Below are positions 1 through 64,000 of a DNA stretch of 64,000 nucleotides, piece by piece (the stretch's first letter is position 1; the number at the start of each line of letters is the position of its first letter). Both the position numbers and the translations under genes were made by a program. Source of the stretch: Candidatus Altimarinota bacterium. Lineage in GTDB: Bacteria > Patescibacteriota > Gracilibacteria > UBA1369 > GCA-2718715. The stretch covers positions 544,001 through 608,000 of the forward strand of contig JBESAV010000001.1 of assembly GCA_041242255.1 (NCBI GenBank). The letters are read 5' to 3'. Below the pieces are notes generated by a model. The model was not told where the DNA came from, did no database searches, and saw only the letters and a list, made by a program, of their open reading frames with translations.

Positions 1-1051
1 TATCTATAGAGTAAATTATGACAACCTCCAACAAAGACTAATCACCCAAGCTCTCACACTCTTAGGGCTTCTAGTAGGTGCCTTGTTGGTTAGTATTTTT
101 GTCGCTTACATTCTTGCACTTATTGTTACAAAACCAATTATCAAACTAAATGAAATCGTAAAAGAAATCGCAGCCGGTAACTTCGACAAAAGAGTCAAAG
201 TAAAATCCAAGGATGAAGTAGGGGAGCTAGCTGGATCTGTAAATCAAATGGCCGAAGACCTTACCAAAGCCGTTGAAGCCAAAATTTATAAATCCAGAGT
301 CGAAAAAGAGCTAGAGTTAGCACAAAAAATCCAAGAAAATCTACTTCCAAAATCAGTCCCTGAAGTTAAAGGAATCGACCTTTCTGGTCACGTAATTCCT
401 GCCACTGAGATAGGTGGTGATGTATACGATACTCTGATTGATGAAAAAGGTAATCTACTTACATATGTAGGAGACGTAACCGGTCATGGTGTTCCAGCTG
501 GGATCCTGTCTGCAATTTCCAATTCGATAATCGTCAGCCTCCACGATGGAAAGCTTATTGATATAGCCAATAACCTCAATAAGATCCTTAAAACCAAGGC
601 AACTCCAAACATGTTCATCACTGCAGCTTTCACTAGATATGAACCTTCAAAACCAGATAAACTTACATATCTTTCAGCCGGTCACGAGCAACTCATTCAT
701 TTCAAAGCCTCAACTCAAAAAGCCCAAATGCTCCCAAGCGGAGGTATTGCCCTAGGAATGTTCCCTGATGTATCGAAATTACTCAAAACTCAAGAAGTAA
801 AAGACTTCCAAGAAGGGGATGTAATCATACTTTACTCAGATGGTATTCCAGAGGCCTGGAAAAATGACACTGAAACCTTCGGCTTCGACCAATTAGTTCA
901 AAGCCTTGAGCAAAACTCCAAAGACAAGTCAGCCACCGCAGAACAAATCAGAGACGGAATCCTTAAAGACATTAAAGACTTCACAGGCGACTACGAACAG
1001 AAGGATGATATCACTATTTTAGTCATCAAGAGGGTTGACAAAAATAAGTAA
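1..1051 (+). CDS. HAMP + SpoIIE/PP2C (RsbU-like) membrane phosphatase, 5'-partial
   Basis: Frame is open from position 2 (IYRVNYDN...). It has a TM helix, a HAMP segment (DEVGELAGSVNQM) and PP2C motifs GGDVYD, GDVTGHG, YSDG, DDIT. Confidence 0.9.
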   Translation, partial: IYRVNYDNLQQRLITQALTLLGLLVGALLVSIFVAYILALIVTKPIIKLNEIVKEIAAGNFDKRVKVKSKDEVGELAGSVNQMAEDLTKAVEAKIYKSRVEKELELAQKIQENLLPKSVPEVKGIDLSGHVIPATEIGGDVYDTLIDEKGNLLTYVGDVTGHGVPAGILSAISNSIIVSLHDGKLIDIANNLNKILKTKATPNMFITAAFTRYEPSKPDKLTYLSAGHEQLIHFKASTQKAQMLPSGGIALGMFPDVSKLLKTQEVKDFQEGDVIILYSDGIPEAWKNDTETFGFDQLVQSLEQNSKDKSATAEQIRDGILKDIKDFTGDYEQKDDITILVIKRVDKNK

Positions 1052-1062
1052 AATGTTAAAGT
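1035..1062 (+). promoter_or_regulatory. sigma70-like promoter TTGACA-16-TAAAGT (TGn extended -10)
   Basis: Near-consensus hexamers 25 bp upstream of ORF 1088. Confidence 0.5.
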
Positions 1063-1087
1063 TGGTGCACAATTTTAACAAACAAAC

Positions 1088-1732
1088 ATGTCAAATAAAC
1101 CTAACGAAACAACTACAGTTGAGACAAGGTCAGTAGAAGCACCTAAATCTTCAAACACTGTTAGAAACTCCCTTATTGCAGGAGTTGGACTTACCACTTT
1201 ACTATCTGTACTAGCTTGTATAGGTGGAAAAGAAGCTATTCAAAATGGTTCATTTTCTGAAATAGCAGGGAAGATAGTTTCAGAATCAAACACTAAACCA
1301 TCTGAAAAGCATCCATGTTCTAGTATAGCTCCTGAATTTCAAGCAGTTTGCTTACAACAACATTATGCAAAAGATTCTTCAGATAATATTCTTTACGTTG
1401 GAAAAGAAGCTAAATATGAGTCTGTAGCTCCAACAACTTCTAAAATCAACCAAGTAATACTAGGTGAAGCAAAATTTGAAAGCAACAACACTGAATTATT
1501 AAAAGAAGTTAATTCAATCAAAGCCCAAATCGAAGTAATTAACTCAAAAGAAGTTAAATCCAAAGAAGATTTAGTTAAACTAAAATCTTTGATAGAAGAT
1601 CTAAAATCAAAAACTGACAAAAACCATAAAAGATCTCGAAGAAATTCAAGAAAACTTTCAAACAAAACACAGTTAGATCCAGCGAGTTTCACAATTTCAG
1701 GAACTTTCAATGGTAATGGAACTTACAACTAA
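1088..1732 (+). CDS. hypothetical membrane-anchored/lipoprotein with coiled coil
   Basis: 214 aa; hydrophobic stretch ending VLAC; Lys/Glu-rich coiled-coil C-terminal half. Confidence 0.6.
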   Translation: MSNKPNETTTVETRSVEAPKSSNTVRNSLIAGVGLTTLLSVLACIGGKEAIQNGSFSEIAGKIVSESNTKPSEKHPCSSIAPEFQAVCLQQHYAKDSSDNILYVGKEAKYESVAPTTSKINQVILGEAKFESNNTELLKEVNSIKAQIEVINSKEVKSKEDLVKLKSLIEDLKSKTDKNHKRSRRNSRKLSNKTQLDPASFTISGTFNGNGTYN

Positions 1733-1767
1733 TACAAAGTCAAAGGTCACATTTAACTCCCATATTT

Positions 1768-2235
1768 ATGAAAAATTTAGAAATATTAAGATCATCATCT
1801 CTAGCCCAATTTCCAAAGGCTATTCTCCCAATCTTACTACTAGCCCTCACAGCTTGTGAACAGAGTAGTGATAAAGCTCCTGCTGTTTTCAATTGCAATG
1901 TAAAACATGCCTGTATCACAGGAGGTTCAGTCCAAGATGGCGTAACAAACATCAATTACGGACAACCAGACCAATCCCCAGATGCTTCCCAAGAAAACAA
2001 AACTAATGAGTCTAACAATAAATGTGATGATTTAACTATTAAAGTTCAAGAACTCATAAACAAAGAGCAACAAGCAGTCCTACACAAAAAATGTAATGAA
2101 ATCTACAAGACAAAAAATACTAAAGTAGGTGGTTACGAATCAAAGTGTATTGAAATGGTTAAGCCTGTAAATCCATCTAAAAATAGTGGAGATATAAAAA
2201 ATCAAATATATAATGTTTGTGCAGAACTGTTTTAG
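1768..2235 (+). CDS. Cys-rich putative lipoprotein
   Basis: Lipobox-like LTAC after a hydrophobic signal; several further Cys residues. Confidence 0.6.
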   Translation: MKNLEILRSSSLAQFPKAILPILLLALTACEQSSDKAPAVFNCNVKHACITGGSVQDGVTNINYGQPDQSPDASQENKTNESNNKCDDLTIKVQELINKEQQAVLHKKCNEIYKTKNTKVGGYESKCIEMVKPVNPSKNSGDIKNQIYNVCAELF

Positions 2236-2285
2236 TTTACAAAATAAGCTAAATGGTTTAATATATAGAGAAATAACTTTATATC

Positions 2286-5042
2286 ATGTCATCTCCCAAC
2301 AATCTTAACAACATTCATAGGGCAGTCCATCTAGCTAAACCAGTAATTCCAGAACTAGATCAAGACATCAAAGACGCCCTGCCTGGCTTTGAGAATATCG
2401 ACAAGTATCAGAGAAACACTGTTATATCTGATACCCCTGGTTCAGTCCTAAGCGTAGATTCAGATTTAAATATCAATAGGCCTGGTTTTACCATAAACGA
2501 GGGGTCACAGTTTCAACAAGGAACAGAAACTGATTTTCTACTTAGATTAAAGCCAGAAACAATTCCTGCAGGAACTGAAGTACCATCAGGAGTTTACATT
2601 GAACCAAGTTCAAGTCTTCAGATTGCTGAAGAAATAATTCTTCCCCCAACTTATTCTCCAAACCAGAAAATTAAAGTAGAGCATAATGGTTCAACTTTCG
2701 AAGTACAACCTGGATATACTTTGCCAGTAGGGACTATTTTTAAGAATTCATTCGTTAATAATATCCCAGGGCTAAAGCTAACAGCAGATATAGAAAACCC
2801 TCCATACTTAAGAGCAGGACAGACTCTTGAAGGTCCTTTCTCATGTAATACAGCTATTGAAGCTGAAGTAGCAGGTACGCCAACGGTCATTCCTGCAAGG
2901 CAACACATACCACAAGGTACAAGTGTTACCCTTACTAAAGATTTAGTGTTACACACTGGAGACATTTTAGGTGGTAAACTTCCTTTTACTGTTAGAACAG
3001 ATAGCTTTCAAGCTACCCGTGCAGCAAGACCAACCGCCACGATTCCAGCTGGAACAAAACTTGTTGGTAAAACTCAAGTTGAAACCTCCGATTTATCTAC
3101 TTTACCATCAATAATTGGATTAAATGCTATGCCTACTGCTGACATAACAACTCAAAATCCAATTACCCTTTTCCAAAACCTATTCTTAAGTGGACAATCA
3201 GATTCAGTTTATGATTCTGATACTTACACTCAAGTTGAAAGTTTTTTCCAAAGTTTAGATAACGAAACAGGAACAATAAGTGAAACTTTAAGACTTACAA
3301 AGCTTAAAGCCATCCTACATTTACTAAGAAAACTAAAAGTTTTCAATGATAATAGTTCTACAAAATTTACAGATACAAATCTATTAGCATTTATAGCGCA
3401 TACCAGAGATACAGTTCAGCAACTAGAAGATGAATTAGGTGATTCAACAAATGCTGAGTACAACGAAGACTTTGGTGGATATGTAGAAAGAGAACAAGGG
3501 CTTAGTAAATATATTTTTCATAGGGAGAAGTCCAATGACGAAATCAAAAACGAAATTCAAGCAACTACAAACAGAGTACGCCAATCAGTAAGTTCAAGCA
3601 TAAACAACAGTCTTCAAATTTCCGATGATATCGATGCTAATCAAGCAGAGTATGAAAAATTTAAAAACGAATACGCCAAAGAAGCCCTTTCTAAAGGAAT
3701 GGATACTATTCTAGATAGATTAGATACAATTTTTGAACAATCCGTAACTGCAAGGGAAGAATACCTAAATAAAAGCATTTCTGGAAGACTACAGAAACTT
3801 GGCTCTCACTTTAAAAAGATGAGCTTCTTAAATAAAACGCTAATTTTTGCAGGTATAGGAGCCGCAGGTGTTGGAGTTGGAGCACTTACAGGTTTTAGTG
3901 GTGCGGCTATAGTAACACCACTAATTATGAAATCATACGCTGCTTACGGATTCGGTGGTTTCGCCAAAGATATGAATAAAAAATTCAGAGGCTTCCTAAA
4001 TCAAAAATCTGGAAAACTAGGTAAAGCCAATGCCGTAGAGATGGATTACTTCCTAAGATCTCTTCCAGACACAAAAGAAGGAGAGCATAAAGCAGAGTAT
4101 GACAAAAATGTAGCTTCAAACCGCCTTCAGCAAAGAAGAGCTATGAATCAAAAAGTTAAAACATCACTACAAAGTGCTAAATATAAAAGTCGAATTCAAG
4201 CTCTTAAAAATGGAGTAGAGGCAGCCGATACACCAGAAGAAAGTAGAGCAGCACTTGTAACACTCAGGTTAGCTTACACGGAAATCATTACAGAGATATT
4301 GGAAGAATTTTACACTGAACAAATCGAAGCTATGATTAAAGCTAGAAGGTTTAGAACAGTAGCTAGAGGTCTTGAGTATGGAGCCGGTGCAGGATTTGTG
4401 TATGGACTACCATTAATACCTAAAGCTATCATGGGACTCGCTGAGTACGTTCAAGGTATTGAACCACCAACCGAGTTACTAGAGAATTTATCACTCAAAG
4501 ACAGATGGGCTGTTACTAAGGACACTACAAGTAACATATTTAGTATCTTTACTGGTAATGAAGCGGTAGCAAATGATTTACCAACCGGAACTGAAACTCC
4601 TTCTACAGGAGGTCCATTCAACAAAGACGGAAGTTATACCGGACCAAGCTCTGATCCAAGCGAAGCTATTTCAAAAGCAAATTCTACTGTAAATGAAAGC
4701 ATTAGTTCAGCTGCATCTGAAGCTGCTTCACAAACAACAAGTTCAACCCTTACTGATCAATCTATCAGAGTTCCTTCTGATGAACTTGCTACCAAACTTT
4801 TCAATGGTGATAAAGATCCTGGATTAACATCTATGCTCAACATGATAGGTGGTAAAGATATTCCATACAGCCAAGCTAAGCCAATCATCGAGCAAATTGT
4901 CGCGGACAATAAAATTTCCAATCCAAACTTAATTTTTGATGGTCAGAAACTAGATTTCTCATCAAAAACTTTATCTATGCTTCAAGAAGCAACTAAAAGT
5001 TCACCTGAAGCTATCTTAGAAAACCTCAAAAAATTTAAATAA
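2286..5042 (+). CDS. large membrane protein with N-terminal PxGT beta-rich repeats and C-terminal LysM-like domain
   Basis: 918 aa; recurrent (I/L/V)PxG(T/V) motifs; Gly-rich hydrophobic segments; C-terminal IVADNKISNPNLIFDGQKLDF resembles LysM. Confidence 0.6.
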   Translation: MSSPNNLNNIHRAVHLAKPVIPELDQDIKDALPGFENIDKYQRNTVISDTPGSVLSVDSDLNINRPGFTINEGSQFQQGTETDFLLRLKPETIPAGTEVPSGVYIEPSSSLQIAEEIILPPTYSPNQKIKVEHNGSTFEVQPGYTLPVGTIFKNSFVNNIPGLKLTADIENPPYLRAGQTLEGPFSCNTAIEAEVAGTPTVIPARQHIPQGTSVTLTKDLVLHTGDILGGKLPFTVRTDSFQATRAARPTATIPAGTKLVGKTQVETSDLSTLPSIIGLNAMPTADITTQNPITLFQNLFLSGQSDSVYDSDTYTQVESFFQSLDNETGTISETLRLTKLKAILHLLRKLKVFNDNSSTKFTDTNLLAFIAHTRDTVQQLEDELGDSTNAEYNEDFGGYVEREQGLSKYIFHREKSNDEIKNEIQATTNRVRQSVSSSINNSLQISDDIDANQAEYEKFKNEYAKEALSKGMDTILDRLDTIFEQSVTAREEYLNKSISGRLQKLGSHFKKMSFLNKTLIFAGIGAAGVGVGALTGFSGAAIVTPLIMKSYAAYGFGGFAKDMNKKFRGFLNQKSGKLGKANAVEMDYFLRSLPDTKEGEHKAEYDKNVASNRLQQRRAMNQKVKTSLQSAKYKSRIQALKNGVEAADTPEESRAALVTLRLAYTEIITEILEEFYTEQIEAMIKARRFRTVARGLEYGAGAGFVYGLPLIPKAIMGLAEYVQGIEPPTELLENLSLKDRWAVTKDTTSNIFSIFTGNEAVANDLPTGTETPSTGGPFNKDGSYTGPSSDPSEAISKANSTVNESISSAASEAASQTTSSTLTDQSIRVPSDELATKLFNGDKDPGLTSMLNMIGGKDIPYSQAKPIIEQIVADNKISNPNLIFDGQKLDFSSKTLSMLQEATKSSPEAILENLKKFK

Positions 5043-5047
5043 AATCC

Positions 5048-5371
5048 ATGTCTAACATTAGTGAAAATTTTTATAAAGAATTAGGACTTCAAGATTTACC
5101 TGAAGACAAAAAAGAAGAGCTTTCAGAAAGACTAGAAACTACTTTCCAAAAGTTTTTCCTTCTAGAACTAGCCAATCTTCTTTCAGACGAAGATATTACT
5201 CATATTGAGTCTCTAGACAAACCTGAGGAAGTTGAATCTTTCTTAGAGAGTAAAAACATTGACCATGAACAAATCGGACTAGCCGTATCAGAGCAAATGC
5301 GATCTTTCATTAAAGAGCAAATGACCTATCTTCAAGGATACATTGATGGAACAATTGATAAAAACGCTTAA
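5048..5371 (+). CDS. small acidic protein, DUF5663-like (CPR)
   Basis: ELGLQDLPEDKKEEL...LLSDED pattern recalled from small CPR proteins. Confidence 0.55.
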   Translation: MSNISENFYKELGLQDLPEDKKEELSERLETTFQKFFLLELANLLSDEDITHIESLDKPEEVESFLESKNIDHEQIGLAVSEQMRSFIKEQMTYLQGYIDGTIDKNA

Positions 5372-5373
5372 CA

Positions 5374-6138
5374 ATGGAAAACGATAGCCGATTTTCACCA
5401 GATAGTTTTACCGAAAGAATCGTCCGAGGTTCCAATAAAGGCTTAAGTAAACTAGCATTATCAGCCAAAGAGCTTGTAGACCCAGTCTATACTTCCAGTA
5501 GTCGAGAATCAGCCAGATTTAAAAAGGAAATTGATGCTTTAAGATCTAATTATAAAGGGTCGTTACTAAAGACTATCGCATTGGCCCCAGAGGAACTATC
5601 ACTAGGTTTACAAAAGGCAGTTTATGGATCACTAGCAACTGCTGGATCCATAGTAAATCTACCATTCTCCATCACTGGAGAAAGAGAAAGTTGGTATAAT
5701 TACGAAATCAAAAGAGCTCAAGAGTTTACTACCAAAAGTAGTTATGCATCAGCTGTTTTATCTCAACTGTCAGAAACATTTATAGGATATGGTTGGAGAG
5801 AAGATGCTCAAAACGGACAAGCTGGTCTAGTTTCAACTATACCTTGGTTTTTCAAGTCAGTTAAAGAAGTGGGGAAAAACGCACTTAGTCTTAGACCAGT
5901 AAAAACCCTCAATTCTGGCCTAGAAGCAGTCTCAAACCTTGGTTCATTGGGAGCAAACACTGTTAAGTCAGCTCTTAGCACAATAAACACTGCTACCTTT
6001 GGTTTTGCCAAGTACCTCACCAGAGACAAGTCACAAGACCCTGAAAAGGAAGTTGAAAGCACTCCAACAGCTTCTCCCAACCAAACAACCCAACCAGAAC
6101 CAACTGAGGAAGACTTTAACCCAGGAAGTGTATTTTAA
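5374..6138 (+). CDS. hypothetical protein
   Basis: 254-aa ORF starting 2 bp after the previous stop codon. Confidence 0.65.
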   Translation: MENDSRFSPDSFTERIVRGSNKGLSKLALSAKELVDPVYTSSSRESARFKKEIDALRSNYKGSLLKTIALAPEELSLGLQKAVYGSLATAGSIVNLPFSITGERESWYNYEIKRAQEFTTKSSYASAVLSQLSETFIGYGWREDAQNGQAGLVSTIPWFFKSVKEVGKNALSLRPVKTLNSGLEAVSNLGSLGANTVKSALSTINTATFGFAKYLTRDKSQDPEKEVESTPTASPNQTTQPEPTEEDFNPGSVF

Positions 6139-6199
6139 TCACTTCATATAAAAGATCCTAAATGCTAGAATCAACCCAACTAGATTCTAACTTTTTGCT

Positions 6200-7471
6200 A
6201 TGTCTCTTACACCTCATACACATTCAAACCATTTAAACAACACTCTTCAGCAAACAGACCCAACTATCCACAAACTAATCCAAGAAGAAGAACAAAGGCA
6301 AAAAGACACCCTCCGCATGATTCCATCAGAAAATTACGCCTCAAAAGCTGTAATGGAAGCCACAGGCTCAGTTTTAACCAATAAATATTCCGAGGGATAC
6401 CCAGGAAAACGTTACTACGAAGGGCAGGGGATAGTAGACCAAGTTGAAAACCTAGCCATAGATAGAGCAAAAAAGTTATTCAACGCTGAACATGCCAACG
6501 TACAACCATATTCTGGAAGTCCTGCAAACCAAGCAGCCTTCTATGCTCTACTAGAACCAGGAAACAAGATAATGGGACTAAACCTCCTCGAAGGAGGACA
6601 CTTAACCCACGGCTGGAAGGCTAACTTCTCAGCAAGATTCTATAAATCTTCAAGCTATGGAGTCGACAAAGACTCAGAGACTTTGAATTACGACAAAATC
6701 GAAGCTCAAGTAGCCCTCGAAAAACCAGACTTAATCATAGCTGGAGCCACAGCTTACCCTAGGGAAGTAGACTTCCAAAAATTCCACCAAATTGCAAAGT
6801 CACACAATGCACTCTTACTAGCTGACATATCACACATCAATGGTCTCATAGTAGCAGGGGAGCACTCAGACCCAGTTCCATACGCTGACGTAGTAACATC
6901 AACTTCTCACAAGGCAATTAGGGGACCAAGAGGTGGGTTTATTTTAAGTAAAGCTAAGCACGCTAAAAAAATTGACAAAGCTATCATGCCGGGTAATCAA
7001 GGAGGCCCGCACAATCATACGACCGCAGCCATGGCCGTAGCATTCCACGAAGCATCCCAACCAGAGTTCAAAACTTACGCACAGCAGATCAAAGCCAATG
7101 CCAAAAGACTTTCTGAAGAACTATTAAAGCTTAACTTCTCACTCGTCACAGGCGGAACTGACAATCATCTCATCTTACTAAACACTATAAGAAGCCACGA
7201 TATACCTGGTAAAAAGTTTTCTAGAGCTCTATACCATGCAGGAATAGAAACCAACTACAACATGGTTCCTTTTGACACTCGAACCCCTATGGATCCATCT
7301 GGTGTAAGAATAGGAACACCTGCTCTAACTAGTCGCGGCATGCAGCCAAACGACATGGAACAAGTTGCAAAATTTTTCCATAAAGTTTCCCAAAATATCA
7401 ACGACGAACAAGAACTATCCGAAATCAAAAAAGAAGTTTTAGCCTTCTGCAATCATTTCCCAATTTACTAA
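6200..7471 (+). CDS. glyA: serine hydroxymethyltransferase
   Basis: Motifs MIPSENY, NKYSEGYPGKRYYEG, GGHLTHG, TSTSHKAIRGPRGG, SGVRIGTPALTSRG. Confidence 0.98.
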   Translation: MSLTPHTHSNHLNNTLQQTDPTIHKLIQEEEQRQKDTLRMIPSENYASKAVMEATGSVLTNKYSEGYPGKRYYEGQGIVDQVENLAIDRAKKLFNAEHANVQPYSGSPANQAAFYALLEPGNKIMGLNLLEGGHLTHGWKANFSARFYKSSSYGVDKDSETLNYDKIEAQVALEKPDLIIAGATAYPREVDFQKFHQIAKSHNALLLADISHINGLIVAGEHSDPVPYADVVTSTSHKAIRGPRGGFILSKAKHAKKIDKAIMPGNQGGPHNHTTAAMAVAFHEASQPEFKTYAQQIKANAKRLSEELLKLNFSLVTGGTDNHLILLNTIRSHDIPGKKFSRALYHAGIETNYNMVPFDTRTPMDPSGVRIGTPALTSRGMQPNDMEQVAKFFHKVSQNINDEQELSEIKKEVLAFCNHFPIY

Positions 7472-7477
7472 ATAAAT

Positions 7478-7503
7478 AGCCCCATACTGAATTGTGCGGG
7501 GCT
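7478..7503. terminator. hairpin between convergent glyA and ORF 7533
   Basis: agcccc...ggggct inverted repeat. Confidence 0.6.
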
Positions 7504-7532
7504 ACCCTAGAAACTACTAATAAAATCCTAAA

Positions 7533-8714
7533 TTAATTTTTAGGTTTTATTCTATGAAGGTCAGCAGTTTCAACTTCTGATTCGTATTCTGTTTCTTGGA
7601 TTTCACTTTTATCCTTCCCTCCATACAGAACTTTTATTGTCGGTTTATCTGCAAAACGCATACCATTGCTAGCTTTAGCATCTTCAGTGTCAAGACTATG
7701 TTTTACTGGATCAAATTGTTCGTATACGATATTACTTTCCAAAAGACGAACTTGCCTATCAATGTATTGGGCTAGATTAAAACTCTGATTGAATTTAATT
7801 TTTGAAATCTCATCATACAATTCTCCAAACTCCTCATTACTTGTTTCCTCAGAGCTAATTAATTTAATTAGTTTATTAACCTTAACTTGTAGCTCCCCCA
7901 ATCTTTTTAAATTCTCTTCAATAAAAGCTTCTGCTTCATAAATACCAACCTTAGCCATAAGTTCTCCCGAAGAGTTCCTTCCCCACTGAACTGCAGTAGG
8001 TCCAAAATTTACCATATCCTGTTTTGCAATCTCTTCACATTCTCTCTCCATCTCTACAGTTTCAACTTCCGAGAATCTATCAGTAGGTTCTGGATCAATT
8101 TTATCTAAAGTAGTAGACACAAACCCATCATATAGATCAATTACTGTTCCGTGTGGAGGAGTAATAAAATTATCTATAAAAGTGTACCCCACAGTACTAA
8201 CCTTAGCTTCAACATTAGAATTAATATGAGGGATTACATGTGCAATCAAATTTATAAGCTCTTTTCTATGCTGATCAAAAATTCTAAACTCTGAGTAATA
8301 TTTATGAGCCGCTTTAACCTTAGCTTCTTGGGTTTCAAAAGATCCAACCTGAAGAAATGACCTCAAACTTGTTTCATTGATATAGTTTTCAACAGTTTGA
8401 TCGACATCTAAATTTGCAATCATTTTATCGAAACACAGTCTCAAAAAAACATTAGCAAAATATTGGGGACATTCATTCACCAAATCCTTTAAAAATTTTT
8501 TATAAATACGAAACACACCTAGCTCCAGAGTTAGCTTTCTCATCAAACCTTTATCTGGACTCACTGCAGCCTCATTCAGAAATTTTACCGCTAGTTTTTT
8601 TAAAATCTCTTCCTTAGATTCCTCCTCTAGTTCATCAACTTTCGACTCATTATATTGTGGCAAAAAATTATCATTTTCATCTTCAAACCACGATTTTCCT
8701 TTTAACAATCCCAT
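7533..8714 (-). CDS. hypothetical protein
   Basis: 393-aa ORF with no recognised motif. Confidence 0.65.
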   Translation of the reverse strand: MGLLKGKSWFEDENDNFLPQYNESKVDELEEESKEEILKKLAVKFLNEAAVSPDKGLMRKLTLELGVFRIYKKFLKDLVNECPQYFANVFLRLCFDKMIANLDVDQTVENYINETSLRSFLQVGSFETQEAKVKAAHKYYSEFRIFDQHRKELINLIAHVIPHINSNVEAKVSTVGYTFIDNFITPPHGTVIDLYDGFVSTTLDKIDPEPTDRFSEVETVEMERECEEIAKQDMVNFGPTAVQWGRNSSGELMAKVGIYEAEAFIEENLKRLGELQVKVNKLIKLISSEETSNEEFGELYDEISKIKFNQSFNLAQYIDRQVRLLESNIVYEQFDPVKHSLDTEDAKASNGMRFADKPTIKVLYGGKDKSEIQETEYESEVETADLHRIKPKN

Positions 8715-8814
8715 TTTTCATAATTATAATTCTGCCACAATTATAAATACAGATTGACAAAAAAATCTACCAACTACCCTTTACAACATTAAAACTTAGT
8801 AAACTAATCACAAA

Positions 8815-9135
8815 TTAGTTTCTTTTCTTACGTTTCCTTTTTGGTTTATGGTCACTGTAAAAAAAAGAAATAGATATTTCTGGAAGATCAAACTGATCTA
8901 CAGCTTTTCGATATCTACCAACAACATTAAGACTATCAGTGCTGTCCATACCAAACTCTACAAAATTTTCTCCCAAAACCATATCTCTAGGCGTACTTGC
9001 AAGGCAGTTCAAAATTCTCGAAAAATGATCCATTTGAACATTTTCAATTCTAACTCGATTGAGCTCTACATTATCATTTGCTGCCTCAGCAATGTTTCTA
9101 TCCTCTGGACTTGGAAAATTTACTAATACACCCAT
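8815..9135 (-). CDS. hypothetical protein with basic C-terminal tail
   Basis: 106-aa ORF on the same strand as its neighbours. Confidence 0.5.
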   Translation of the reverse strand: MGVLVNFPSPEDRNIAEAANDNVELNRVRIENVQMDHFSRILNCLASTPRDMVLGENFVEFGMDSTDSLNVVGRYRKAVDQFDLPEISISFFYSDHKPKRKRKKRN

Positions 9136-9210
9136 ATAACTTTTTAATACATTATCAAATTATACCATAAAAGCTTGCTAAGCAAAATATCCATTGATTC
9201 GTCAAACCAA

Positions 9211-9528
9211 CTACACAAAGCTCAAAGAGTCAGGATCCATATAGACATTATCTCCGGTGACCTCAGATTCTACTATCTTGATATCACTTACCCTATCTCG
9301 AATCAGATCACATAGAGTCAAAACATTCTCTATATCTTGACAATAATTATCAGATACAAACTCAAATTCATAATCCATTATGCACATAACAACTTTTTGT
9401 ACTAATGGCTTCTGTCTAAGCAAAAAATCTAACTCCTGTTTATTGTTCTCAAGAAATTCTCTTAGAATACATAACCTTCCGATCCAGTCTTCTCCATATA
9501 TTTCTTTAGATTTAGTCTTCAACAACAT
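9211..9528 (-). CDS. hypothetical protein
   Basis: 105-aa ORF. Confidence 0.45.
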   Translation of the reverse strand: MLLKTKSKEIYGEDWIGRLCILREFLENNKQELDFLLRQKPLVQKVVMCIMDYEFEFVSDNYCQDIENVLTLCDLIRDRVSDIKIVESEVTGDNVYMDPDSLSFV

Positions 9529-9634
9529 TCATCATTAATTAAACCACAAAAAACTTACAGAACTAAAAACTATTAATCAAACCAAAATATAATTTTAAAA
9601 CGTTTTTATACTTTGTAAATAAGGTGGAGGAGTC

Positions 9635-10843
9635 TTACTCCTCCAGTCTATCTAGTTCAACTTCAACTTCTTCAAGCTCACCATCCCTATAATATTTCAC
9701 AATTATCTCATCACCAATTGAAAGCCCACTTACTATCTGCTGAAGTCCAACATCCTCACTTATTGATATCCCATCTACTTCAACAATCAAATCCCCAGAT
9801 TGAAGCCCAGCTTGATCAGCAGGGCCATCAGGAACAACAGCTAAAACTCGATTACTTATATCATCTTGTAGGTATGCTCCGTAGTCAGAAGGAAGGTCAA
9901 ACTCATTAGCAATTTCTGGATTCACATCAATAAACCTAACCCCCAAGAAAGGCCTAACAATTTCTCCATATTCCTCATAACTCTCCAAAACCTTCTTTAC
10001 ATCATTCACAGGGATAGCAAATCCAATCCCATTAGCTTCAGCGACAGCTGTATTCATACCAATTACTTCACCAAAAATATTAATCAATGGCCCTCCAGAG
10101 TTACCTGGGTTAATTGAAGCATCTGTTTGAATTAACCCAGAAAGTCTCGAAGCAGTTCCACCACCAAACGGCCCACCTCTTGAACCAGCCAAAATCTGCC
10201 TCCCTTTACCACTTACAATTCCTGCAGTGGTAGTGTTGTCAAACTCTGACAAAGCATTACCAATTGCCACAACTCTAGCTCCAACCCTTAATTCGTCTGA
10301 ATCACCTAAATCAGCAAAAGGTAAGTCAGTCGCTTCATCCTCCATTTCTGCATCTTCAAAAAGTTGAATCAAAGCGATGTCGTTCAGAGTATCTTTAGCC
10401 AAAACCTTTGCGTAATATTGACTTCCATCAGGTAAAAACACGCTGTATTCAGCTTCTTCGTCAGCCACCACGTGCTTATTTGTTACAGCCACACCATTCT
10501 CACTTACAATAAATCCTGTTCCTCCACCAATCTCAAGACGTTCAGTAACCACCTCCGGCTCTTCATATCTCAGTCCACCCGGTAAACCAAACAATCCAAA
10601 CGGATTTCCTCCTACATACCTCTCTAATTCTTTTGTAGCAATAATACTAACTACTGAAGGGTTAGCTTTATCAATCGCATCAATTAAAGGAGATTCTTCC
10701 ACATACTCAGTCAATATCCTAACATCCCCATCGGAACTATTAAGGTTTTCATTGAACGCATAAAAAGTTGCAGCTCCTCCAGCAGCACCAAACAGAATTG
10801 AAGAAACTAAAATCAATCCAAAATACTTAGCTTGATTCACCAT
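9635..10843 (-). CDS. htrA: HtrA/DegP-family trypsin-like serine protease with PDZ domain
   Basis: TNKHVV, DIALI, QTDASINPGNSGGPL catalytic motifs; C-terminal PDZ; N-terminal TM helix. Confidence 0.95.
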   Translation of the reverse strand: MVNQAKYFGLILVSSILFGAAGGAATFYAFNENLNSSDGDVRILTEYVEESPLIDAIDKANPSVVSIIATKELERYVGGNPFGLFGLPGGLRYEEPEVVTERLEIGGGTGFIVSENGVAVTNKHVVADEEAEYSVFLPDGSQYYAKVLAKDTLNDIALIQLFEDAEMEDEATDLPFADLGDSDELRVGARVVAIGNALSEFDNTTTAGIVSGKGRQILAGSRGGPFGGGTASRLSGLIQTDASINPGNSGGPLINIFGEVIGMNTAVAEANGIGFAIPVNDVKKVLESYEEYGEIVRPFLGVRFIDVNPEIANEFDLPSDYGAYLQDDISNRVLAVVPDGPADQAGLQSGDLIVEVDGISISEDVGLQQIVSGLSIGDEIIVKYYRDGELEEVEVELDRLEE

Positions 10844-10897
10844 TGGTAATAATTAAATCCACTTAATATTTTAAAACTTTATCCAAAAATATCAAAT

Positions 10898-12328
10898 CTA
10901 CAGTTCAATTATTTCAACATCATTTCTTTTTATAAAGCCTCTTAATAACTTATATTTATCCAAATCAAAGTTCTCAGACTTAGCTTCATTCAAAGCCTCA
11001 TTCATTTCATCCATACCTTGAAATGTCCCTATCAAACACCAGTTGTTGACAAGATGTAGTTCCATTGTTCCTGTTTCCTGGTTGAATTCTTTTATAACGA
11101 TAGGGGAGCCAAAAGGCCATTTTTCATACTTCTCCCTCTCTAAAGCCGCTCTCAAAAGTAGATTATGTTTTTCTATCAACTTCTCTCTCTTTTTCTCATC
11201 CATTTCCATATCACAAACACCTATACATTTTCCGAGCTCATAATTAAAGCATGGCTGCTCATCTTTATACACATTCTCTAATCCCAAAGTTTTTCTACAC
11301 AATTTGTATTCTTTCACAATCGACTCAAGAAATCCTTCTACCTCTGCTTTACCTCTGAAAGGCCCATATGAACTCTCTAGGTCATCATAACTAGGATTGA
11401 CCAGCTTTCTGTAGTTAACTGTCAGCAGCCCACTCATCAAATCTTTTTGCGTAAGATCTAATAAATACAAAACTTTATTTTTTCTCAAGCGTTTATTGTA
11501 AATCGGCAAATGTTGCTTAACCATATCACTTTCATACAGTAAGGCCGAAAGTTCTCCAGGCTTTTTCACAAAATCAATCTTCCTGATCTGATTTACCATT
11601 CTAGATTTTCGAAAGGAATTATAACTTTCCGTAAAATGACTCAACACTCTTTCCCGAATATTTCTACTTTTTCCAATATAAATAGGCCTCTCCTCATCGT
11701 CTCCGTAGAAGAAATACACCCCTGTGCTCTCTGGTAGTTTATCAAACTGTTCTTGTTGCAATTTAGAAGGAATTCTTACATTCCCTTTTTGAGCAGAAAT
11801 CGCCTCATTAATGCGCTCAATATCAAACTCATCGTGAATTTTATCCCAGAACTGATAAAGCAAATCTGCATCACCCATCGCTCTGTGTCGATCTGTTACA
11901 GGCTCAAGCTCCAGTCTATTCATTACCGCATCTAAATTGTGTTTTCTGAAATCTGTGTAAAGTTTACGAGAAAGTTTCACAGTACATAATCTTCTTGATT
12001 TAAATTCTTTACCAATTCTTTTAAACTCATTCCTCAAGAAATTATAGTCAAAACTAACGTTGTGAGCCACAAACACATAACCCTCCAACCTTTCCAATAT
12101 TTCATCAGCCACCTCTTCAAAAATTGGCTTATCCAAAAGCATCTCTTCGTTAATTCCAGTAAATTTTCTAATAAATGAAGGAATCGGCATCCCAGGATTA
12201 ACAAGTGTAGACCAACGATCAACGAGTTGATTTGACTCAACTCGAACAATAGCAACCTCAATCACCCTGTTTTTTACAGGGTTTGAACCAGTTGTCTCAA
12301 TATCTACAAATGCAAATCTTTGGTCCAT
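10898..12328 (-). CDS. DEDDh (DnaQ/epsilon-like) exonuclease fused to GIY-YIG UvrC/Cho-like nuclease
   Basis: VDIETTG, AHNVSFD, HRAMGDA followed by GVYFF..IYIGKS.NIRERVLSHF. Confidence 0.9.
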   Translation of the reverse strand: MDQRFAFVDIETTGSNPVKNRVIEVAIVRVESNQLVDRWSTLVNPGMPIPSFIRKFTGINEEMLLDKPIFEEVADEILERLEGYVFVAHNVSFDYNFLRNEFKRIGKEFKSRRLCTVKLSRKLYTDFRKHNLDAVMNRLELEPVTDRHRAMGDADLLYQFWDKIHDEFDIERINEAISAQKGNVRIPSKLQQEQFDKLPESTGVYFFYGDDEERPIYIGKSRNIRERVLSHFTESYNSFRKSRMVNQIRKIDFVKKPGELSALLYESDMVKQHLPIYNKRLRKNKVLYLLDLTQKDLMSGLLTVNYRKLVNPSYDDLESSYGPFRGKAEVEGFLESIVKEYKLCRKTLGLENVYKDEQPCFNYELGKCIGVCDMEMDEKKREKLIEKHNLLLRAALEREKYEKWPFGSPIVIKEFNQETGTMELHLVNNWCLIGTFQGMDEMNEALNEAKSENFDLDKYKLLRGFIKRNDVEIIEL

Positions 12329-12390
12329 TCTAAGAGGTTAGTCAGCCTTAAGATACCTTTAAAACTTTAAAAAAGACAGTAAAAACTTTT

Positions 12391-12840
12391 TTAGGCAATA
12401 TCTTTTAATATATCTTCAGCGTGAGTAGCAGTATTTACTTTCGGATATACTTTTTCAATCAATCCTTTCTCATCAATCACATAAGTAATTCTTTTTACAA
12501 ATCTTTTGCCAGCATCATTCGGTTCTTTCAAAGCTTCATAATCTTCAATCACAATCTGTTCAGGATCAGACAACAACGTAAATGGAAGCTCATACTTTGA
12601 TTTAAAATTCAAATGACTCTTTTGACCATCTTTGCTTACACCAAAAACCTTAATTCCAAATTTCTCTAAATCAGAGAAATTATCCCTAAAACTACAAGCT
12701 TCTTTAGTACAACCAGGTGTATTGTCTTTAGGATAAAAATAAAGCACCACCTTCTGCCCCTTGTAGTCTGACAACTTATGAATTGTTCCATTTTCATCAA
12801 CAAGATCAAAGTCCGGCGCCAAAGTTCCAACTTTCAACAT
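12391..12840 (-). CDS. bcp: peroxiredoxin Bcp
   Basis: YFYPKDNTPGCTKEAC motif. Confidence 0.95.
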   Translation of the reverse strand: MLKVGTLAPDFDLVDENGTIHKLSDYKGQKVVLYFYPKDNTPGCTKEACSFRDNFSDLEKFGIKVFGVSKDGQKSHLNFKSKYELPFTLLSDPEQIVIEDYEALKEPNDAGKRFVKRITYVIDEKGLIEKVYPKVNTATHAEDILKDIA

Positions 12841-12896
12841 ATTTATAATTCTATTAAACTAACGATACTATTATACAAGATATATCATCCTCATAA

Positions 12897-13613
12897 ATGC
12901 CAAAACCAATCAAACTTAGTCGTACCAGTGTCCAGCTTTTCCTTGAATGTCCAAAATGTTTTTACAAAAAGATAGTTCATAAAGTTTCCAGACCAAACCC
13001 AGCTAGATATTCTCTAAATCTAGAAATAGACAAGCTTCTCAAGCAGGAATTTGATCACTACCGCCACCAAAAAAAGCAACACCCCATCCAAAAAAAACAC
13101 AATCTACCTCACTTCCCTGCTCTCAATACTAACTTAAACAAGTGGCGCCACAATTTCACTGGTGCTCAGCACCAGTACAAAAACCTTCTTTTGTACGGGA
13201 GCTTAGACGACTTGTGGTTTAACCCAGCGACAGGGGAGCACAGCATTGTTGACTACAAAGCTACTAGCTCACACTATCAGCCCAGCCAAACCAGATTAGA
13301 TTCATACAATACCCAGCTATCATTCTATAGCTGGCTACTTCAACACAACGGATTAAAAATGTCTGATACCAATTACATTCTCTTATGCAACGCCTACCAA
13401 GCTTCTCCTGATACGCACTTAGAGGGATCTCTTAGCCTTCAGCAAGATCTTATCCAAATTCCTAATCAACCCCATTGGATAACTGATACTCTCGAGCAAA
13501 TCATCCAAACCCTTACAAACCTAGAATCACCCAGCTCAAACCCTGAGTGTCTCTATTGCTCCTACCTTGAAAAATCAAACAATCTTAACAAAGCTGTCAC
13601 TTTGCCTTTTTAA
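12897..13613 (+). CDS. PD-(D/E)XK nuclease family protein (RecB/Cas4-like, Cys cluster)
   Basis: LSRTSVQLFLECPKCFY, GSLDDLW, IVDYKAT, C-terminal CLYC. Confidence 0.85.
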   Translation: MPKPIKLSRTSVQLFLECPKCFYKKIVHKVSRPNPARYSLNLEIDKLLKQEFDHYRHQKKQHPIQKKHNLPHFPALNTNLNKWRHNFTGAQHQYKNLLLYGSLDDLWFNPATGEHSIVDYKATSSHYQPSQTRLDSYNTQLSFYSWLLQHNGLKMSDTNYILLCNAYQASPDTHLEGSLSLQQDLIQIPNQPHWITDTLEQIIQTLTNLESPSSNPECLYCSYLEKSNNLNKAVTLPF

Positions 13614-13691
13614 TAAGCCCTTGATCAAACTTCTAAATCATATATCATACTTCCATCTTAACGTATGCACACACGTTAAGTTGAATAAACA

Positions 13692-13718
13692 ACCCTCCAA
13701 AACTTAGTTTTGGAGGGT
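13692..13718. terminator. strong bidirectional hairpin
   Basis: accctccaaaac-tta-gttttggagggt, a perfect 12-bp stem. Confidence 0.75.
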
Positions 13719-13720
13719 GT

Positions 13721-14473
13721 TTAGCTATCCAACTTAGAAAAAAGAACGTTGAATATATTCTTATGAAAATTTGCTAGCTTTTCTGATTTTACCTTTATTG
13801 CCATCCTATCTTTCCAAGATACAAATAATATGTTGTCATCATAGATAGTTGTTTCTGTATCAAAGGAATATTTAGAATCTATAAATCTAATCTCTCTTTG
13901 CTCATGCGCATCAAGCTCAGAGCGATTAATAGACTCTAAATTACTTGGGCAAATCGTTTTTAAAAAGATCCCCTTTTCTTTTCTAACTTTATAGTAACTT
14001 GGTAGTTTTTTAATAAAACTATCTCGCATTTCTTTGATATTTACATATGAGTATATGGTCTTATCTTTACAGTTTAATGTATCTATATATGCTTCAATAA
14101 TTGATCTCTCTCCTTCGTAATACTTAATTAATGGTTGCGATTTCTTTTTATCTTTATTTAAAAACTTTTTTTTATATTTTCTATTTAGGTCTCTTGCTAT
14201 CTTTAATTTTAACTCTTGTTTTCTTTTTTCTTCCATGAGAATTTTTACTACTCTATCAGGACTTTCAGGAATAAAAACATTCACCCCATCCTTGAGTGTT
14301 TTACTTACTAGGCCTTTTTCTACTAAAGCAGCAACATATGAATAACATGAGCTTCTAACTAGCTTTGTTTCAATTGCAATCTCAGAAGCTGTCATAGGTC
14401 CAACTTCAAGAAGCCTTTTATATATTAAAGAACTTTCTTTACCTAAGTTTATTAAATTAAGAAATTCATACAT
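13721..14473 (-). CDS. TrmB-family transcriptional regulator
   Basis: N-terminal wHTH (TASEIA..TKLVRSSCY...LVEKGLV); IKYYEG; PLD-like effector C-terminus (IYDDNILFVS). Confidence 0.9.
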   Translation of the reverse strand: MYEFLNLINLGKESSLIYKRLLEVGPMTASEIAIETKLVRSSCYSYVAALVEKGLVSKTLKDGVNVFIPESPDRVVKILMEEKRKQELKLKIARDLNRKYKKKFLNKDKKKSQPLIKYYEGERSIIEAYIDTLNCKDKTIYSYVNIKEMRDSFIKKLPSYYKVRKEKGIFLKTICPSNLESINRSELDAHEQREIRFIDSKYSFDTETTIYDDNILFVSWKDRMAIKVKSEKLANFHKNIFNVLFSKLDS

Positions 14474-15228
14474 TATTCATTCAAATCTGAACTGATAACA
14501 CAATGTCCTTCCATAAAATCTGAGAAGTTACTAGGTTGAATTGAGTTAAAATAAATCCTTATAATATCAAAGTCTTCAGTGTCATTATTTAATAGTTCTT
14601 TACGAAGAGTACTATCAGAAAACATACTTACCGCTGATTCTATAGCATCCATACAAAAGCTAGGCATAAAACCTATAAATTGTGTGTACTCTCTACTAAT
14701 TATATCTAACATCATAAGTACTTCTGTTGCACAAACTGGGTTAGAGTGTATCTCTCTATCGATCTGAAGCAATTCGTAATTATCATGACCTTTTACCTTT
14801 CTTCTAGCAGAGTTGAATTGATTTTGAAGATATTTTTCACTAATTAACCCTAGATTATTATTATGTCCATGTGTCCCATATCCGGACATTAGCTTATCTT
14901 TTGGTATATTAAAAAATGATTGTTTGGTTGCATTAAACCAAAACTTTTCTCTTACTGACGTCCCTTTATTTCCATTCGATCTTAGTTTTGACCAATCGTT
15001 AACCATTGTAAAAGCATAAGTGTTTTCTGGGTTTGCGCTCATTACAGATTCAACCATTAATTTAGTATATTGCGTAAATACTCCCATAATTGTATTGTCG
15101 CAATTCCCATCTGCATCAAGAATAAAGTGACCACCCATTAAGGCTGTTTTCTCATCTTCAGATATCATCTCATAAGTTTCTAAAACAACATCATTCATAC
15201 CGGTCAGAATATCATTACCTGGCTTCAT
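14473..15228 (-). CDS. hypothetical protein, possible enzyme (GGHF / VNDW / SEKYLQN / PVC motifs)
   Basis: 251 aa; its stop overlaps the TrmB start by 1 bp. Confidence 0.6.
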   Translation of the reverse strand: MKPGNDILTGMNDVVLETYEMISEDEKTALMGGHFILDADGNCDNTIMGVFTQYTKLMVESVMSANPENTYAFTMVNDWSKLRSNGNKGTSVREKFWFNATKQSFFNIPKDKLMSGYGTHGHNNNLGLISEKYLQNQFNSARRKVKGHDNYELLQIDREIHSNPVCATEVLMMLDIISREYTQFIGFMPSFCMDAIESAVSMFSDSTLRKELLNNDTEDFDIIRIYFNSIQPSNFSDFMEGHCVISSDLNE

Positions 15229-15297
15229 TATTTGTATTGTTTATAATTTGATTAAATGTAAAATATATATATTAGACTATAAAGTCAATTTTTATAA

Positions 15298-16059
15298 ATG
15301 GAATTTAAAGATTTAGGTACACTTTTTACAAAACTAGATCTCAGTAAGAATGAAACAGATATTTTTATTAAGTACTATGAGTATGGATTACAGCAACCCA
15401 GTGTCATTGCTAGAAAAATTGGTATGAATAGAGTAACAGTCTATCACGCATGTGAGAGATTGCACAAAAAAGGTTTTTTAAACAAGGTACCCGGAAGTCA
15501 TGCTGTTAAATACTCCCCAAAGAGTCTGGTAGAAATTAAAGAGGTTTTTTTAGATGAAAAGATTGACAAGGATAAAGAAATTAATGAGAAACTCCAAGTT
15601 GTTGATCAGATTAGTCAACAAATATCTAGTTTAGCATCAAAAGATTATAAAAAACCATACACAAAAGTGTTTCAGGGTGAAAATGCGTTAAAAGAAATTT
15701 ATAAGCTATCATTAGAGGGGGATGAGATTCTTGCTTATTTTAACCCATGGAAGGCCAATAGTCCTCATGCTGAAGTTGATGAATGGCACACCAAGGAAAG
15801 AAAAAAACTTAAGATTGCATTAAAGTTAATAGTCCCCAGTATAACAGATCAAAGTATAATTGATCTCAAAGTTTCAGAGTCATTAACGCAAGTTAAGGTT
15901 ATAGAAGAAGAAAATTTTGATTTCGAGGATTTTACCATAATAACAAATACAAGACTTTTAATATACTCTTCATCAGACTCATTAGGAGTAGCAATTGAAA
16001 GTAAAAGAATTGCAAATAATCAACGAGCATTATTTAAACTAATATGGAAATCACTTTAA
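15298..16059 (+). CDS. TrmB-family transcriptional regulator (divergent second copy)
   Basis: wHTH (SVIARKIGMNRVTVYHACERLHKKGF); KVFQG; AIESKRIA..QRALFKLIW. Confidence 0.9.
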   Translation: MEFKDLGTLFTKLDLSKNETDIFIKYYEYGLQQPSVIARKIGMNRVTVYHACERLHKKGFLNKVPGSHAVKYSPKSLVEIKEVFLDEKIDKDKEINEKLQVVDQISQQISSLASKDYKKPYTKVFQGENALKEIYKLSLEGDEILAYFNPWKANSPHAEVDEWHTKERKKLKIALKLIVPSITDQSIIDLKVSESLTQVKVIEEENFDFEDFTIITNTRLLIYSSSDSLGVAIESKRIANNQRALFKLIWKSL

Positions 16060-16090
16060 ATGTATTGTTGAAGTATCATCAACACCCCTA

Positions 16091-16114
16091 TTTTACCTTT
16101 AATTAAAGGTAAAA
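16091..16114. repeat. perfect 24-bp palindrome
   Basis: ttttacctttaattaaaggtaaaa equals its own reverse complement. Confidence 0.8.
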
Positions 16115-16145
16115 GGAAGCTTATTTTGTCAACTGTTGGTCTTCA

Positions 16146-16173
16146 TTGACTGTTTTAAACAATGCTTTACAAT
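16146..16173 (+). promoter_or_regulatory. promoter TTGACT-16-TACAAT
   Basis: Overlaps the computed ATG at 16162, so the true start is more likely 16216. Confidence 0.55.
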
Positions 16174-16215
16174 TTTGTTGTTTATTCAACAATTACAAAT
16201 TTAACTTGTGTGCAT

Positions 16216-17283
16216 ATGTCAATTAAGACTTTAGTGAAATTTCTATCTAAGGAAAAAATCAAACAAGAACTTGATCAACTCCTTAGTTATTTAACGAAAA
16301 AAGAGAAAGAAGTAGTCATCAAAAGGTACGGAATCAATGGTGAAGAGATAACAACCTTAGCTGCAATCGGTGACAAAATGTCCCTGACTAGAGAGAGAAT
16401 TAGACAGATTCAAGTCCAAGCAATTAAAAAACTTCAAAGAGCTGTCAAATCTTCTGATATTCTTCTTTTAAATGAACAAATAAGTGATTTCATTGAAGCT
16501 TCTGGAGGAATAGTAAATGAAGAAGATTTATTCAAGTACGTTGATGAGATTTTCCCAGATGACCTTTCAAGCATCAAAAACGAAATTCTACTAATAACAG
16601 AATTTGATAAAGACATAAGACACGAGCATAACAAAGTTGATTTTCGACCCCATTTTAGATCAAAAAAGATAAAGTTCAGACAGATAAAAGAAACTAGCTA
16701 TTTGGCAATAAAAGCTCTAAAAGCAGAAAAAAACGTAATTTCAAAAGATGAGTTGTGTCAGCATATTCAAGATAAATACTCTGATACCTATGACCTTAAT
16801 GACAACCAAACCATAATAGCTTCATTGAAGTTAGACAGAAGGCTTAGAGATCATGGTGATTGCTTTAGTTTATTAGCATGGCGACACGTAAACCCAAGAA
16901 CTCTATTTGATAAAATAGTGTTTGTCTTAAACGAAAAAAATAAGCCAATGCATTTCCGTGATATTGCCGATGCTATGGTTCAAAAATCTCTAAGAAAAAA
17001 GAACTCATCCATCCAAGCTATCCATAATGAATTAATTGGTAACTCAATGTTTGTCCTAATCGGAAGAGGAACTTACGCTCTCAAAGACTGGGGATACAAA
17101 GAAGGAACAGTTTCTGAAGTAATCGAAAGCATTCTTGCCGAAGAAGGACCATTGTCACTTAATGACCTAACAGAAAAAGTCCTTCAAAGAAGAAAAGTTA
17201 AAGAGGTTACAGTTCAAGTAAACTTAAACTCAAAAAAAGAAATCTTCAAAAAGAATTCTGACGGCCACTACGAGTTAGCATAA
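16216..17283 (+). CDS. sigma70 region-4 HTH + HARE-HTH (RNAP delta-like) protein, copy 1
   Basis: TLAAIGDKMSLTRERIRQI; PMHFRDIA; AIHNELI..FVLIGRGTYALKDWGY. Start moved to MSIKTL. Confidence 0.85.
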   Translation: MSIKTLVKFLSKEKIKQELDQLLSYLTKKEKEVVIKRYGINGEEITTLAAIGDKMSLTRERIRQIQVQAIKKLQRAVKSSDILLLNEQISDFIEASGGIVNEEDLFKYVDEIFPDDLSSIKNEILLITEFDKDIRHEHNKVDFRPHFRSKKIKFRQIKETSYLAIKALKAEKNVISKDELCQHIQDKYSDTYDLNDNQTIIASLKLDRRLRDHGDCFSLLAWRHVNPRTLFDKIVFVLNEKNKPMHFRDIADAMVQKSLRKKNSSIQAIHNELIGNSMFVLIGRGTYALKDWGYKEGTVSEVIESILAEEGPLSLNDLTEKVLQRRKVKEVTVQVNLNSKKEIFKKNSDGHYELA

Positions 17284-17295
17284 ATAGAAAACATA

Positions 17296-17320
17296 AGCCT
17301 CATTCACTTGAGGCTTTTTT
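17296..17320 (+). terminator. rho-independent terminator
   Basis: aagcctca-ttcact-tgaggctt followed by a U-tract. Confidence 0.8.
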
Positions 17321-17374
17321 AATTTATTGAAATTATTAATTTTGTTATAATCAAACCAAATTCACCACAATAAT

Positions 17375-17740
17375 TTGGTTTATAAAAGATTCAAAAAGAG
17401 TTTAATAACTGCTTTAGTTCTTACGCTAGTTGCAACTTTCAACTGCTGTTTACCAAAGACACTAGCCTACCACGAGAATCCATCACACAGTGTAAGTGAG
17501 TCTGAGGCCTGTCCTGTATCAGAAAAACCAGATTTAGATGCTATACAATCATCAACTTTAAGCTCAACTGAAAAAGAAAAAGTTGCACTTCAAGATTTCT
17601 GCAAAAATAAGCTAGAAAGGTCACTCGCATTTCCTCTTAAAGTTCAAGCCACACAATACCACAAGACAGTAGCCCCTACTATTAAAGTAATTCTATGGGG
17701 TTCAAACTCATCTCAATCCTCCAATGTGTACAGATTGTGA
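17375..17740 (+). CDS. small exported/leader protein preceding copper cluster
   Basis: Signal-like N-terminus, CC pair, His; ends VYRL with a hairpin over the stop codon. Confidence 0.5.
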   Translation: MVYKRFKKSLITALVLTLVATFNCCLPKTLAYHENPSHSVSESEACPVSEKPDLDAIQSSTLSSTEKEKVALQDFCKNKLERSLAFPLKVQATQYHKTVAPTIKVILWGSNSSQSSNVYRL

Positions 17741-17780
17741 TATCTCCTTTTTAAAAAGAAATATCACTTAATTACAGCAA

Positions 17781-19367
17781 ATGAAATACATACAAATTTT
17801 ATTTGTATCAATTCTTTTAGTGGGATGTGCATCCACAGCAGCCCAAGATTTACCAGAGTATTCAAATCAAACAAAAAGAATTGTATTACAAGACGGCGAC
17901 ACAATTGATCTAGTTGCAGACGAGGTAGAGATGAAAGTTAAAGATACACCATCCAAAATGCTAGCATACAATGGCACAATTCCTGGTCCAGTTATAACTG
18001 TAAAACAGGGAAGTACCATAAATCTAAACTTCATAAACAACCTAGAGGTTGACTCCTCTCTTCATTCACATGGGCTCAGGCTTAGAAATAAGTATGATGG
18101 AGTCCCAGGAGTGACCCAGGACGAAGTAAAGCCAGGCGAGACCTTTCGATATGAATTAGACTTCCCAGATGCTGGAGTATATTTTTACCATCCACATACA
18201 AGAGAAGACGTCCAACAAGATGCTGGACTATACGGGGCATTTCTGGTCCTTCCTTCTGAAAATGAATCAAATGAATTTGGTGTAAATCTTCAGGAGAATC
18301 ATCAGATAATTTTCCTCGATGATATTGAAGTAAGTTATAAAAACCAGATCATTAGGCAGGAATCTAAACCATACAAAACTTTAATGGGAAATTATGGTAA
18401 TCGCATGTTTATAAATGGAAAGTTAGACTCACCCGTAAACTTGCAGCCTTCAAACCTAAATTCAGAACAGATTTTAACCTTTGTAAACTCAGCAAACGCA
18501 AGACCGTATAAACTAAAGTCATCCTCAGGAATTCAAATGACACTCCTATCAGATGACGCAAGTGCCTATCAAAATGAGGAATTCATCCAGGAATTGGTCG
18601 TAGCCCCATCAGAAAGATACACTGTTCGTTTAAAATACATTCAGGAAGGACCTCAACAGATTTTCTCAGAAACTCCTAATAACTCTTTCCCAATAGCAAA
18701 AGTAGATGTATTGGGGCAATCTTTAGGGTCTACAAACACTGAACCAACTAATTTTACAGGTTTACAAATAGATCAATCACTAGTTAGTCAGTTCCAAACC
18801 ATGCCAATTAGCAAAACTTTAAGTCTCGATATGCTAATGGATACAAAATCAATGCGATCTGGAGGTATGTGGGAGATGCCATGCCACCAAATGCCAGATG
18901 GATCATGGATGGGAGACTGCGACGAGTCACTTCTAGAAAACTTATCAGCTGATCACCACCCAGATGGGATAGAATGGGAAGATGGTATGCGTGATATGAA
19001 TTCTAAATCAGGCCTACATAATGTATGGTGGGATTTAGTCGACAAAGACACAGGCCTTACAAATATGGATATTGAGTGGAATTTCCAAAAAGATGAGGTG
19101 GTAAAAATCCGTATAGAAAACAAAGCTGATTCAGCCCATCCAATGCAACACCCTATTCATCTTCATGGTCAAAGGTTTCTAGTTCTAAGCAAAGACAACC
19201 AACCTCAGACAAACCTGGCCTGGAACGATACAGTACTCGTACCAGCAGGAAGCACCTATGATATAGTTGTGGAGATGAGTAATCCAGGTACATGGATGAT
19301 CCATTGCCATATTCCAGAACACATGGAAGCTGGAATGATGATGACATTTGAAGTTCAAGAAAATTAA
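17781..19367 (+). CDS. multicopper oxidase lipoprotein
   Basis: Lipobox LVGC; copper ligand motifs HSHG, YHPH, HPIHLHG, HCHIPEHMEAGM; Met-rich insert. Confidence 0.95.
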   Translation: MKYIQILFVSILLVGCASTAAQDLPEYSNQTKRIVLQDGDTIDLVADEVEMKVKDTPSKMLAYNGTIPGPVITVKQGSTINLNFINNLEVDSSLHSHGLRLRNKYDGVPGVTQDEVKPGETFRYELDFPDAGVYFYHPHTREDVQQDAGLYGAFLVLPSENESNEFGVNLQENHQIIFLDDIEVSYKNQIIRQESKPYKTLMGNYGNRMFINGKLDSPVNLQPSNLNSEQILTFVNSANARPYKLKSSSGIQMTLLSDDASAYQNEEFIQELVVAPSERYTVRLKYIQEGPQQIFSETPNNSFPIAKVDVLGQSLGSTNTEPTNFTGLQIDQSLVSQFQTMPISKTLSLDMLMDTKSMRSGGMWEMPCHQMPDGSWMGDCDESLLENLSADHHPDGIEWEDGMRDMNSKSGLHNVWWDLVDKDTGLTNMDIEWNFQKDEVVKIRIENKADSAHPMQHPIHLHGQRFLVLSKDNQPQTNLAWNDTVLVPAGSTYDIVVEMSNPGTWMIHCHIPEHMEAGMMMTFEVQEN

Positions 19368-19378
19368 CCCACCAAACT

Positions 19379-20113
19379 ATGAAACACACATATAAAATCA
19401 ACGGAGCAACTTGCCAAAGCTGTGGAGAAAAAGTCTCAAAAGTTCTTACTCAGATTGATGGGATTTCCAAAGCAGATTCACCAGAAACAGGAATAGTTAT
19501 AGTAGAAATGACTAAGCATATCACTACAAAAGATATGAACAAAGCCTTGAAAGACTCTGGTCATGGTAAGTACTCACTTGAGATGACCCAGCACGAGCAG
19601 ACCTCCAGTCCAGACAACACAGATCAAGCCAAGTCATGGAAAGACTACTGGCCACTTATTCTAGTGTTAGGTTATGTACTCTTAGGAACAACCCTGGGTA
19701 TGTATCTCACAACAGATTGGTCACTAATGATGGGAATGAGGCTATTCATGGGACTGTTTTTCCTAGCTTTCTCATTCTTCAAGATTTTAGACATTCCCGG
19801 TTTTGCAATGAGCTACATGTCTTACGACATAGTCGCAGCTAAGTGGATGAAGTGGGGTTATATTTATCCATTCTTTGAGTTAGCCTTCGGAATAGGTTAC
19901 CTAGTTGGATGGCAACTTTTATACCTCAACATAATAGTTGCTATAGTCATGGCCATAAGCTTAGTCGGAGTAGTTAAATCAGTCCTAAACAAAAAACAAA
20001 TCCAATGCGCCTGCCTCGGAACAGGATTCGATCTTCCAATGAGCACAGTAACAATAGTTGAAGACGGAGCCATGGTCCTTATGGCGATTTGGATGATACT
20101 TAACCTAATATAA
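19379..20113 (+). CDS. heavy-metal-associated (HMA) domain + MauE/DoxX membrane protein
   Basis: GATCQSC N-terminus; YPFFEL and IQCACLGT motifs; TM helices. Confidence 0.88.
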   Translation: MKHTYKINGATCQSCGEKVSKVLTQIDGISKADSPETGIVIVEMTKHITTKDMNKALKDSGHGKYSLEMTQHEQTSSPDNTDQAKSWKDYWPLILVLGYVLLGTTLGMYLTTDWSLMMGMRLFMGLFFLAFSFFKILDIPGFAMSYMSYDIVAAKWMKWGYIYPFFELAFGIGYLVGWQLLYLNIIVAIVMAISLVGVVKSVLNKKQIQCACLGTGFDLPMSTVTIVEDGAMVLMAIWMILNLI

Positions 20114-20115
20114 AA

Positions 20116-20628
20116 ATGAAAAAACTAATCTTACCACTAATTTTAATAGCAATCGTAATTGGAATACCATTCCTAACAATGCAAGAGAGTAAACTTCCTC
20201 CTGAAGTCCTCGAAGCAAATGCTGAAGTTAAAGTTCCAATAATGGAAAATAGCGGACATCAGTCTGATGTAAGCGGTATTCAATATAATTCTAACCCACC
20301 TACTTCTGGGCCACATTTTGCTGATTGGCACACAGAATGGACCTTTTATGAAGAAGAGCAGCCAATGGGTGGTTTAATTCACAATATGGAACATGGAGGA
20401 ATTGTTCTATTCTACGACCCAAGTATTTCAGATGAACAAAAGCAACTTTTATCAGATTACGTAGATGATACTTTTAAGATAATAGCCTCGCCTTACGAGA
20501 GACTTGAGGCTCCAATAGTTTTGGCAGCTTGGGGTGTCTATGAAGAGTTTGATGCCTTTGACTCAGATAGATTTGAGAGATTCTATAGGTTCAATCTAAA
20601 TAATGCCCCAGAAAACGTTTACCCTTAA
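20116..20628 (+). CDS. DUF3105 family protein
   Basis: YNSNPPTSGPH, LIHNMEHGGIVLFY, IVLAAWG. Confidence 0.85.
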   Translation: MKKLILPLILIAIVIGIPFLTMQESKLPPEVLEANAEVKVPIMENSGHQSDVSGIQYNSNPPTSGPHFADWHTEWTFYEEEQPMGGLIHNMEHGGIVLFYDPSISDEQKQLLSDYVDDTFKIIASPYERLEAPIVLAAWGVYEEFDAFDSDRFERFYRFNLNNAPENVYP

Positions 20629-20631
20629 GCC

Positions 20632-20955
20632 ATGAACTGGTTCTTCCCAATCCATTATTTCCTACACTTAATTTTCCCTGGAGTAGTTGCATACGCAGCT
20701 ACTCCTAAGCTTCCTCATAAATGGTGGAAAGTTTACATGGTTTTACTAGCAACAATGATCATCGACTTAGACCATCTCCTAGCGACACCAATCTTCGATC
20801 CAAATAGGTGCAGTATAGGTTTCCACCCACTTCATAGCCCAATAGCCATCGGAGTTTATGTCCTGATGATTTTCATCCCAAACTTCTGGGTTAGGGTAAT
20901 TGCCACAGGACTAATCTGGCATATTTTAGTCGACTTATTAGACTGCATGATATAA
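20632..20955 (+). CDS. DUF6122-like small membrane protein
   Basis: IDLDHLLATPIFDPNRCSIGFHPLHS. Confidence 0.75.
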   Translation: MNWFFPIHYFLHLIFPGVVAYAATPKLPHKWWKVYMVLLATMIIDLDHLLATPIFDPNRCSIGFHPLHSPIAIGVYVLMIFIPNFWVRVIATGLIWHILVDLLDCMI

Positions 20956-20979
20956 TTTAAATAAATTTAAAAATAAATA

Positions 20980-21429
20980 ATGAACAATTACAAAAAATTC
21001 GCTCTCATGATACTAAGCTCAAGCATTTTTATGTTTCTTGTAATGTATCTAAATATCTTCCAGTTATCTCATTTCTCGATAGGTCTAACACGAATCTACA
21101 TGACTCTCTTAATGGTAGCTCCTATGGTTTTAATCATGTTATTTTTCATGAAAGATATGTACAACAACAGCAAGTTTAATATAGCCATTATTTCAGGATC
21201 TATCGCCATCTTTATCATTAGCTTAATAGGTTTAAGGTCTCAGGTTTTAATAGGCGACATTCAGTGGATGAAAGCTATGATACCTCACCATTCTTCTGCC
21301 ATTCTAACAAGTTCTTACGCTAACCTAAAAGATCCAGAAGTCCAAGAATTAGCTCAAGAAATAATCCAAGCCCAAGAAAGAGAAATAGCAGAAATGAAAT
21401 CAATGATCGAACGACTTGAAGCAAAATAA
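20980..21429 (+). CDS. DUF305 (CopM-like) metal-binding membrane protein
   Basis: MKAMIPHHSSAI...IIQAQEREIAEM. Confidence 0.85.
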   Translation: MNNYKKFALMILSSSIFMFLVMYLNIFQLSHFSIGLTRIYMTLLMVAPMVLIMLFFMKDMYNNSKFNIAIISGSIAIFIISLIGLRSQVLIGDIQWMKAMIPHHSSAILTSSYANLKDPEVQELAQEIIQAQEREIAEMKSMIERLEAK

Positions 21430-21437
21430 ATATTGAA

Positions 21438-21464
21438 AAACCCTTTAATAGAAATTAAAGGGTT
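21438..21464. terminator. hairpin between convergent genes
   Basis: aaccctttaat...attaaagggtt inverted repeat. Confidence 0.65.
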
Positions 21465-21481
21465 GGTGTCTTCATCGACGA

Positions 21482-21814
21482 TCAATTAGAGAGATAAATT
21501 ATAAATTCTTGTTTAAGGAGCTCCAGCCTAGTACAAAGTATATTATGTTGACTAGATAAATCTCCATATGCAAGAATTGACTTAATGAAGGACAAATAAT
21601 CCAATAAATAATCATATGCATGGGCATATTTATTTGAAATTTCTTCATCATCTTTCATTAGTTCTGTTAACTCAATGATGAAGTCATTTCCAAGGTACTT
21701 GCTTGCTTCCTCGACAGTTAGTGCAGTAACCTTGAGATCCAAGTCACTTGTAAGTTTTTCCATTATGCTTCTGCCTTCACGAATTATAACTTCAAGATTC
21801 CTTTCCTCAGTCAC
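21482..21814 (-). CDS. hypothetical protein
   Basis: 110 aa; GTG start with GAGG Shine-Dalgarno; own consensus promoter. Confidence 0.6.
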   Translation of the reverse strand: MTEERNLEVIIREGRSIMEKLTSDLDLKVTALTVEEASKYLGNDFIIELTELMKDDEEISNKYAHAYDYLLDYLSFIKSILAYGDLSSQHNILCTRLELLKQEFIIYLSN

Positions 21815-21905
21815 TTTAAACCTCTCTTGTTGATGTAAATGAACTTAACAGTTGTAGTTTAAGCACGGCTCACCGACTTAATCTAATCAATCTGTTAACA
21901 TTTCG

Positions 21906-21933
21906 ATTATACAAGCCTGTGTAAGTTTGTCAA
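21906..21933 (-). promoter_or_regulatory. consensus promoter TTGACA-16-TATAAT
   Basis: Reverse complement reads ttgaca aacttacacaggcttg tataat. Confidence 0.75.
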
Positions 21934-21959
21934 GTAATGTGTTTATCTAAATAACTTAC

Positions 21960-22265
21960 ATGAGTTTTATCAAAGAATTAAGATTAGCACCTGAGAAAGG
22001 CTAAATGGATTGGTTAAATATAGAAAAGAACATATATTGATGAGTAAGAAGTAATTCTTGGGAGCAAGTCGAATCTTTAATTGTTAGTCCAGAAGCTGAC
22101 CTTTCAGCTAGTATCTATGTAGATGAACAAGAATTTATACAAAGCTATATTTCAGAGGATGTATTTGAAGACTCAGTTGTTAATTACGGTGACTGCACTA
22201 GGTCACAATTAAATGCCCTAGGAAGTAGGTTAGAATCAATCGTCAACAGCACTTTAGACAAATAG
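21960..22265 (+). pseudogene. probable pseudogene (102 codons, 3 internal stops)
   Basis: One frame reads MSFIKELRLAPEKG*MDWLNIEKNIY**VRSNSWEQVESLIV...STLDK*. Confidence 0.4.
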
Positions 22266-22312
22266 ATCTTTTGCTAGATGAGATTCAATACTAAGTAAAC
22301 CTAGTGTAGTAT

Positions 22313-23566
22313 GTGTTTACTTTATTTCAAAATACGTATTCTCACCCAACAACTATGACCAAAGCAAACCTATTCTCTCTAACAATCACATTAATTCTTT
22401 TCAGCATATCAGGCTGCACTTTTCAAGACCAAACCTCCAACACAAATGAAATCAACAAAAATCAGCCAGAGCTAACCAGCGAAATCACAACTCAAGAAAT
22501 AGATAGCATAAGCGCTGAGAAACCTGAAGAAACAGTAGAAGATTCAGATCAAAATCAAGAGCCAGAAGAGCCAGAATTTATTCTTCCTGACGTAGACTAC
22601 ACATCCCTACCAACCAAAGATGTGACTGTTGATTCTGTAAAGTTTTTCCAAGAACCAATAGAATTAGAAAGTATCGATGGATTAGAAAATACTGAGTTTG
22701 GTTATGTGACTGAGGGCAAATATAAAGATTATATTTTTGGTAATTCAAGAGAGTACTATCAGTTCAGTGATGCTCTGACTATGTTCTACTTGAGACCTCC
22801 AGATCAAAAGACTTTATATTACATTTCTGAATACCCTAGGTTTCAAGAAGAAAATCAAAGTATTTCAGATTTTAGTATTCCAAGTCTTGAGTTCCAAGAA
22901 GAAAGCATTACTGCCAAAGGTAACCAAATAACAACAGATGGTAGATTGTATTATGACAAGTATATAATAGATGAAATTCAAGATTATGAGACTGTAAGTG
23001 CAGAAGACACAGGTTACACCCTATACAAAGATGGTTGGGCCTTTTACAGAATCATTCAAGATGACTTTTATATTCTTTACCAATACATCCCTCAAGATGA
23101 AGAGCTAAAAAGCCTAATCGAATCTATGTCTAGCTTCGAAAACAAAAACCATTGGAGATACTTTTTAATGCAAAGGTATGACGATGGATATATCACAACA
23201 GTTAACACCGGATACATGGGACTATTTGATGACCAAGGTCTAATTCAAGGCAAAGAGAGTACTCTCAATTTCGATAACCTAGAGCTAATCCATGATGGTC
23301 CAGAACTAAATTTATACACAGTAAAAGAATTCCTAGATAATGAGGATTATGAGTCTCAACTTTTGCAAGAATTGTGGACAACATATCAAGATGATTTAGC
23401 ATCTATTTCAGCAAGTATAGCAAATGGAGAACAAAACATAAGAAATATTCCAAATGTACCAAAAGATGAATTCCTAACCATTAACCCTATGTTAATCCAA
23501 ACAGACAATATGGGTGAATTCTCAGTATACATACGCTCCGACATAGTTCAGCCATTTGAGGCTTAA
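22313..23566 (+). CDS. acidic putative lipoprotein
   Basis: Lipobox ISGC after a hydrophobic stretch; the real start may be the internal MTKAN. Confidence 0.7.
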   Translation: MFTLFQNTYSHPTTMTKANLFSLTITLILFSISGCTFQDQTSNTNEINKNQPELTSEITTQEIDSISAEKPEETVEDSDQNQEPEEPEFILPDVDYTSLPTKDVTVDSVKFFQEPIELESIDGLENTEFGYVTEGKYKDYIFGNSREYYQFSDALTMFYLRPPDQKTLYYISEYPRFQEENQSISDFSIPSLEFQEESITAKGNQITTDGRLYYDKYIIDEIQDYETVSAEDTGYTLYKDGWAFYRIIQDDFYILYQYIPQDEELKSLIESMSSFENKNHWRYFLMQRYDDGYITTVNTGYMGLFDDQGLIQGKESTLNFDNLELIHDGPELNLYTVKEFLDNEDYESQLLQELWTTYQDDLASISASIANGEQNIRNIPNVPKDEFLTINPMLIQTDNMGEFSVYIRSDIVQPFEA

Positions 23567-23609
23567 AATCAACGAATATACGACAAACGATACTTATTAA
23601 TCTAATTAG

Positions 23610-24287
23610 ATGAATATAATCAAACGATATTTGTACATAGCCATAGGCTTATGTACATATTCCTTGCTAGCAATACTAATTCCCAACTTTTTAGGTATAG
23701 AAACTAGTTCTCATGGAATAACTTTTGATGATTTTGATTTTTCCACTTTCTTATTAGTTTTTTTGGTTTTTATAATTTTGATATACAAAGCAATCTACAC
23801 TAAGTCAGAATACAAATACATTATTCTAATAACTTTTATGTATGCATTTTTGTTTGTTTCATATAGCACTCCTCGATTTCAAGTTATTGAATTATCCGAT
23901 CAACATAAAGATCGTAAGGTAAACGTGAATGGATCAGAGTCAGGTGCAATGAGTTATAGTTTCACTAATTTATATCCTGCAAATGATCAATATATAGTTA
24001 CTCATGAACCACCATTTACATTAATACATTCAAAAGTCGATCAACCATATAATCATGATTTAGAAGCTCAACCACACTGGTTAAATTCAAGGGTCTCAGG
24101 CTTTCCCTTTTTATGGTTCTTAGACCCGATTGGAGCTAGCGTACGTGCATCTATAAATTACCTACATTTCTTATTAAACATGATTGTTTATTTCATAGTC
24201 TTTTTAATTCCAAATCTTTTAACCAAGCTAATATTCCAAAAATTTACACCTTTAGTTTTTGGAGACCAAGATATAGAACATTCTTGA
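23610..24287 (+). CDS. hypothetical multi-pass membrane protein
   Basis: About 4 hydrophobic helices; GFPF motif. Confidence 0.65.
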   Translation: MNIIKRYLYIAIGLCTYSLLAILIPNFLGIETSSHGITFDDFDFSTFLLVFLVFIILIYKAIYTKSEYKYIILITFMYAFLFVSYSTPRFQVIELSDQHKDRKVNVNGSESGAMSYSFTNLYPANDQYIVTHEPPFTLIHSKVDQPYNHDLEAQPHWLNSRVSGFPFLWFLDPIGASVRASINYLHFLLNMIVYFIVFLIPNLLTKLIFQKFTPLVFGDQDIEHS

Positions 24288-24687
24288 TATTTTCTAATTT
24301 TTTTAGATAAGGCAAAACTTCCTTAGGAAACAAATTTATTTCTTCGACTTGATTTAAATCTATAATCTTAATATCAGTCAAAACTTGTTGCTTTTTTTCA
24401 GGATCAAAACCAAGCTTATAATTTTCATCGAGCGTTTTACAAAGTATATAAACTTCCAAACCAAAGCTTCCTTTATATTCTGTTTCTCTAACAAATACAA
24501 TTCTCTCAGCTTTAGCTTTTACATTTATTTCCTCATCGATTTCTCTCTCTATTGCTTCAAATAAAGATTCATTTCCTTCAACACCTCCTCCCGGAAAAAC
24601 ATAATTTGTACCAAAGGTATCGCTATCATGCCTCACCAAAACAATTTTATTTTCATTGATAATTATACCTCTTACTCCAACTTTCAT
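24244..24687 (-). CDS. NUDIX hydrolase
   Basis: Nudix box PGGGVEGNESLFEAIEREIDEE. Confidence 0.9.
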   Translation of the reverse strand: MKVGVRGIIINENKIVLVRHDSDTFGTNYVFPGGGVEGNESLFEAIEREIDEEINVKAKAERIVFVRETEYKGSFGLEVYILCKTLDENYKLGFDPEKKQQVLTDIKIIDLNQVEEINLFPKEVLPYLKKLENIKNVLYLGLQKLKV

Positions 24688-24773
24688 TTTCTAATTTAAA
24701 TTACATTAATCTTCTCAACCCCCAAACAAACTCATCCATAAATTTATCTTTCTTCATATCATTTTGAAAAACA

Positions 24774-24851
24774 GAAAAGTAGTATCAATAATTTAGAAAG
24801 AGACCTTCGCAAGTATAAAAAACATTTAAATCCAAACTCGGTTCACCAAAG
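24774..24851 (+). pseudogene. remnant of a serine recombinase 3' end with degenerate att core
   Basis: Aligns by eye to 37221-37300 at about 64/80 nt, ending cggttcaccaaag versus tggtgcaccagag. Confidence 0.8.
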
Positions 24852-24975
24852 TAGACACATTTCGAACTGAATATTATGAAGAAATTATTAATTTACAAAA
24901 GCTAACTTTAGAAAAATACAAAGTAATTAAATTAAAAAGTACTATCAGAGCTAACTTGTACATTTATTATTTCAA

Positions 24976-25524
24976 ATGCTAGACTGCAGTCAAATAAAAA
25001 ATGAAAAAATGAGAGTTGGAGTAGGATTACTTTTAGACGAAGATTGTCATAATTCGATTAGAGAATTGCAAATAAACCTTTTAAGTAGAGGTCTTATTAA
25101 GAGTCCATTTATTCAGGAACCACATATAACAATCAAGTCACCTTTCGAGATTTCTACTATTCAAAATTTAGCTAACTACTTAGATGAAAAATTTGATAAT
25201 ACAAAAGAGATCATTGTAAAAACAAGTTCTTTAGATTTATTTGATAAAAATATTTTATATCAAGCGGTATCAAAAAACAAAATTCTACTAGATTTACATT
25301 ATGATCTGATCAAGTTTTGTAATGATAAAGGTGAATATGAAGGAGAAAATAAAGTTTTTCACATAACGATAGGGAGATCATTATCGAAGCAAATATTAGA
25401 GGAACAGATTAAATTTAAAAAAAATACCTGCAGTTTAATAGGGGTCGGTATTTTTTTATATAACGAAGAAACTAAATCTTGGATTGTAGTTTACAAAAAA
25501 AAGTTTATTGATTCTGACAATTAA
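24976..25524 (+). CDS. 2H phosphoesterase (2'-5' RNA ligase/LigT-like)
   Basis: Two HxT motifs (PHITIK, FHITIG). Confidence 0.85.
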   Translation: MLDCSQIKNEKMRVGVGLLLDEDCHNSIRELQINLLSRGLIKSPFIQEPHITIKSPFEISTIQNLANYLDEKFDNTKEIIVKTSSLDLFDKNILYQAVSKNKILLDLHYDLIKFCNDKGEYEGENKVFHITIGRSLSKQILEEQIKFKKNTCSLIGVGIFLYNEETKSWIVVYKKKFIDSDN

Positions 25525-25569
25525 CAATAATATCATCATAGAGATTTAAATATATTTTTAAGAAAAAAG

Positions 25570-27348
25570 ATGAAGTTACAAGAAATTTTACAAGTTGAAG
25601 AGAGTTTAAGCATACCTGAACAAGTTAATCGTGGAGATTTAGAATCAATTCAATCAAAAATACATGAAAGGGTAAGGCTTGTTACGGCAGCACTACCGTA
25701 TATAAACAACGTACCTCATTTAGGGCATATGGCAGGGAGTCATATTCCAGCTGATATTTTTGCCAGGTTTTCAAGAATGAAAGGCTATAATACTAAATTT
25801 ATAGGTGGTTCAGATGAGCATGGAACACCATCTGAGTTGGCTGCTGATTCATTAGGTCTTAATCCTGAAATCTTTTGTGACAAACTCCATGAGGTACATA
25901 AACAAGTTTATGATTGGTTTGATATATCTTATGATTACTATGGTAGAACATCAGAGTATAGGCATAGTCAAATAGTTGAATCATTTTTTTTAGGTTTACT
26001 AGATAATGATTTTATAGCAGAGAGAGAAGAACATATGTTTTTTGATATAGAAAAAGATAGATTTTTACCTGGAAGATACGTTTTAGGTACATGTTCCAAT
26101 TGTGCCAGCACAAATATGCCATATGATCAATGTGATAACTGTGGGGTTCTTTTTAATACTGATAACTTCCTCGATCCAGTTTCAACCTTATCTAACAGTA
26201 CTCCTGAGATTAGAAGCACTAAGCATTTATTTATTGATTTACCACTTCTACAGCCAGTAATTGAAGATTGGTTTAAGAGTAAAAAAGACTGGAATACTCT
26301 AACAAGAGGAATTACAAGCTCCTGGCTTAATCAAGGTCTTGAGCAAAGAAGCATAACAAGGGACTTGAACAGAGGGGTTCATGTCAATTATCCAGGTTAT
26401 GAAGATAAAGTTTTTTATGTATGGTTTGAGGCTCCAATTGCATATGTTTCTTTTTCAGATTCAGTTGGTGAAATTCAAGAATTTTGGGAGTCCAATCAAA
26501 GTGAAGTTTTTCACTTTTTAGGCAAAGATAATATACCTTTTCATACTATAATATGGCCTTCTATTATAGAGGGTTCTAATATTGGAATAAATAAGCCTGA
26601 AAAAGTTATTGGTTATTCTTATCTGAATTATGAAGGAGAAAAATTCTCGAAGAGCAGAAATGTAGGAGTCTTTTGTGATAAGCTCTTAGAATCCGACTTC
26701 CCAGTTGATGTATTAAGAGCATATATAACGCTTATTTTACCTGAATCTTCAGACGCAAATTTTAACTGGGAAGATTTAGTTTCCAAAATTAACAATGAGG
26801 TAATAGCAAACTTTGGTAATTATATTAATAGAGTCTTATCCTTTTTATTTAAGAAAAAAGGGGGGCAGTTAGATTCAATCCAAGCAGAGGATTTTGATGA
26901 CTTAGATAGGAATTTTATACAAGATATTTTCAACCTATTTTTAGAAATTGATGCAGATTTAGAAGACTGTAATTTTAAAAAAGCATTTAAAGGTGTTTTA
27001 AGCTTATCCTCATTAGGAAATAAGTTTTTCCAAGATTCCAAACCTTGGAAATTTATTTCTGAAAATCCTGATTACGTAAATAGAAAATTATTTTTATGCG
27101 TTTATTTAATAAAGGTACTAGGAATTGTTTCATCCCCTTTTATACCAGAAACATCTAACACAATCATGAAAATGTTAGGGAAAGCAAATAGTAATTGGAT
27201 GGACGCCTTAGATTACAGTGATATCAGTGGTATAAAGATAGACAAAAACCCAGAGTTGCTCTTTAAAAGATTAGAAGATGATTTTATAGAGAGTATGAAA
27301 GATTCAACTGAAGGTCATACAAACCTAGCTAGCTATTTCTATGAATGA
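25570..27348 (+). CDS. metG: methionyl-tRNA synthetase (archaeal/eukaryote-like type), island-borne
   Basis: ALPYINNVPHLGH, GSDEHGTP, Zn knuckle CxxC..CxxC, YVWFEAP, GKDNIPFH, KFSKS. Confidence 0.9.
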   Translation: MKLQEILQVEESLSIPEQVNRGDLESIQSKIHERVRLVTAALPYINNVPHLGHMAGSHIPADIFARFSRMKGYNTKFIGGSDEHGTPSELAADSLGLNPEIFCDKLHEVHKQVYDWFDISYDYYGRTSEYRHSQIVESFFLGLLDNDFIAEREEHMFFDIEKDRFLPGRYVLGTCSNCASTNMPYDQCDNCGVLFNTDNFLDPVSTLSNSTPEIRSTKHLFIDLPLLQPVIEDWFKSKKDWNTLTRGITSSWLNQGLEQRSITRDLNRGVHVNYPGYEDKVFYVWFEAPIAYVSFSDSVGEIQEFWESNQSEVFHFLGKDNIPFHTIIWPSIIEGSNIGINKPEKVIGYSYLNYEGEKFSKSRNVGVFCDKLLESDFPVDVLRAYITLILPESSDANFNWEDLVSKINNEVIANFGNYINRVLSFLFKKKGGQLDSIQAEDFDDLDRNFIQDIFNLFLEIDADLEDCNFKKAFKGVLSLSSLGNKFFQDSKPWKFISENPDYVNRKLFLCVYLIKVLGIVSSPFIPETSNTIMKMLGKANSNWMDALDYSDISGIKIDKNPELLFKRLEDDFIESMKDSTEGHTNLASYFYE

Positions 27349-28795
27349 TGTTTTAAGTAATAATTATAGAAAATGGCTTCACGAAGTTTTAGACTTATCT
27401 ATAGATTTCAAATTAGATAGTAGAGTTAACAAAAAAATAATATCCAATAGTGACATTAAAAAACTTTTAGCAAGAAAGTTACCATTTGAAGGAATAGATC
27501 TTGATGATATTTTAGATAGTTTTAAAACAGAAGTTATGCCATTTTGCACCAACTTTTCATCTAAAAACTTTATGGGATTCCCAGATTCAGGAAACTCTGT
27601 TGCAGCATTGGGAGCTTCAATTATAAAAGATTTTTTTCAACAAAATATAATAAATCAATCTTTTTGTTCACCCTCGGGAACATTTATAGAGATAAATGTT
27701 ATAAACTGGTTAAGAGATTTAATTGGTTATGAAACGAAAGATAACATATCAAGTATTATGGATGTGGGAGGTATTATCACAAACGGTGGAACTATGAGTA
27801 ATGCTATAGGTATTATGTTAGCACGTGAAAATAAGTCTCCCAATACACTTGCTAACGGCGTAAAGGCACCATCAAGATATAAGATAATTGTTCCAAAAGG
27901 TATTGGTCACTACAGTGTCAAATCCGCTCAGATGTGGCTTGGATGTGGTAACAATTTAATTGAAGTTCCAACTATCAATTTCAAATATGACTTAGAAAAA
28001 CTCAAAGAGGCACTTAATAATAATAAGGGTAATGTAATGGGGTTAGTAGCTTATGCTGGAGATAGTAGAACAATGACATGCGATGATTTTGATGAAATTT
28101 ACAACCTTGTGAAATCTATTGATGAAAATATATGGTTGCATGCTGATGCATGTCATGGGTTTTCCTTAAGTTTTAGCGAGCAGTTAAAAGAGAAAATTAA
28201 AGGTATCAATAAATTTGATAGTATAACAATTGATCCTCATAAGGTTATGTTAACTCCATATGTAATTAGTGCCATTTTAGTTAAAGATCCTGCTAAACTT
28301 AAAAGTGTTTCCTCTATATCTGACTTAATAATGAAGGAGCAATTCGCATTTGGTCAAATAACTCCATTCATAGGAAGTAAGTCTTGGGAGTCATTAAAGT
28401 TATGGTTTATGATGTTAAATTATGGAAAAGAAGGTTTACAAAATATGGTAAATGAAAGACACAATAGGGCAAAGTACTTACATGAAAAAATTAAAGAAAA
28501 TGAGAATTATATAACTCTTAATGAAGTAGACATTAATTCAGTAATGTTTATGGTTAAACCAAGTAAATGGGATGGTGATATTATTAAACTAAATAATTTT
28601 AATAGAAAAATTTACGACAAAATAATAGAAGATGGTTTATATTATTTACATACATTTCCAATTGAAGATTCAGGCGTTATATCTAAAGGAGAAACTCTAA
28701 AACCTCTAAGATATATGTCTGGAAATCCAAATTTAAAAGAAAAAGATATAGATGATATGATTAATTACATTGAAAAAATAAGTAAAAGTTTATAA
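27341..28795 (+). CDS. group II PLP-dependent amino-acid decarboxylase
   Basis: GGTMSN, GHYSV, WLHADACHG, SITIDPHK (PLP lysine), LKLW. Confidence 0.9.
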   Translation: MNDVLSNNYRKWLHEVLDLSIDFKLDSRVNKKIISNSDIKKLLARKLPFEGIDLDDILDSFKTEVMPFCTNFSSKNFMGFPDSGNSVAALGASIIKDFFQQNIINQSFCSPSGTFIEINVINWLRDLIGYETKDNISSIMDVGGIITNGGTMSNAIGIMLARENKSPNTLANGVKAPSRYKIIVPKGIGHYSVKSAQMWLGCGNNLIEVPTINFKYDLEKLKEALNNNKGNVMGLVAYAGDSRTMTCDDFDEIYNLVKSIDENIWLHADACHGFSLSFSEQLKEKIKGINKFDSITIDPHKVMLTPYVISAILVKDPAKLKSVSSISDLIMKEQFAFGQITPFIGSKSWESLKLWFMMLNYGKEGLQNMVNERHNRAKYLHEKIKENENYITLNEVDINSVMFMVKPSKWDGDIIKLNNFNRKIYDKIIEDGLYYLHTFPIEDSGVISKGETLKPLRYMSGNPNLKEKDIDDMINYIEKISKSL

Positions 28796-29508
28796 TGTTA
28801 GAATCTATAATAGATACGTTAGAAACGCAGCCCTTCCCTACTATTATATATGGCTCTTTTGCAACAGATAACAATACACAAAAATCAGATTTAGATTTAT
28901 TCTTTATAGATGATACAACAGACTCAGACGAAAACTTTGAATCTTTACTTTGCCTAGTTTTAGATATTCATTCTCGTCATGGCCTAAAAATAGACAATGA
29001 GGTACCTTATAAAAATAAACTAATAGTAAATAGTTTAGATTTAAGAAAATCTTTAAGGAGCGAAGGATTTAACATTTCTAATGATGATTTATACATCCCA
29101 GAAATAGAAAAAAGTCATACTTTTTTAAATTCTTATAAAGTAAGATTAAGATTAATATTTAATGCTTTTACAACTCCACACATTATATTAAATTGTTTGG
29201 ACGAGAGCTTATCTGAAATGAGAAGTAGTTTTGAAATTAAATTAGTCTTAATTCTATTAGCGCTACACTCATCACAAGAAAAAATTACTTTTTCTTCTCT
29301 ATTGCATAAAGCTTTATATTCGGAAGCAGGAGCATCTGAAGACATGTATTTAGGCTATAAAATCAATGAAACTGTAATTAATAATCTAAAGATGATAATT
29401 TCAAGCACATTAAAAAAACTTGAAAATACTGGGATTGTTTGTTTGACGAAAAATCAAATAGTACTTACAGTTGATAAGGAAGAATTACTCTCTATTATAA
29501 AAAGTTAA
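28795..29508 (+). CDS. Pol-beta-like nucleotidyltransferase domain protein
   Basis: IIYGSFA...SDLDLFFI motif; TAATG coupling to the upstream gene. Confidence 0.8.
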   Translation: MLESIIDTLETQPFPTIIYGSFATDNNTQKSDLDLFFIDDTTDSDENFESLLCLVLDIHSRHGLKIDNEVPYKNKLIVNSLDLRKSLRSEGFNISNDDLYIPEIEKSHTFLNSYKVRLRLIFNAFTTPHIILNCLDESLSEMRSSFEIKLVLILLALHSSQEKITFSSLLHKALYSEAGASEDMYLGYKINETVINNLKMIISSTLKKLENTGIVCLTKNQIVLTVDKEELLSIIKS

Positions 29509-29512
29509 TATT

Positions 29513-30412
29513 ATGGAAAGACCTTTTGATTATTCTATATCTAGTGAAGGAATAGTAAAATCATTCGATTTTGATTATGATTTAATCCAAAGTAGGGGTG
29601 ATCAAATTGGGGTTAGTAAATTGATAAGTAATCCAGTATTTGTAGTGGGATCACCAAGGTCAGGCACAACGGTTTTAGGAAATGTATTATCTTTACATGA
29701 CAGGATAGGTACTGGGGAAGAATCTTTATTTTTACTTCATCTTTTTAGAATTTTTTCAGATCTTCACAAAGGAGATAATAGAAGAAAAACCAGAAATCTA
29801 TCTGAATATATCGAAGAAGATGATTTATTATTAAATATGCAAGAATTTTCAGATAGGATAATGGGTAGTTTACTCCAAAGAAAAAACAAAGATATTTATC
29901 TTGATCATACTCCTTGGTATGGATCAATTTCTGGATTTATAAAATTATTGTATTCTGATTCAAAATTTATACATATAATTAGAGACGGACGTCAAGTGGT
30001 ACGCTCTTTAGGAGAATCATACAACAAAGGTTTTTCGTGGGCTGGTAAAAGTTTTGAGCATAGAGTAAAGATTTGGGTTTCTCAAGTTCAAAATTGTTCC
30101 AAAATGCAGCAACATTTTGAAAGTGATTATTTAGAAGTTTATTATAATACACTTCATGATACTCCTCTTAGTTTATTCAACAGTATATTTTGTTTTTTAG
30201 GTTTAGAAAATAATGATGAAATATTAGATGGGCTATCCGTTAGCTATGCCACTCCAGTTTCAGGAATTACTAAAGAAGAGATGAGTGTTGGTTATGACAA
30301 TAATGGATGGCCTCAGAATTGGACTAGTGAAGAAATAGATACATTTTATTGCTTAGCCTCTGATTTAATGGAAGAAAAGTTTGGTGACAAATGGGATACC
30401 ATCTATATATAA
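29513..30412 (+). CDS. PAPS-dependent sulfotransferase
   Basis: 5'-PSB motif VVGSPRSGTT and 3'-PB motif IIRDGRQVVRS. Confidence 0.9.
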   Translation: MERPFDYSISSEGIVKSFDFDYDLIQSRGDQIGVSKLISNPVFVVGSPRSGTTVLGNVLSLHDRIGTGEESLFLLHLFRIFSDLHKGDNRRKTRNLSEYIEEDDLLLNMQEFSDRIMGSLLQRKNKDIYLDHTPWYGSISGFIKLLYSDSKFIHIIRDGRQVVRSLGESYNKGFSWAGKSFEHRVKIWVSQVQNCSKMQQHFESDYLEVYYNTLHDTPLSLFNSIFCFLGLENNDEILDGLSVSYATPVSGITKEEMSVGYDNNGWPQNWTSEEIDTFYCLASDLMEEKFGDKWDTIYI

Positions 30413-30530
30413 GTTTCAAAAAACTTTTAACTAGTTATTATTTCTATTTAATAACACACAAGTATTCACTATATTGTTATTAAATCATACTCTAACTTTA
30501 TATTTTTATAATCTGTATTTAAACTTTTAA

Positions 30531-30762
30531 ATAGAATTACACAGTGTTTATGACGAAAAAGTTTTGTACATAGCCAAAAAACCGTTCTGCTACATCATCA
30601 AATGTAACAACATGTCGGACTGGTGCTCAGAAACTCATCTCTCTTGAACCAATGATAAAGCACTTAATCACCACAGATATGACAGAGTTTATGTCTGTAG
30701 ATACTAGCAAATGCTATGCATTAATAGAGGACCACCAAAAAGAATTAGAGGTAATATTTTAG
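30531..30762 (+). other. att junction: recombinase 3' remnant joined to displaced tail of the intact recombinase
   Basis: Left half reads IELHSVYDEKVLYIAKKPFCYIIKCNNMSDW. Core TGGTGC is at 30621-30626. Right half is open for 46 codons (GAQKLISLEP...EVIF*) in the same register as recombinase codons GA. Confidence 0.65.
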
Positions 30763-30829
30763 ATAGCATAGAGGAATAGTCATTATTATCTTCTAAGTAG
30801 GCATTAATAAGCAGGGGTATTCTTAAACC

Positions 30830-32059
30830 TTATAGTCTCTTATTCACTTTATTAAATATTTCTTGACTATATTTATTTGTAGATTTTAGTTTAGAGAGGT
30901 AGTAAACATATTTTGTAGTGTATTCTTGTATATGAAATTTATATGCATATTCTTTTACTAAGACATACAAGTCACTAGTTAATGAATTAATTTTATCACA
31001 ATCACTTAACGCTCTTATAGTATCTTGATGGTTAATGATTGTATCCATAATTTCTTTAGTAACTGTATATAGTGAATTATATTCATCATTAAAAAATTTT
31101 TCAGTACTGCTGACACTTGATTCTACTAGATTATTTAGATGTACATGCATTATTTTCCATATACCTTCACCTAGTGATATTAAGTATCCAGAAGTATTAT
31201 TATTTACACTCTTTAACATTTGTTTATAGATATCTAAAAATCTAATAAAATGTAATGTATCACTAAAGACAGCATATTGGCTATCATGTATTGAGGAATA
31301 TATTTCATGCTTTAGAAATCGTGGGCCTAGTAGAAATTCTTTTGCATAAATATCATCATTATCGAATAGTATAGAGTCTTCATTTAATATAGATCGATGT
31401 ACAATTGATATAACAAGATTATCAATTGGGTCAGTATATCTTAAATCAGGATTACATTCTAATCCCATATATATAGAAAATATGAATTCTTGTGAGTCAA
31501 CTACTACATAATCCATAAATTTTTCATTACTTGGTATTACCCAAGATAGAATTGAATACAAGTTATCTTCTGTAGAGTTAACAACAATTTGATCTATGTT
31601 GAAAATAAATAAATCTACTACATTTAAGAATCTATTTTTAGATTTATAACTAATTTCATCAAATATAAAACGCTTAAGTTTATCTTTATCTATAAAGTTA
31701 AAATCCAAATGCCTGGTAGTAGAAAAGTGAATGAAAATAATTAACCCAATGATTAAAAATAAGAAAATGATCATATCCAATACAACTATAAATAATGGAT
31801 TTATAACTAAGGCATACAAATTTTCATATCTTAAAATTATAAACGGAAAAAACAATGCTAGGTACTTAAAAATTAGAACAATTAGGGCCATGCCTGTCCA
31901 AAAAAATAAAGCTTGGTTTATTAGCTTCTTATATAGACTCATCCTAAATTTCCACTCATTAGTTCTAAGCTGATATGCTGCTAATACAATACCAATAACT
32001 GTCACAAAGCCTATTAGATCTATTCCTATATAAGAATTTAGTAACTCATTTCGAATCAT
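30830..32059 (-). CDS. hypothetical membrane protein (3 N-terminal TM helices + helical domain)
   Basis: 409 aa, extremely AT-rich; downstream of and co-oriented with the OLD gene. Confidence 0.65.
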   Translation of the reverse strand: MIRNELLNSYIGIDLIGFVTVIGIVLAAYQLRTNEWKFRMSLYKKLINQALFFWTGMALIVLIFKYLALFFPFIILRYENLYALVINPLFIVVLDMIIFLFLIIGLIIFIHFSTTRHLDFNFIDKDKLKRFIFDEISYKSKNRFLNVVDLFIFNIDQIVVNSTEDNLYSILSWVIPSNEKFMDYVVVDSQEFIFSIYMGLECNPDLRYTDPIDNLVISIVHRSILNEDSILFDNDDIYAKEFLLGPRFLKHEIYSSIHDSQYAVFSDTLHFIRFLDIYKQMLKSVNNNTSGYLISLGEGIWKIMHVHLNNLVESSVSSTEKFFNDEYNSLYTVTKEIMDTIINHQDTIRALSDCDKINSLTSDLYVLVKEYAYKFHIQEYTTKYVYYLSKLKSTNKYSQEIFNKVNKRL

Positions 32060-32153
32060 AATATAGTGCGATTGTTAAAATAGATCTAGCTAGGGCTTTA
32101 TAAATTTATAGTCTTTTTTGTACATGTCATAGTTTAAATTTTAATATCAAATA

Positions 32154-33815
32154 TTAAGTTAGCTTAATATGGTTAGCTTTAGCAATGATAGAGCAAATAT
32201 TATCCATTTTATCTGAAACATCATACAGATCTTTAAGGTTATCCTTTGTAAAATATTCTACAAAATTCTTAGCATATTTAATTTTATTTGCTTTTAATTT
32301 TTCCCCTTCTCCTTTCGATATTTTATCCAAAGTATTAGCTATTGGGGTAAATCGACGAGGCTGTTGGCTAATCAGCTTATCGTAAAAAGATTCGAGTGAT
32401 TCTTTAGGAATGTAGTTTTCTGTTTCCTTACCATGAGTAATCCACAGATAAAAATTGTTTTCTTTTTTATATGCTTCTTTAATACTATTAACTCTTTTTT
32501 TGAGAGGGTCATTAGTGTTTTTTTTATCGCTATCGCATATAACTATAGAATTTCGATTTGCTTTTAAAATCGAAAGTTTTTCGTCAGGTATTTCTTCATC
32601 AACTCCGTAATGTGCAAGTAATGATCGAGCTGTAAATAAAAATTGATAATGAATATTCTCTATTAATTTACCATCAGAGAAAATATCTAACATTTTTTTA
32701 TAGTAAATTCTATCGGATGGACCCTCAACCCATATAACTGCATTTGACTGTAATATATCACTAGCCTTTGCTCCAATATCATCTATCACTAAAGAGTGAC
32801 TACTATAGTTTAATACATTTGATAGGATTGTCTTTGAACCTTCTTTATATAAATGAATTAGATTTGTATTTTTATCTCCAGAAAAGAAGTTAATAGTCAC
32901 AGGTGAATGTGTTGTTAAAATGAAAGTACAACCTTGTTCACTTAGTTTTTTTATGTAATGCAGAATATTTCTCTCCAGGTTAGGATGAGTATTGTTTTCT
33001 AATTCCTCCAATAAAAAAATACAGTTCGTAATCTTCTTTTTTGTAATATCTGGACCTAAAATTGTCACTACCAATAAAAATAAAACAGTTTTTATTCCGC
33101 TACCTGTATTTGAAATGGGTATAAATTCGCCATTTTCTGTTTCCAGTCCTATTTCCCATAAATCAGTACCTTTTTGATTAAAAACCCTTATGTCAGTATA
33201 TTTAGAATCTGGCGAAACAATTTTATTTAATTCTTTTAAAAGAGTTTCTGTTACCAGTTTATACCTTGCACTCCCATATACTTCTTCCTGCAGGTACAAC
33301 CTTATAATATTTGTTATGCCAGTTCCGTTTGATTTGATTGTAAGTTTATTAAAATTTGGACCACTAACAGAACTAATAAAAATGTTATTTTTTTGTTCGC
33401 TTATGATGTTTCGGTCAGCATCAATTCTAAAACCTATTAAATTGTTTAGCTTATTATCTAATTTATTTAAGATTTTTTTTTGCTCATTATTCGTAAGTTC
33501 ATCAAATTTTATATTATTACCTCCATTATATAATTGAGATTTAACATAGTAGTTAACTGGTATAATATCATTCACAGAATTAAGTACTTTAACTGATTCA
33601 GAATCAATATCATCTTTTTGTATTGTTAAATAGAGTTTAGCCCCATTCGTCCTAATTTCTTTATCTAACAACTGTTCTATTGCATCTAGATAGGTGCTTT
33701 TACCTACATTATTTTTACCGATAATCAGATTTATAGGCAAAATACTTTGAATATTTTCTTCTTCAAAGTTTAACCCTTTGTATTTTTTAACTCCAATAGA
33801 AATTTGTAACGACAT
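32154..33815 (-). CDS. OLD-family ABC ATPase-TOPRIM nuclease (probable anti-phage)
   Basis: Walker A GKNNVGKS; GSG signature; LEELENNTHP; TTHSP; TOPRIM WVEGPSD and CDSD. Confidence 0.88.
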   Translation of the reverse strand: MSLQISIGVKKYKGLNFEEENIQSILPINLIIGKNNVGKSTYLDAIEQLLDKEIRTNGAKLYLTIQKDDIDSESVKVLNSVNDIIPVNYYVKSQLYNGGNNIKFDELTNNEQKKILNKLDNKLNNLIGFRIDADRNIISEQKNNIFISSVSGPNFNKLTIKSNGTGITNIIRLYLQEEVYGSARYKLVTETLLKELNKIVSPDSKYTDIRVFNQKGTDLWEIGLETENGEFIPISNTGSGIKTVLFLLVVTILGPDITKKKITNCIFLLEELENNTHPNLERNILHYIKKLSEQGCTFILTTHSPVTINFFSGDKNTNLIHLYKEGSKTILSNVLNYSSHSLVIDDIGAKASDILQSNAVIWVEGPSDRIYYKKMLDIFSDGKLIENIHYQFLFTARSLLAHYGVDEEIPDEKLSILKANRNSIVICDSDKKNTNDPLKKRVNSIKEAYKKENNFYLWITHGKETENYIPKESLESFYDKLISQQPRRFTPIANTLDKISKGEGEKLKANKIKYAKNFVEYFTKDNLKDLYDVSDKMDNICSIIAKANHIKLT

Positions 33816-33867
33816 AATTGAGTTTTATATTGATGACAGAATACCATTTTCCTGCTAGATTATAAAT

Positions 33868-34004
33868 GTCGCACAACTAGGAATTTTAAGCCACATAAGG
33901 TGCTCCCTTGTTTATATGAACAAAGGTGGGCATCTAGCCATATAGGCATACCTTTGTGGTTACCTAGTTGGGCGACCTAGGTGCCCTCTTTTGGAATTAC
34001 CTAG
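33868..34004 (+). ncRNA. candidate structured RNA / 5' leader
   Basis: Nested stems gtcgc-a-caactagg/cctagttg-g-gcgac and agccaca-t-aaggt/acctt-tgtggtt enclose two hairpins. G-U pairs favour the + strand. An ATGACA-17-TGcTAGATT promoter-like sequence lies just upstream. Confidence 0.55.
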
Positions 34005-34029
34005 CAGATCATTAATCTAATTTATAATT

Positions 34030-35334
34030 ATGTCACAACCTGTATTTACAAGTAAGTATTTTGATATCTACAAAGATAGGATAGAGATCAAAATGTTCTT
34101 AAATAAAGACACTATTTTTATTTCCTCTATACACAGTATGAGAAAAAGACTCGGTGGGATTAAAGTTCATACCAGTGGAAAAGATTATATTCTCCCTCAT
34201 AAAAATCCTGCAAAAGTAATTGAAGTAATATCAAAGCTAAAAAATGGCGAGGAAGTTATAATCGAAGAGAAAAAGAAAGTAAAAACTAAGAAGGTTCAAG
34301 AAGCTACAAATCAAGAAAGTAACCCAACAAAAGAAGATAATACAGTCTGGTACAAGACATGGTGGTACATGTGTATTCTTTTTTTCTTTACGATAGTATT
34401 ATGGTTTATTACCATACCAGTTTATACGTATTTGGCTTACTCAAATAAAGATAAAGAAGACGGTCCACACTACAAGAAAGTTTTAACTGCATTGGTAGTA
34501 TTTTCTATTTTAATAGTTCTACCTGTTAGTTGTAGTCAATCATTACAAGAAGATGAAGCTATGTCTTCGATTGAAGTTATGATACAAGAAGGACGACTAG
34601 ATGATGCGGCTGATAGTATGATTAGTACTCAGTATAAATACTCAGATAGATACAAGGCATTAGCTAAAGAACTTAATTACGCTGCACCATCATATGCAAA
34701 GGTTTTATTGCTATCTCTTACTGATGACCAGATTAAAGATTTAGAGTCTGGTACATTAGCTATAAATAAATCAAGTTACAGCACTATAAATGATAGATTG
34801 AAAGAGAACCTTAATACACTTTTACCTGATTTAGAGGAGATACAGAAAGAACATGATCAACTTGCCTTACTTAATAAATTAGGTGAAATAGAGTACAGTG
34901 TTATCCAAAAAGATGAATACAAAAATCATGATGTATATGTACTAGAAGTTCCTAATGTTATAAACCAAACAGTCCTGGAGTCCTTTGCTAGAAGCTTCGA
35001 GGAAAACCTTTGTGAAAGAGATTGTTTCATCAATCTATATAGTATTGAAGATGCATATTGGACCAGAGAAAAGAAAAGCGATTTAGGAAGTGCTTTTATG
35101 GATGAGTCAGCTGATTTGGTTATATCAGGGCAAATATCACAAGAAGAAGTTTTAATAAGAAATAGAAGGTATCTTCTGGAGTTAGATGAAGAATACTTAG
35201 AATATATAGCAACAAACCACATAGGAAGGTTGGAGCTAGATTTTAGTGGAGGGCCATCTATTTACTATCCATATCCAATAATATCTGATCTTGACTTACT
35301 CGATGAAAGAAGACAGGAATTAGAGAACTTATAA
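34030..35334 (+). CDS. membrane protein with N-terminal PH-like domain and extracytoplasmic region
   Basis: Short beta-rich N-terminus; WYKTWWY followed by two TM segments; cargo of element A. Confidence 0.65.
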   Translation: MSQPVFTSKYFDIYKDRIEIKMFLNKDTIFISSIHSMRKRLGGIKVHTSGKDYILPHKNPAKVIEVISKLKNGEEVIIEEKKKVKTKKVQEATNQESNPTKEDNTVWYKTWWYMCILFFFTIVLWFITIPVYTYLAYSNKDKEDGPHYKKVLTALVVFSILIVLPVSCSQSLQEDEAMSSIEVMIQEGRLDDAADSMISTQYKYSDRYKALAKELNYAAPSYAKVLLLSLTDDQIKDLESGTLAINKSSYSTINDRLKENLNTLLPDLEEIQKEHDQLALLNKLGEIEYSVIQKDEYKNHDVYVLEVPNVINQTVLESFARSFEENLCERDCFINLYSIEDAYWTREKKSDLGSAFMDESADLVISGQISQEEVLIRNRRYLLELDEEYLEYIATNHIGRLELDFSGGPSIYYPYPIISDLDLLDERRQELENL

Positions 35335-35377
35335 GAAGTTAAACACATAATCTTAAATTGAATATAGCTTACAAAAT

Positions 35378-35410
35378 AAAGCACTCTGGCTTCATGCAGT
35401 GTGCTTTTTA
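35378..35410 (+). terminator. probable terminator
   Basis: aaagcac...gtgctttt inverted repeat after ORF 34030. Confidence 0.55.
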
Positions 35411-35563
35411 TCATCCACTTCTTATAACTTTACTTATACATAAGTATATATAAACACATATGTGCTCAATGCCATACAGTTGTACTTAAAATGCAATAAA
35501 TAGAGCCAAAATGGCCACTTATATATGCTACAATGCACCCATATTATTTAACTTTTACATTCC

Positions 35564-35728
35564 ATGTCAGATACCAATGACAACAATGTTTACAATGCTA
35601 TCGAAGTGATCCGCAATGCAGGAACAAATCCTGACGGTCCCGATGGTGTTGTTGATAGTAGTGGAGATTATGTGAAGTTCGACCAAAACAGACGTCGGAC
35701 CTCTATCTCCAGAGATCAACAATGGTAA
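35564..35728 (+). CDS. small unannotated ORF (54 aa) upstream of recombinase
   Basis: MSDTNDNNVYNAIEVIRNAGTNPDGPDG...QQW*; preceded by a TGcTACAAT extended -10 at 35526-35534. Confidence 0.45.
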   Translation: MSDTNDNNVYNAIEVIRNAGTNPDGPDGVVDSSGDYVKFDQNRRRTSISRDQQW

Positions 35729-35764
35729 GCATAAAATGTAGAATTTAATTAGGTACAATCATCA

Positions 35765-37309
35765 ATGAAATGGGTAATTTATGTTAGAAAGTCTAGTGAG
35801 GACGCAAACAAACAGGTAAGGTCCCTCAAAGACCAAATCAAGGTATGCCAAGAACTAGCAAAAAGGGAAGGCTACAATGTTGTAGAGGTATTCCAAGAGA
35901 TAAAGTCTGCTAAAAAATCGGGTAATAGACCAGAGTTCAACAGAATGTTAGATGGTTTAAGGCAGAACAAATATCAAGGAATACTATCATGGGCACCCGA
36001 TAGACTTTCTAGAAACATGAAGGAAGCAGGGGAGATCATCGATATGCTCGACAATGAAGTTATCCTCGATCTAGACTTTGCAGCACACGCATTCGTTAAT
36101 GATTATAATGGGCTAATGACGTTAGGTATTTCCTTTGTGATATCAAAGCAATATTCTGATAGGTTAGCCCATAACATCTCCAGAGGTAACAAACAAAAAC
36201 TAAAAGAAGGTAAGCATTTAGGTCGATATGTACACGGGTATATAGCTGATGATGTTACACAGCATTACCAGATAGATGAACGTATTGCAGAGAATGGAAA
36301 GACATTTTATGAGCTGATAAAAGAAGGATTCCAAATGCGACTAAAAGGTAACTCCTTAGCAACCATCACCAAATACATCAATGATAATGGGTACTATAGA
36401 GAGACTAAGCAAAGCAAAACTATCCAAAAAATGACACAGGGAAAACTAAGCAATATGTTTAAGGACCCAATATACTATGGAGAGATTCATACATATGAAG
36501 AACCGATAGACCTTGTAGAGATACATTGCTTTTTACCAATGATCACAAAAGAGGAATACGAGATGCTACAAGACTATAAACCAACCGGTATCAGTTCACA
36601 TACACATAATTGGCCATTCATAGAGCTAGTTAAATGTGGAGACTGTGATTGCAATATGCGTGCAGGTAAATCTACATCAGGGACAGGGCAGAAGTATTTG
36701 TATTACTGGTGTGAAAATAAAGAGTGTGGAGATAAAAGAAAGAAACAAGGCAAGACAAAGTTCCCTACTATCAGAGCAAAGGTTGTTATAGAAGCCTTAC
36801 AAAATGCTCTAGCAGATCTAAATCTAGATAAAGCTATATACAAGAACTATGGAACACAATACGCAGAGGAGGTCCATAAGTACAAAACAAATATTGCCAC
36901 ACAAAAGAGAGCAGCTAGAAGAGCCCTTAATAACTTCGAGAAGAAAAAAGAAGAGCTAGAGTTCAAAAAGATACGTGATGGGCATTCATGGTCCAAATCA
37001 GAGCAAGCTAGATACAATAAAGAGATAAAGTTCTACAACAAAAAGATCAACACCTTAACTAGGAATATTGATGATCTAGAAAAATCTATGCCAAAAGAAG
37101 TAGACCTAAAAAGTTTCTTGAACTCGTTGAATATGGCTTCTACAAGGTTTCCTCGATATGATTTAGAGACGATGGACTCATTAGCCAAAAATGTGTTCTT
37201 GAACTTAGTTGTTAAGGACGGAAAAGTAGCATCAATAAGCTATAAAGAGCCCTTTGCAAGTATGCCAAAAACGGCTAAATCCAGACTTGGTGCACCAGAG
37301 AGGACTTGA
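35765..37309 (+). CDS. large serine recombinase (resolvase + recombinase + Zn-ribbon + coiled coil)
   Basis: YVRKSS catalytic Ser, RPEFNRM, DRLSRN, CGDC...YYWC; last codons overlap tRNA-Leu. Confidence 0.95.
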   Translation: MKWVIYVRKSSEDANKQVRSLKDQIKVCQELAKREGYNVVEVFQEIKSAKKSGNRPEFNRMLDGLRQNKYQGILSWAPDRLSRNMKEAGEIIDMLDNEVILDLDFAAHAFVNDYNGLMTLGISFVISKQYSDRLAHNISRGNKQKLKEGKHLGRYVHGYIADDVTQHYQIDERIAENGKTFYELIKEGFQMRLKGNSLATITKYINDNGYYRETKQSKTIQKMTQGKLSNMFKDPIYYGEIHTYEEPIDLVEIHCFLPMITKEEYEMLQDYKPTGISSHTHNWPFIELVKCGDCDCNMRAGKSTSGTGQKYLYYWCENKECGDKRKKQGKTKFPTIRAKVVIEALQNALADLNLDKAIYKNYGTQYAEEVHKYKTNIATQKRAARRALNNFEKKKEELEFKKIRDGHSWSKSEQARYNKEIKFYNKKINTLTRNIDDLEKSMPKEVDLKSFLNSLNMASTRFPRYDLETMDSLAKNVFLNLVVKDGKVASISYKEPFASMPKTAKSRLGAPERT

Positions 37310-37374
37310 ACCTCCACCCAGCTAAGCCGGACTAGCCCCTCAAGCTAGCGCGTCTACCATTCCGCCACTGGTGC
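37288..37374 (-). tRNA. tRNA-Leu(GAG)
   Basis: GCACCAGTGGCGGAATGGTAGACGCGCTAGCTTGAGGGGCTAG...GGTTCAAGTCC...GGTGCACCA; long variable arm; encoded CCA. Confidence 0.97.
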
Positions 37375-37533
37375 ATTTCGCAAACATGCTAATCTATCAA
37401 TTGCCCTTTGGCAACCCGTTATCCAAACCAATCTTTCAAACACAACATCAAATCAACATTATCAACCTAATCCCAACAGCAAAAAGCCCCTCACCGCAAA
37501 CAAACCCCTAAAAATATCAAACCCAACTAAGAC

Positions 37534-37971
37534 CTAATTTTCTTCAAAACCTTCCACAACACCAACTACTTCTCCGATCCGCATACAAATTGAATCTTCT
37601 AGCTGACAAAGCTCTTTATACTTCTTCCTAGCCTTTATTAAGTTATTAATAGACTTTTGCATATTCCCATCAAATGATTCAAACTTTAAAATTAAGTTAT
37701 CAAACTTATCTGTTTCTACGACTCGCATAATCTCTTCTTTAAACGAACAAAGAAGCGCCCTCAACCTACTTAAATCCTTCCCAACTAAAAAAGGTATCAA
37801 GTCTATCTCTTCCTCCTTGAAAACACCCTCAATTTTCATCAAATCTTCAATACAAGCTTCAAACAAAGTCCGATATATTAAAAAATCACTTCGAAACTCA
37901 ACCAAATCAACCATTTCAACTTTTGGCTCACCTGTAATGTAACCAGTATTAGTCAAAATATATTTAGTCAT
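37534..37971 (-). CDS. hypothetical protein
   Basis: 145-aa ORF. Confidence 0.55.
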   Translation of the reverse strand: MTKYILTNTGYITGEPKVEMVDLVEFRSDFLIYRTLFEACIEDLMKIEGVFKEEEIDLIPFLVGKDLSRLRALLCSFKEEIMRVVETDKFDNLILKFESFDGNMQKSINNLIKARKKYKELCQLEDSICMRIGEVVGVVEGFEEN

Positions 37972-38104
37972 TTCATGAATTATAAACTAAAGAAATTATA
38001 TCACTAATGCCACTTTAGTAAACCAGAGCCCAAAAAAATCCTCCTAGATCAAATCCCCAAAAGATTGGCAAACAAACCCAATCCCTTTAATATATAAAAA
38101 AAAC

Positions 38105-39064
38105 ATGCCTCACCAAAACAATATCAACCAACAAACCCAAAACCTACCCCAAGACTTTCTCCAAAAAGTCCAATCTATTTTTCCAGACCCAAAAACCCAA
38201 GACCAGATCCTAAATAGCCTAACCAGCAAGCCAACCACATTCCGATTAAACCCACTTCAGAATAACCCAAAAGAAACTATAGCTTCACTCAGGTCCCAAG
38301 GATTTCAACCTAAAGAATCATCTTTTCACCCACATTCTTTTCACCTCACATTCAAGACCCAGAAGGATTTACAACATACTCAAGAGTACAAAAAAGGACA
38401 CATATACCTTCAAAGCTACGCCAGCCAGATCCCAGTAATAGCCCTTGATCCACAACCACAAGAAAAAATCCTAGACATGACAGCAGCCCCAGGTAGTAAA
38501 ACCTCTCAGATATCTGCCTACACAGACAATAAATCAGAGCTTCACGCCAACGATGTGAACACCATCCGCCTCGAAAAACTCAAACACAATCTCAAAAAAC
38601 TAAATGCCCAAGCCACAGTCCACAACCTCCCGGGCACAGACCTACATACTAAATTCCCAGATAACTATTTCCATAAAATCCTCCTAGATGCGCCATGTAG
38701 TGGAGAAGCTCGTTTTGATATTAATAATCCCAAATCCTATCACTACTGGTCAAATCACCGAGCAGAAGAATTCCACCAAAGACAACTCAAGCTCTTAAAG
38801 TCAGCCTGGCAACTGCTGGCTCCAGGGGGAATTCTAGTTTATTCCACCTGCACTTTTGAACCTTTAGAGAACGAAAAAGTCATCCAAAAACTATCCCAAG
38901 GAAATCCAGAATCCCTCAAAATTATCCCTATCAAAATCCCAGGCCTAAAAACACTTCCAACCCTCCAAGAATTCTCCAAATCCGAACTTTCCAAAACAAT
39001 CCGCATCTACCCAGACAACCACTTCGAGTCCTTCTACGTAGCCAAACTCCAAAAACAAAAATAA
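38105..39064 (+). CDS. RsmB/RsmF (NOL1/NOP2/Sun) RNA m5C methyltransferase
   Basis: LDMTAAPGSKT, ILLDAPCSGE, LVYSTCT. Confidence 0.93.
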   Translation: MPHQNNINQQTQNLPQDFLQKVQSIFPDPKTQDQILNSLTSKPTTFRLNPLQNNPKETIASLRSQGFQPKESSFHPHSFHLTFKTQKDLQHTQEYKKGHIYLQSYASQIPVIALDPQPQEKILDMTAAPGSKTSQISAYTDNKSELHANDVNTIRLEKLKHNLKKLNAQATVHNLPGTDLHTKFPDNYFHKILLDAPCSGEARFDINNPKSYHYWSNHRAEEFHQRQLKLLKSAWQLLAPGGILVYSTCTFEPLENEKVIQKLSQGNPESLKIIPIKIPGLKTLPTLQEFSKSELSKTIRIYPDNHFESFYVAKLQKQK

Positions 39065-39073
39065 ACCAATCAA

Positions 39074-39625
39074 ATGTACGAAATTATCCTCACAGCCATC
39101 TTCCTATTAGCCTACACTTTCTCTCCACAAGAACCGATCTTCCAGCTCTCAATTTTGACAGTATACCTCTGCCTCGTTGTCCCTGGACTAGTAACCTACA
39201 TCAAAGGCCCACCCTTCGTCCCATCCTCTGATAAAACCATTCAAAACGCCATCAAACTAGCTCAACTAAAACCAACCAACACCGTAATTGACCTTGGTTG
39301 TGGAAATGGAAAATTCCTCATAGCAGCAGCACCTCATTGTAAAAAAGCCATAGGCTACGAACTTTCCTTCCCAACCTACCTAATGGCTAAACTAAAAACC
39401 CGTAAACACAAAAATATTCAAATCAGATACAAAAATTTTTGGAAAGAGGACCACTCCCAAGCAGATGTAGTTTTCTGCTTTTTGCTACTAAGACTAATGC
39501 CAAAAGTTAAACAAGAAATCTGGCCCCAACTCAAACCAGGCACTCGCCTCATCTCCAACACTTTCTCAATCAAATCCCTACAACCAACCCAAAAAATCGA
39601 TTCAACTCTCCTCTACATAAAGTAG
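39074..39625 (+). CDS. membrane-anchored class I SAM-dependent methyltransferase
   Basis: PFVPS, DLGCGNG, LKPGTRLISN; N-terminal TM helices. Confidence 0.85.
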   Translation: MYEIILTAIFLLAYTFSPQEPIFQLSILTVYLCLVVPGLVTYIKGPPFVPSSDKTIQNAIKLAQLKPTNTVIDLGCGNGKFLIAAAPHCKKAIGYELSFPTYLMAKLKTRKHKNIQIRYKNFWKEDHSQADVVFCFLLLRLMPKVKQEIWPQLKPGTRLISNTFSIKSLQPTQKIDSTLLYIK

Positions 39626-39677
39626 CTAGGTTGACAAACCCTATTAAGGTGATAAGATAACATCTTTAATAGGAAAA

Positions 39678-40349
39678 ATGAAAAAAAGTCCTTACGTGGC
39701 ACCAGAGATTAATCTAGATAATATCGATTTAAGTCTTTCAGATAAGAATCGTTATCTATATGTTCTTCAAGTTATATATCTCGATCCAACCAAAAAACAT
39801 AACTGCACTCAGGATGAAATTATAACTGTAGGAATTCTAAAGTCACTTGCGATGCAAAGACCAGAGAAATTTACTCAAAAATTCCCAGAGTTCTTAAAGT
39901 TAGTACAAGCTTATTCAGCCAAAAAATCAATCAAAGACTATCAAGCCGATACCAATGATCAAGTTACTAATGTCTTAAAAATATCTGATGATAGAAGATT
40001 AGGTATCTTTGCGACCACTATACTTTTCCCAAATAGTACTAAAGGTCTCTTTCAAGAACTAGAATCATGGATTGATAGCACTAATCTTAATCATGAATCT
40101 GTAACTTTTGATTTGCCACCTGAATTAGTTTTTATAGACAACATATCCTGGAAAAGGCATCTCAAAAGCACAAGGATATTGTTTTCAAATTTAACTTCAG
40201 AAAGACAGTTAAGTTTAATACTCATCAGAATCAAATTATTACTCAACGAACAAATCATAAGTCTAGATCCTAACAACGCAGAAAATTACCCTCAACTATA
40301 TGAACTTCTCAATAAACTAGAGATGAAAAAAGTTGCCATATCAAAATAA
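39678..40349 (+). CDS. hypothetical protein
   Basis: 223 aa; promoter TTGACA-16-TAAGAT at 39631-39658. Confidence 0.65.
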   Translation: MKKSPYVAPEINLDNIDLSLSDKNRYLYVLQVIYLDPTKKHNCTQDEIITVGILKSLAMQRPEKFTQKFPEFLKLVQAYSAKKSIKDYQADTNDQVTNVLKISDDRRLGIFATTILFPNSTKGLFQELESWIDSTNLNHESVTFDLPPELVFIDNISWKRHLKSTRILFSNLTSERQLSLILIRIKLLLNEQIISLDPNNAENYPQLYELLNKLEMKKVAISK

Positions 40350-40499
40350 ATACCATATTTTAGTTACACAAAATAAAAAATAGTATGACTAATTTAATCA
40401 ACTCATTTAGATTCTTTTTTTCCAAGAACTAAGTCTGAGTGTTTAAAGTATCATTCTATACCCAACCACTCAGCAGAGTGGTTTATTTAAATTCAAATT

Positions 40500-41531
40500 A
40501 TGAAAAATCTACAACAAAGAGATCAAATACTGACAGGTTTCGAGCAAGAAGGATTCGCTATAGATTCAGAAGGAAAAGCGCTTCGCTTACCATCCACAAC
40601 AAACCTATTAGAACGAATCAGATATGAAATAGGTCTAGTCTACGGTTATAAATTTTCATACAACCGCCCACAACAAATCAACGACATGGTTTCAGTAGAG
40701 GAGCACTGGTTCCACATTGAAAACAAGAACCCAAAACCACTAAATGGCTATAGATCAGCCTTAGATTTATTGAACTTCCAAAAGATCCTCATCCAAGACG
40801 CACTCCAAAAACTCAACGCTACTTACGAACTCACCCCATTTCTTTCTGATACTTCATATCAAAGTACACCAGCTGACTGGACTCCAAGAGGGCATGAACT
40901 CCATACTCATTACCAGTGGTCGCCTGAAAACCTACACAGCTCAATAATCTCAGGTCTACAGATCAACCGAGGTTTCCCAACGGAGATTTTAAATCAAGGT
41001 CTACAAACGGAATACGCAATGCATCTCTACAACGCCTACCATGATCAGTTCTCTCAAATCTGCACAAACTACAATTCAGACAACCAAAGAGTAGACCATA
41101 TCGCCTCACTTTTGATGCAAGCAGACTCTTCGATCTTCACGGCAGAAGACATCCATCAATCCTACATGCCAGGTCCATTTGAAAGTACTGAAGAACTGTT
41201 TGATTACATGATCACCAAGTCTAGATACAACCCTCAAGATGGTTTTGATCCAAAGTCACTTCATTCACTATCGATCAAGCTAAAAGGGCAACCAAAGCAA
41301 GACATCCAACAATTCTCTTCAACTCACTATGAAGTAAGAATCTTAGACACCTTAGATACATTTTCTCCAGAAGGTAGAGAAAAAGTTGAAGACTTCATAC
41401 ACACAGTAGTAATACCAATCGAAGAAGCAGCCCAAAAAGCTAGCCTGACTTCATCATTTGCTGTATCTCTTCCAGACTCAGAGGAACCTCAGACATCAGA
41501 TCAAAAACCTTCTGTCCCTGCAGCTGAATAA
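40500..41531 (+). CDS. divergent glutamate-cysteine ligase (GshA/GCS-fold)-like protein
   Basis: GFEQEG, ISGLQINRGF and YEVRILD resemble GshA motifs GLERE, ISGVHYNFS and IEVRSLD. Confidence 0.6.
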   Translation: MKNLQQRDQILTGFEQEGFAIDSEGKALRLPSTTNLLERIRYEIGLVYGYKFSYNRPQQINDMVSVEEHWFHIENKNPKPLNGYRSALDLLNFQKILIQDALQKLNATYELTPFLSDTSYQSTPADWTPRGHELHTHYQWSPENLHSSIISGLQINRGFPTEILNQGLQTEYAMHLYNAYHDQFSQICTNYNSDNQRVDHIASLLMQADSSIFTAEDIHQSYMPGPFESTEELFDYMITKSRYNPQDGFDPKSLHSLSIKLKGQPKQDIQQFSSTHYEVRILDTLDTFSPEGREKVEDFIHTVVIPIEEAAQKASLTSSFAVSLPDSEEPQTSDQKPSVPAAE

Positions 41532-42720
41532 CCACATCATTCTCCAGCCTGATCCCAAAACCTTCTTCAGGTATATAGATCCCAGGCTCAACCGTTACCA
41601 CAGCCCCAGCTGGAAGCCCTACATCATATCTTCCCACATCATGCGTATCTAAACCGATATAGTGTGATGTTCCGTGCATAAAGTATTTTCTATACAATTC
41701 TGAACCACCTTCCGCAGCCACATCTGAAGCCTCCAAAAGCCCAAGCCCAACCAACTGCTCAGTCATAAGCTCTCCAACTTGGACATGATACTCATTTAAA
41801 ACCACCCCTTCCTTCAACAAATCTTTAGCACCTTCCATTACTTTAAGCACAGCCTCATATACATCAGCTTGTCTATCAGTAAATTTACCATTCACCGGCA
41901 AAGTTCGAGACAAATCAGAAGCGTAACCATTTAGCTCACACCCAAAATCCAACAACAACAAATCTCCATCCTTACATTCTCGATTATTATCTTGATAGTG
42001 CAGCACGCAATTTTTCGAACCTGAAGCCACTATACTTCCATAAGCTGGTCCAGTCGCACCACGACTTCGGAAGCCTCTAAGTATCTCAGCCTCCACCTCA
42101 TATTCCATCACACCAGGCTTAAGCATCTTACAAACATCCTTAAAAGTCTCACCTGTTATCTGGCAGGCCTTTTTCATGATCTCGATCTCAATTTTAGATT
42201 TTTTCACACGCAACTCAGCCAATAGGGGAGCCGACCTCCTAAACTCATGCCCAGGGTAATCACGTCTCAATTCCTCAGCTTTCACTTGATTTTTATTCTT
42301 CACCGAAGACCTAAACCGATTATGTTCATTCACATTCACATAGATCTTTGAAACTTCAGTTACAATCCTCCTAAACAACTTCTCAAAAGCCGAAACAGGC
42401 AAAACCTTCTCAATTCCTGAACTCTCTCGAGCTTTCTCATCCGAAGGCTCAACACCTTCCCACAAAGCCTTCTCTTCATCAAAGTCAGCAATAAACAAAT
42501 ATTCCTTCACAACCCCAGATGGATTTTTACACAAAACCAACACAGCCTCCTCATCCAAAACCCCAGTCAGGTAATACAAATCCGAGTTCTGCCTATAATC
42601 AAAAAACATATCCGCCGACTTCGGAAACTTAAAGTTCCCCCAAAACACAGCCACCGAATCCTCCTCCATCTTCGAAGCAAACCTCTCTCTATTCCCTACA
42701 AATAAATCTGAATTAAACAT
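41440..42720 (-). CDS. pepP: Xaa-Pro aminopeptidase (M24B)
   Basis: VLHY, LLDFG, YASDLSRT, HGTSHYIGLDTHD, TVEPGIY, GIRLENDV. Confidence 0.95.
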   Translation of the reverse strand: MFNSDLFVGNRERFASKMEEDSVAVFWGNFKFPKSADMFFDYRQNSDLYYLTGVLDEEAVLVLCKNPSGVVKEYLFIADFDEEKALWEGVEPSDEKARESSGIEKVLPVSAFEKLFRRIVTEVSKIYVNVNEHNRFRSSVKNKNQVKAEELRRDYPGHEFRRSAPLLAELRVKKSKIEIEIMKKACQITGETFKDVCKMLKPGVMEYEVEAEILRGFRSRGATGPAYGSIVASGSKNCVLHYQDNNRECKDGDLLLLDFGCELNGYASDLSRTLPVNGKFTDRQADVYEAVLKVMEGAKDLLKEGVVLNEYHVQVGELMTEQLVGLGLLEASDVAAEGGSELYRKYFMHGTSHYIGLDTHDVGRYDVGLPAGAVVTVEPGIYIPEEGFGIRLENDVVIQLQGQKVFDLMSEVPLSLEEIQQMMKSG

Positions 42721-42890
42721 TCTATTTTCTAAATATAATTAAACACATCATACTAAAAAATTAGCACAAATATCTAGAAAGATATATACTTATCAGGCTT
42801 ACTGTAAGTTTTACTCCTCTTCTAAAAGTAAAGTGCTTTTTTGTTTAATCTCAAGCCCAGCTAAAGTTAATTTTATTTCCTTCTAAAAAA

Positions 42891-42915
42891 CCCTTCTACA
42901 CTAATGTAGAAGGGG
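42891..42915 (-). terminator. hairpin terminator
   Basis: cccttctaca-ctaa-tgtagaaggg with an A-run on the left (U-tract on the minus strand). Confidence 0.7.
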
Positions 42916-42936
42916 AATGTCATTTAGGAAAGTATC

Positions 42937-43215
42937 TCAGTTGATTACATCCGGGTCAAAGTCTTCGAGATATTCCTCGTAGACATCGGACTTCATGGCT
43001 TTAATTTCACGATCAATCTCGTCAGATTTTGCGAACTGCTTGTCGCTTTCCTTTCTTAAGTCCTCTATTTCTTCGTTCACGAGAAGAAAAAACAATGCCG
43101 TTTTCTCTAATTCCTCCCTCGACATTTTCCGAACTCTCTCTTGGAACTCGACTTTTTTGTCAGATTCCATCGAGTCAATTTTTCCTTGAAGGAATGCTTT
43201 TCTTTTCTCGTCCAT
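42937..43215 (-). CDS. small acidic coiled-coil hypothetical protein
   Basis: Strong SD AGGAGGT; promoter TTGACA-16-TATTAT at 43286-43313; downstream terminator. Confidence 0.7.
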   Translation of the reverse strand: MDEKRKAFLQGKIDSMESDKKVEFQERVRKMSREELEKTALFFLLVNEEIEDLRKESDKQFAKSDEIDREIKAMKSDVYEEYLEDFDPDVIN

Positions 43216-43309
43216 GACACCTCCTTTGTAGTTATATTTAGCTCACCCAATGTGACTAATATATAAACTACTTTATGACTCAGGTATAATAGCCTTCAAT
43301 TCTCATTTG

Positions 43310-44365
43310 TCAAGCTCCAGCCTTCAACCTCGGCCTAACCCTGCTCTTATATACCTTCATATCCCCATCTTTACCTGAACCAGCCGCCTCTTTTCTCAAT
43401 TTTAATTGCTCTTCAAAAGGTAGCTCCAAAACAGCCTTACATTCGTCAGTACAACATCCATTCATCTTCTCGGCACATTCAGCACATTGTATAAACAAGA
43501 GGTGACACGCATCATTCTTACAATTCGTATGATCATCGCAAGGTTTCCCACATTGGTGACAATTACTCAAAATATCATCTGTGATCTTCTCACCAAGTCT
43601 TTCATCAAATACAAAGTTCTTACCCTTGTACTTACAATCCAAACCTTGCTCGTTTACTTCATGGGCGTATTGGATGATTCCACCTTTTAACTGATTCACA
43701 TCCTTAAACCCTTTATGCTTAAAGTAAGCAGATGCTTTTTCACATCTTATTCCACCAGTACAATATAATAGAATTTTCTCATCTTTTTTATCTGCAAACT
43801 CTTCCTCAACTTTAGGAAGCAACTCTCTAAAAGTATCAGCATCCGGACAGTGAGCACCTTCAAAATGCCCAACCTCAGTCTCATAATGATTTCTCATATC
43901 AATCACAATCGCACCTTCCTCAATAGCTTTATTATACTCCTTAGCGCTAAGGTGATTTCCCACATCAGTCACATCAAAAGTCTCATCATTAAGTCCATCC
44001 GCAACAATCTTTTCTCTTATCTTAATAGCTAACTTATAGAAAGATTTCCCATCATCCTCAACCGCAATCTTGAAAGGAATCCCTTTCATATCTTTATCTC
44101 CATCAAGATATTCACGCAACTCATCAACTCTATCAGACGGCAAACTTATCTGGGCATTTATCCCTTCATTTGCTACATAGATTCTCCCCAGCATTCCAAG
44201 TTTCCCAAAATCCTTCATCAATCTCTCTTGAAAAGCTTCTACATCTTCAACATGAAAATACCTATAAAAAGAAATTGTCGTCCGATCTTCCTGAGATTCC
44301 TGCATTCTTTGTTTTAATACCTCTCTGGGCACAAATTTTTCTTTCTTCTTTCTAGACATATACAT
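43310..44365 (-). CDS. trhO: oxygen-dependent tRNA U34 hydroxylase TrhO (YceA/UPF0176 rhodanese)
   Basis: GRIYVANEGINAQIS, DMRNHYETEVGHF, YCTGGIRCEKAS, GKNFVFDER, Cys-rich C-terminus. Confidence 0.93.
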   Translation of the reverse strand: MYMSRKKKEKFVPREVLKQRMQESQEDRTTISFYRYFHVEDVEAFQERLMKDFGKLGMLGRIYVANEGINAQISLPSDRVDELREYLDGDKDMKGIPFKIAVEDDGKSFYKLAIKIREKIVADGLNDETFDVTDVGNHLSAKEYNKAIEEGAIVIDMRNHYETEVGHFEGAHCPDADTFRELLPKVEEEFADKKDEKILLYCTGGIRCEKASAYFKHKGFKDVNQLKGGIIQYAHEVNEQGLDCKYKGKNFVFDERLGEKITDDILSNCHQCGKPCDDHTNCKNDACHLLFIQCAECAEKMNGCCTDECKAVLELPFEEQLKLRKEAAGSGKDGDMKVYKSRVRPRLKAGA

Positions 44366-44421
44366 AAGTTATTAACTGTTGTCCAATATACACTATCGTC
44401 CATCAGAATCAACCAAACCTA

Positions 44422-45117
44422 TTAGCCTCCAATAATATTCTTATAGTTTAAAACCATACGCTCAAAGTAAATATCTAGTATCTTTTGCCCAACCTCTTTA
44501 TCAATTCTCCACTCTGGATGATTATCAGCAATCCCATCCTTAGACTTCAGAGATAAATCATCTTCACTAAAAGGTTCCTCTATCTTAACTTTTCTATAAT
44601 CATCCTTAGGTCTCACCACAAGTTTCTCATCGATAGCAAGCATATTACATATCTCAGTATTTCCAGCATGGTCATCGCATGGACCATCAATCAGTCCTTC
44701 AATTTTTTTATCATCTTGATCATCAAAAACTTCTAGCAAGAAAATATTTTTTAGTTCACTTTCCTTCATAAACTCTAATACATAAGGTTCGTTATGATGA
44801 AAAGTTGTGATAAGTATCTTATTAGCTACGTCTTTTAAAGAAAAACATATATCTCTTAAAACCAATTTTAATGTATTAGCCCTAAGGTAGACAGTTCCAG
44901 GAAAACCAGCGTGTTCTTCAGACCTTGAAAACTCCATTGTAGGCAAAACAACCAAGTCAGGATCAATCGATTCTAGTCGCTCTACCAAGTGGTCAATAAT
45001 ATAAGTATCAGTACCAAAAGGAATAAAAGGGCCATGTTGCTCAGTTGCCCCCAGCACAATCAAAAAATCAAATTTCTTATCGTTCATTTCAACTAGTCTC
45101 ATATCTTTCAACCTCAT
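44422..45117 (-). CDS. creatininase/creatinine amidohydrolase family protein
   Basis: GATEQHGPFIPFGTD, SEEHAGFPGT, DHAGNTE. Confidence 0.88.
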   Translation of the reverse strand: MRLKDMRLVEMNDKKFDFLIVLGATEQHGPFIPFGTDTYIIDHLVERLESIDPDLVVLPTMEFSRSEEHAGFPGTVYLRANTLKLVLRDICFSLKDVANKILITTFHHNEPYVLEFMKESELKNIFLLEVFDDQDDKKIEGLIDGPCDDHAGNTEICNMLAIDEKLVVRPKDDYRKVKIEEPFSEDDLSLKSKDGIADNHPEWRIDKEVGQKILDIYFERMVLNYKNIIGG

Positions 45118-45189
45118 AGCAATAAATTATCAACATTAATACTAATCTACCAAAAAACTAAATATCTTTAAACAAACAACACCAACAAC

Positions 45190-46422
45190 TTATATCTTCC
45201 TCATTATACTCCTCACACTCTCCTCAGCCTTCTTATCGCCAAGCTTCTTAGCCAAAAAAAGTAATCGTTTATAAGTACTCTTATATTTCCTTGCTCCTTT
45301 GACTGTATCTACATCGTCAACTTTGGCATACAAATACTCAAACTCTTTCCCATATACGTACTTGATCAACTCTTTATCCCCAAGCTTGCGAGCCTCTGCC
45401 ATCCCTTTCTTCCAGTTCCTTTTTTTAGCCAGATCTACTATATATTCTCGACGAACCTGCTCTTCAATTTCTTCCAAACCACCTTTATGAGCCACACGAA
45501 TAGCTTTTTTATATTTCTTCAAACCCAACAACCAAACCACCTCATTGTGGTAAGCCATCCTTTCTAAGTCCTCAGCTTGAGCTAATCTAAAATGTTTCCT
45601 AGCCTGATCCCATTTCCTTGAATTCATGTAAAAAATCCCCATATTTTTGTAAGTAACAATCAAGTTTTTCTCGACAATCTCTGCCTCCACCTCAAACATT
45701 GCAGCTACAGCCTGCATTTTAGCAGTATTTACTTCTGATACATCCCATTTTTTCTCAGATGGATCAGTAATATCTAAAAGATTTATAGCTAATATATTCT
45801 CACAATCCACCAAATAACCTTTATCCTTATAATCCTTAAAGGTCCCGTTAGTCGCCTCATAATCCAACCCATGAATATGCAAGCAAACATGATTAGGTAA
45901 GACTCTTATCTCCAGATCCTCCACATCTCCTACAATAGCAAACATCCCCACATAGAATGTCACAATCTGATTACAGTCTCCAATCATCTTCATTCCTTCT
46001 TCTCCATACCTTGCTGGGAAAAGTTTCCAAAAAGCTGAAGATTCCCGGTATTTATATCTTCCTTTCAAAAACTCTCCTATCATCATCAGTTTCCATACAT
46101 CCTGCTCTTCTTTCTCATTCACCAGACGTTCAGGTACCGTCATTTCCACTTTCTCAGCATCGTATGGGTGCTTCTCCATCCATTCTAAAAAATCTTCTTC
46201 AATGAGCTCTGCCACCTCATACATTTTCCTTCGCTTTGACTTCTTCAAAAAACGATAACCTTTGTACTTATATTCCAGCCAGATTGCCGTCTCAAACGGA
46301 AACTCAAAAAACAAATCCACCAATCTCTCCCTATACCTACTATTCGATTTTCCAAGTTTAACTTTGCTCAAAACCTTATCAACTCTCTTTTCAATCTTAT
46401 TTTCATAAACCGACAAAAACAT
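45190..46422 (-). CDS. transglutaminase-like (Cys-His-Glu) domain + TPR-like repeats protein
   Basis: GDCNQ..., PNHVCLH, YEATNG, then helical repeats. Start moved to MFLSVY to avoid overlap with the upstream gene. Confidence 0.6.
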   Translation of the reverse strand: MFLSVYENKIEKRVDKVLSKVKLGKSNSRYRERLVDLFFEFPFETAIWLEYKYKGYRFLKKSKRRKMYEVAELIEEDFLEWMEKHPYDAEKVEMTVPERLVNEKEEQDVWKLMMIGEFLKGRYKYRESSAFWKLFPARYGEEGMKMIGDCNQIVTFYVGMFAIVGDVEDLEIRVLPNHVCLHIHGLDYEATNGTFKDYKDKGYLVDCENILAINLLDITDPSEKKWDVSEVNTAKMQAVAAMFEVEAEIVEKNLIVTYKNMGIFYMNSRKWDQARKHFRLAQAEDLERMAYHNEVVWLLGLKKYKKAIRVAHKGGLEEIEEQVRREYIVDLAKKRNWKKGMAEARKLGDKELIKYVYGKEFEYLYAKVDDVDTVKGARKYKSTYKRLLFLAKKLGDKKAEESVRSIMRKI

Positions 46423-46447
46423 ACAATCCAAAATTAAGTCATCCAAA

Positions 46448-46690
46448 CTACCGGTGCTTACACCCAGGCCAACAACATGGCCTCCTCTTTCCATTAGCAA
46501 GCTCTTCAATGCCCCAGTGCAATCTCTTCTCACGAGTCTCAGCCTTTTTAGCATCTGTCATCCAGCAAATCCACTCATTCCGAGCTAGGGGAGTGATGTC
46601 TTCCCAAGTTTTTAAAGCAAGTGGACTTCTAATCAAAGCCTCCTCAAGCGCCTCATACATATCATGTACCACTCCTCCTTCTAATTTCAT
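46448..46690 (-). CDS. YdeI/OmpD-associated family protein
   Basis: WEDITPLARNEWICWMTDAKKAETREKR...RPCCWPGC. Confidence 0.85.
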   Translation of the reverse strand: MKLEGGVVHDMYEALEEALIRSPLALKTWEDITPLARNEWICWMTDAKKAETREKRLHWGIEELANGKRRPCCWPGCKHR

Positions 46691-46734
46691 ACTGATGATT
46701 ACTGAGTCTTATTATACATAAAATTTGTACAATA

Positions 46735-46759
46735 AAAAAAGAAGCTTTCGCTTCTTTTT
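46735..46759. terminator. bidirectional terminator
   Basis: aaaaaagaagc-tttc-gcttcttttt. Confidence 0.75.
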
Positions 46760-46771
46760 CCTTCACATCAA

Positions 46772-47083
46772 TCATTCATCATTAGTTCCTTTGGTCTTTT
46801 CAAAATGAACCAATGGACCAATATCAATAACTGGTGAGTTATCTGACTTTGGTTCGTTCATGTTATCAGGCTTACTATATCCTTGAGAATCAGTTTGATT
46901 CTCAAAAGATTTTGCAATTAAAAGCAAAAACCAAGCACTGAGAATTCCCATTGTTACTAATAATACTGTTTTGATGAACGCCTTATACTCTGGGAAAACT
47001 CTCAGAGTAATGATTGCGCACACCAATACCACAATTAGTAAGGCCGCAGTACGCATGACCTTTGGAACGTTTAGTTCTTTCAT
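46772..47083 (-). CDS. small two-TM membrane protein
   Basis: SD GGAG; two hydrophobic helices; TTGACA-17-TTTAAT upstream. Confidence 0.65.
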   Translation of the reverse strand: MKELNVPKVMRTAALLIVVLVCAIITLRVFPEYKAFIKTVLLVTMGILSAWFLLLIAKSFENQTDSQGYSKPDNMNEPKSDNSPVIDIGPLVHFEKTKGTNDE

Positions 47084-47232
47084 ACCAATGTCTCCCCATG
47101 ATGTTTAGGATCGCGACTCTCATGATCATAACCAATGCATGTCACAAGAATACAAACCTATTAAAGCGCTATAAGTGGAGTATGTCAAGTGTTGTGCTAA
47201 ATTAAAAACACCATCCTTGGTGCTAATTTGAG

Positions 47233-47309
47233 TGGTGCGCGATGAGAGATTCGAACTCCCGACCCCCTGGGTGTAAACCAGATGCTCTAGCCAGCTGAGC
47301 TAATCGCGC
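47233..47309 (-). tRNA. tRNA-Val(TAC)
   Basis: GCGCGATTAGCTCAGCTGGCTAGAGCATCTGGTTTACACCCAGGGGGTCGGGAGTTCGAATCTCTCATCGCGCACCA. Confidence 0.97.
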
Positions 47310-47426
47310 ATTTGATATTTCAAACTGTTATAAACAGTGTTTGTATTTAATCAGAGCAACCTACAAAAATCAAGTCAAAAATAAAGACCACCTTTACCAG
47401 GTGGCCTTGTCGGTAAACTTATCTTC

Positions 47427-47528
47427 TTACCTCCTTAACTCTTTAACGATCTGAACAATTATCTCAAGTGGCACTTTATCCTCAAGCATAGCCACCACCA
47501 TACAGAAAATTGCTACTTCATCTTTCAC
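47427..47528 (-). CDS. unannotated 33-aa peptide
   Basis: GTG start after SD GAGGTGA; MKDEVAIFCMVVAMLEDKVPLEIIVQIVKELRR*; promoter TTGACA-16-TATAAT (47589-47616); hairpin at about 47384-47408. Confidence 0.6.
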   Translation of the reverse strand: MKDEVAIFCMVVAMLEDKVPLEIIVQIVKELRR

Positions 47529-47622
47529 GATAGGTTCACCTCAATGAACAGTTTTCACTTACTTGGAAAGAAAAACTCTTACCCAAGAATTATATTTTAC
47601 ATAAGTTATATGTCAAGTAGCT

Positions 47623-48705
47623 CTATTCAGCCAGCTGATACTTATCTTGCCCAACCCTCTCAAACTGAGGTTTATTTTTCAAGTTCAATAAAATTGTAAT
47701 TCTCTTAACTTGTCTCCTTTCTAAGACACGAGCTACAATCTCATTTCTACCAAGTGGAGCCTCATCTTTTAAGATGTTTTCAATAACATCAGCAACAGTT
47801 CCTTCTTTATAACCCCATTCTGATAGTGCATAGATACCTCTACCAATCAAAACAAACCCATCAAATCTAATCAACTCATTATGAACCGCTTGAGTATTGA
47901 TCTTCTTCTCATCGAAAGGAAGCTTCTGGATCTTTTCAGCAATCTCAACGTAATGCATAGGTTTTTCCATATCTCTCATTACATAGAAAATCTTATCTCT
48001 AAGTGTTTTCGGATTTATATGTCTCCAAGAAGAAAGCCCAACCGACTTATCACCAAGAACCAAAAGTCTTCTGTCTAAATCCAAAGCAGAAATAACAAAC
48101 TCAGGAGTAAGACTAAACCCCTCAATCTTAACTTCATTAATAATCGCTGAAGTAACCTCACCCTTAGTCATAACTTCTTTTCTCTTTTTCAGTAATTTAT
48201 ACCCAGCAGCACAAACCTTCTTAATGTAGGCGCCCTTAATACCTTTTTTCTTCCAATGCGGTTTGTATTGAATAGTGTTGTGTACTCTTACAAGTTCTTT
48301 TTCTAGATCAATAGTTAACTTTAAACTTTCTTCATCAGTATTTAAACATTCACCTTTTACTTTCATCTCTTCCACCATTCTTCTTTCAGAAACCAAACCA
48401 CCAAAGTTATCAATCAACTTTACTGCTAAATCAGTGACATAAAACAGGTCGGTATTATTTACATTTCTTTCTAATTTTCGGAGTGCATTTTTCTCAATCT
48501 GCCTTATTCTCTCTCTTGTTACGTTATATTTTTGTCCAATCTTTTCAAGTGTTTGTCTAGGGTTGTCATTTAAACTAAATCTATTTTCAATAATATACTT
48601 CTCTTTTTCAGATAATACGATCATTAAGCCATTTATAAGGTCTGAGACTTGTTCTAAACTATCGGAATAACTCATAATTTTTGTTTTCGTTAAACTATAA
48701 TTCAT
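47623..48705 (-). CDS. sigma70 region-4 HTH + HARE-HTH protein, copy 2
   Basis: TLEKIGQKYNVTRERIRQIE; PMHYVEIA; AVHNELI..FVLIGRGIYALSEWGY. Confidence 0.88.
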   Translation of the reverse strand: MNYSLTKTKIMSYSDSLEQVSDLINGLMIVLSEKEKYIIENRFSLNDNPRQTLEKIGQKYNVTRERIRQIEKNALRKLERNVNNTDLFYVTDLAVKLIDNFGGLVSERRMVEEMKVKGECLNTDEESLKLTIDLEKELVRVHNTIQYKPHWKKKGIKGAYIKKVCAAGYKLLKKRKEVMTKGEVTSAIINEVKIEGFSLTPEFVISALDLDRRLLVLGDKSVGLSSWRHINPKTLRDKIFYVMRDMEKPMHYVEIAEKIQKLPFDEKKINTQAVHNELIRFDGFVLIGRGIYALSEWGYKEGTVADVIENILKDEAPLGRNEIVARVLERRQVKRITILLNLKNKPQFERVGQDKYQLAE

Positions 48706-48762
48706 TTGCAGTAACCATTATAAAAAACTGCCCCCTTTTCGCAATGCTGAAATGACGTCTAT

Positions 48763-49323
48763 TTATACATTTTGAAGAAAAAATTTCACCACATCTTCCT
48801 CTTTTTGCACATTTTTTGGAAGACTCGAAAGCACTTCTTTAACCTGTTTTTGAGTGTAGCCAAGTCCAATTAGGCCTGTCATAATATTGTCAGAAATATT
48901 GGAATGTTTCCTGCTTAAATTCAATGTTGACGGAAGAGTGTTTTGCAATTCTAAGATAATCCTCTCAGCACCTTTTTTCCCTAATCCATGGGCTTTACTC
49001 AGAAATTTGACGTCCTGAGCTTTGATTGCATCCATAACCTCCGCAACACCGAGTTGCAGTATTGACAAAGCTGTCTTTGATCCTACTCCTTTAACTGATC
49101 TCAATTTCACAAACAAAGTCTGCCCACTTTTAATAGCAAACCCATACAGATCAAATGCATCTTCTCGAATCACACTTTCAATAAAGAAGGCCTTCTTCTG
49201 TTCCTCGGCACATTCCACCAAATCACTTTGAATCAAATAAACCCTATAACCAATTCCATTCACTCCAAGAATAATAGAGTCTTCCTCCACAAACTTCACC
49301 ACACCCTCTAGATAAGCAATCAT
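48763..49323 (-). CDS. ruvA: Holliday junction branch migration protein RuvA
   Basis: MIAYLEG, GIGY, IREDAFDLYGF, VKGVGSKTALSIL, GLGKKGAERIILEL, LGY. Confidence 0.95.
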   Translation of the reverse strand: MIAYLEGVVKFVEEDSIILGVNGIGYRVYLIQSDLVECAEEQKKAFFIESVIREDAFDLYGFAIKSGQTLFVKLRSVKGVGSKTALSILQLGVAEVMDAIKAQDVKFLSKAHGLGKKGAERIILELQNTLPSTLNLSRKHSNISDNIMTGLIGLGYTQKQVKEVLSSLPKNVQKEEDVVKFFLQNV

Positions 49324-49393
49324 ATCCCATATTAAATCTGCTCAAATTCTATCACAAAAAAACTCCACCTAGAAAACAACCTCCTAACCAAAC

Positions 49394-49762
49394 TTAACTC
49401 TTTTTAATTCCCATCCTAACTTCATCCATAATCTTCATAATCTTATCTTCTCCCAACAATTCATACGATCTCTCCCAAATCTTCTCCTCACTTTCATCAT
49501 ATTCATAAAACCCTTCAAATTCGGTAAGTCTTTTCTTCCCATACAGACACACAGCTACCAAAAGCATTACTAAGAACCAACCATATTCCTGATATTCAAC
49601 CACTTCCTCCATCTCAACAAGATTCGCAAACAACAAGCTAGGCACAACCCCTAACCCAATCAATAAACATAAGTTAACTAACACTTCAAATATGAACTGC
49701 CTCTCCCCAATCTCAATCCGAACAACCTCCAATACCTCTTTCTCAAAATTCTCCATAAACAA
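49394..49762 (-). CDS. small membrane protein
   Basis: Two TM helices, 122 aa. Confidence 0.55.
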   Translation of the reverse strand: MFMENFEKEVLEVVRIEIGERQFIFEVLVNLCLLIGLGVVPSLLFANLVEMEEVVEYQEYGWFLVMLLVAVCLYGKKRLTEFEGFYEYDESEEKIWERSYELLGEDKIMKIMDEVRMGIKKS

Positions 49763-49836
49763 AATTAAATCTCACAACAATATTCAAAATAAAAAGAAAA
49801 CCAACTCAGCAAATGCCCAGTTGGTCGCGCTCGTTG

Positions 49837-50076
49837 TCATACGGGAAATGAGCCATACTCTGGTTCTGGGGGAACCCGAATCGTATATCCGTTGACTGGA
49901 TCCCCCGACAAAACTTCTCCACCTGATACTATGATTGCTTCTAAGCAATTAGCAACACCATAGTAATCTTCTTCACTAAGGTAGTTTTGGAGGCTTCTGA
50001 AAACCTCCTTCCTTTCGTCAACTGGAAGATGTGAATGACCTTTTGTAACAATGTAGACAGCCATACAGGCCTCCAA
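49837..50076 (-). CDS. small hypothetical protein
   Basis: SD GGAGG before internal MAVY; promoter TTGACA-16-TATGAT (50146-50173); hairpin at about 49800-49825. Confidence 0.55.
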   Translation of the reverse strand: MEACMAVYIVTKGHSHLPVDERKEVFRSLQNYLSEEDYYGVANCLEAIIVSGGEVLSGDPVNGYTIRVPPEPEYGSFPV

Positions 50077-50214
50077 TTTTAGTGTTTTATTTTAGCACTG
50101 AGCCTACCTCAGACTAAAATATAAACATTTTTAATGAGCTCGTTTATCATACTGGTTAAGTTGAATATGTCAAGTTATAGTGAACAGCCTAAACATACAT
50201 ACTCATGCCTTCAA

Positions 50215-50733
50215 TCACTCATACATATCATTCCCAAATTTAGCATAAGCTAAACTCAAACTATGCCTAAAAGCATCCGATCTCGTAATCTTTCCATTTG
50301 TAAACAAACCCCAAGCACCTTCATTATTTCTTACATCTCGATCATGTAATTCATGAAGCAGTGGCCCAAGTTCTTTCCCAGCTTCTATTTCTTTACGAAT
50401 CTGCTGAGGCACTTCAACATGCCCACTACAACTTCTCGCAACGCTTCCATTTTTATCAACAATCACCACCCAACCACACAAAAACATTGTTCCACCTTTA
50501 ACTTCCACTCCACCTTCCATTCCAATCCCAAGCTCTGCACCTTCCACGGATTTTAGTGACCTCATAGCCCTATTCAGAGCACCTTCAAGACACTCAACAT
50601 CACTCATAGGCATATCACTAACTCCAGACTCAACAGAAACCCCTACGACTTCATATCTATCAAATTCCTGCGAAGCCCACTCTTCCACAGCTCTCTTCTT
50701 AGCTAAGTTCTTAGTCCCAAGTGCAATTTTCAT
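50215..50733 (-). CDS. yjjX: non-canonical purine NTP phosphatase (inosine/xanthosine triphosphatase, DUF84)
   Basis: GTKN.AK, VESGVSDMP, GALNRA, GMEGGV, ELG, GAWGLFT.G.ITR. Confidence 0.9.
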   Translation of the reverse strand: MKIALGTKNLAKKRAVEEWASQEFDRYEVVGVSVESGVSDMPMSDVECLEGALNRAMRSLKSVEGAELGIGMEGGVEVKGGTMFLCGWVVIVDKNGSVARSCSGHVEVPQQIRKEIEAGKELGPLLHELHDRDVRNNEGAWGLFTNGKITRSDAFRHSLSLAYAKFGNDMYE

Positions 50734-50815
50734 AATTTCTTTTTTAATTTACAACAAAATACCACTCCCCAAAAAAAGACCCAACTTCAAAAGCTGAGTC
50801 TCCTTCTCAATGAAC

Positions 50816-51886
50816 TTATAAAGAGTAAGGCGAAAAGTTAAGTTCAACCTTAAACCTCTTAGATGCCTCAATTTTTCTTTTTTCCATGAAGTTAGTTTCA
50901 TCCCTTGATACGCCTGGCCAGCTTAGATAAAACTTATATTCATTATTCTCAGTAATATAATTAAATGAAACGTTATATAGGGCTCCATTATAGACATCAA
51001 TATCAGCTACATATATAGTGAAAGATTCACCATTTTCAGCAACTATTTGGAAAGTATCAACAACTCCTTCCATGTCACTTTTAGGATTAATAACAGTTAT
51101 TTCACCCCATGACTCAGGAATAGTAAGATCAAAGCCGTAGTCTGTATTTTCATAGGTGTCACCACCTTGAACTTGAGATGAAATAAACACGTTAATTTCA
51201 TACATCATTTTAGCAACTTCTTTACGTGTCATACTCTCAGCAGGGAGAAACTGTATCTGTTTAGAAGCACTTAAGTCATTCGAAACTGTTTGAGTATGTG
51301 TAGTTCCAACAAGTCTATTTTCAAACAAAGTTTTAGCGTAATCCGAATACCACTCATACCCAACCATATCAACTATCGTTTTATCATCAAAGTAAAGTGG
51401 TGCAGACTGATTCTCAATCATGTCACTATACATAAGAGTCTCCACAGCCACCTTCATAGCTTCAACTCTATTAACACATTGATTAGGTCTAAATGTTCCA
51501 TCACTATATCCTTCAACTATTCCTTGCTGTTCAGCAATTCCAACATACTCAGCAAACCAATCCGTTCCATTCACATCAGAGAAAGGAGATTGGTAATTAG
51601 ATAGCAAATAAGTTGAATCTTCATCAAACCTATACTCAACCATCATTTTAATGAGCTGAGCTCTAGTTATACATTCTTCAGGCTTCCATTCAGTGGGGTT
51701 ATACCCTTGAGTAATCCCATTTGAAAGTGTCCAAACTATCGCATTTCTATAATCAACTCCGTCCAAATCAGTATATTGAAAATAAGGCAACGGAGAAAGT
51801 GCACTTGCTCCTAATTGCAAAAACAAACTTAGCATCAATGCTAAAGAAATTCTTTTAATCATACAAAACTTTAAATTTACGGACAT
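50816..51886 (-). CDS. S-layer homology (SLH) domain exported protein
   Basis: GITQGY...ITRAQ, FSDV..DWF...GIVEGYSDGTFRPNQCVNRVEA, MTRKEVA. Confidence 0.88.
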   Translation of the reverse strand: MSVNLKFCMIKRISLALMLSLFLQLGASALSPLPYFQYTDLDGVDYRNAIVWTLSNGITQGYNPTEWKPEECITRAQLIKMMVEYRFDEDSTYLLSNYQSPFSDVNGTDWFAEYVGIAEQQGIVEGYSDGTFRPNQCVNRVEAMKVAVETLMYSDMIENQSAPLYFDDKTIVDMVGYEWYSDYAKTLFENRLVGTTHTQTVSNDLSASKQIQFLPAESMTRKEVAKMMYEINVFISSQVQGGDTYENTDYGFDLTIPESWGEITVINPKSDMEGVVDTFQIVAENGESFTIYVADIDVYNGALYNVSFNYITENNEYKFYLSWPGVSRDETNFMEKRKIEASKRFKVELNFSPYSL

Positions 51887-51915
51887 TATAATATCCTAAT
51901 CTAAACTTTTGTAAA

Positions 51916-53061
51916 CTACCCCCACTTCGACCAAAAATCCTCCCTAAACTCCAAGAATCTATCCTCCATAATCGCCCTTCTCATCCTTTCAGTAAGATCA
52001 AACAAGAACCACAGATTATTCAAAGATAAAAGTCTCGCCCCAAGCATTTCATTCTCCTTCATCAGATGCCTAATATACCCTCGAGTAAATTTATCAATCC
52101 CAAGTACACTACATTTACTATTCAATGGAGTCTTATCATCCTGAAATTTTGCATTCATGATGTTATGTCGTCCATTCTCATCCCAAAAGCAACCATGCCT
52201 AGCCAAGCGAGTAGGAAGCACACAGTCAAACATATCTATTCCTCTATGCACATTCTCTACCAGATCCTCAGGAGACCCAACCCCCATCAAGTATCTAGGT
52301 TTATCCTCATCAATCTCTGGCACAACCACATCAACCATTCCATACATGTGCTCTTTCGACTCTCCAACACTCAAGCCACCAATAGCAACCATAAAAGTAT
52401 CCAGACTATTCATAAATCTAGCCGATTCTCTCCTAAGCTCAGGATAAACAACACCTTGCACAATCGGCACTAAAGTCTGCTTCAATACCTCTTCACCACC
52501 AAGTTCCTTAAAGTAATCCATCGCCTCCACAACCCATTTATGAGTCAGATTCATCGCTTTCCGAGCATACCTTTCTGTACTATCTCCAGGAGCACACTCA
52601 TCTAAAACCATCATAAAGTCCGACCCAAGATTCCTCTGAATATCAATTGTACTTTGCGGTGTGAATTTATGCTTAGATCCATCAATGTGAGAATAGAATT
52701 GAACCCCATCATCCATCAACTTCAATTTATTCATCCCTCCTTTTTTCGCATATTCCTTTAAAGAAAAAACCTGAAATCCACCAGAATCAGTCAAAATAGG
52801 CAAGTCCCATTGCATAAATTCATGCAAACCACCAAACTCTCGAACCAACTCCGACCCAGGCCTCAGATGCAAATGATAAGTGTTCCCAAGCAAAATCTGA
52901 CAACCAATATCTTTCAACTCTTTCGGATGCAAACCCTTCACTGTCGCTTTAGTCCCACAAGGCATAAAAACAGGAGTAGCTATTTCTCCACGAGGGGTGG
53001 AAACTACTCCTGCTCTTGCTTTCGAATCACTCGCTTGACCTTCTAATTTAAAATCAAACAA
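51916..53061 (-). CDS. tgt: tRNA-guanine transglycosylase
   Basis: TPVFMP, NTYHL, LTDSGGFQVFSL, GGLSVGE, PRYLMGVG, DMFDCVLPTR. Confidence 0.97.
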   Translation of the reverse strand: MFDFKLEGQASDSKARAGVVSTPRGEIATPVFMPCGTKATVKGLHPKELKDIGCQILLGNTYHLHLRPGSELVREFGGLHEFMQWDLPILTDSGGFQVFSLKEYAKKGGMNKLKLMDDGVQFYSHIDGSKHKFTPQSTIDIQRNLGSDFMMVLDECAPGDSTERYARKAMNLTHKWVVEAMDYFKELGGEEVLKQTLVPIVQGVVYPELRRESARFMNSLDTFMVAIGGLSVGESKEHMYGMVDVVVPEIDEDKPRYLMGVGSPEDLVENVHRGIDMFDCVLPTRLARHGCFWDENGRHNIMNAKFQDDKTPLNSKCSVLGIDKFTRGYIRHLMKENEMLGARLLSLNNLWFLFDLTERMRRAIMEDRFLEFREDFWSKWG

Positions 53062-53066
53062 ACCAA

Positions 53067-53336
53067 TTATTTAGAAGATTCTTCTTTCAGTGCTTTAGCT
53101 TTAGCCATTTTAGCTTGAAACTTCTCAACTCTACCAGCCGTATCGATAAGGTTTTGTTTACCAGTGTAGAAAGGATGACTATCGCTAGTTACATCAACTT
53201 TAATCACAAAGTACTCTTTACCATCAATTTCCATTTTCTCATCTGTTTTATGCGTAGAAGTAGACGTGAATTGTGCACCAGTTGATGCATCAACAAATAC
53301 AACATCGTAAACTTCTGGGTGAATTCCTGACTTCAT
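53067..53336 (-). CDS. rpmE2: 50S ribosomal protein L31 type B (Cys-free)
   Basis: [29 protein letters not shown]. Confidence 0.93.
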
Positions 53337-53410
53337 ATCAAGTATTATTAATTTACTAGTACAACATTTTTAGTACATTTCCCCTAAATATGCAAGTTTA
53401 AACCATAAGA

Positions 53411-53431
53411 AAAGCCCCCATCCGGGGGCTA
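53411..53431 (-). terminator. rho-independent terminator
   Basis: agccccc-atcc-gggggct with an adjacent A-run. Confidence 0.75.
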
Positions 53432-53449
53432 GGTTATTCTAACTCTAGT

Positions 53450-53689
53450 TTACTTACTGCTGTACCTCCTTTCCTTACGACGACGTTTCGTCTTTGCATT
53501 ACGTGCCTTCTTGGCTGCTGCTTCTTTCAAAGCAGATTTAGAAGGCTTCCTCAGCTTATTAACACGTGGGTTCCTCCCACGTGGATGGTACTTAACGTAG
53601 AAAAAATTCCGGTTCTTCACACATCCTCCCGAGAGCTCAATGATACCTCCCCATGAGATATCAAGATATCCACAGTTTCCTGCAAACAT
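53450..53689 (-). CDS. small highly basic protein (alternative GTG start at 53620)
   Basis: SD-like sites precede both starts; K/R-rich tail; promoter TTGACA-16-TATAAT at 53850-53877. Confidence 0.55.
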   Translation of the reverse strand: MFAGNCGYLDISWGGIIELSGGCVKNRNFFYVKYHPRGRNPRVNKLRKPSKSALKEAAAKKARNAKTKRRRKERRYSSK

Positions 53690-53888
53690 TTCAATACCTC
53701 ATAGGTTTAGTAAGTAATACTAATAAGCAGAATATCTGATTTTTAATCCATCGAATTACCTGACACTTCCAAGGAAGATCAGAAAATATACAAAAAAGAA
53801 TAAATACCAGACAGATACTTATTAGTGATTTCAAAGATCAACTGCAAGCATTATAATTGCACTCAGGCTCCTGTCAAACCTAACAAAA

Positions 53889-53914
53889 AACCACCTATTG
53901 AATCATAGGTGGTT
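53889..53914 (-). terminator. gyrA terminator
   Basis: aaccacctat...ataggtggtt with an A-run. Confidence 0.75.
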
Positions 53915-53936
53915 CATGGCTTTATATCTAAATTTA

Positions 53937-56498
53937 CTATTTAGCAGCTTTCTCTTTTTTCTCTTCCTCTTCAAACAAAGTCTCCATTTGCTTTTGAGTT
54001 TGTTCTTCCAGTTGTTCTTTATCAGGAAGCACTGACATTGAAGTTACTGCATCATCTTTATCTTTCATTCTCATCAAGTAAACACCCTTAGTCGACCTTC
54101 CTTGAGTAGGGATTTTCTCCGTACTCATTCTGATAGCCTGACCAAGTTTGGATAGAAGTAGTAAATCTGCTTTAGAACCTTCTTGTAAGATCATTGCCCC
54201 AACTATGTCACCAGTCTTTTTACTCAAGTTAGCAGTTTTTACTCCACTTCCACCTCTGTTTTGAGTTCTATAGTCACTCACCATAGACGATTTACCAAGT
54301 CCATTTTCCATAACAACAAACAGTTTTTCTCCTTCAACTCCCGATAGTACATCCATCTCTACTACTTTGTCGTCTTCTTTGATCCGGATACCTCTAACCC
54401 CTTGGGCAGTTCTACCCATTGGTCTTACATCATCTTGATCAAACCTGATGGATTTACCTTTTTTGGTAACAATCATAACTTCTTTACCTTCAGAAATTGG
54501 TTTAACCCATTTCAAATGATCTCCATCTTTCAGTTTGATTGCAATCAAACCAGATTTTCTTACATTTGAGAACTGTTCAAACTCAGTTTTCTTAACAGTT
54601 CCATGTTCAGTACACATCATCAAGAATGTATTTTCATAGTCATGATTTTTGTGAACTGTTAAAACTGAAGTAATGTATTCATCTCTTCCAAGCTCCAAAA
54701 GATTTACGATATTTGTACCTTTAGCAGTTCTTGATGCTTGAGGGATCTCAAACAATCTCAAAGAGAATACTTTCCCAAAGTTAGTAAAGAACAATACATG
54801 ATCATGATTATGTGCAAACTCAACCAGTTTCACCTGATCATCATCCTTCATAGAGAGTCCTGCCACACCTTTTCCACCTCTATTTTGGGCTTTGAAAGTG
54901 TTAAGTGGCATTCTTTTTATGTAGTTGTTCTCAGTCAAAGTAACAATCATTGGTTCATTTGGGACAGTATCAATTGCTTTGATCTTCCCAATTCCAGTAG
55001 GTACAACTTTAGTACGTCTTTCATCAGCATATTTTTCCAAAATCTCTTCAGTTTCTTCCTTGATTATAGTCATGATTCTTTCAGGTTTTGCCAAGATATC
55101 TTTCAAGTCAGCAATTGTAGCCATCAATTCAGCTAGTTCATCTTCAATTTTCTTTCTTTCAAGACCAGCAAGAGTTTGCAGCCTCATATCCAAGATAGCT
55201 TTGGCCTGAAGCTCAGAGAGCTTAAATTTCTCCATCAAAGCATCTTTGGCAATTTCTTTGGTTTCAGAAGCTCTAATCGTAGCAATCACCTCATCGATAT
55301 TATCTAGAGCTATCTTCAACCCTTCCAAGATATGCGCTCTAGCTTCGGCTTTGTTAAGCTCGTATCTAGTTCTTCTTTCCACAACCTCTTTTCTATGTTC
55401 AATGAAATAGTTAAGAACCTGCTTCAGGTTAAGAAGTCTAGGTTGAATCCCATCTACCAAGGCAATCATGTTCATGTTGAACCTAGTTTGCAATGGCGTC
55501 ATTTTAAATAAACTATTCAAAACTTTCTTCGGATAAGCATCTCTTTTCAACTCAATCACAACTCTTATCCCTTCACGATTGGATTCATCCCTAAGATCTG
55601 TAATATCAGTCACTTTCTTATCTCTAACCAACTGTGCAATCTTCTGCACCAAGCTAGCTTTATTCACTTGGTATGGAATCTCAGTCACAATTATCGCTGA
55701 TTTACCATGCCCAATTTCTTGAATCTCAGTTTTAGCTCTAACAGTGATCCCACCACGTCCAGTGGCATACATTTTCTTAATAGCTTCATTATCATAAATG
55801 ATCCCACCAGTAGGGAAGTCAGGTCCAGTCAAAAACTGCATTAAGTCATCAATAGATGCTTCTGGGTTCTCCATTAGATGAAGCATAGACTTACAAACCT
55901 CCCCAATATTATGAGGCGGAATAGACGTAGCCATAGCTACAGCAATCCCCATCACTCCATTCAATAGAAGCTGTGGTAAACGAGTTGGTAGAACTGTTGG
56001 TTCTTTTTGTTTACCATCGTAGTTTGGCTTAAAGTCAACAGTATCCTTATCAATATCAGAAAGCATAAGCTCGGCAATCGACTCCATTTTAGCTTCCGTA
56101 TAACGCATCGCAGCGGCATTATCTCCATCAATAGACCCAAAGTTACCTTGCCCATTTACGAGCATGTATCTCATAGAGAAATCCTGAGCCATACGAACCA
56201 TCGAGTCATACACAGCACTATCACCATGCGGATGGTACTTACCAAGTACTTCCCCGACCACGGTCGCAGACTTAGAAAAACTCGCAGAAGAAGTAAGACC
56301 AATATCCTTCATTGCATAAAGAATACGCCTATGAACCGGCTTAAGACCATCTCTTACATCAGGAAGTGCACGCGAAACGATCACACTCATGGCGTAATCC
56401 AAATACTTATCTTCCATTTGGTCAGAAATATTCTTAATTATGTCCCGAGTACGCTCTTCTGAATCAAAAAGATTCTCTTTATTGTTTTCGTCAGACAT
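53937..56498 (-). CDS. gyrA: DNA gyrase subunit A
   Basis: [33 protein letters not shown], GyrA-box QNRGGKG. Confidence 0.98.
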
Positions 56499-56607
56499 TC
56501 AAAAAGATTAATTATTGTCGCAGACAATTTTACCAGTCCCACATCCAATTTCCAAAAAAAAGCTCCCAACCACACCGGAAGCCTTTTACAAAGACAAGAA
56601 TTATAAC

Positions 56608-57213
56608 CTAATCATTACTCCAAAGTCTCCTAACAGAAACAATTAAATTATGGTCAATCATATCACTAATTCTTCCACCATTTAAATAAGGTGATCTTCT
56701 AAGGTACAACTCAAACAAGTTTGGATCATCAAAATTCTCCAGCAAAAATTCAGTTTTTTGAAAGAATCTACCATAAGCCCTGGTTTTAGTATCGATTTCT
56801 CCTATATATTCATCAACAACTTCATCTGCTTCTGCAATCACCATGTTGTAAATACTCATGTCATTACATAACCCCAGCTCATATCCCCAAAAATTCCTCA
56901 TATTTTCTCTATATAAATCATTACTCTTTACTCTACTAACACAAGCTTTTCTAAGTTTATTAATTATATGGTTTTCGCTTATTCCATTCGACCAAAACTC
57001 AGCAGACAAAGTGAACTCAGGGTCTTCTACCAGGTAGTAAAAATCAAAACAAAGAATTGCATCCATAAGATCCCTTTTAACTTCATCTTTAATATCCCAT
57101 ATCTTTCTTGCAGATTTAATATTTGCAGAAAAACTCAAAATATTTTCACGATGAGATCTAAGATCTTTACTTCTTTCTTCTTTAATTCTTTCAAATCTTT
57201 TTAACCTATTCAT
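56608..57213 (-). CDS. hypothetical protein
   Basis: ORF 56608-57237; start moved to MNRLK because a TTGACA-16-GATAAT promoter covers 57236-57263. Confidence 0.6.
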   Translation of the reverse strand: MNRLKRFERIKEERSKDLRSHRENILSFSANIKSARKIWDIKDEVKRDLMDAILCFDFYYLVEDPEFTLSAEFWSNGISENHIINKLRKACVSRVKSNDLYRENMRNFWGYELGLCNDMSIYNMVIAEADEVVDEYIGEIDTKTRAYGRFFQKTEFLLENFDDPNLFELYLRRSPYLNGGRISDMIDHNLIVSVRRLWSND

Positions 57214-57351
57214 CTTATTTATTAAACAAGATATCATTATCAGGTTTTAACTCCATATGTCAAGCTCTGTAAGTCTACAAGAAAACATCGACCACTAACT
57301 TCCAAAAATGTATTATTTCTGATATAATAATAAGAATAAATAAAGTCACAC

Positions 57352-59490
57352 ATGGAAGAGAAAAAAAACGAGCAACAATTCCAAGAATTCGTATCCGACA
57401 ATTTCCCAGACAAAAAACCAAATTCTGACTCCAAAAATGAATCCTTAGCTGCAAATCAGATTCAAAATTCCTCACTTAAAAAGCAATCAGAAGAAATAAA
57501 CAGAAACCTACAAGAAAAGAAAACAGTTGTAGATTTAAAAGTTGAAAATAAAAAGAGCCAAGCCCCAAAAACCAAAAAGTCTTTAGTAGACATAGTCCTC
57601 GGGCCACTTAGAGACAAGTACGCAAAAAAACACGGTAAAGTGCCAGCTTCTAAGGAAACGGAACCTACTCAAGATACTCCGAAAACGCCAGAGAATGCTG
57701 ACAAAAAGTATGATGAAATTCCATTGAAGCTATCCGATAAAGAAAAAGCTGAATTACGTGAAGCAGAAAAAATTTATCAACAGGGGATTACAAGTCTAAG
57801 AGATTTGATCGCACCTTCTAGCATGAAAGTTGAAGTTAACGATTTAAACATCTCAGGGAAATTCTCTAGAAGTTTTTATGTTTTTTCATATCCACGATTC
57901 ATCGATACAAACTGGTTATCACCAATTATCAATTTCGATGCCAGCATGGATATTTCACAATTTATATATCCAACTGACTCAGCACGGATCCTTAAAGTTT
58001 TAAGAACAAAAGTTGCTCAGATGCAATCAAGTATACGTATTAACGCCGAAAAAGGGTTAGTTTCAGATCCTAAACTAGAAACACAGCTAGCTGATGCTGA
58101 AAGACTTAGGCGCGATATCCAAAAAGGGATCGAAAAGTTTTTCCAATTTGGTTTATATGTAACTGTTTACGCTAACGATAAAGAGAAACTTGATAAGCTA
58201 GTTAAGCAAATGGAAAGTCTACTTGGAGGAAAACTAGTTCTATCTAAAAGAGCCAGTCTCAGAATGGAACAAGCTTTCAACTCAACTCTTCCTTTAGCCC
58301 TCGACGAACTCGAAGTAGCAACCAACATGAACACATCACCATTGAGTTCAACTTTCCCATTTACTTCGTCATCTCTTACAACCAACGAGGGGATTCTCTA
58401 CGGACTAAACCGACACAACGATTCACTTATAATATTTGATAGGTTTTCATTAGAAAATGCCAATTCAGTAGTATTCGCCAAGTCTGGTTCTGGTAAGTCA
58501 TATGCAGTAAAGTTAGAGATTCTTAGATACCTAATGCTCGGAACTGACGTAATAGTTATCGACCCAGAAAACGAATACGAAGCTCTATCACAAACAGTAG
58601 GAGGTAGTTACATGAAAGTATCTCTAAACTCAGATAGACGTATCAACCCGTTTGACCTTCCTAAACCACTCAAGGATGAAGTTCTTAAGCCTGGAGATCT
58701 GCTTAGATCAAGTATCATCAACCTTCACGGTCTTATGAAGCTTATGCTTGGAAGCATGACTCCACTAGAGGAGGGGATTATAGATAAAGCCCTCAACGAC
58801 ACTTACGCCCTAAAAGGAATCACTATGGACCTTGTAGATCCATCAGATAAAGAGATGCCTACCATGGAAGATTTCCAGAGAGTACTTGAAGGAATGCAAG
58901 GAGCCGACAGCCTTGTCCAAAGAGTTAAAAAATATACTGAAGGAACCTTCTCAGGAATCTTCAATAAACCAACGAACATCGATTTAGATTCTGGTTTAGT
59001 AGTCTTCTCGATTAGAGATCTAGAAGATGCGTTAAGACCAATCGCCATGCACATAATCCTTAACTACATTTGGAATAAAGTTCGAAGCGAACTTAAGCAA
59101 AGAATGCTTGTTGTAGATGAGGCTTGGACAATGATGCAACATGAAGACAGTGCCAAGTTTATGTTTGGACTAGTAAAAAGAGCCAGAAAATATTACCTAG
59201 GAGTCACAACTATTACCCAAGATGTAGAAGACTTCTTAAAGTCAAACTATGGTAAACCAATTATTACCAATTCATCTATGCAACTTCTACTCAAGCAGGC
59301 ACCAACCGCTGCAGAAGTTCTAACAGATGTATTCAATCTAACTGAAGGAGAAAAATACCTACTACTTAATTCAGCAGTAGGTCAGGGATTATTCTTTGCA
59401 GGTAATAAGCACGTAGCCATCCAAGTTATAGCTTCCTACAACGAGGACAAGATCATTACCACAAATCCTAAAGATCTTATCAAGAATTAA
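57352..59490 (+). CDS. VirB4/TraC-like (HerA-FtsK superfamily) ATPase
   Basis: ENANSVVFAKSGSGKS, VIDPENEY, INPFD, VVDEAW, RARKY, ITQDVEDF. Confidence 0.9.
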   Translation: MEEKKNEQQFQEFVSDNFPDKKPNSDSKNESLAANQIQNSSLKKQSEEINRNLQEKKTVVDLKVENKKSQAPKTKKSLVDIVLGPLRDKYAKKHGKVPASKETEPTQDTPKTPENADKKYDEIPLKLSDKEKAELREAEKIYQQGITSLRDLIAPSSMKVEVNDLNISGKFSRSFYVFSYPRFIDTNWLSPIINFDASMDISQFIYPTDSARILKVLRTKVAQMQSSIRINAEKGLVSDPKLETQLADAERLRRDIQKGIEKFFQFGLYVTVYANDKEKLDKLVKQMESLLGGKLVLSKRASLRMEQAFNSTLPLALDELEVATNMNTSPLSSTFPFTSSSLTTNEGILYGLNRHNDSLIIFDRFSLENANSVVFAKSGSGKSYAVKLEILRYLMLGTDVIVIDPENEYEALSQTVGGSYMKVSLNSDRRINPFDLPKPLKDEVLKPGDLLRSSIINLHGLMKLMLGSMTPLEEGIIDKALNDTYALKGITMDLVDPSDKEMPTMEDFQRVLEGMQGADSLVQRVKKYTEGTFSGIFNKPTNIDLDSGLVVFSIRDLEDALRPIAMHIILNYIWNKVRSELKQRMLVVDEAWTMMQHEDSAKFMFGLVKRARKYYLGVTTITQDVEDFLKSNYGKPIITNSSMQLLLKQAPTAAEVLTDVFNLTEGEKYLLLNSAVGQGLFFAGNKHVAIQVIASYNEDKIITTNPKDLIKN

Positions 59491-61241
59491 TTTCTTACCT
59501 CAAATATAGCTTTATTTAACTGAGCATCATTCCCAGATGCAATATCTTCATCAGTGATCTCAACCTCAAAATCAGGTCTTATCCCAACTTTATCGATTGT
59601 TCTGAATCCTAAATCAGAAGGAACCATCCATTCTGCAACTGTAATTTTTAGAGATGACTTATCAGTATAATTCACTAATTCTTGTACAGTACCTTTCCCA
59701 AAACTCTTTTTTCCAACCACAACAGCATCTAAATGATAATCCAAAGTCCCAGTCAAAATCTCTGAAGCTGATGCACTTCCTTCATTTATAAGTATTCCCA
59801 TTGGAATCCCACTAACTTTAGCAGAGGAGTCAGTTCTCAAAGTCTGAGAAGATCTATTATTGTAGTTTACTTGAACTACATCAGCACTTGGTCCAACAAA
59901 CAAATCAGCCACATCAACAGCCTCATTCACGAAGCCACCTGGATTATTTCTAAGGTCTAAAATTATTCCATTCAGATCTTCAGTATCGATACTATCAAGC
60001 ACAGACTCAATGCTATTTGCTAAACCAGACCCAAAAGTATTAATTTTCAAAATCAATATGTTATCAAGCGTCTGTTCAGCCGTAACAAATTCAACTTTCA
60101 CCATTGCTCTTACAATATTAAAGTTCAATTCACGACCGTCTCTTAAAACAGTAATCTGAACAGAGGTTCCAGCCTCACCCTTAATCAAGCTGATAGCCTC
60201 ATCTAAATTCATACCTTCAAGACTTTGACCATCTACTCTCGTAATGATATCTCCAGACTTGATCCCAGCTTTTTCCGCAGGAGAATTTAAAATAGGGGAT
60301 ACAACAATCACTTGACCATTTTCAAAATGCAATGATGCCCCAATACCTTCATAACTATCACTCAGTGTATTCTCTAGAGCTCTAGCCTCAGTCGGTATTT
60401 GAAAAGTAGTGTATGGATCATCCAAAGCTTCAACTAGACCATCAATTGCACCATATAAAAGTTGATCTTTTTTCACATCATCCGCGTACAAAAAGTCACT
60501 ATTAGCTCTCAACCATACATCTTCAAGTATCTTGAATTGCTCTACTCTAGCTAAGCTTGAGTTAACATTTGAACCTTGCTCCACATTTATAACTACCTCC
60601 TTGTCTGCTCCAACAGCAGCATCTACTATCGCAAACCTATATACAAGTTTAGCAAAATCCCTTCTAGTAAAGAAACCAAAGGTGTCATATCTTCTATTCT
60701 CAGCCTCAATTATACCAAGCTTAAGCCCACGATCTACAAACGGAGCATAAACAGATTTATAGTAAATATTATCTATTTGAGACTCCAGATAAGAGCTATC
60801 AGTTAGAACTTTCTGAACTGGTACACCCTTGTATCTAAAGAAATATCTCAATGCATTCCAATTTTTAAGTTTAACTTCTTGATTCGACAAGATGTCACCA
60901 ACTTGATAATCAAACACACCTAAATCATACATCCGCTCAAAGTAAGGTTCATATTCAGGCCCAAGATCTTGCAGGTCTAGTTCTATTGAATTTGGCGTAT
61001 TGATATCATATCCATCTGCTCTCAAAAGCATTTCAAAGAGCTCACCCTTAGTCATAACTTTATCAGGCATAAACTCATCATTTCCAAAAAGCCCTAAACT
61101 CTCAACGTAGCTAATGGCTTCAAAATCCTTATCTAGATTATTTATATCACTATAAGCAGCTGCTGAAAGGCCCCCGATTGAAGATAAATACACTCCTACC
61201 ATTGCTGAAACTAATAATTTTCTTTTAAACATTCTTACCAA
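59487..61241 (-). CDS. S41 carboxyl-terminal processing protease with SLH-like N-terminus and PDZ
   Basis: LDDPYT, YEGIGA, DLRNNPGG, SASASEI, SFGKGTVQ. Confidence 0.93.
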   Translation of the reverse strand: MVRMFKRKLLVSAMVGVYLSSIGGLSAAAYSDINNLDKDFEAISYVESLGLFGNDEFMPDKVMTKGELFEMLLRADGYDINTPNSIELDLQDLGPEYEPYFERMYDLGVFDYQVGDILSNQEVKLKNWNALRYFFRYKGVPVQKVLTDSSYLESQIDNIYYKSVYAPFVDRGLKLGIIEAENRRYDTFGFFTRRDFAKLVYRFAIVDAAVGADKEVVINVEQGSNVNSSLARVEQFKILEDVWLRANSDFLYADDVKKDQLLYGAIDGLVEALDDPYTTFQIPTEARALENTLSDSYEGIGASLHFENGQVIVVSPILNSPAEKAGIKSGDIITRVDGQSLEGMNLDEAISLIKGEAGTSVQITVLRDGRELNFNIVRAMVKVEFVTAEQTLDNILILKINTFGSGLANSIESVLDSIDTEDLNGIILDLRNNPGGFVNEAVDVADLFVGPSADVVQVNYNNRSSQTLRTDSSAKVSGIPMGILINEGSASASEILTGTLDYHLDAVVVGKKSFGKGTVQELVNYTDKSSLKITVAEWMVPSDLGFRTIDKVGIRPDFEVEITDEDIASGNDAQLNKAIFEVRN

Positions 61242-61321
61242 TTAAATCATGCCAATTATATAGCCAACTAATTGTAAAACCTAATCAATTATTGTATAAT
61301 GATAAGATTTAATATTATGCT

Positions 61322-62839
61322 TTGTACACCAAGGATAGAAACCCAATAAAACCAATTCTAACTGGAGCCTTATGTCTAGTGTTTCTTATAGTTAGTCTCT
61401 TAGTCGAATCAAGCTTTGCTAACACAGTTCAATCCGAACCAGATTATATTTTTAAGATCGAGTCTCAACCATCAGATTTTACTCTAACATTCAAAGATTC
61501 CGAGCCAGCTCAACCAAGTTCAAATTTTATTTTCAATTTCCCAACCAGCCTAAAAGCCAACAACAATCTATCGGTCATAAACTCTTTTAAAGACACAAGG
61601 TATGTCCTCAGCCAAGACACAGAACTTTCTACTCTTATTGCTAGAAACGACGACCAAAGGCTTCATACCAAGCTAGAGTCAGGTCAGCTAATTCTTGATG
61701 CCAGGCAAACCTCTCAAAGCATCCAAACAATTCAAGTCGGAAATGTATTCTTGAAACCTTTCACAAACGGAATCTACTACCTTTCCAAAAGTGAAAACAA
61801 CACAACCATAGGATCGATCCAAGGTTCATTTGTGCTTGGAGTTTACGGTAGTAACGGTAGCCTTCAGAGCACCTTACTAATCCATAGATACCAAGAAGTA
61901 AATTTTGGTTCATTTCTTGATCCAAACTCAGTAGAGGTAAGCTCACTTTCAAGCAACAATTTCACTGACGATTTTAGATTCTCCCAATTTTACAACATAG
62001 ATCAAAGCGTACTAGAAGGAGAACTATTCACACTTACATTCAAAGGTAAAACATTAAAAGCAACCAACTCAAATCCAATCCAAGCCTCATTAAGCCCACT
62101 AAATTTTAATCAAAGAAAAGAAAATTTCCTTATTGTTTATCCTTTCTACAAAAAGCTAGAAGACGCTAAGCAACTAATAAAAGCCAACAACACAGAAAAT
62201 CTAAGTCAAACTTTAGCAGAAGCCCGTCAGATATATTCTGCAGCTATCACTGAAGATCCAACGGGCCAATCTCTCTTCCGAGAAACAGCGAACATGAACC
62301 TTCAGCTAATCTCTGGTTTAAACCCACTTTCAAAATACAACTCCTTGAAGATTTTTTTAGCAGACACTTTCAGTAATTCGTTAGATAGTGTCACTGCCTT
62401 GAAACTTTCCTTATCTTTATTGGAAGACATAAATTATGGATATGATAATTCTAAACCAGATATATCAGTTAGATCTGAGCAAGTTTTATTAAAAGTCATC
62501 TCTTCATCAGGTTTAAAAGAAATCCAAACCAGCGACAAGATCAATTTAGTCGTAGTTATGGATAATATTATTGATACATATCCCCAGTCACTAACCTCAA
62601 CACTTTTTAGAGCAAGAGAACAGGTGGTTCAAGAAATAATGTCAGAAACAGATGACCAGGATCTTATAAATCAATTTGAAGCCAGAAAAATAACTTTCAT
62701 TCAAGAAGTAATTAACCGTGCTCAATCCGGAGATATTGAAATTGAAAAGGCTAAGAATATAAGTTTTACAATTATTGAAACCCTTCCAGAAGACCTACAA
62801 GACACATACAGACTTCAACTTAATGAAATAGATCAGTAA
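61322..62839 (+). CDS. hypothetical exported protein
   Basis: 505 aa; signal-like N-terminus; beta-rich region followed by a helical region. Confidence 0.65.
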   Translation: MYTKDRNPIKPILTGALCLVFLIVSLLVESSFANTVQSEPDYIFKIESQPSDFTLTFKDSEPAQPSSNFIFNFPTSLKANNNLSVINSFKDTRYVLSQDTELSTLIARNDDQRLHTKLESGQLILDARQTSQSIQTIQVGNVFLKPFTNGIYYLSKSENNTTIGSIQGSFVLGVYGSNGSLQSTLLIHRYQEVNFGSFLDPNSVEVSSLSSNNFTDDFRFSQFYNIDQSVLEGELFTLTFKGKTLKATNSNPIQASLSPLNFNQRKENFLIVYPFYKKLEDAKQLIKANNTENLSQTLAEARQIYSAAITEDPTGQSLFRETANMNLQLISGLNPLSKYNSLKIFLADTFSNSLDSVTALKLSLSLLEDINYGYDNSKPDISVRSEQVLLKVISSSGLKEIQTSDKINLVVVMDNIIDTYPQSLTSTLFRAREQVVQEIMSETDDQDLINQFEARKITFIQEVINRAQSGDIEIEKAKNISFTIIETLPEDLQDTYRLQLNEIDQ

Positions 62840-62906
62840 AGAGATAAATTTTTGCAATCGTTCTAATAGTGCTATACTAGGCGGGACAAAAATATAAAGT
62901 CCTTTC

Positions 62907-64000
62907 ATGAACGACAAAAATAAAGTTACTCAAAGTTATTCTGCCCAGAATATTACCGTATTAGAGGGGTTAGCTGCAGTTAGAAAAAGGCCAGGGATGT
63001 ATATCGGTACAACCGATGTAGCTGGTCTTCATCATATGATTTGGGAGATCGTAGATAATTCTATCGATGAAGCTCTTGCAGGTCATTGTACTCAAGTTGA
63101 TGTAGTTATCCACAAAGATGGATCACTTTCAGTAGAGGATGATGGTCGTGGTATTCCAGTTGATACAGTAAAGAAAACTGGAAAATCAGCACTCGAAACA
63201 GTTCTTACTGTCCTTCATGCCGGAGGTAAATTCGGTGACGGTGGATATAAAGTTTCAGGTGGTCTACATGGTGTAGGTGTTTCGGTAGTAAATGCTTTAT
63301 CTACAAGCCTTATCGCACAAGTAAAAAGAGATGGAAAACTTCACCAACAAAAATACTCAGAAGGTAAAATCCTTAATGATATCGAGGTAATTGGAGAAGC
63401 TAAAGATACAGGTACTAAGATAACCTTCACTCCAGACGATAAAATATTTGAAACTACTAAGTTCGATTTCAAGACAATAGTTAACAGATTAAGACAGCAA
63501 GCTTACCTGACCAAAGGTGTAACAATCACCATTACTGATGAAAGAGATGGTCAAAGAGCTAAGTTTTACTTTGAAGGAGGTGTAAGCTCTTACGTCCTAC
63601 ATATCAATAAAGATAAAGAATCAATCTCAAAAGTATTCTATACCGAAAAAGAATTAGACGACGTACAAGTAGAAATATCTCTCCAGTACAGTACCTCATA
63701 CCAAGAACATATTTTCACTTTCGCCAACAACATCTCAAATCCCGAAGGTGGAACTCATTTAACTGGATTCAAAGCTGCACTTACTAGAACAGTAAACACG
63801 TATGCCAGAGATAACGGACTCCTGAAGGAAAAAGATGAGAATCTTAGCTCTGACGATGTAAGGGAAGGTCTTACAGCAGTAGTTTCTGTGAAGATACCAG
63901 ACCCTCAGTTTGAAGGACAAACCAAGTCCAAACTATCTAATCCAGAAGTAAGATCAGTAGTAGAAAGAGTTTTCTCTGAAGAATTAGATTACTACCTCCA
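62907..64000 (+). CDS. gyrB: DNA gyrase subunit B, 3'-partial (missing from ORF track)
   Basis: ATG at 62907: YSAQNITVLEGLAAVRKRPGMYIG, EIVDNSIDE, DDGRGIP, LHAGGKF, SGGLHGVGVSVVNALS, PQFEGQTK. Confidence 0.97.
   Translation, partial: MNDKNKVTQSYSAQNITVLEGLAAVRKRPGMYIGTTDVAGLHHMIWEIVDNSIDEALAGHCTQVDVVIHKDGSLSVEDDGRGIPVDTVKKTGKSALETVLTVLHAGGKFGDGGYKVSGGLHGVGVSVVNALSTSLIAQVKRDGKLHQQKYSEGKILNDIEVIGEAKDTGTKITFTPDDKIFETTKFDFKTIVNRLRQQAYLTKGVTITITDERDGQRAKFYFEGGVSSYVLHINKDKESISKVFYTEKELDDVQVEISLQYSTSYQEHIFTFANNISNPEGGTHLTGFKAALTRTVNTYARDNGLLKEKDENLSSDDVREGLTAVVSVKIPDPQFEGQTKSKLSNPEVRSVVERVFSEELDYYL

Follow-up and report, generated by a model that had tools for sequence, protein, structure and literature searches.

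The window, by which we mean the whole 64,000-nucleotide stretch of the Candidatus Altimarinota contig that was analysed, contains a series of inserted segments abutting a tRNA-Leu(GAG) gene (Table 1). The final six bases of this tRNA, GCACCA, read as TGGTGC on the forward strand (37288-37293) and constitute the common core of the array. Running into the tRNA is the gene of an intact recombinase, LSR2, which overlaps the tRNA 3' end by 22 nt, such that its ORF ends as ...GAPERT* a few codons inside the tRNA, with the TGA stop lying within the T-loop complement. LSR2 is a large serine recombinase by its domains and invariant residues, its catalytic activity being inferred from sequence alone. 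Pfam assigns an N-terminal catalytic domain (Resolvase, PF00239, E 2.2e-21, residues 4-150) followed by Recombinase (PF07508, 1.7e-08) and Zn_ribbon_recom (PF13408, 1.2e-06) domains, and the best PHROG match is an integrase (6.7e-57). In an alignment with 20 homologues (A2), R8 and S10, the latter fitting the nucleophilic serine, are invariant, as are the zinc-ribbon cysteines C291, C294, C316, and C321. No recombination directionality factor was recognised, and the small ORFs at 35564-35728 and 35567-35758 are without a family match.

Table 1. Features of the array at tRNA-Leu(GAG), in window coordinates
Feature	Position	Strand	Basis or remarks
J24 (E0 remnant, ~80 nt)	24762-24856	+	decayed LSR2-like gene 3' end and tRNA end; degenerate core CGGTTC, 24839-24844
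E1, ~5.8 kb, inferred to be older, recombinase lost (CIME-like)	24845-30620	+	Pfam cargo; between J24 and J30
E1 left arm (P1')	24845-24982	+	45-codon open tail and stop in LSR1 (J30) frame
E1 cargo: 2H phosphoesterase	24976-25524		Pfam
E1 cargo: second MetRS	25570-27348		Pfam
E1 cargo: PLP decarboxylase	27341-28795		Pfam
E1 cargo: nucleotidyltransferase	28795-29508		Pfam
E1 cargo: sulfotransferase	29513-30412		Pfam
J30, probable last ~30 codons of second-lineage recombinase (LSR1), with core TGGTGC at 30621-30626	30531-30626	+	profile rank, relatives' matches, contig breakpoints
E2, 6,667 bp (6.7 kb)	30621-37287	+	TGGTGC at both ends (30621-30626, 37288-37293); X5/X6 contig breakpoints
E2 left arm (P2')	30622-30762	+	46-codon open tail and stop; frame continues LSR2 across core
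E2 cargo: 409-aa protein	30830-32059	-	no family match; by eye, rich in hydrophobic stretches
E2 cargo: 553-aa AAA_15/AAA_21 ATPase, AriA/GajA/PtuA/Old kind	32154-33815	-	Pfam, PADLOC
E2 cargo: 434-aa protein	34030-35334	+	no family match
LSR2, intact large serine recombinase, 514 aa	35765-37309	+	Pfam, PHROG, alignment A2
tRNA-Leu(GAG)	37288-37374	-	ARAGORN; integration target

The tRNA-proximal island, E2, has junctions that share the hexamer TGGTGC and nothing else. We infer that the crossover falls within this hexamer, and hence within the last six bases of the tRNA; the exact dinucleotide is not readable from the sequence, and its assignment to the GC at core positions 5-6 is an inference. 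The open tail of its left arm runs for 46 codons from 30622 (47 if counted from one codon upstream), against 11 and 8 in the two alternative frames; it has no family match. Among the cargo, the ATPase is putatively defence-like, as inferred from its PADLOC matches (AriA 9e-19, GajA 5e-16, Old 1e-12).

The outer island, E1, retains its cargo, including a second MetRS beside the housekeeping MetRS found elsewhere in the genome, and its GC content is 28-31% versus 36-39% in the flanks, with E2 being equally low. The first 12 nt of its left arm resemble the acceptor/T-stem of the tRNA (10/12 by eye). To its left lies J24, which is aligned with the LSR2/tRNA junction, J37, in two blocks separated by a 2-nt indel: 24762-24816 against 37209-37263 (80%) and 24818-24856 against 37267-37305 (77%), for a total identity of ~79% to the LSR2 end. 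J24 ranks 5th genome-wide with a C-terminus profile made without this genome (E 0.71), and in-frame stops in the recombinase frame, read by eye, identify it as a pseudogene remnant. This likeness is beyond chance, and the left side of J24 belongs to the LSR2 lineage.

The junction between the two islands, J30, is less self-evident. Its reading frame gives the peptide IELHSVYDEKVLYIAKKPFCYIIKCNNMSDWCSETHLS*, where the W is the in-frame reading of TGG from the tRNA end and the PF-x11-W spacing is that of a tRNA-Trp-targeting recombinase. The first tests pointed to chance: genome-wide profile searches returned E-values of 41-150, which are not significant; the upstream DNA ranks 212th of 327 TGGTGC sites in similarity to J37, with no likeness beyond the hexamer; and Rfam finds no tRNA fragment at J30. 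There are 84 occurrences of TGGTGC on the forward strand in 1.0 Mb, and thus ~1 would be expected by chance in 12.4 kb. The tRNA-like part of J30 is also more decayed than that of J24, despite J30 being expected to be the younger. Three later lines of evidence rescue it. When the 327 TGGTGC sites are scored for an upstream recombinase C-terminus, J30 comes second, after J37, with all three profiles, the margins being small (5.8/7.2/9.0 versus 5.0/5.8/8.1 for the next site). In 205 genomes of the same order, the non-self sequence that it matches best is a recombinase C-terminus abutting tRNA-Trp, and another match lies in one abutting tRNA-Asn, these being two of the 11 non-self loci fetched. 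Finally, metagenome contigs break at J30 at 30556, 30620/30621, and 30626. Taken together, J30 is likely to be a real junction, and its left side probably derives from a recombinase lineage other than that of LSR2.

A first-pass annotation of this locus had made several claims that can be judged against these results. It placed the core at 37288, at 30621, and in degenerate form at 24839, which held (TGGTGC twice, CGGTTC at 24839), and gave its extent as TGGTGC(ACC), which held only in part, the crossover being within TGGTGC only. The ~80% identity of J24 to the LSR2 end was confirmed over both blocks (80% and 77%, with the 2-nt indel). For the recombinase-like reading of J30, the frame was confirmed, while the likeness is supported by the later tests and not by the first genome-wide ones. 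The claim that open tails interlock with the recombinase frames also held, the LSR2 frame staying open for 46 codons from 30622 and the J30 frame for 45 from 24845. Each open tail is weak evidence singly (the probability of ≥46 open codons at random non-coding positions is 0.063), and neither the E1 nor the E2 tail matches any of the tail profiles.

Outside evidence on strains comes from Logan contigs (likeness threshold of 88, one contig per joint). Run X5 contains a strain that is ~97% identical, including in the left flank. One of its contigs joins 30620 to 37288 through six shared letters, the hexamer, while in another, likeness to the window begins at 30556, and the letters ahead of this point, hand-translated in the J30 frame, read ..LLSNFQVDGK, the C-terminal motif of the family. 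In a further X5 joint, from 30625 to 24844, the stretch 24844-24915 recurs straight after the J30 core and is followed by unlike sequence after 72 letters, and thus it is not a demonstrated circle; an adjacent element that shares the left arm is a likelier source than a circle of E1. In run X6, an LSR2-type element with different cargo begins exactly at 30621 (record 27, after 52 unlike letters), with 30621-30828 kept at ~93% though the cargo differs; contigs of this run start at 30621 and end at 30626, and its host flanks are almost without cover. Runs X3 and X4 match the window, and no joints were found in them. These data show that a related strain holds a different occupant in the tRNA-proximal slot.

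We consider it very likely that large serine recombinases targeting tRNAs have built up small integrative islands in tandem at this locus, against the 3' end of tRNA-Leu(GAG), with three visible layers, in the order E0 remnant, E1, and E2, followed by the tRNA. The anatomy of the array and the positions of its junctions are shown, while the order of events and any present-day mobility of E1 are inferred. In the proposed mechanism, the recombinase gene of each element would contain the attP in its 3' portion, with crossover falling within the last six bases of the tRNA. On integration, the recombinase's left arm would rebuild the tRNA end, so that the ORF stops a few codons into the tRNA, and the original last ~46 codons of the gene would remain at the far end of the island. 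Because the tRNA end, once rebuilt, can be targeted anew, each newcomer is proposed to push earlier islands outward. Of E0, no more than ~80 nt from the end of an LSR2-like gene would then remain, E1 would have lost its recombinase save for the last ~30 codons while retaining its cargo, and E2 would have its recombinase intact. The first-pass annotation had likewise proposed that two recombinase lineages integrated one after another at a single tRNA and that nothing but att arms and cargo is left of the older units, and this is supported. Its suggestion of mobilisation in trans is plausible and has not been shown, the X5 joint from 30625 to 24844 being no circle. Strain breakpoints, set beforehand as a test of the model, were found at the predicted cores in X5 (30620/37288) and X6 (30621).

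The simplest competing explanation is that a single 12.5-kb island (24857-37287) inserted once beside an old J24, with J30 being a chance likeness in a convergent intergenic spacer. In its favour are the failure of genome-wide profiles to detect J30, the absence of DNA likeness, the single TGGTGC expected by chance, the equally low GC of both halves, and the lack of an Rfam tRNA fragment. Against it stand the anchored rank of 2/327, the best match among relatives being a recombinase C-terminus at a tRNA, and the contigs of two other runs that break at 30556, 30621, and 30626, one of which joins 30620 to the tRNA; we therefore regard this explanation as very unlikely. Also very unlikely is the possibility that the X5 and X6 joints are assembly chimeras or come from unrelated organisms, and are thus uninformative on the locus. 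It is true that there is only one contig per joint at a threshold of 88, that joints with <95 likeness or a side of <30 often stem from other organisms while one side of the X5 joint between 30620 and 37288 has only 30 letters, and that the X6 flanks are almost uncovered. Nevertheless, four independent breakpoints from two runs in two studies fall on three coordinates predicted from sequence alone, and the X5 depths (~9) are the same as those of the flanks. At the X5 joint from 30625 to 24844, only one letter is shared, which rules out a repeat as a source of error in a 31-mer graph.

A less remote alternative, though still unlikely, is that a composite (E1 with E2, or E0 with E1) arrived ready-made as one unit through recombination between outer sites rather than stepwise. 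Composite transfer has been described for tandem CIME-ICE elements (PMC5704250), and GC is equally low in E1 and E2. However, E1 of X5 adjoins a different element while its left flank is ~97% identical, which argues for a turnover of the tRNA-proximal slot that did not involve E1.

When synteny is compared in seven same-family relatives, these show the same tRNA end with an empty site and no adjoining recombinase remnant. This comparison also suggests ~12 kb of additional, older inserted DNA to the left of the array (12.9-24.7 kb), a region without recognisable junctions. Of 14 same-order loci scanned, 10 contain a tRNA; at 9/10 of these, the recombinase ORF either overlaps the tRNA or reads through it, and at the other it stops 13 nt short. 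Across the candidate phyla, a homologous recombinase ORF overlaps a convergent tRNA end by 11-69 nt at 65/80 loci, the overlap being 20-22 nt in 46 of these 65. Interlocked junctions or tandem recombinases also occur at loci L060, L067, and L075. Left ends are known for a minority of loci only, as most are without an upstream repeat.

Integration cuts the recombinase gene ~46 codons before its end and leaves the detached piece at the far end of the island, and all Pfam domains of LSR2 remain in the main piece. A tail profile built from eight long-tailed homologues and searched against 37,995 segments matched 10 orphan tail ORFs and one long-tailed recombinase (all 11 at E < 3e-4). The orphan tails lie upstream of integrated recombinases, 3.1-6.5 kb from the tRNA, and all are on the recombinase strand. 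Three of them give pairwise pN/pS values of 0.15, 0.35, and 0.10, which show purifying selection. Both the family-wide tRNA association of these recombinases and the splitting of their gene are shown, and in the literature searched we found no description of a clade of tRNA-targeting serine integrases in candidate-phyla bacteria.

The array is likely a variant of an already known form of tandem accretion. In ICESt1/ICESt3 of streptococci, elements insert site-specifically where the target gene ends (3'), decay into a CIME that is bounded by attL and attR and has lost its integrase, and are followed by a newcomer that enters the regenerated site (PMC5704250). The same three steps are seen here, and E1 fits the CIME description by sequence, being att-bounded and lacking its own integrase and transfer genes, with ~30 recombinase codons remaining. 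ICESt1/ICESt3 use tyrosine integrases and conjugation, whereas here we observe a large serine recombinase and no transfer genes (Pfam, PHROG), and mobilisation is inferred at most. SCCmec and pseudo-SCC islands are stacked in head-to-tail order against the rlmH 3' end by the CcrAB/CcrC large serine recombinases, and some SCC islands are without a recombinase and flanked by short repeats of the target end. By analogy, both are serine-recombinase islands stacked against the 3' end of a single conserved gene; the target here is tRNA-Leu(GAG) and not rlmH, so an rlmH/Ccr criterion is not met, and unlike in SCCmec, the recombinase gene spans attP and is split by integration. Of 937 Prochlorococcus tycheposons, 910 have a tyrosine recombinase and a minority a large serine recombinase, and newcomers push older islands inward, leaving degenerate integrases and partial tRNAs (bioRxiv 10.1101/2020.12.28.424599). 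These resemble the array as small marine cargo islands at tRNA genes with older ones displaced, while here a candidate-phyla bacterium of ~1 Mb is the host, serine recombinases are the rule throughout the clade (65/80 loci at tRNAs), and there is no replication module. The archaeal SSV-type "suicidal" integrases have an attachment site inside the integrase ORF, a tRNA target, and a gene split in two (PMC7253208). All three properties are shared by the present family, in which attP lies inside the ORF and the gene is partitioned, as seen in the E1 and E2 tails and the 10 orphan tails. SSV-type enzymes are, however, tyrosine recombinases whose genes are reported to be inactivated by the split (PMC7253208), whereas here there are serine-recombinase domains only and no more than the last ~46 residues are detached.

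A bolder reading, which we put forward tentatively and do not favour on present evidence, is that a CPR-wide clade of large serine recombinases has specialised in tRNA 3' ends, with attP in its own reading frame and the enzyme occurring in two forms. The full-length protein with the conserved ~46-residue tail would be the product of the excised element; in the integrated element, this tail would be replaced by 6-7 residues from the tRNA complement. Exchanging the tail according to integration state could determine which way recombination runs, or how stable the enzyme is, without a separate directionality factor. In the stacked arrays at L060 and L075, the left arm of the neighbour gives the upstream recombinase a full-length frame again, and under this bolder reading, decayed neighbours could therefore stay mobilisable.

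Genomic-island surveys have treated tRNA targeting as a property of tyrosine integrases, while here a whole clade of serine integrases does so, and tRNA targeting by large serine recombinases across many candidate-phyla bacteria is unusual for this enzyme class. Serine integrases require short sites alone and no host factors (PMC12286644). With this and the conserved, predictable tRNA targets, the clade could be useful for engineering candidate-phyla bacteria, its hosts being organisms with almost no genetic tools. The split C-terminal tail suggests a simple means for an element to sense its integration state. The array also offers an explanation for accessory-gene gain and swapping in a 1-Mb cell, the genes in question including the second MetRS, accompanied by what may be a small-molecule gene set, and the defence-like ATPase, and public metagenomes show strain-level turnover of the tRNA-proximal slot.

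The island is most plausibly read as an oldest remnant (E0), followed by an older island that has lost its recombinase (E1), the core of a junction that we call J30, and a tRNA-proximal island (E2), whose large serine recombinase, LSR2, is intact. The first-pass annotation had described stacked recombinase junctions at this tRNA-Leu, an observation that held, and had interpreted them as successive integrations in which the older units kept only att arms and cargo, which our analysis supports. The crossover is likely to fall within TGGTGC, the complement of the tRNA GC-A-CCA end, and the GC at core positions 5-6 is inferred to be the only dinucleotide that would fit both joints. The stacked array is in itself a known kind of structure: it follows the accretion model of tyrosine-integrase elements and their cis-mobilisable derivatives (CIMEs) (PMC5704250), and SCC composite islands are its serine-recombinase analogue. 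Within the literature searched, the enzyme class, the clade-wide tRNA specificity and the detachable C-terminal tail are probably new. There, we found nothing relevant on serine recombinases at the tRNAs of candidate phyla (the tycheposon/Islander supplements, which possibly list such elements, were not covered) and only an engineering paper on an attP inside an integrase gene. Self-splitting integrases are known among archaeal SSV-type tyrosine recombinases (PMC7253208).

Features of the array and its target tRNA, in window positions; the extents of E0, E1 and E2 follow the likely map
Feature	Position	Strand	Description
E0	24762-24844		oldest remnant
E1	24845-30620		recombinase lost; left-half genes: 2H phosphoesterase, MetRS, PLP decarboxylase, nucleotidyltransferase, sulfotransferase
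E2	30621-37287		right-half genes: 409-aa and 434-aa proteins without family match, 553-aa ATPase of the AriA/GajA/PtuA/Old kind
LSR2	35765-37309	+	514 aa; Resolvase, Recombinase and Zn_ribbon_recom domains; PHROG integrase family match
tRNA-Leu(GAG)	37288-37374	-	target tRNA

The genome is a single contig of 1.0 Mb that is 98.5% complete, and GC content is 28-31% at 24.8-37.3 kb versus 36-39% on both flanks. The recombinase of a same-order genome (G021) is identical at 522/522 residues to a protein attributed to Candidatus Peregrinibacteria, from which the host is inferred to be a Peregrinibacteria-like member of the candidate phyla radiation. LSR2 retains R8, S10 and the four zinc-ribbon cysteines, all invariant across 20 homologues, and the last 22 nt of its gene overlap the tRNA 3′ end, with the stop TGA lying within the complement of the T-loop. 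Family searches of the island's genes recognised no phage structural, replication or transfer genes, and on visual inspection alone the att arms showed no convincing inverted symmetry. As a separate observation, the MetRS of E1 (region 25570-30412) is a full-length second copy (434 bits), the housekeeping copy being elsewhere in the genome (858881-859957), and it adjoins the PLP decarboxylase, nucleotidyltransferase and sulfotransferase genes; that these form a small-molecule pathway with a self-resistance synthetase is a possibility, but remains speculation.

The junction at about 24839 (J24) is what remains, in decayed form, of the 3′ end of an LSR2-like gene; the remnant is real, and its core (CGGTTC) is degenerate. 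Aligned with the junction at the tRNA end (J37), it is a copy at 80% over 24762-24816 (versus 37209-37263) and at 77% over 24818-24856 (versus 37267-37305), with a 2-nt offset. By our own reading, this copy contains stops in the recombinase frame, and it ranks fifth genome-wide (E 0.71) with a family C-terminus profile built from 86 homologues, this genome's near-identical protein being left out. No tRNA-like match was found at 24650-25000 with Rfam at a relaxed threshold.

For J30, at about 30621, the evidence points both ways on whether it is the remnant 3′ end of a second-lineage recombinase (LSR1) or a chance occurrence of the hexamer, although on balance it favours the remnant. TGGTGC occurs 84 times on the genome's forward strand, with about one occurrence expected by chance in the island, and J30 is not significant in genome-wide profile searches (E 41-150). 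Its upstream DNA is no more like J37 than that of other TGGTGC sites (rank 212/327 in an anchored DNA comparison), and no tRNA fragment was found around it at 30400-30850 (Rfam, relaxed threshold). On the other side, the 40 codons upstream of J30 rank second of all 327 genomic TGGTGC sites, behind the true junction, in 3/3 profiles, albeit by small margins. The first-pass annotation had expected the remnant to resemble recombinase C-termini, which a search of 205 same-order genomes with the 38-aa J30 peptide supports. Of the 11 non-self loci retrieved for the peptide, two are recombinase C-termini next to a tRNA: the best match (E 0.0145), in genome G052, abuts tRNA-Trp and shares a PF-x11-W spacing with J30, and the other abuts tRNA-Asn. 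Separately, the 12-base word ACTGGTGCTCAG at 30619-30630 covers the J30 core together with the start of the E2 left arm; a second copy of it lies at 13158-13169 within a PD-(D/E)XK nuclease ORF, where it is read in the same register (G-A-Q), and may be chance or a pseudo-site.

It had also been claimed that the reading registers of the junctions interlock; in our reading, integration would leave the last ~46 recombinase codons as a tail at the island's far end. The LSR2 frame carried across the core to 30622 is open for 46 codons (47 when counted one codon upstream) versus 11 and 8 in the other frames, and the J30 frame carried to 24845 is open for 45 codons, each open tail being weak evidence alone (P ~0.06). 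Neither the E1 nor the E2 tail was detected by a long-C-terminal-tail profile searched in six frames of this genome, and Pfam returned nothing for either. The split-gene question is instead settled by the family, because both long-tailed homologues and orphan tails exist. The C-terminal motif was located in 86 homologues, of which ~10 carry tails of 55-65 residues after it. When 37,995 segments from 80 loci were searched with a profile of 8 such tails, 11 matched (E < 3e-4). The match at L075 is where a long-tailed recombinase ends. Each of the remaining ten is an orphan ORF (46-78 codons) that shares the strand of an integrated recombinase and lies upstream of it, 3.1-6.5 kb from that recombinase's tRNA. 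For three orphan tails, pN/pS is 0.15, 0.35 and 0.10 (three non-independent pairs). A "longest shared word" frame test, with 3/10 in frame, was counted neither way because a T-loop-like word in the left arms misled it. Three loci show such arrangements: L060 has a single open segment in which the recombinase C-terminal motif is followed in frame by a tail, upstream of the intact gene; L067 has a recombinase-end remnant with an in-frame tail in the same position; and L075 has two tandem recombinases, the first with its full tail. Interlocked junctions therefore recur in other candidate-phyla genomes.

Association with tRNAs extends across the family. A protein search with LSR2 yields 467 homologues at E ≤ 1e-10 (best non-self identity 38%), the named ones coming from Peregrinibacteria, Saccharibacteria, Nomurabacteria, Parcubacteria and Kaiserbacteria, and many share the ending ...G(A/G)P(E/G)(R/W)T, which is the complement of a tRNA end. 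A scan of 14 same-order loci found a tRNA at 10; the recombinase ORF extends into or right through this tRNA at 9 of them and ends 13 nt before it at 1. In named genomes, the ORF overlaps a convergent tRNA (Pro, Leu, Met, Val, Ile, Tyr, Asp or Ala) by 11-69 nt at 65/80 loci, the overlap being 20-22 nt at 46 of the 65; of the 15 loci without it, several are at contig ends. When the 10 kb upstream at each of the 65 tRNA-associated loci was searched by blastn for direct repeats of the junction, most gave none above 12-13 nt, with clearer repeats at L060, L067, L120, L122, L123 and L126. At one locus (L009, G025:C5), the recombinase frame is open for 858 aa, through a convergent tRNA-Phe and ~300 codons beyond, which is unexplained.

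Contigs from other metagenomes bear on the predicted alternative cassette states. The runs containing window DNA, searched as Logan contigs at a likeness threshold of 88, come from marine or seawater metagenomes. Two of them, X3 and X4, match the window without joints. X5 contains a strain ~97% identical (195 of 7,381 letters differ on a contig covering 21811-29190 and spanning J24) with three informative contigs. In one, which lacks 6,667 bases of the window, 30620 is joined to 37288 and six letters are shared by the two sides; in another, likeness begins at 30556 after 255 unlike letters, the last 30 of which, hand-read in the J30 frame, give ..LLSNFQVDGK running into the window's KVLYIAKKPF, the intact family motif. 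A third covers 29250-30625 and then continues from 24844 for 72 letters, its remaining ~790 letters being unlike the window. The simplest reading, inferred from these contigs and likely in our view, is another element of the J30 lineage after E1, with a left arm like that of E1 and different cargo; its recombinase would likewise probably be intact and meet the tRNA at the hexamer. Cover of the host flanks is almost absent in X6. One contig (2,457 nt, depth 75) has 52 unlike letters, starts exactly at 30621, keeps 30621-30828 (14 differences) and then departs from the window's cargo; another (7,421 nt, depth 80) has unlike cargo and then, at its end, an LSR2 gene that differs at 47 of 1,726 letters; a short one covers 30556-30626 and then diverges. 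Two runs, each from a different study, therefore independently mark breakpoints at 30556, 30620/30621 and 30626. A single contig backs each joint, the short side of the 30620-37288 joint is only 30 letters, and joints aligned at a likeness below 95 carry a warning from the alignment tool. Neither the gap in X5 cover (~31-35 kb) nor the small shares in X6-X16 were taken as evidence of absence or habitat. The 30625-24844 joint was dropped as a circle because only 72 letters fit past it; it does not support the predicted E1 circle, and mobilisation in trans remains unproven. A scan of metagenome contigs with LSR2 found no close relative, only two loci at 32% and 53% identity (the latter over 119 residues). 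An X5 contig also lacks 318 bases (21493-21810), matching a 110-aa ORF (21482-21814, reverse strand), a small strain-level gene difference.

In same-family relatives, the same tRNA end has no recombinase remnant, and its right-hand neighbour (the homologue of 38105-39064) is conserved. The nearest left-hand matches in 5/7 relatives, the only ones with contigs reaching far enough left, are homologues of the window genes at 10898-12328 and 12391-12840, the former within ~80 nt of the tRNA in G004 and G007. Therefore ~24 kb, not 12.5 kb, is extra in this genome. No junction remnants were found in 12.9-24.7 kb. The segment 12860-24700, which is extra relative to same-family genomes and lies between tRNA-Leu and the usual left neighbours, encodes the PD-(D/E)XK nuclease, two TrmB-type regulators, a sigma70_r4/HARE-HTH protein, a multicopper oxidase, and MauE/HMA, DUF3105, DUF6122 and DUF305 proteins; it resembles an older copper-related island.

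Beyond the window, the genome has a second remnant of a recombinase C-terminus (contig positions 636806-637060; E 1e-5 and 4.5e-5), which reads into tRNA-Trp (636993-637067, reverse strand), where the Trp, Cys and Leu(taa) tRNAs are 640-850 nt apart; they are tightly packed in the relative G003. Finally, the best named homologues of a rhodanese/UPF0176 protein at 43313-44368 are from Bacteroidota (~64% identity), not candidate-phyla bacteria, and its gene was possibly transferred.

Follow-up and report, generated by a model that had tools for sequence, protein, structure and literature searches.

Aminoacyl-tRNA synthetases (aaRS) encoded in clusters for aaRS inhibitors have been read as immunity genes; in the review passages that treat them, this holds for AgnB2 (LeuRS) of agrocin 84, SbzA (IleRS) of SB-203208 and the MetRS of agrocin-84-like actinobacterial clusters (PMC8323819; PMC9113183), the last already proposed as such in PMC8323819. 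Immunity to peptide-nucleotide aaRS inhibitors is known to be conferred by HIT hydrolases (10.1101/2020.03.04.977132). In the account of Aravind and colleagues from 2010 a mobile MetRS paralogue is tied to secondary metabolism (PMC2922099, section on this paralogue). FrbH of the FR-900098 pathway cytidylylates 2-amino-4-phosphonobutyrate by a MobA-like nucleotidyltransferase (NTase) domain (PF12804), as outlined in PMC6697681.

The cassette described here lies in a 64,000-nucleotide stretch of DNA, denoted the window. As in the agrocin 84, SB-203208 and agrocin-84-like MetRS clusters, an extra, diverged, full-length aaRS has been co-transferred and travels with enzymes that would build a nucleotide-containing small molecule; the carrier is likewise a mobile element, and exporters occur in the cassette's relatives. 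In contrast to those clusters, the core consists of a group II PLP decarboxylase and a Tam41-like NTase instead of AgnA/AgnC1-type or MccB-type enzymes, and the window's version has no exporter, neither in the cassette nor among its neighbours as judged by Pfam. Decarboxylase and NTase find no match on any Rhizobium or Agrobacterium plasmid; the agrocin-84-like actinobacterial clusters were compared by the review text, and some components may be common to both. The MetRS paralogue of 2010 is similar in its mobility and its link to secondary metabolism, but the cupin and the lysine N6-monooxygenase named in that section of PMC2922099 are both absent here. With FrbH the cassette would share the joint action of an NTase and a PLP decarboxylase on a substrate resembling an amino acid, the nucleotide serving as a handle, whereas the cassette's NTase is of the Pol-β type and no PEP mutase or other phosphonate gene is seen in the window by Pfam.

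Organization and borders of the cassette

Five genes on the plus strand span positions 24976-30412, precisely as the earlier note had placed them, and its family assignments of all five are upheld by Pfam and NCBIfam profile searches (Table 1), with intact catalytic motifs throughout. The last four overlap or nearly abut: MetRS and decarboxylase overlap by 8 nt (ATGAATGA), decarboxylase and NTase by 1 nt (TAATG), and a gap of 4 nt precedes the sulfotransferase, while 45 nt separate the first two genes. The AT-richness remarked on before is evident from a GC content of 0.275-0.318 in the 1-kb bins of 25001-30000, compared with 0.33-0.42 across most of the window.

Table 1. Features of the cassette and its surroundings (positions in the window).
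Feature	Position	Strand	Evidence or remark
NUDIX hydrolase	24244..24687	-	PF00293, E 1.2e-11
Left att-like repeat, left edge of cassette	24828..24851	.	diverged copy of tRNA-Leu 3' end and flank
2H (LigT-like) phosphoesterase, 182 aa	24976..25524	+	PF13563, E 1.5e-8
Second-copy MetRS, 592 aa	25570..27348	+	TIGR00398, tRNA-synt_1g
Group II PLP decarboxylase, 484 aa	27341..28795	+	PF00282
Pol-β-fold NTase, 237 aa	28795..29508	+	PF18765
PAPS-type sulfotransferase, 299 aa	29513..30412	+	PF13469
Weak middle att-like copy	30612..30632	.	alignment A4
Large serine recombinase of adjacent element (30.6-37.3 kb)	35765..37309	+	Resolvase, Recombinase, Zn_ribbon_recom domains
tRNA-Leu(GAG), integration target	37288..37374	-	ARAGORN; repeat at 37277-37300

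That the operon fills one mobile element exactly, as had been claimed, is supported by a 24-nt att-like repeat, a weaker middle copy and the contig joints of a diverged strain. A degenerate 24-nt pattern matches only the left repeat and 37277-37300 (two matches against none expected), and the left repeat can be aligned with 37230-37305 over about 75 nt. The middle copy is taken as the boundary between the cassette on its left and the neighbouring recombinase element on its right. In the diverged strain (run X5) joints lie at 24844, 30620/30625 and 37288, paired as 30620->37288 and 30625->24844. The recombinase gene abuts the tRNA-Leu, the 3' end of which is oriented towards the island, and the cassette would be one unit of tandem elements integrated there. 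As the cassette itself encodes no recombinase, the candidate enzyme for moving it in trans is the large serine recombinase of the adjacent element. The cassette was acquired horizontally, in agreement with the earlier note: besides the low GC content and the att-like borders, the decarboxylase is found in none of 40 relatives and the cassette-type MetRS paralogue in one of the 40. Across the phylum, 4 of 401 genomes have the NTase family.

The decarboxylase-nucleotidyltransferase core

The decarboxylase (Pyridoxal_deC, E 2.3e-47) carries a D-P-H-K motif invariant in alignment A1, with K301 taken as the PLP lysine. It is assigned to a distinct subfamily of the group II enzymes, its best match to a characterised or solved relative reaching an E-value of only about 1e-26. 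At E<=1e-30 there are 141 representatives, and fusion to the NTase is frequent among these. The NTase match to the Polbeta profile is barely above cut-off (E 4.7e-6); an alignment of 14 homologues shows conservation of residues G20-S21, D32/D34 and D67/E69. In the AF2 model (pLDDT 90) a winged helix forms the C-terminus, and the best whole-length fold matches of this predicted structure are Tam41 CDP-DAG synthases (6ig2_A, Z 9.8, rmsd 3.7 over 181 residues; 7ecd_A, Z 8.9). Tam41/Mmp37 likewise has a Pol-β NTase domain followed by a winged helix, although sequence identity is 13%, the Foldseek E-value just 1.3e-3, the Tam41 Pfam family is not matched by the cassette NTase, and a lipid context is absent.

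An NTase is encoded in the fetched stretch of 27/31 loci with a decarboxylase 34-100% identical to that of the window, a count that includes the window itself and in which L114 and L025 are identical in sequence. Decarboxylase-NTase fusions in both orders make up 15 of the 37 representatives of at least 560 aa among the best 150 matches; the two proteins are thus regarded as one unit. The same 31 loci contain a MetRS in 13 cases and an ArgRS in four, and a HisC/CobD-like PLP enzyme, the common fourth partner that is absent from the window's cassette, in 13; NTase and CobD/HisC-like domain are fused in L024 and L032. The conserved neighbourhood envisaged earlier exists for MetRS, decarboxylase and NTase, which recur across phyla in variable order and also as fusions, but not for the exact five-gene set, which none of the 30 other loci possesses. 

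The cluster is larger on plasmid pRML02 of Bacillus cereus, where metG, NTase and decarboxylase are accompanied by genes for an aminotransferase I/II, a CatA-like acetyltransferase, an acyl carrier protein (ACP) and an adenylate-forming enzyme and by three genes of an ABC transporter, and a Streptomyces plasmid combines decarboxylase, HisC-like enzyme and MFS transporter. The related loci thus have a biosynthetic appearance, export included. In Streptomyces loci decarboxylase and NTase adjoin an APH/choline-kinase-fold phosphotransferase. The ArgRS link is confined to one actinomycete clade of the decarboxylase tree; there the linked enzyme is the only ArgRS of the genome (G046, G047, G048), NTase and ArgRS share a single open frame at L025 and L114, and Nocardia has a translationally coupled decarboxylase-methyltransferase-NTase-ArgRS operon.

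The second methionyl-tRNA synthetase

The cassette MetRS (in Pfam tRNA-synt_1g, E 1.3e-129, together with the MetRS anticodon domain; 500 bits against TIGR00398, cut-off 336) is of the zinc-knuckle (E. coli/archaeal) type and has kept its HLGH and KFSKS motifs, its two CxxC pairs and its anticodon PW intact. It is a second copy and not the housekeeping gene, for the genome encodes a separate MetRS of 512 aa, 23% identical to it. An unconserved gene combination around a sole, vertically inherited metG, which would have spoken against the earlier interpretation, is therefore not what is observed, as the core recurs as well. The enzyme is strongly diverged: its best homologues are just 45-46% identical, its branch in the MetRS tree measures 1.19 compared with 0.17-0.5 for its neighbours, and its sequence deviates in 14 of 143 near-invariant alignment columns (median 1, maximum 12 among 119 homologues).

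Where a MetRS is linked to the decarboxylase it lies within 8.1 kb, mostly adjoining within an operon. The decarboxylases concerned are spread across their entire tree, and the linked MetRSs fall into at least three separate MetRS lineages. In four of six genomes tested the linked enzyme is a second copy (the window's genome, G041, G042, G044), whereas it is the sole MetRS in G043 and in the Woesearchaeota genome G045; G447 has three MetRS genes. In G000, G041 and G042 the other MetRS is of the short type and the cluster MetRS of the zinc-knuckle type. The DPANN-type linked MetRSs of L029 and L119 show 1 and 4 deviations among the 143 columns and, judged by sequence, look like ordinary housekeeping enzymes. 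Some cluster-bearing genomes (G050, alphaproteobacterial G445) have no extra MetRS.

Sulfotransferase and 2H phosphoesterase

The translated 2H phosphoesterase shows two H-x-T motifs (HITI at two places) and matches 2_5_RNA_ligase2 as well as, under the cut-off, a PRK13679-like NCBIfam model (E 1.6e-9). The sulfotransferase (Sulfotransfer_3, E 1.3e-24) has a P-loop-like SPRSGTT and an RDGR..S motif, and its closest counterparts among solved sequences are protein-tyrosine sulfotransferases as well as the sulfotransferase domains of the PKSs OLS and CurM (E 2e-8 to 8e-5). Homologues directly follow the decarboxylase at one other locus each, L022 for the 2H protein and L028 for the sulfotransferase, never together, and the two genomes have no extra MetRS. 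The lack of PAPS synthesis genes noted for the window extends to the entire 1.0-Mb single-contig genome, in which neither APS kinase (PF01583) nor ATP sulfurylase (PF01747) is found in a search confined to these two families; hence the sulfotransferase has no evident PAPS supply. Given the single further locus for each gene, sulfation would be a local tailoring step at most. On this point, and on conservation of the five-gene set, the earlier interpretation gives way, while mobility, second MetRS and the conserved MetRS-decarboxylase-NTase link stand.

Proposed pathway and alternative explanations

The link across phyla favours a dedicated pathway in which the aaRS is either a resistance copy or a working part. 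The operon appears as a compact mobile member of a widespread, so far undescribed small-molecule cluster family. We tentatively prefer, as a possibility somewhat short of probable, that this family makes a nucleotidylated amine and that the MetRS is an insensitive copy of the target. From the genes we infer an order of reactions, a substrate, a nucleotide conjugate, a target and an immunity role of MetRS as follows. The decarboxylase would produce an amine from an amino acid or from an intermediate derived from one, and the NTase would attach an NMP to the resulting substrate, so that the product would be a nucleotide-amine conjugate, tailored in the window's version by sulfotransferase and 2H phosphoesterase. 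The co-transferred full-length MetRS would most likely be an uninhibited copy that keeps Met-tRNA charging going in the producer, and the product a MetRS-directed antimetabolite of the aminoacyl-adenylate-mimic kind. A core recurring in very different microbes would thereby yield a nucleotide-linked compound probably directed at protein synthesis.

Precedents for such an immunity role are AgnB2, SbzA and the MetRS of the actinobacterial agrocin-84-like clusters. Observations that sit less well with this reading are the missing exporter and HisC/CobD-like enzyme of the window's cassette, the sulfotransferase without evident PAPS source, the sole MetRSs of G043 and G045, the housekeeping-like MetRSs of L029 and L119, and the lack of an extra copy in G050 and G445; moreover, by our own reasoning, a plain decarboxylated amino acid-NMP is not an obvious mimic of Met-AMP.

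The sole or fused ArgRS of actinomycetes is more in line with a working partner than with a spare target. Such a partner would supply Met-tRNA or enzyme-bound Met-AMP with which a further enzyme of the cluster aminoacylates the nucleotide-amine intermediate, or form a physical complex with the NTase, and the coupled Nocardia operon, the sole linked copies in G043 and G045-G048 and the complete anticodon-binding domain of all linked MetRSs agree with this; in ascamycin biosynthesis an alanyl group is thought to be provided through the aaRS genes acmD and acmF (PMC9113183). We nevertheless consider it rather unlikely, because no recognisable aa-tRNA-dependent transferase is found among the five genes by Pfam or NCBIfam, Met-tRNA would already be available from a host MetRS, the ArgRS link in a single clade may reflect one event, and extra copies drawn independently from different MetRS lineages are expected under target duplication. 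The resemblance to Tam41, an enzyme that places CMP on a phosphate monoester, would also suit a Kennedy-type activation, in which a decarboxylated, phosphorylated amine or amino alcohol is turned into an NDP-linked head group that decorates a surface polymer or lipid, the only task of MetRS or ArgRS being to keep translation buffered as the pathway draws down the amino-acid pool. The phosphate would come from a kinase, such as the phosphotransferase of the Streptomyces loci, or be present already via the HisC/CobD-like enzymes of related loci, a family whose substrates are phosphate esters of amino compounds. FrbH, which also decarboxylates and from whose product a Nudix enzyme releases CMP, is a precedent for nucleotidyl activation before tailoring. 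This explanation is improbable, however, as the cassette has no head-group transferase or membrane protein, and as the recruitment of at least three MetRS lineages and the HIT/NUDIX genes, ABC/MFS exporters and ACP of the relatives would be left unexplained.

Similarly doubtful is a conflict or defence system, in which the NTase would act by modifying tRNA or producing a nucleotide signal, the decarboxylase would use up an amino acid when infection occurs, resetting would fall to the 2H and NUDIX enzymes, and charging would be restored by MetRS. Pol-β NTases do include toxins that act on tRNA by modifying it, and the cassette NTase has the minimal Pol-β domain also seen in MntA/HepT and AbiEii, with a weak NCBIfam match to MntA (E 0.001, 18.9 bits, cut-off 60). 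PADLOC gives weak matches of the NTase to PDC-M05A and PDC-S09 (E 1.4e-5 and weaker) and of the NUDIX protein to PDC-S07 (E 1e-13), L024 encodes a viperin-like radical SAM enzyme, and an OLD/GajA-like ATPase adjoins the cassette in the recombinase-borne island. The latter gene, however, lies in a separate element delimited by the X5 joints at 30620 and 37288, a run with little cover across 30.6-35.8 kb. Contrary to MntA/HepT and AbiEii, no HEPN or other toxin partner is found by Pfam or PADLOC, the constant partner being the PLP decarboxylase, and the modelled NTase has a longer helical region besides its winged helix. Viral contigs gave just one distant relative (22% identical), the ACP, adenylate-forming enzyme, acetyltransferase and transporters of the relatives are typical of biosynthesis, and on chemical grounds, as we reason, an esterified aminoacyl-tRNA could not be decarboxylated by a fold-type I enzyme. 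Chance juxtaposition of unrelated cargo genes without common function would accord with a five-gene set found in none of the 30 other loci and a sulfotransferase without evident PAPS source in the genome, but is very improbable, and for the trio close to refuted, given its recurrence across phyla in varied order and as fusions, the overlapping or abutting genes, and the 2H and sulfotransferase genes that each directly adjoin the decarboxylase in another phylum.

With regard to the preferred nucleotidylated amine, the accessory genes of the family, judging from their sequences, would act on nucleotide-X bonds or nucleotides: NUDIX hydrolases occur in four loci, HIT and 2H proteins in two each, and a type I phosphodiesterase and a viperin/MoaA-like radical SAM enzyme in one each. 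The window's NUDIX gene is divergent from the operon and lies directly outside the left att-like repeat; it may be functionally connected with the cassette, and NUDIX genes are found near the decarboxylase at L023, L032 and L118 as well.

Gene content and catalytic motifs of the operon

The five co-oriented genes proposed in the earlier note were reproduced as plus-strand reading frames exactly at the place given there, and the AT-richness ascribed to them was found as well, with a GC content of 0.275–0.318 in the operon versus 0.33–0.42 across most of the window. The junctions among the last four genes are an 8-nt overlap, a 1-nt overlap and a 4-nt gap. Promoter-like sites (35 versus 38.4 in shuffled sequence) and terminator-like sites (2 versus 2.0) occur without excess in the scan, so that operon boundaries cannot be drawn from it.

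Features of the operon, the adjoining element and their surroundings (window numbering)
Feature	Position	Strand	Remarks
Copper/metal-handling-type genes	17781-21429	+	left of the island
Inverted repeat, two arms	24670-24697; 24999-25026		28 nt, 86% complementary
att-like repeat, left copy	24828-24851		24 nt
2H/LigT-like phosphoesterase	24976-25524	+	182 aa; Pfam/NCBIfam
Methionyl-tRNA synthetase (MetRS)	25570-27348	+	592 aa; TIGR00398 and MetRS anticodon domain
Group II PLP decarboxylase	27341-28795	+	484 aa; PF00282
Pol-beta nucleotidyltransferase (NTase)	28795-29508	+	237 aa; PF18765
Sulfotransfer_3 enzyme	29513-30412	+	299 aa; PF13469
att-like repeat, weaker copy	near 30612-30632
Flanking protein	30830-32059	-	409 aa; no family match
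OLD/GajA/AriA-like ABC-ATPase	32154-33815	-	553 aa; AAA_15 and AAA_21
Flanking protein	34030-35334	+	434 aa; no family match
Large serine recombinase	35765-37309		adjoins tRNA-Leu
att-like repeat over the tRNA 3' end	37277-37300		24 nt
tRNA-Leu	37288-37374	-

The operon MetRS scores 500.4 bits against TIGR00398 (metG, cut-off 336.35), is matched by both PF09334 and PF19303 of Pfam, and has its HLGH and KFSKS motifs, the anticodon PW and two CxxC knuckles intact. The decarboxylase matches profile positions 4–375 of 375 in PF00282 (E 2.3e-47). Its D-P-H-K residues are invariant and H300-K301 is unchanged across 20 sequences, Lys301 being taken by us as the Schiff-base lysine by analogy. Its nearest characterised or solved relatives are DABA, aromatic, glutamate and cysteine-sulfinate decarboxylases, which reach only E ~1e-26 and hence do not allow a substrate to be called. 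In the homologue alignment of the NTase, Gly20, Ser21, Asp32, Asp67 and Glu69 are invariant and Asp34 nearly so, corresponding to a G-S, D-x-D, D/E pattern; the PF18765 match amounts to 27.1 bits at a Pfam cut-off of 26.9.

The translated 2H protein contains two H-x-T motifs (PHITIK and FHITIG) and scores 35.3 bits against PF13563 (cut-off 27), while a sequence search for solved relatives at E≤0.1 found none. The inverted repeat listed above stems from the likeness of the N-termini (MKVGV and MRVGV) encoded by the divergent NUDIX and 2H genes, and the true 2H start may be an internal ATG near 25009. The sulfotransferase matches PF13469 at E 1.3e-24, its PAPS-binding motifs having been read by eye. 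The lack of PAPS synthesis genes, previously remarked on for the window, extends to the entire genome, where neither APS kinase (PF01583) nor ATP sulfurylase (PF01747) was found. Transporter families were found neither among the five operon genes nor among the flanking ORFs scanned.

A second MetRS and the foreign origin of the cassette

The genome consists of a single contig of 1,000,477 bases and is 98.5% complete. A separate housekeeping gene, on which the paralogue proposed in the earlier note depended, is present in the form of a second MetRS of 512 aa at 858–860 kb (G000:C1), which shares only 23% identity with the operon enzyme. This short type is common to 39 of 40 relatives and the knuckle type occurs in one (G040, 44% identical to the operon's), whereas the decarboxylase was found in none of the 40 and the NTase family in four of the 401 sampled genomes of the phylum, a count that includes the window's own. 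No homologue of the operon MetRS with more than 46% identity exists among 5.8 billion clusters; the nearest are MetRSs labelled by source as Pacearchaeota, Nanoarchaeota and Gracilibacteria. The operon MetRS departs at 14 of 143 near-invariant columns, for which the threshold was conservation of 95% or more among its 119 nearest homologues; these homologues themselves show a median of 1 departure and a maximum of 12. The operon MetRS is an additional copy in a foreign cassette.

The MetRS of G040 was considered as another instance of the cassette and rejected, its neighbourhood being unrelated. This relative of the same order has the knuckle-type enzyme alone (L010, G040:C15:14990-19654), the search having shown no short-type MetRS, which suggests that the MetRS type has been replaced in this lineage.

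Integration at tRNA-Leu

The mobility claimed in the earlier note is borne out by an adjacent recombinase, a repeated att core and presence/absence differences among strains, as are expected of an integrative element at a tRNA gene. The 24-nt sequence over the tRNA 3' end has two matches versus 0 expected, and the att-like repeat can be aligned over ~75 nt. Exact 11-mers of the tRNA end were not found in the upstream 36 kb; the diverged repeat was located only via the joint coordinates of X5, a metagenome run with a diverged strain. The stretch is present in five marine-metagenome runs from two studies; no RNA run appears among the seven listed. In X5, which belongs to the second study, the strain is ~2.6% diverged, with the operon intact in contigs covering 21811–30625 and nearly no cover over 30.6–35.8 kb, the low cover being counted only together with a joint and never alone. 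Two joints are observed, 30620->37288 and 30625->24844, each supported by a single contig, the sides being 30 and 72 letters long.

These breakpoints are the positions of the three att-like cores. Consequently, the tandem array at tRNA-Leu has the operon (24844–30625) as one unit and the OLD-ATPase/recombinase segment (30.6–37.3 kb) as another. The 30625->24844 joint may reflect circularisation, a tandem copy or an adjacent cassette whose left end is similar, between which the contigs cannot distinguish. The cassette itself carries no recombinase and exemplifies cargo of this sort within a tRNA-associated tandem array.

In the adjoining recombinase-borne element, the OLD-like ATPase (PADLOC AriA E 9e-19, GajA E 5e-16) and its two flanking genes possibly constitute defence cargo; the N-terminal part of the 409-aa protein appears hydrophobic by eye. 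The metal-handling-type genes left of the island encode a multicopper oxidase, a MauE/HMA protein, DUF3105, DUF6122 and DUF305.

A conserved decarboxylase-NTase core

The decarboxylase belongs to a distinct subfamily, for which an exhaustive phmmer search at a threshold of E≤1e-30 retrieved 141 representatives. The 150 best hits include 37 sequences of at least 560 aa, 15 of which are decarboxylase-NTase fusions, with both domain orders occurring. Scans of contigs from genomes and metagenomes, of plasmid records and of a single genome from the window's phylum added thirty loci, with decarboxylases 34–58% identical to that of the window. Counting the window, and with L114 and L025 being identical in sequence, an NTase is found in 27 of 31 loci, MetRS and a HisC/CobD-like PLP enzyme in 13 each, and ArgRS, an NHL/ASST-like beta-propeller protein, NUDIX and a methyltransferase in four each. 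Sulfotransferase, 2H, HIT, an APH-type phosphotransferase and an adenylate-forming enzyme each occur twice, radical SAM and type I phosphodiesterase once; all these counts are lower bounds since four loci are contigs shorter than 6 kb.

The order MetRS-decarboxylase-NTase is shared by the window and the loci L019, L020 and L024, and the variants are decarboxylase-NTase-HisC-MetRS (L113, L115), MetRS-decarboxylase-HisC-NTase (L119) and decarboxylase-NTase-MetRS (L121). Of the five-gene operon suggested before, the decarboxylase/NTase/MetRS core recurs, but the exact set of five genes was found in none of the 30 other loci. Hosts named in the records are Clostridia, Bacilli, Anaerolineales, Saccharibacteria, Alphaproteobacteria, Actinomycetota, Woesearchaeota and Nanoarchaeota.

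A MetRS (P0016) and an NTase (P0277), 43% and 40% identical to those of the window, are both listed from a contig of 8,566 bases, which may be a closer relative of the window's cassette. The beta-propeller protein adjoins the decarboxylase or the NTase (L022 11972-13171, L029 1676-2614, L120 10094-10990, L197 12427-13305); it weakly matches NHL repeats and PAPS-independent arylsulfotransferase (ASST, E 1e-4 to 9e-4) and might provide another means of sulfation or tailoring. A dedicated tRNA or recoding system was rejected, as tRNA genes were located inside none of 24 related loci scanned and only at contig edges or flanks. Viral contigs, scanned with the decarboxylase profile for a phage origin, yielded one distant relative (22% identical).

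Functional clues from the protein families

The NTase model (pLDDT 90) is matched over its whole length by Tam41 CDP-DAG synthases (6ig2_A, Z 9.8, rmsd 3.7 for 181 aligned residues; 7ecd_A, Z 8.9), all other fold matches covering the winged helix only. The HisC/CobD-like partner obtains near-equal scores for histidinol-phosphate transaminase and threonine-phosphate decarboxylase, both of which act on phosphate esters. The accessory hydrolases of the family (NUDIX, HIT, 2H and type I phosphodiesterase) cleave nucleotide-X bonds or nucleotides. The radical SAM enzyme of L024 is nearest to the viperin and MoaA types, far under their cut-offs.

Plasmid pRML02 of B. cereus encodes metG, NTase, an aminotransferase, an acetyltransferase, an ACP, the decarboxylase and an adenylate-forming enzyme together with a three-gene ABC transporter and an integrase. 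One Streptomyces plasmid combines the decarboxylase with a HisC-like enzyme and an MFS transporter, and another combines it with the NTase and a phosphotransferase. Taken together, the parts and relatives look like small-molecule biosynthesis with export, centred on a nucleotidylated amine derived from an amino acid.

Linkage to aminoacyl-tRNA synthetases

The MetRS-linked decarboxylases are spread over all major branches of the decarboxylase tree, and in the MetRS phylogeny the linked enzymes occupy at least three separate places, which implies that this enzyme pair has acquired MetRSs of different lineages. Eight of them fall within a bacterial knuckle-type group, the window's enzyme stands beside Gracilibacteria-type enzymes on a branch of length 1.19, and those of L029 and L119 are nested among DPANN housekeeping enzymes and depart at 1 and 4, respectively, of the 143 near-invariant columns.

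In the window's genome and in G041, G042 and G044, the linked MetRS comes on top of another one, and in G043 and G045 it is the sole MetRS; G050 and G445 possess clusters and no extra MetRS. The 1.1-Mb Bacilli genome G447, source of the decarboxylase-NTase pair L023, has three MetRS genes, two of the knuckle type (on C52 and C83) and one of the short type (on C5), one of which may belong to the cluster since the cluster contig stops just past the NTase start. In the Streptomyces genome G049, source of L027, a second, partial MetRS-like match (C2:1127787-1128521, a 569-aa frame, profile positions 2–245 only) may be a MetRS-like ligase paralogue unrelated to the cluster.

The ArgRS link is confined to a single actinomycete clade with the arrangement decarboxylase-methyltransferase-NTase-ArgRS, where the genome has no other ArgRS. 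An in-frame fusion of NTase and ArgRS occurs in L025 (genome G046) and in L114, an independent metagenome contig.

Proposed function and alternatives

The cassette would produce a nucleotide-amine conjugate, tailored in the window's version by sulfation and by the 2H phosphoesterase, with the cassette MetRS serving as a target copy insensitive to the product. We hold this role of the MetRS in immunity only tentatively, somewhat short of even odds. It is modelled on AgnB2, SbzA and the MetRS genes of agrocin-84-like clusters (PMC8323819, PMC9113183). Insensitivity of the cassette enzyme would be consistent with motifs that are intact despite 14 departures and a long branch, which are indirect signs; for a product that mimics an aminoacyl-adenylate or otherwise binds an aaRS, the NTase and the nucleotide-X hydrolases of the relatives are suggestive only. 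Against the immunity role stand the lack of an exporter in the window's cassette and of a PAPS source in the genome, as well as linked aaRSs that are sole copies or ordinary-looking (L029, L119). Furthermore, the natural NTase-ArgRS fusion points towards the aaRS as a working partner. That the aaRS is a working part of the pathway, as this fusion would favour, appears unlikely to us.

Still less probable is an activation of the Kennedy type. The likeness of the NTase to Tam41-type CDP-DAG synthases is confined to fold and architecture (Z 9.8, 13% identity), and Pfam gave no match to that family. An equally low weight is given to a conflict system. In contrast to MNT-HEPN toxin-antitoxin pairs, a HEPN toxin gene was not found in any neighbour of the window's NTase.

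The decarboxylase-NTase-aaRS clusters could represent a novel enzymatic pathway to nucleotide-amine (or nucleotide-amino-acid) conjugates directed at one particular aaRS, namely MetRS in most lineages and ArgRS in actinomycetes. Mobile elements would have distributed these clusters over CPR bacteria and DPANN archaea as well as plasmids of Bacillus and Streptomyces; we regard this reading as less likely than not. In its boldest form, at which the natural NTase-ArgRS fusion hints, the aaRS would be a catalytic partner of the NTase, and such aaRS-coupled nucleotide chemistry would be without described precedent.

MetRS is a validated antibacterial target, and natural MetRS inhibitors are, to our knowledge, barely known. 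A conserved cluster family carrying its own MetRS would thus be a direct lead to such an inhibitor and to new decarboxylase and NTase chemistry. In the ~1-Mb genome, the cassette would be among few functions in specialised metabolism or antagonism. The family lends itself readily to experiments, as a cultivable Bacillus carries a complete version on a plasmid and Streptomyces plasmids carry minimal ones.

Comparison with known systems

In the main texts of the open-access papers searched, no description was found of a cluster of aaRS, group II decarboxylase and Pol-beta NTase. The same applies to a core of group II decarboxylase and Tam41-like NTase, with or without the HisC/CobD-like enzyme, spread over CPR bacteria, DPANN archaea, Firmicutes, Chloroflexota and Actinomycetota. 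Mobile clusters that bring along an aaRS copy are known as such. With aaRS-inhibitor clusters that encode a self-resistance aaRS, the window shares the additional aaRS copy beside the housekeeping gene, whereas their export function is absent from the window's cassette and has its counterpart in the transporters of the B. cereus and Streptomyces plasmid relatives.

The MetRS paralogue system described by Aravind in 2010 comprises a cupin and a lysine N6-monooxygenase (PMC2922099) and differs in that neither partner family was found in the window or among 20 scanned neighbour proteins of related loci. FrbH, the NTase domain of which is MobA-like (PMC6697681), is analogous to the window's cassette in logic, but not in family.

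Follow-up and report, generated by a model that had tools for sequence, protein, structure and literature searches.

In phage Mx8 of Myxococcus xanthus, attP lies inside the sequence that codes for the integrase (IntP/IntX), and integration supplies the gene with a new 3' end; the altered protein is active, with changed properties, according to a review (PMC6070905) and the Islander paper (PMC4383910). The recombination site of SSV-type archaeal integrases also falls within the integrase ORF, as described for these proteins (PMC7253208). In mycobacteriophages of the BPs and Brujita type, attP is reported to lie inside a gene whose C-terminus, and hence the state of a switch, changes upon integration (PMC3694055).

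Serine integrases are standard tools for one-way DNA insertion, and what determines their direction is under active structural study. The usual targets of large serine integrases are protein genes or intergenic sites. The known members of the group are reported to require a separate directionality factor (RDF) for excision. The zinc-ribbon domain (ZD) of ϕC31 integrase contacts positions ±17-27 in attP and ±12-22 in attB, and the extreme C-terminus of the same protein is reported to lie at the ZD-RDF interface. Engineered integrase-RDF fusions indicate that a C-terminal polypeptide can set reaction direction (PMC5737554). According to the 2014 Islander paper, no serine integrases with tRNA genes as targets were known (PMC4383910); a preprint on tycheposons counts a large serine recombinase (LSR) in 27 of 937 elements, and its available portion mentions no C-terminal change. 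The main texts of the literature searched contained no account of an LSR whose own 3' end holds attP.

The locus described here lies in a 64,000-nt stretch of DNA, referred to as the window, which comprises positions 544,001-608,000 (forward strand) of JBESAV010000001.1 (GCA_041242255.1). Positions 30621-37293 of the window are very probably a 6.67-kb integrative element located in the extreme 3' end of tRNA-Leu(GAG) and placed there by its own LSR, a degree of confidence that refers to the C-terminal swap itself (Table 1).

Anatomy of the element and its recombinase gene

Table 1 Features of the element and its target in the window.
Feature	Position	Strand	Remarks
attL (B / core / P')	30602..30650	+	core TGGTGC 30621-30626; TTGAACC 30644-30650 (+21..+27); P' half-site extends to +27; outer limits putative
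attL central dinucleotide GT	30623-30624	+	putative
Displaced 3' end of recombinase gene	30622..30762	+	46 codons and stop; reading frame continuous with that of the LSR through the core
409-aa hydrophobic protein (cargo)	30830..32059	-	no family match
553-aa AAA_15/AAA_21 ATPase (cargo)	32154..33815	-	resembles AriA, GajA and OLD defence ATPases
434-aa protein (cargo)	34030..35334	+	no family match
54-aa ORF	35564..35728	+	directly upstream of LSR; candidate regulator or RDF
LSR, integrated (short) form, 514 aa	35765..37309	+	last 7 codons and stop from core and antisense tRNA
attR (P / core / B')	37264..37312	+	core TGGTGC 37288-37293, centre GT 37290-37291; TTGAACC 37306-37312 (+16..+22); outer limits putative
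tRNA-Leu(GAG), integration target	37288..37374	-	intact, CCA encoded; Rfam tRNA 54.4 bits

The LSR, which is single-copy in the 1.0-Mb genome, contains the Pfam domains Resolvase (PF00239, 2.2e-21, residues 4-150), Recombinase (PF07508, 1.7e-08) and Zn_ribbon_recom (PF13408, 1.2e-06). These serine-recombinase domains are its only Pfam matches, and none points to tyrosine recombinase chemistry. Residues R8 and S10 and four cysteines (C291, C294, C316 and C321) are invariant in a 30-sequence alignment, and an insert of ~100 residues probably forms the coiled coil of the zinc ribbon. The protein ends in ...KSRLGAPERT, and the final 22 nt of its ORF are antisense tRNA-Leu(GAG), with the stop codon (37307-37309) inside the T-loop TTGAA. 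At most the final 6 nt of the tRNA gene derive from the element; a second copy of the 25-nt 3' part of the tRNA is absent, even with 3 mismatches allowed.

The motif TGGTGC occurs on the + strand at both 30621 and 37288. A frame entered at 30622 stays open for 46 codons, encoding GA and a further 44 residues (...ELEVIF) before a stop at 30760-30762, and it thereby bears out the uninterrupted 44-aa replacement tail of the original prediction. The other sequence statements made there, namely the KSRLGAPERT end within antisense tRNA-Leu, the TGGTGC at 30621 and a TTGAACC on both sides, all hold as well. The spacing from core to TTGAACC is 17 nt on the 30621 side and 12 nt in the tRNA, giving a 6-bp common core with an outer motif set 5 bp further out in attP than in attB, the pattern of LSR attachment sites. 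TGGTGC alone is at chance level (22 matches in the window versus 13.6 expected), whereas the composite TGGTGC-N17-TTGAACC has one match versus 0.01 expected and had any match in just 1 of 100 shuffles; in non-genic frames, an open stretch of at least 46 codons has a probability of 0.028-0.045. Dyad symmetry of the P and B arms to the P' and B' arms is weak, as judged by eye. It is highly likely that attP spans the 3' end of the recombinase gene, and that the integrated and excised states encode different C-termini.

Contigs from four sequencing runs, an assembly product that drops rare forms, include none that joins 37293 to 30621 and none that skips the element. One contig of run X4, at a depth of 4.5, has T for G at 30742, which would create a stop at tail codon 41. 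The cargo ATPase matches AAA_15 (6.8e-18) and AAA_21 (3.6e-17) in Pfam and, among defence families, AriA (9e-19), GajA (5.3e-16) and Old (9.9e-13). A promoter scan returned fewer promoter-like sites than in shuffled sequence, and terminator-like sites were about as frequent as in shuffled sequence. No LSR remnant was found elsewhere in the window and the B arm gave no meaningful alignment, leading to rejection of the idea that this arm is left over from an older P arm. Both GC content and GC skew take atypical values in the stretch between about 14 kb and 37 kb of the window.

Relatives, tails and long forms

The LSR stop lies inside antisense tRNA at 66 of 89 related loci. Of these 66, 64 share one reading phase, 49 use the T-loop TGA as the stop, and all have GT at core positions 3-4. 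For upstream copies of the core, shifts of the T-loop 7-mer from -8 to +15 were compared: +5 accounts for 19 cases and every other shift for 0-2, and the controls gave 1 case at +5 for downstream copies and 0 for the reverse complement. All 19 elements with the +5 motif have in-frame tails (other frames are open for 0-37 codons), and tail lengths in the family are 44-55 codons. Eleven additional genomes contributed five more attL/attR pairs, and in most pairs identity is limited to core positions 1-6. This LSR design is common to a large CPR (Patescibacteria) family that targets tRNA-Pro, Leu, Met, Val, Ile, Tyr and Ala. Relatives in four genomes (G002, G003, G005 and G008) share both the tRNA-Leu(GAG) and the neighbouring gene with the window, and 88 of the 301 genomes sampled from the phylum contain an LSR relative at E<=1e-60, a count of LSR matches irrespective of their tails. 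The cargo of delimited elements includes defence-like genes. No close LSR relatives occur in viral contigs, where the best nominally viral match (L106) is itself an LSR ending in tRNA-Gly; a phage origin was rejected on these grounds. The check for homologues with a GA...LEP-type tail, proposed in the original prediction, gave a positive answer in these relatives, and the structural part of its claim that integrated and excised forms encode different proteins is well supported by them together with the anatomy of the window.

Across tail codons 10-36, dN is below dS in 15 of 15 pairs, and differences are distributed 97/80/167 over the three codon positions. Family tails are kept open and, to judge by this substitution pattern, are under purifying selection, and so are not neutral. 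Tail ends are aromatic or hydrophobic (Y-x-Y/L/F, ...EVIF). Tails are also exchanged between LSR bodies. P0140 and P0060 are 32% identical overall and 73% in the tail, and the bodies of one cluster of >=90% identity carry at least 5 tail types; with the P0060 tail as query, 2 cluster representatives were matched and no more. The window tail is not among the 12 best of 13,575 genome ORFs searched with an HMM of 30 tails, aligns with 24 attL tails over just 7 columns by hhalign (probability 0.8%), and has no BLASTP similarity to the tails of its two nearest long-form relatives (P0004 and P0002). In a protein set of 5.8 billion sequences, no window-like tail was found; the 2 longer candidates did not score. 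An ssrA-like degron is an unlikely role, given that the tmRNA tag of the organism ends in ...AQPVAA and the window tail in ...EVIF.

Natural short and long forms of the recombinase coexist in one cluster of >=90% identity, with 5 short forms (531 aa, ending in antisense tRNA) and 8 long forms (560-577 aa) that diverge right after ...NGR, exactly at the core. All six members of the cluster containing the window LSR are short. The long form P0060 is contiguous, and its tail matches those at the attL of elements that encode its closest LSR relatives; body and tail thus belong to the same element type, and the P0060 contig of 5,039 nt is element-sized. At L176 and L178, a 5'-truncated LSR that is fused to tRNA-Pro has a long-form LSR ~4.5 kb upstream of it, and a similar array is seen at L208; P0140 is a hybrid with its joint at the core. 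The three long forms viewed at the DNA level (L176, L178 and the P0140 junction) sit in chromosomal tandem arrays or are hybrids, not demonstrated circles, and long forms are found on contigs of up to 713,570 nt.

Proposed crossover and alternative readings

The 6-bp core TGGTGC, in which strand exchange would take place, is antisense to the first two bases of the acceptor stem together with the discriminator and CCA, and GT is the most likely central dinucleotide of the crossover. The core falls in LSR codons 508-510, which would put attP inside the gene. With the element excised, the gene would continue through the P' arm for 44 more residues; in the integrated state, it would enter the tRNA and stop after PERT at the TGA contained in the antisense of the T-loop TTCAA. 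The P' arm carries the TTGAACC of the tRNA T-arm at a position 5 bp further out, an offset that corresponds to the register of the LSR zinc-ribbon domain on attP versus attB. Because +5 equals +2 modulo 3, the stop motif of attR would be read as Leu/Phe-Glu in attP. The two isoforms would presumably differ in activity or regulation, with the state of the element setting the form of the enzyme.

An effect of the tail swap on directionality, as the original prediction envisaged, is a tentative proposal that we consider possible but less likely than not. Its strongest version, which we hold to be doubtful, is a self-contained direction switch built into the geometry of the attachment sites. The 5-bp ZD shift would also remove the T-loop TGA from the reading frame; only the circle would then make a long recombinase, able to integrate and not to excise, and only the integrated copy a short one, able to excise, alone or with a co-transcribed small protein. 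Were such a switch to operate, each state would encode the isoform that leaves it, without regulated RDF expression, and a module of P' arm, tail and cargo could be reshuffled between recombinases sharing a tRNA target.

The prediction had coupled this idea to the absence of a recognisable RDF gene, a premise that is not safe. Of 20 delimited elements, 16 have a small ORF directly upstream of the LSR, mostly at a distance of 20-45 nt and on the same strand, with the motif L.EL.E.LQ.VD..SP.AKLN.TSISDNNGGRI.L, and the 54-aa ORF of the window occupies the same place. The conserved ORF is a candidate directionality factor. The swap could accordingly be real but incidental, with the small protein setting directionality and the tail acting elsewhere, for instance in stability or in contacting a host factor, or mattering little. 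The exchange of tails between bodies, in the P0140/P0060 comparison as in the multiple tail types of a single cluster, favors this reading, as it argues against a tightly co-evolved contact between tail and body. However, the small ORF and the LSR are in one apparent operon, such that differential expression alone would not give direction. The small family has no Pfam match and no Atlas match (scores 0.85 or lower, model pLDDT 0.44), and the window ORF matches it only at an E-value of 2.6 among 126 ORFs, which is not significant; the openness of the tails and the selection apparently acting on them speak against neutrality. On balance, an incidental swap is somewhat unlikely.

The long forms might be nothing but hybrid junctions in tRNA tandem arrays, joining P of one element to P' of the next, and thus array by-products that do not stem from a free circle. 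The arrays at L176, L178 and L208, the hybrid P0140 and the large size of some contigs with long forms all fit this account, but single elements outside arrays keep an intact attL tail under selection, which makes sense only if the P/P' junction forms and is translated, and P0060 pairs body and tail of one type on its element-sized contig. Such an origin is improbable in our estimation. It is far less credible that the match at 30621 is a coincidence, the open frame meaningless and the true left end of the island near 12.9 kb, an interpretation to which we give very little weight. It would accommodate the homologue of window 12391..12840 that adjoins the tRNA-Leu 3' end in G008, the shift in base composition, the commonness of TGGTGC and the dissimilarity of the window tail to other tails. 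Set against these are the rarity of the composite motif and its position on the right strand in an intergenic gap, a +5 register and frame exactly as in 19 + 5 independent elements, an element size inside the family range of 3.0-9.3 kb, and the absence of a tRNA-Leu fragment or LSR remnant near 12.9 kb. Identity to the relatives in the flanking protein is just 37-44%, so that the additional 17.7 kb can have been acquired separately.

Comparison with known systems

In this family, the integration state rewrites the C-terminus of the enzyme, the target is a conserved tRNA 3' end, the T-loop itself serves as the ZD motif, and the short and long forms are ready-made natural pairs. These features permit a direct test of whether a C-terminal appendage sets direction without a separate factor. 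The elements also form an abundant class of cargo elements of very small size (3-9 kb) in CPR bacteria, a group in which little is known about mobile elements.

The window LSR has the same domain set as integrases of the ϕC31, Bxb1 and A118/LI type (Resolvase, Recombinase and a zinc ribbon with an inserted coiled coil) and similarly short attachment sites. The 5-bp shift of the outer ZD motif between attP and attB, as reported for ϕC31, is likewise present here, with TTGAACC at +21..27 in P' and +16..22 in B'. In contrast to the known large serine integrases, which are described with attP beside the gene, the site here lies inside it. The classical Islander-type island carries a displaced copy of the tRNA 3' end, whereas identity here is confined to 6 bp and the P' arm imitates the T-arm motif at a different spacing.

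In immunity of the BPs/Brujita type, a C-terminal degradation tag is removed on integration. Those phages have a split repressor gene and a tyrosine recombinase as integrase; here, the recombinase itself is split, no repressor was recognised, and the end of the tail is unlike the tmRNA tag (...PVAA). Integration of SSV divides the integrase gene into two inactive parts, whereas the present exchange leaves the catalytic and DNA-binding domains whole and replaces ~45 C-terminal residues. The integrase-RDF fusions are man-made and favor excision; the appended form here would belong to the excised state, which must integrate.

A close parallel is Mx8, with which the window and its relatives share an attP located within the ORF of the integrase, whose 3' end is renewed, and C-terminus thereby changed, upon integration. 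Mx8 Int is a phage tyrosine recombinase, whereas the present enzyme is the LSR of 3-9-kb cargo elements, in which the antisense tRNA supplies the new end and the T-loop the stop. The window LSR works like Mx8 Int solely with respect to having attP inside the gene and is not a member of its family.

Recombinase gene and left-end site

An alignment of 30 members shows the catalytic residues R8 and S10 and four Cys to be invariant, so the recombinase ORF of the element encodes an intact large serine recombinase (LSR). It is present in single copy in a genome that comprises one contig of 1,000,477 bp (GC 36.4%), and its relatives are named Peregrinibacteria, Saccharibacteria, and other CPR lineages. 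The original prediction held that integration exchanges the C-terminus of this enzyme, and the sequence statements on which it drew are all correct. Because tRNA-Leu(GAG) lies across the end of the ORF on the other strand, the final 22 nt of the LSR are antisense tRNA, with the stop codon (37307-37309) provided by the TGA inside the T-loop antisense TTGAA. A second TGGTGC copy is found at 30621, followed by TTGAACC at 30644, and from 30622 a frame of 46 codons without a stop runs in register with the LSR.

TGGTGC alone does not stand out from chance (22 matches vs. 13.6 expected); the composite TGGTGC-N17-TTGAACC has one match vs. 0.01 expected, on the correct strand and within a 417-bp gap separating two convergent genes. 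The probability that a frame stays open for at least 46 codons is 0.028-0.045, as estimated from non-genic frames. The spacing between TGGTGC and TTGAACC was interpretable only once relatives had been examined.

Features of the window, in window coordinates
Feature	Position	Strand	Description
LSR ORF	35765..37309	+	514 aa; Resolvase, Recombinase, Zn_ribbon_recom domains
tRNA-Leu(GAG)	37288..37374	-	opposite strand to LSR
54-aa ORF	35564-35728		directly upstream of LSR
Multicopper oxidase cluster	17781-21429		within extra 17.7 kb
Operon	24976-30412		LigT-like, MetRS paralogue, PLP decarboxylase, nucleotidyltransferase, sulfotransferase

Attachment sites across the family

Nearly all of the best 120 of 475 homologues end in a peptide that is plainly antisense tRNA (...GGPGWT, ...GRGDRT, ...GARERT, or read-through ...ERTRTFDLTVPNRARYQLRHTP). 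At the DNA level, the LSR stop falls inside an antisense tRNA in 66 of 89 loci (80 from species genomes and nine from metagenomes), with tRNA-Pro (39), Leu (17), Met (6), Val (2), Ile (1), and Tyr (1) as targets; the remaining 23 are mostly cut by contig ends or lack a tRNA call, and several still show tRNA-like peptide ends. The reading phase is identical in 64 of the 66 tRNA-ending loci, the T-loop TGA serves as the LSR stop in 49, and core positions 3-4 are GT in all 66.

The 6-nt core was sought upstream at each locus, and the shift of that locus's own T-loop 7-mer was scored with at most one mismatch. A shift of +5 gave 19 matches, each other shift from -8 to +15 gave 0-2, and controls at +5 gave one match downstream and none on the reverse complement. 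At each of the 19 sites the in-frame tail is 44-55 codons long (0-37 codons in the other two frames), and the same arrangement, with weaker motif matches, is seen at loci L173 and L181. Five further attL/attR pairs, one of them at a tRNA-Ala and one at another tRNA-Leu(GAG), came from 11 additional genomes, in five of which a pattern search did not find attL; one more contains an array. Delimited elements are 3.0-9.3 kb long, and attL/attR identity is limited in most pairs to core positions 1-6.

When positions are counted from the invariant GT as centre, TTGAACC lies at +16..+22 in the tRNA (the B' arm of attB) and +21..+27 at 30644-30650 (the P' arm of attP). For phiC31, a preprint places zinc-ribbon domain (ZD) contacts at ±17-27 in attP and, 5 bp closer to the centre, at ±12-22 in attB; this shift is the basis on which attP is told from attB. 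Because the TTGAACC positions follow this register, the T-arm motif may be read as the ZD motif of the att sites. The 5-bp shift also accounts for the coding, the B' motif being read as x-TGA (stop) and the P' motif, displaced by +5 (+2 modulo 3), as xTT-GAA, or Leu/Phe-Glu. Because the crossover is confined to the terminal 6 nt of the tRNA, the body of the tRNA always stays whole and the LSR element carries no tRNA fragment, in contrast to tyrosine-integrase islands.

Within the window, the B-type geometry recurs at the 3' end of a tRNA-Val (47233-47262; TGGTGC, 12 nt, TTCGAAC); this site is unoccupied and could be a secondary target for the LSR family. A 12-nt copy of the tRNA-Pro 3' end (TGGTCGGGGTGA), 29 nt upstream of attL at L170 (608-666), may be the scar of an earlier event. 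On L106, an IMG/VR contig filed as viral, a distant LSR relative (8726-10465) ends ...CGAG in antisense tRNA-Gly and another tRNA-Gly stands at the contig start; this contig resembles an integrated element more than a phage genome.

Short and long recombinase forms

Tails of the GA...LEP type, which the original prediction proposed looking for, do occur: among the best 120 of 475 homologues, a minority have tails of ~45-55 aa that contain an x-L-E-P-like motif and have an aromatic/hydrophobic end. One protein cluster (at least 90% identity) holds both five 531-aa short forms, ending ...NGRGERT or ...NGRGGGI, and eight members of 560-577 aa that agree with them up to ...NGR and carry long tails thereafter; judged from these sequences, both isoforms exist. 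The homologue P0060 is a contiguous long form whose body shares 82-87% identity with the LSRs of elements L166-L170 and whose tail matches those stored at their attL sites. Since dN is below dS in 15 of 15 pairs over tail codons 10-36 (beyond the 27-bp half-site) and third-position changes dominate (97/80/167 by codon position), the tail is kept as protein. Glu9, the GAA of the T-loop mimic, is the only invariant column across 24 attL tails.

The window LSR's own cluster contains short forms only (6 of 6 members), a database search returned no protein with a tail similar to the window's, and the contigs of four sequencing runs hold no circle or empty site for the element. No similarity of the window tail to other tails was detected; what they have in common is limited to position, frame, length, the L-E that att imposes, and a hydrophobic/aromatic end. 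One contig of run X4 (depth 4.5) has T for G at 30742, 48 nt from the contig end, a variant that would convert tail codon 41 (GAA) to a TAA stop and may be an error.

Long forms for which DNA was read lie in chromosomal tandem arrays at tRNA-Pro (L176, 1605-8038; L178, 798-6784; L208). In each array ~4 kb of cargo separates an upstream LSR with a long tail (junction P to P') from a 5'-truncated LSR that is fused to tRNA-Pro; the long-form LSR, intact or frameshifted, lies ~4.5 kb upstream of the truncated one. The L178 LSR is split into two ORFs, and LSR1 of L208 stops one codon past the core. The homologues P0140 and P0060 are 32% identical in body and 73% in tail, with the similarity switching exactly at the core (...GR/VGAIN, slash at the switch), a signature of P'-tail module exchange between recombinases with a common tRNA-Pro target. 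Tails, with their cargo, thus pass between recombinases with a common target, which demonstrates recombination at the core but also makes some long forms hybrids.

At the window's tRNA, a 394-nt contig (run X1, record 5; depth 4.5 vs. 20 for the main path) joins other DNA to the tRNA 3' end (37283-37312). Its flanking DNA is absent from this genome, has 5 nt of the P arm before the core (AGACT) in common, and may derive from a strain in which the element has decayed or a different insert occupies this tRNA. Two short contigs of depth ~3 (run X1, record 3; run X2, record 10) share only 31 nt (37259-37289), with one mismatch and unlike DNA on both sides; the shared segment covers the P half-site as far as core position 2.

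Accessory genes, directionality, and known systems

Of the 20 delimited elements, 16 encode a small acidic protein of 46-108 aa with a conserved C-terminal motif (...SP.AKLN.TSISDNNGGRI.L), in most cases immediately upstream of the LSR (for example, L167 9757-9960). It returned no match to a known family and is a candidate directionality factor (RDF) or regulator. Its presence weakens the premise, behind the proposal that the swap controls directionality, that no recognisable RDF gene is present; the window's 54-aa ORF resembles this family weakly and non-significantly. The small protein and the LSR are apparently transcribed together, which makes differential RDF expression an unlikely switch and would leave the tail a possible modulating role in the response.

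The window element carries an OLD/GajA/AriA-like ATPase and two proteins of no known family. Cargo of related elements includes Mrr, DUF4238, T5orf172, CHAP, Fic, DUF4145, SDR, and methyltransferase genes, one element carries a tyrosine integrase, and none of the 20 cargo proteins scanned (of 36 with at least 160 aa) was recognised as a replication or transfer protein. In relatives, tRNA-Leu(GAG) adjoins the same methyltransferase-like gene on one side and a homologue of window 12391..12840 on the other, so the intervening 12.9-30.6 kb is additional variable DNA, separate from the LSR element. This ~17.7 kb (12900-30620; GC 0.28-0.35, GC skew near zero) encodes TrmB-like regulators, and no LSR remnant was found in it. 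Its MetRS is an accessory copy, because a second MetRS, 24% identical, is encoded at genome positions 858542-859951.

The gene that holds attP in integration-dependent immunity phages is the repressor. In those phages integration alters the gene in which attP lies (PMC3694055), and SSV integrases split their own gene on integration (PMC7253208). The 2014 Islander paper describes serine integrases as not known to target tRNA genes (PMC4383910), and a tycheposon preprint lists 27 LSR elements among 937 and details them no further. Full-text literature searches of main articles found no description of an LSR with attP in its own gene. In its logic, phage Mx8 comes closest: its attP is part of int, and the gene receives a new 3' end on integration (PMC6070905, PMC4383910); the Mx8 integrase is a tyrosine recombinase, whereas the window enzyme is an LSR, and a tail swap in an LSR is of high interest to the recombination field.
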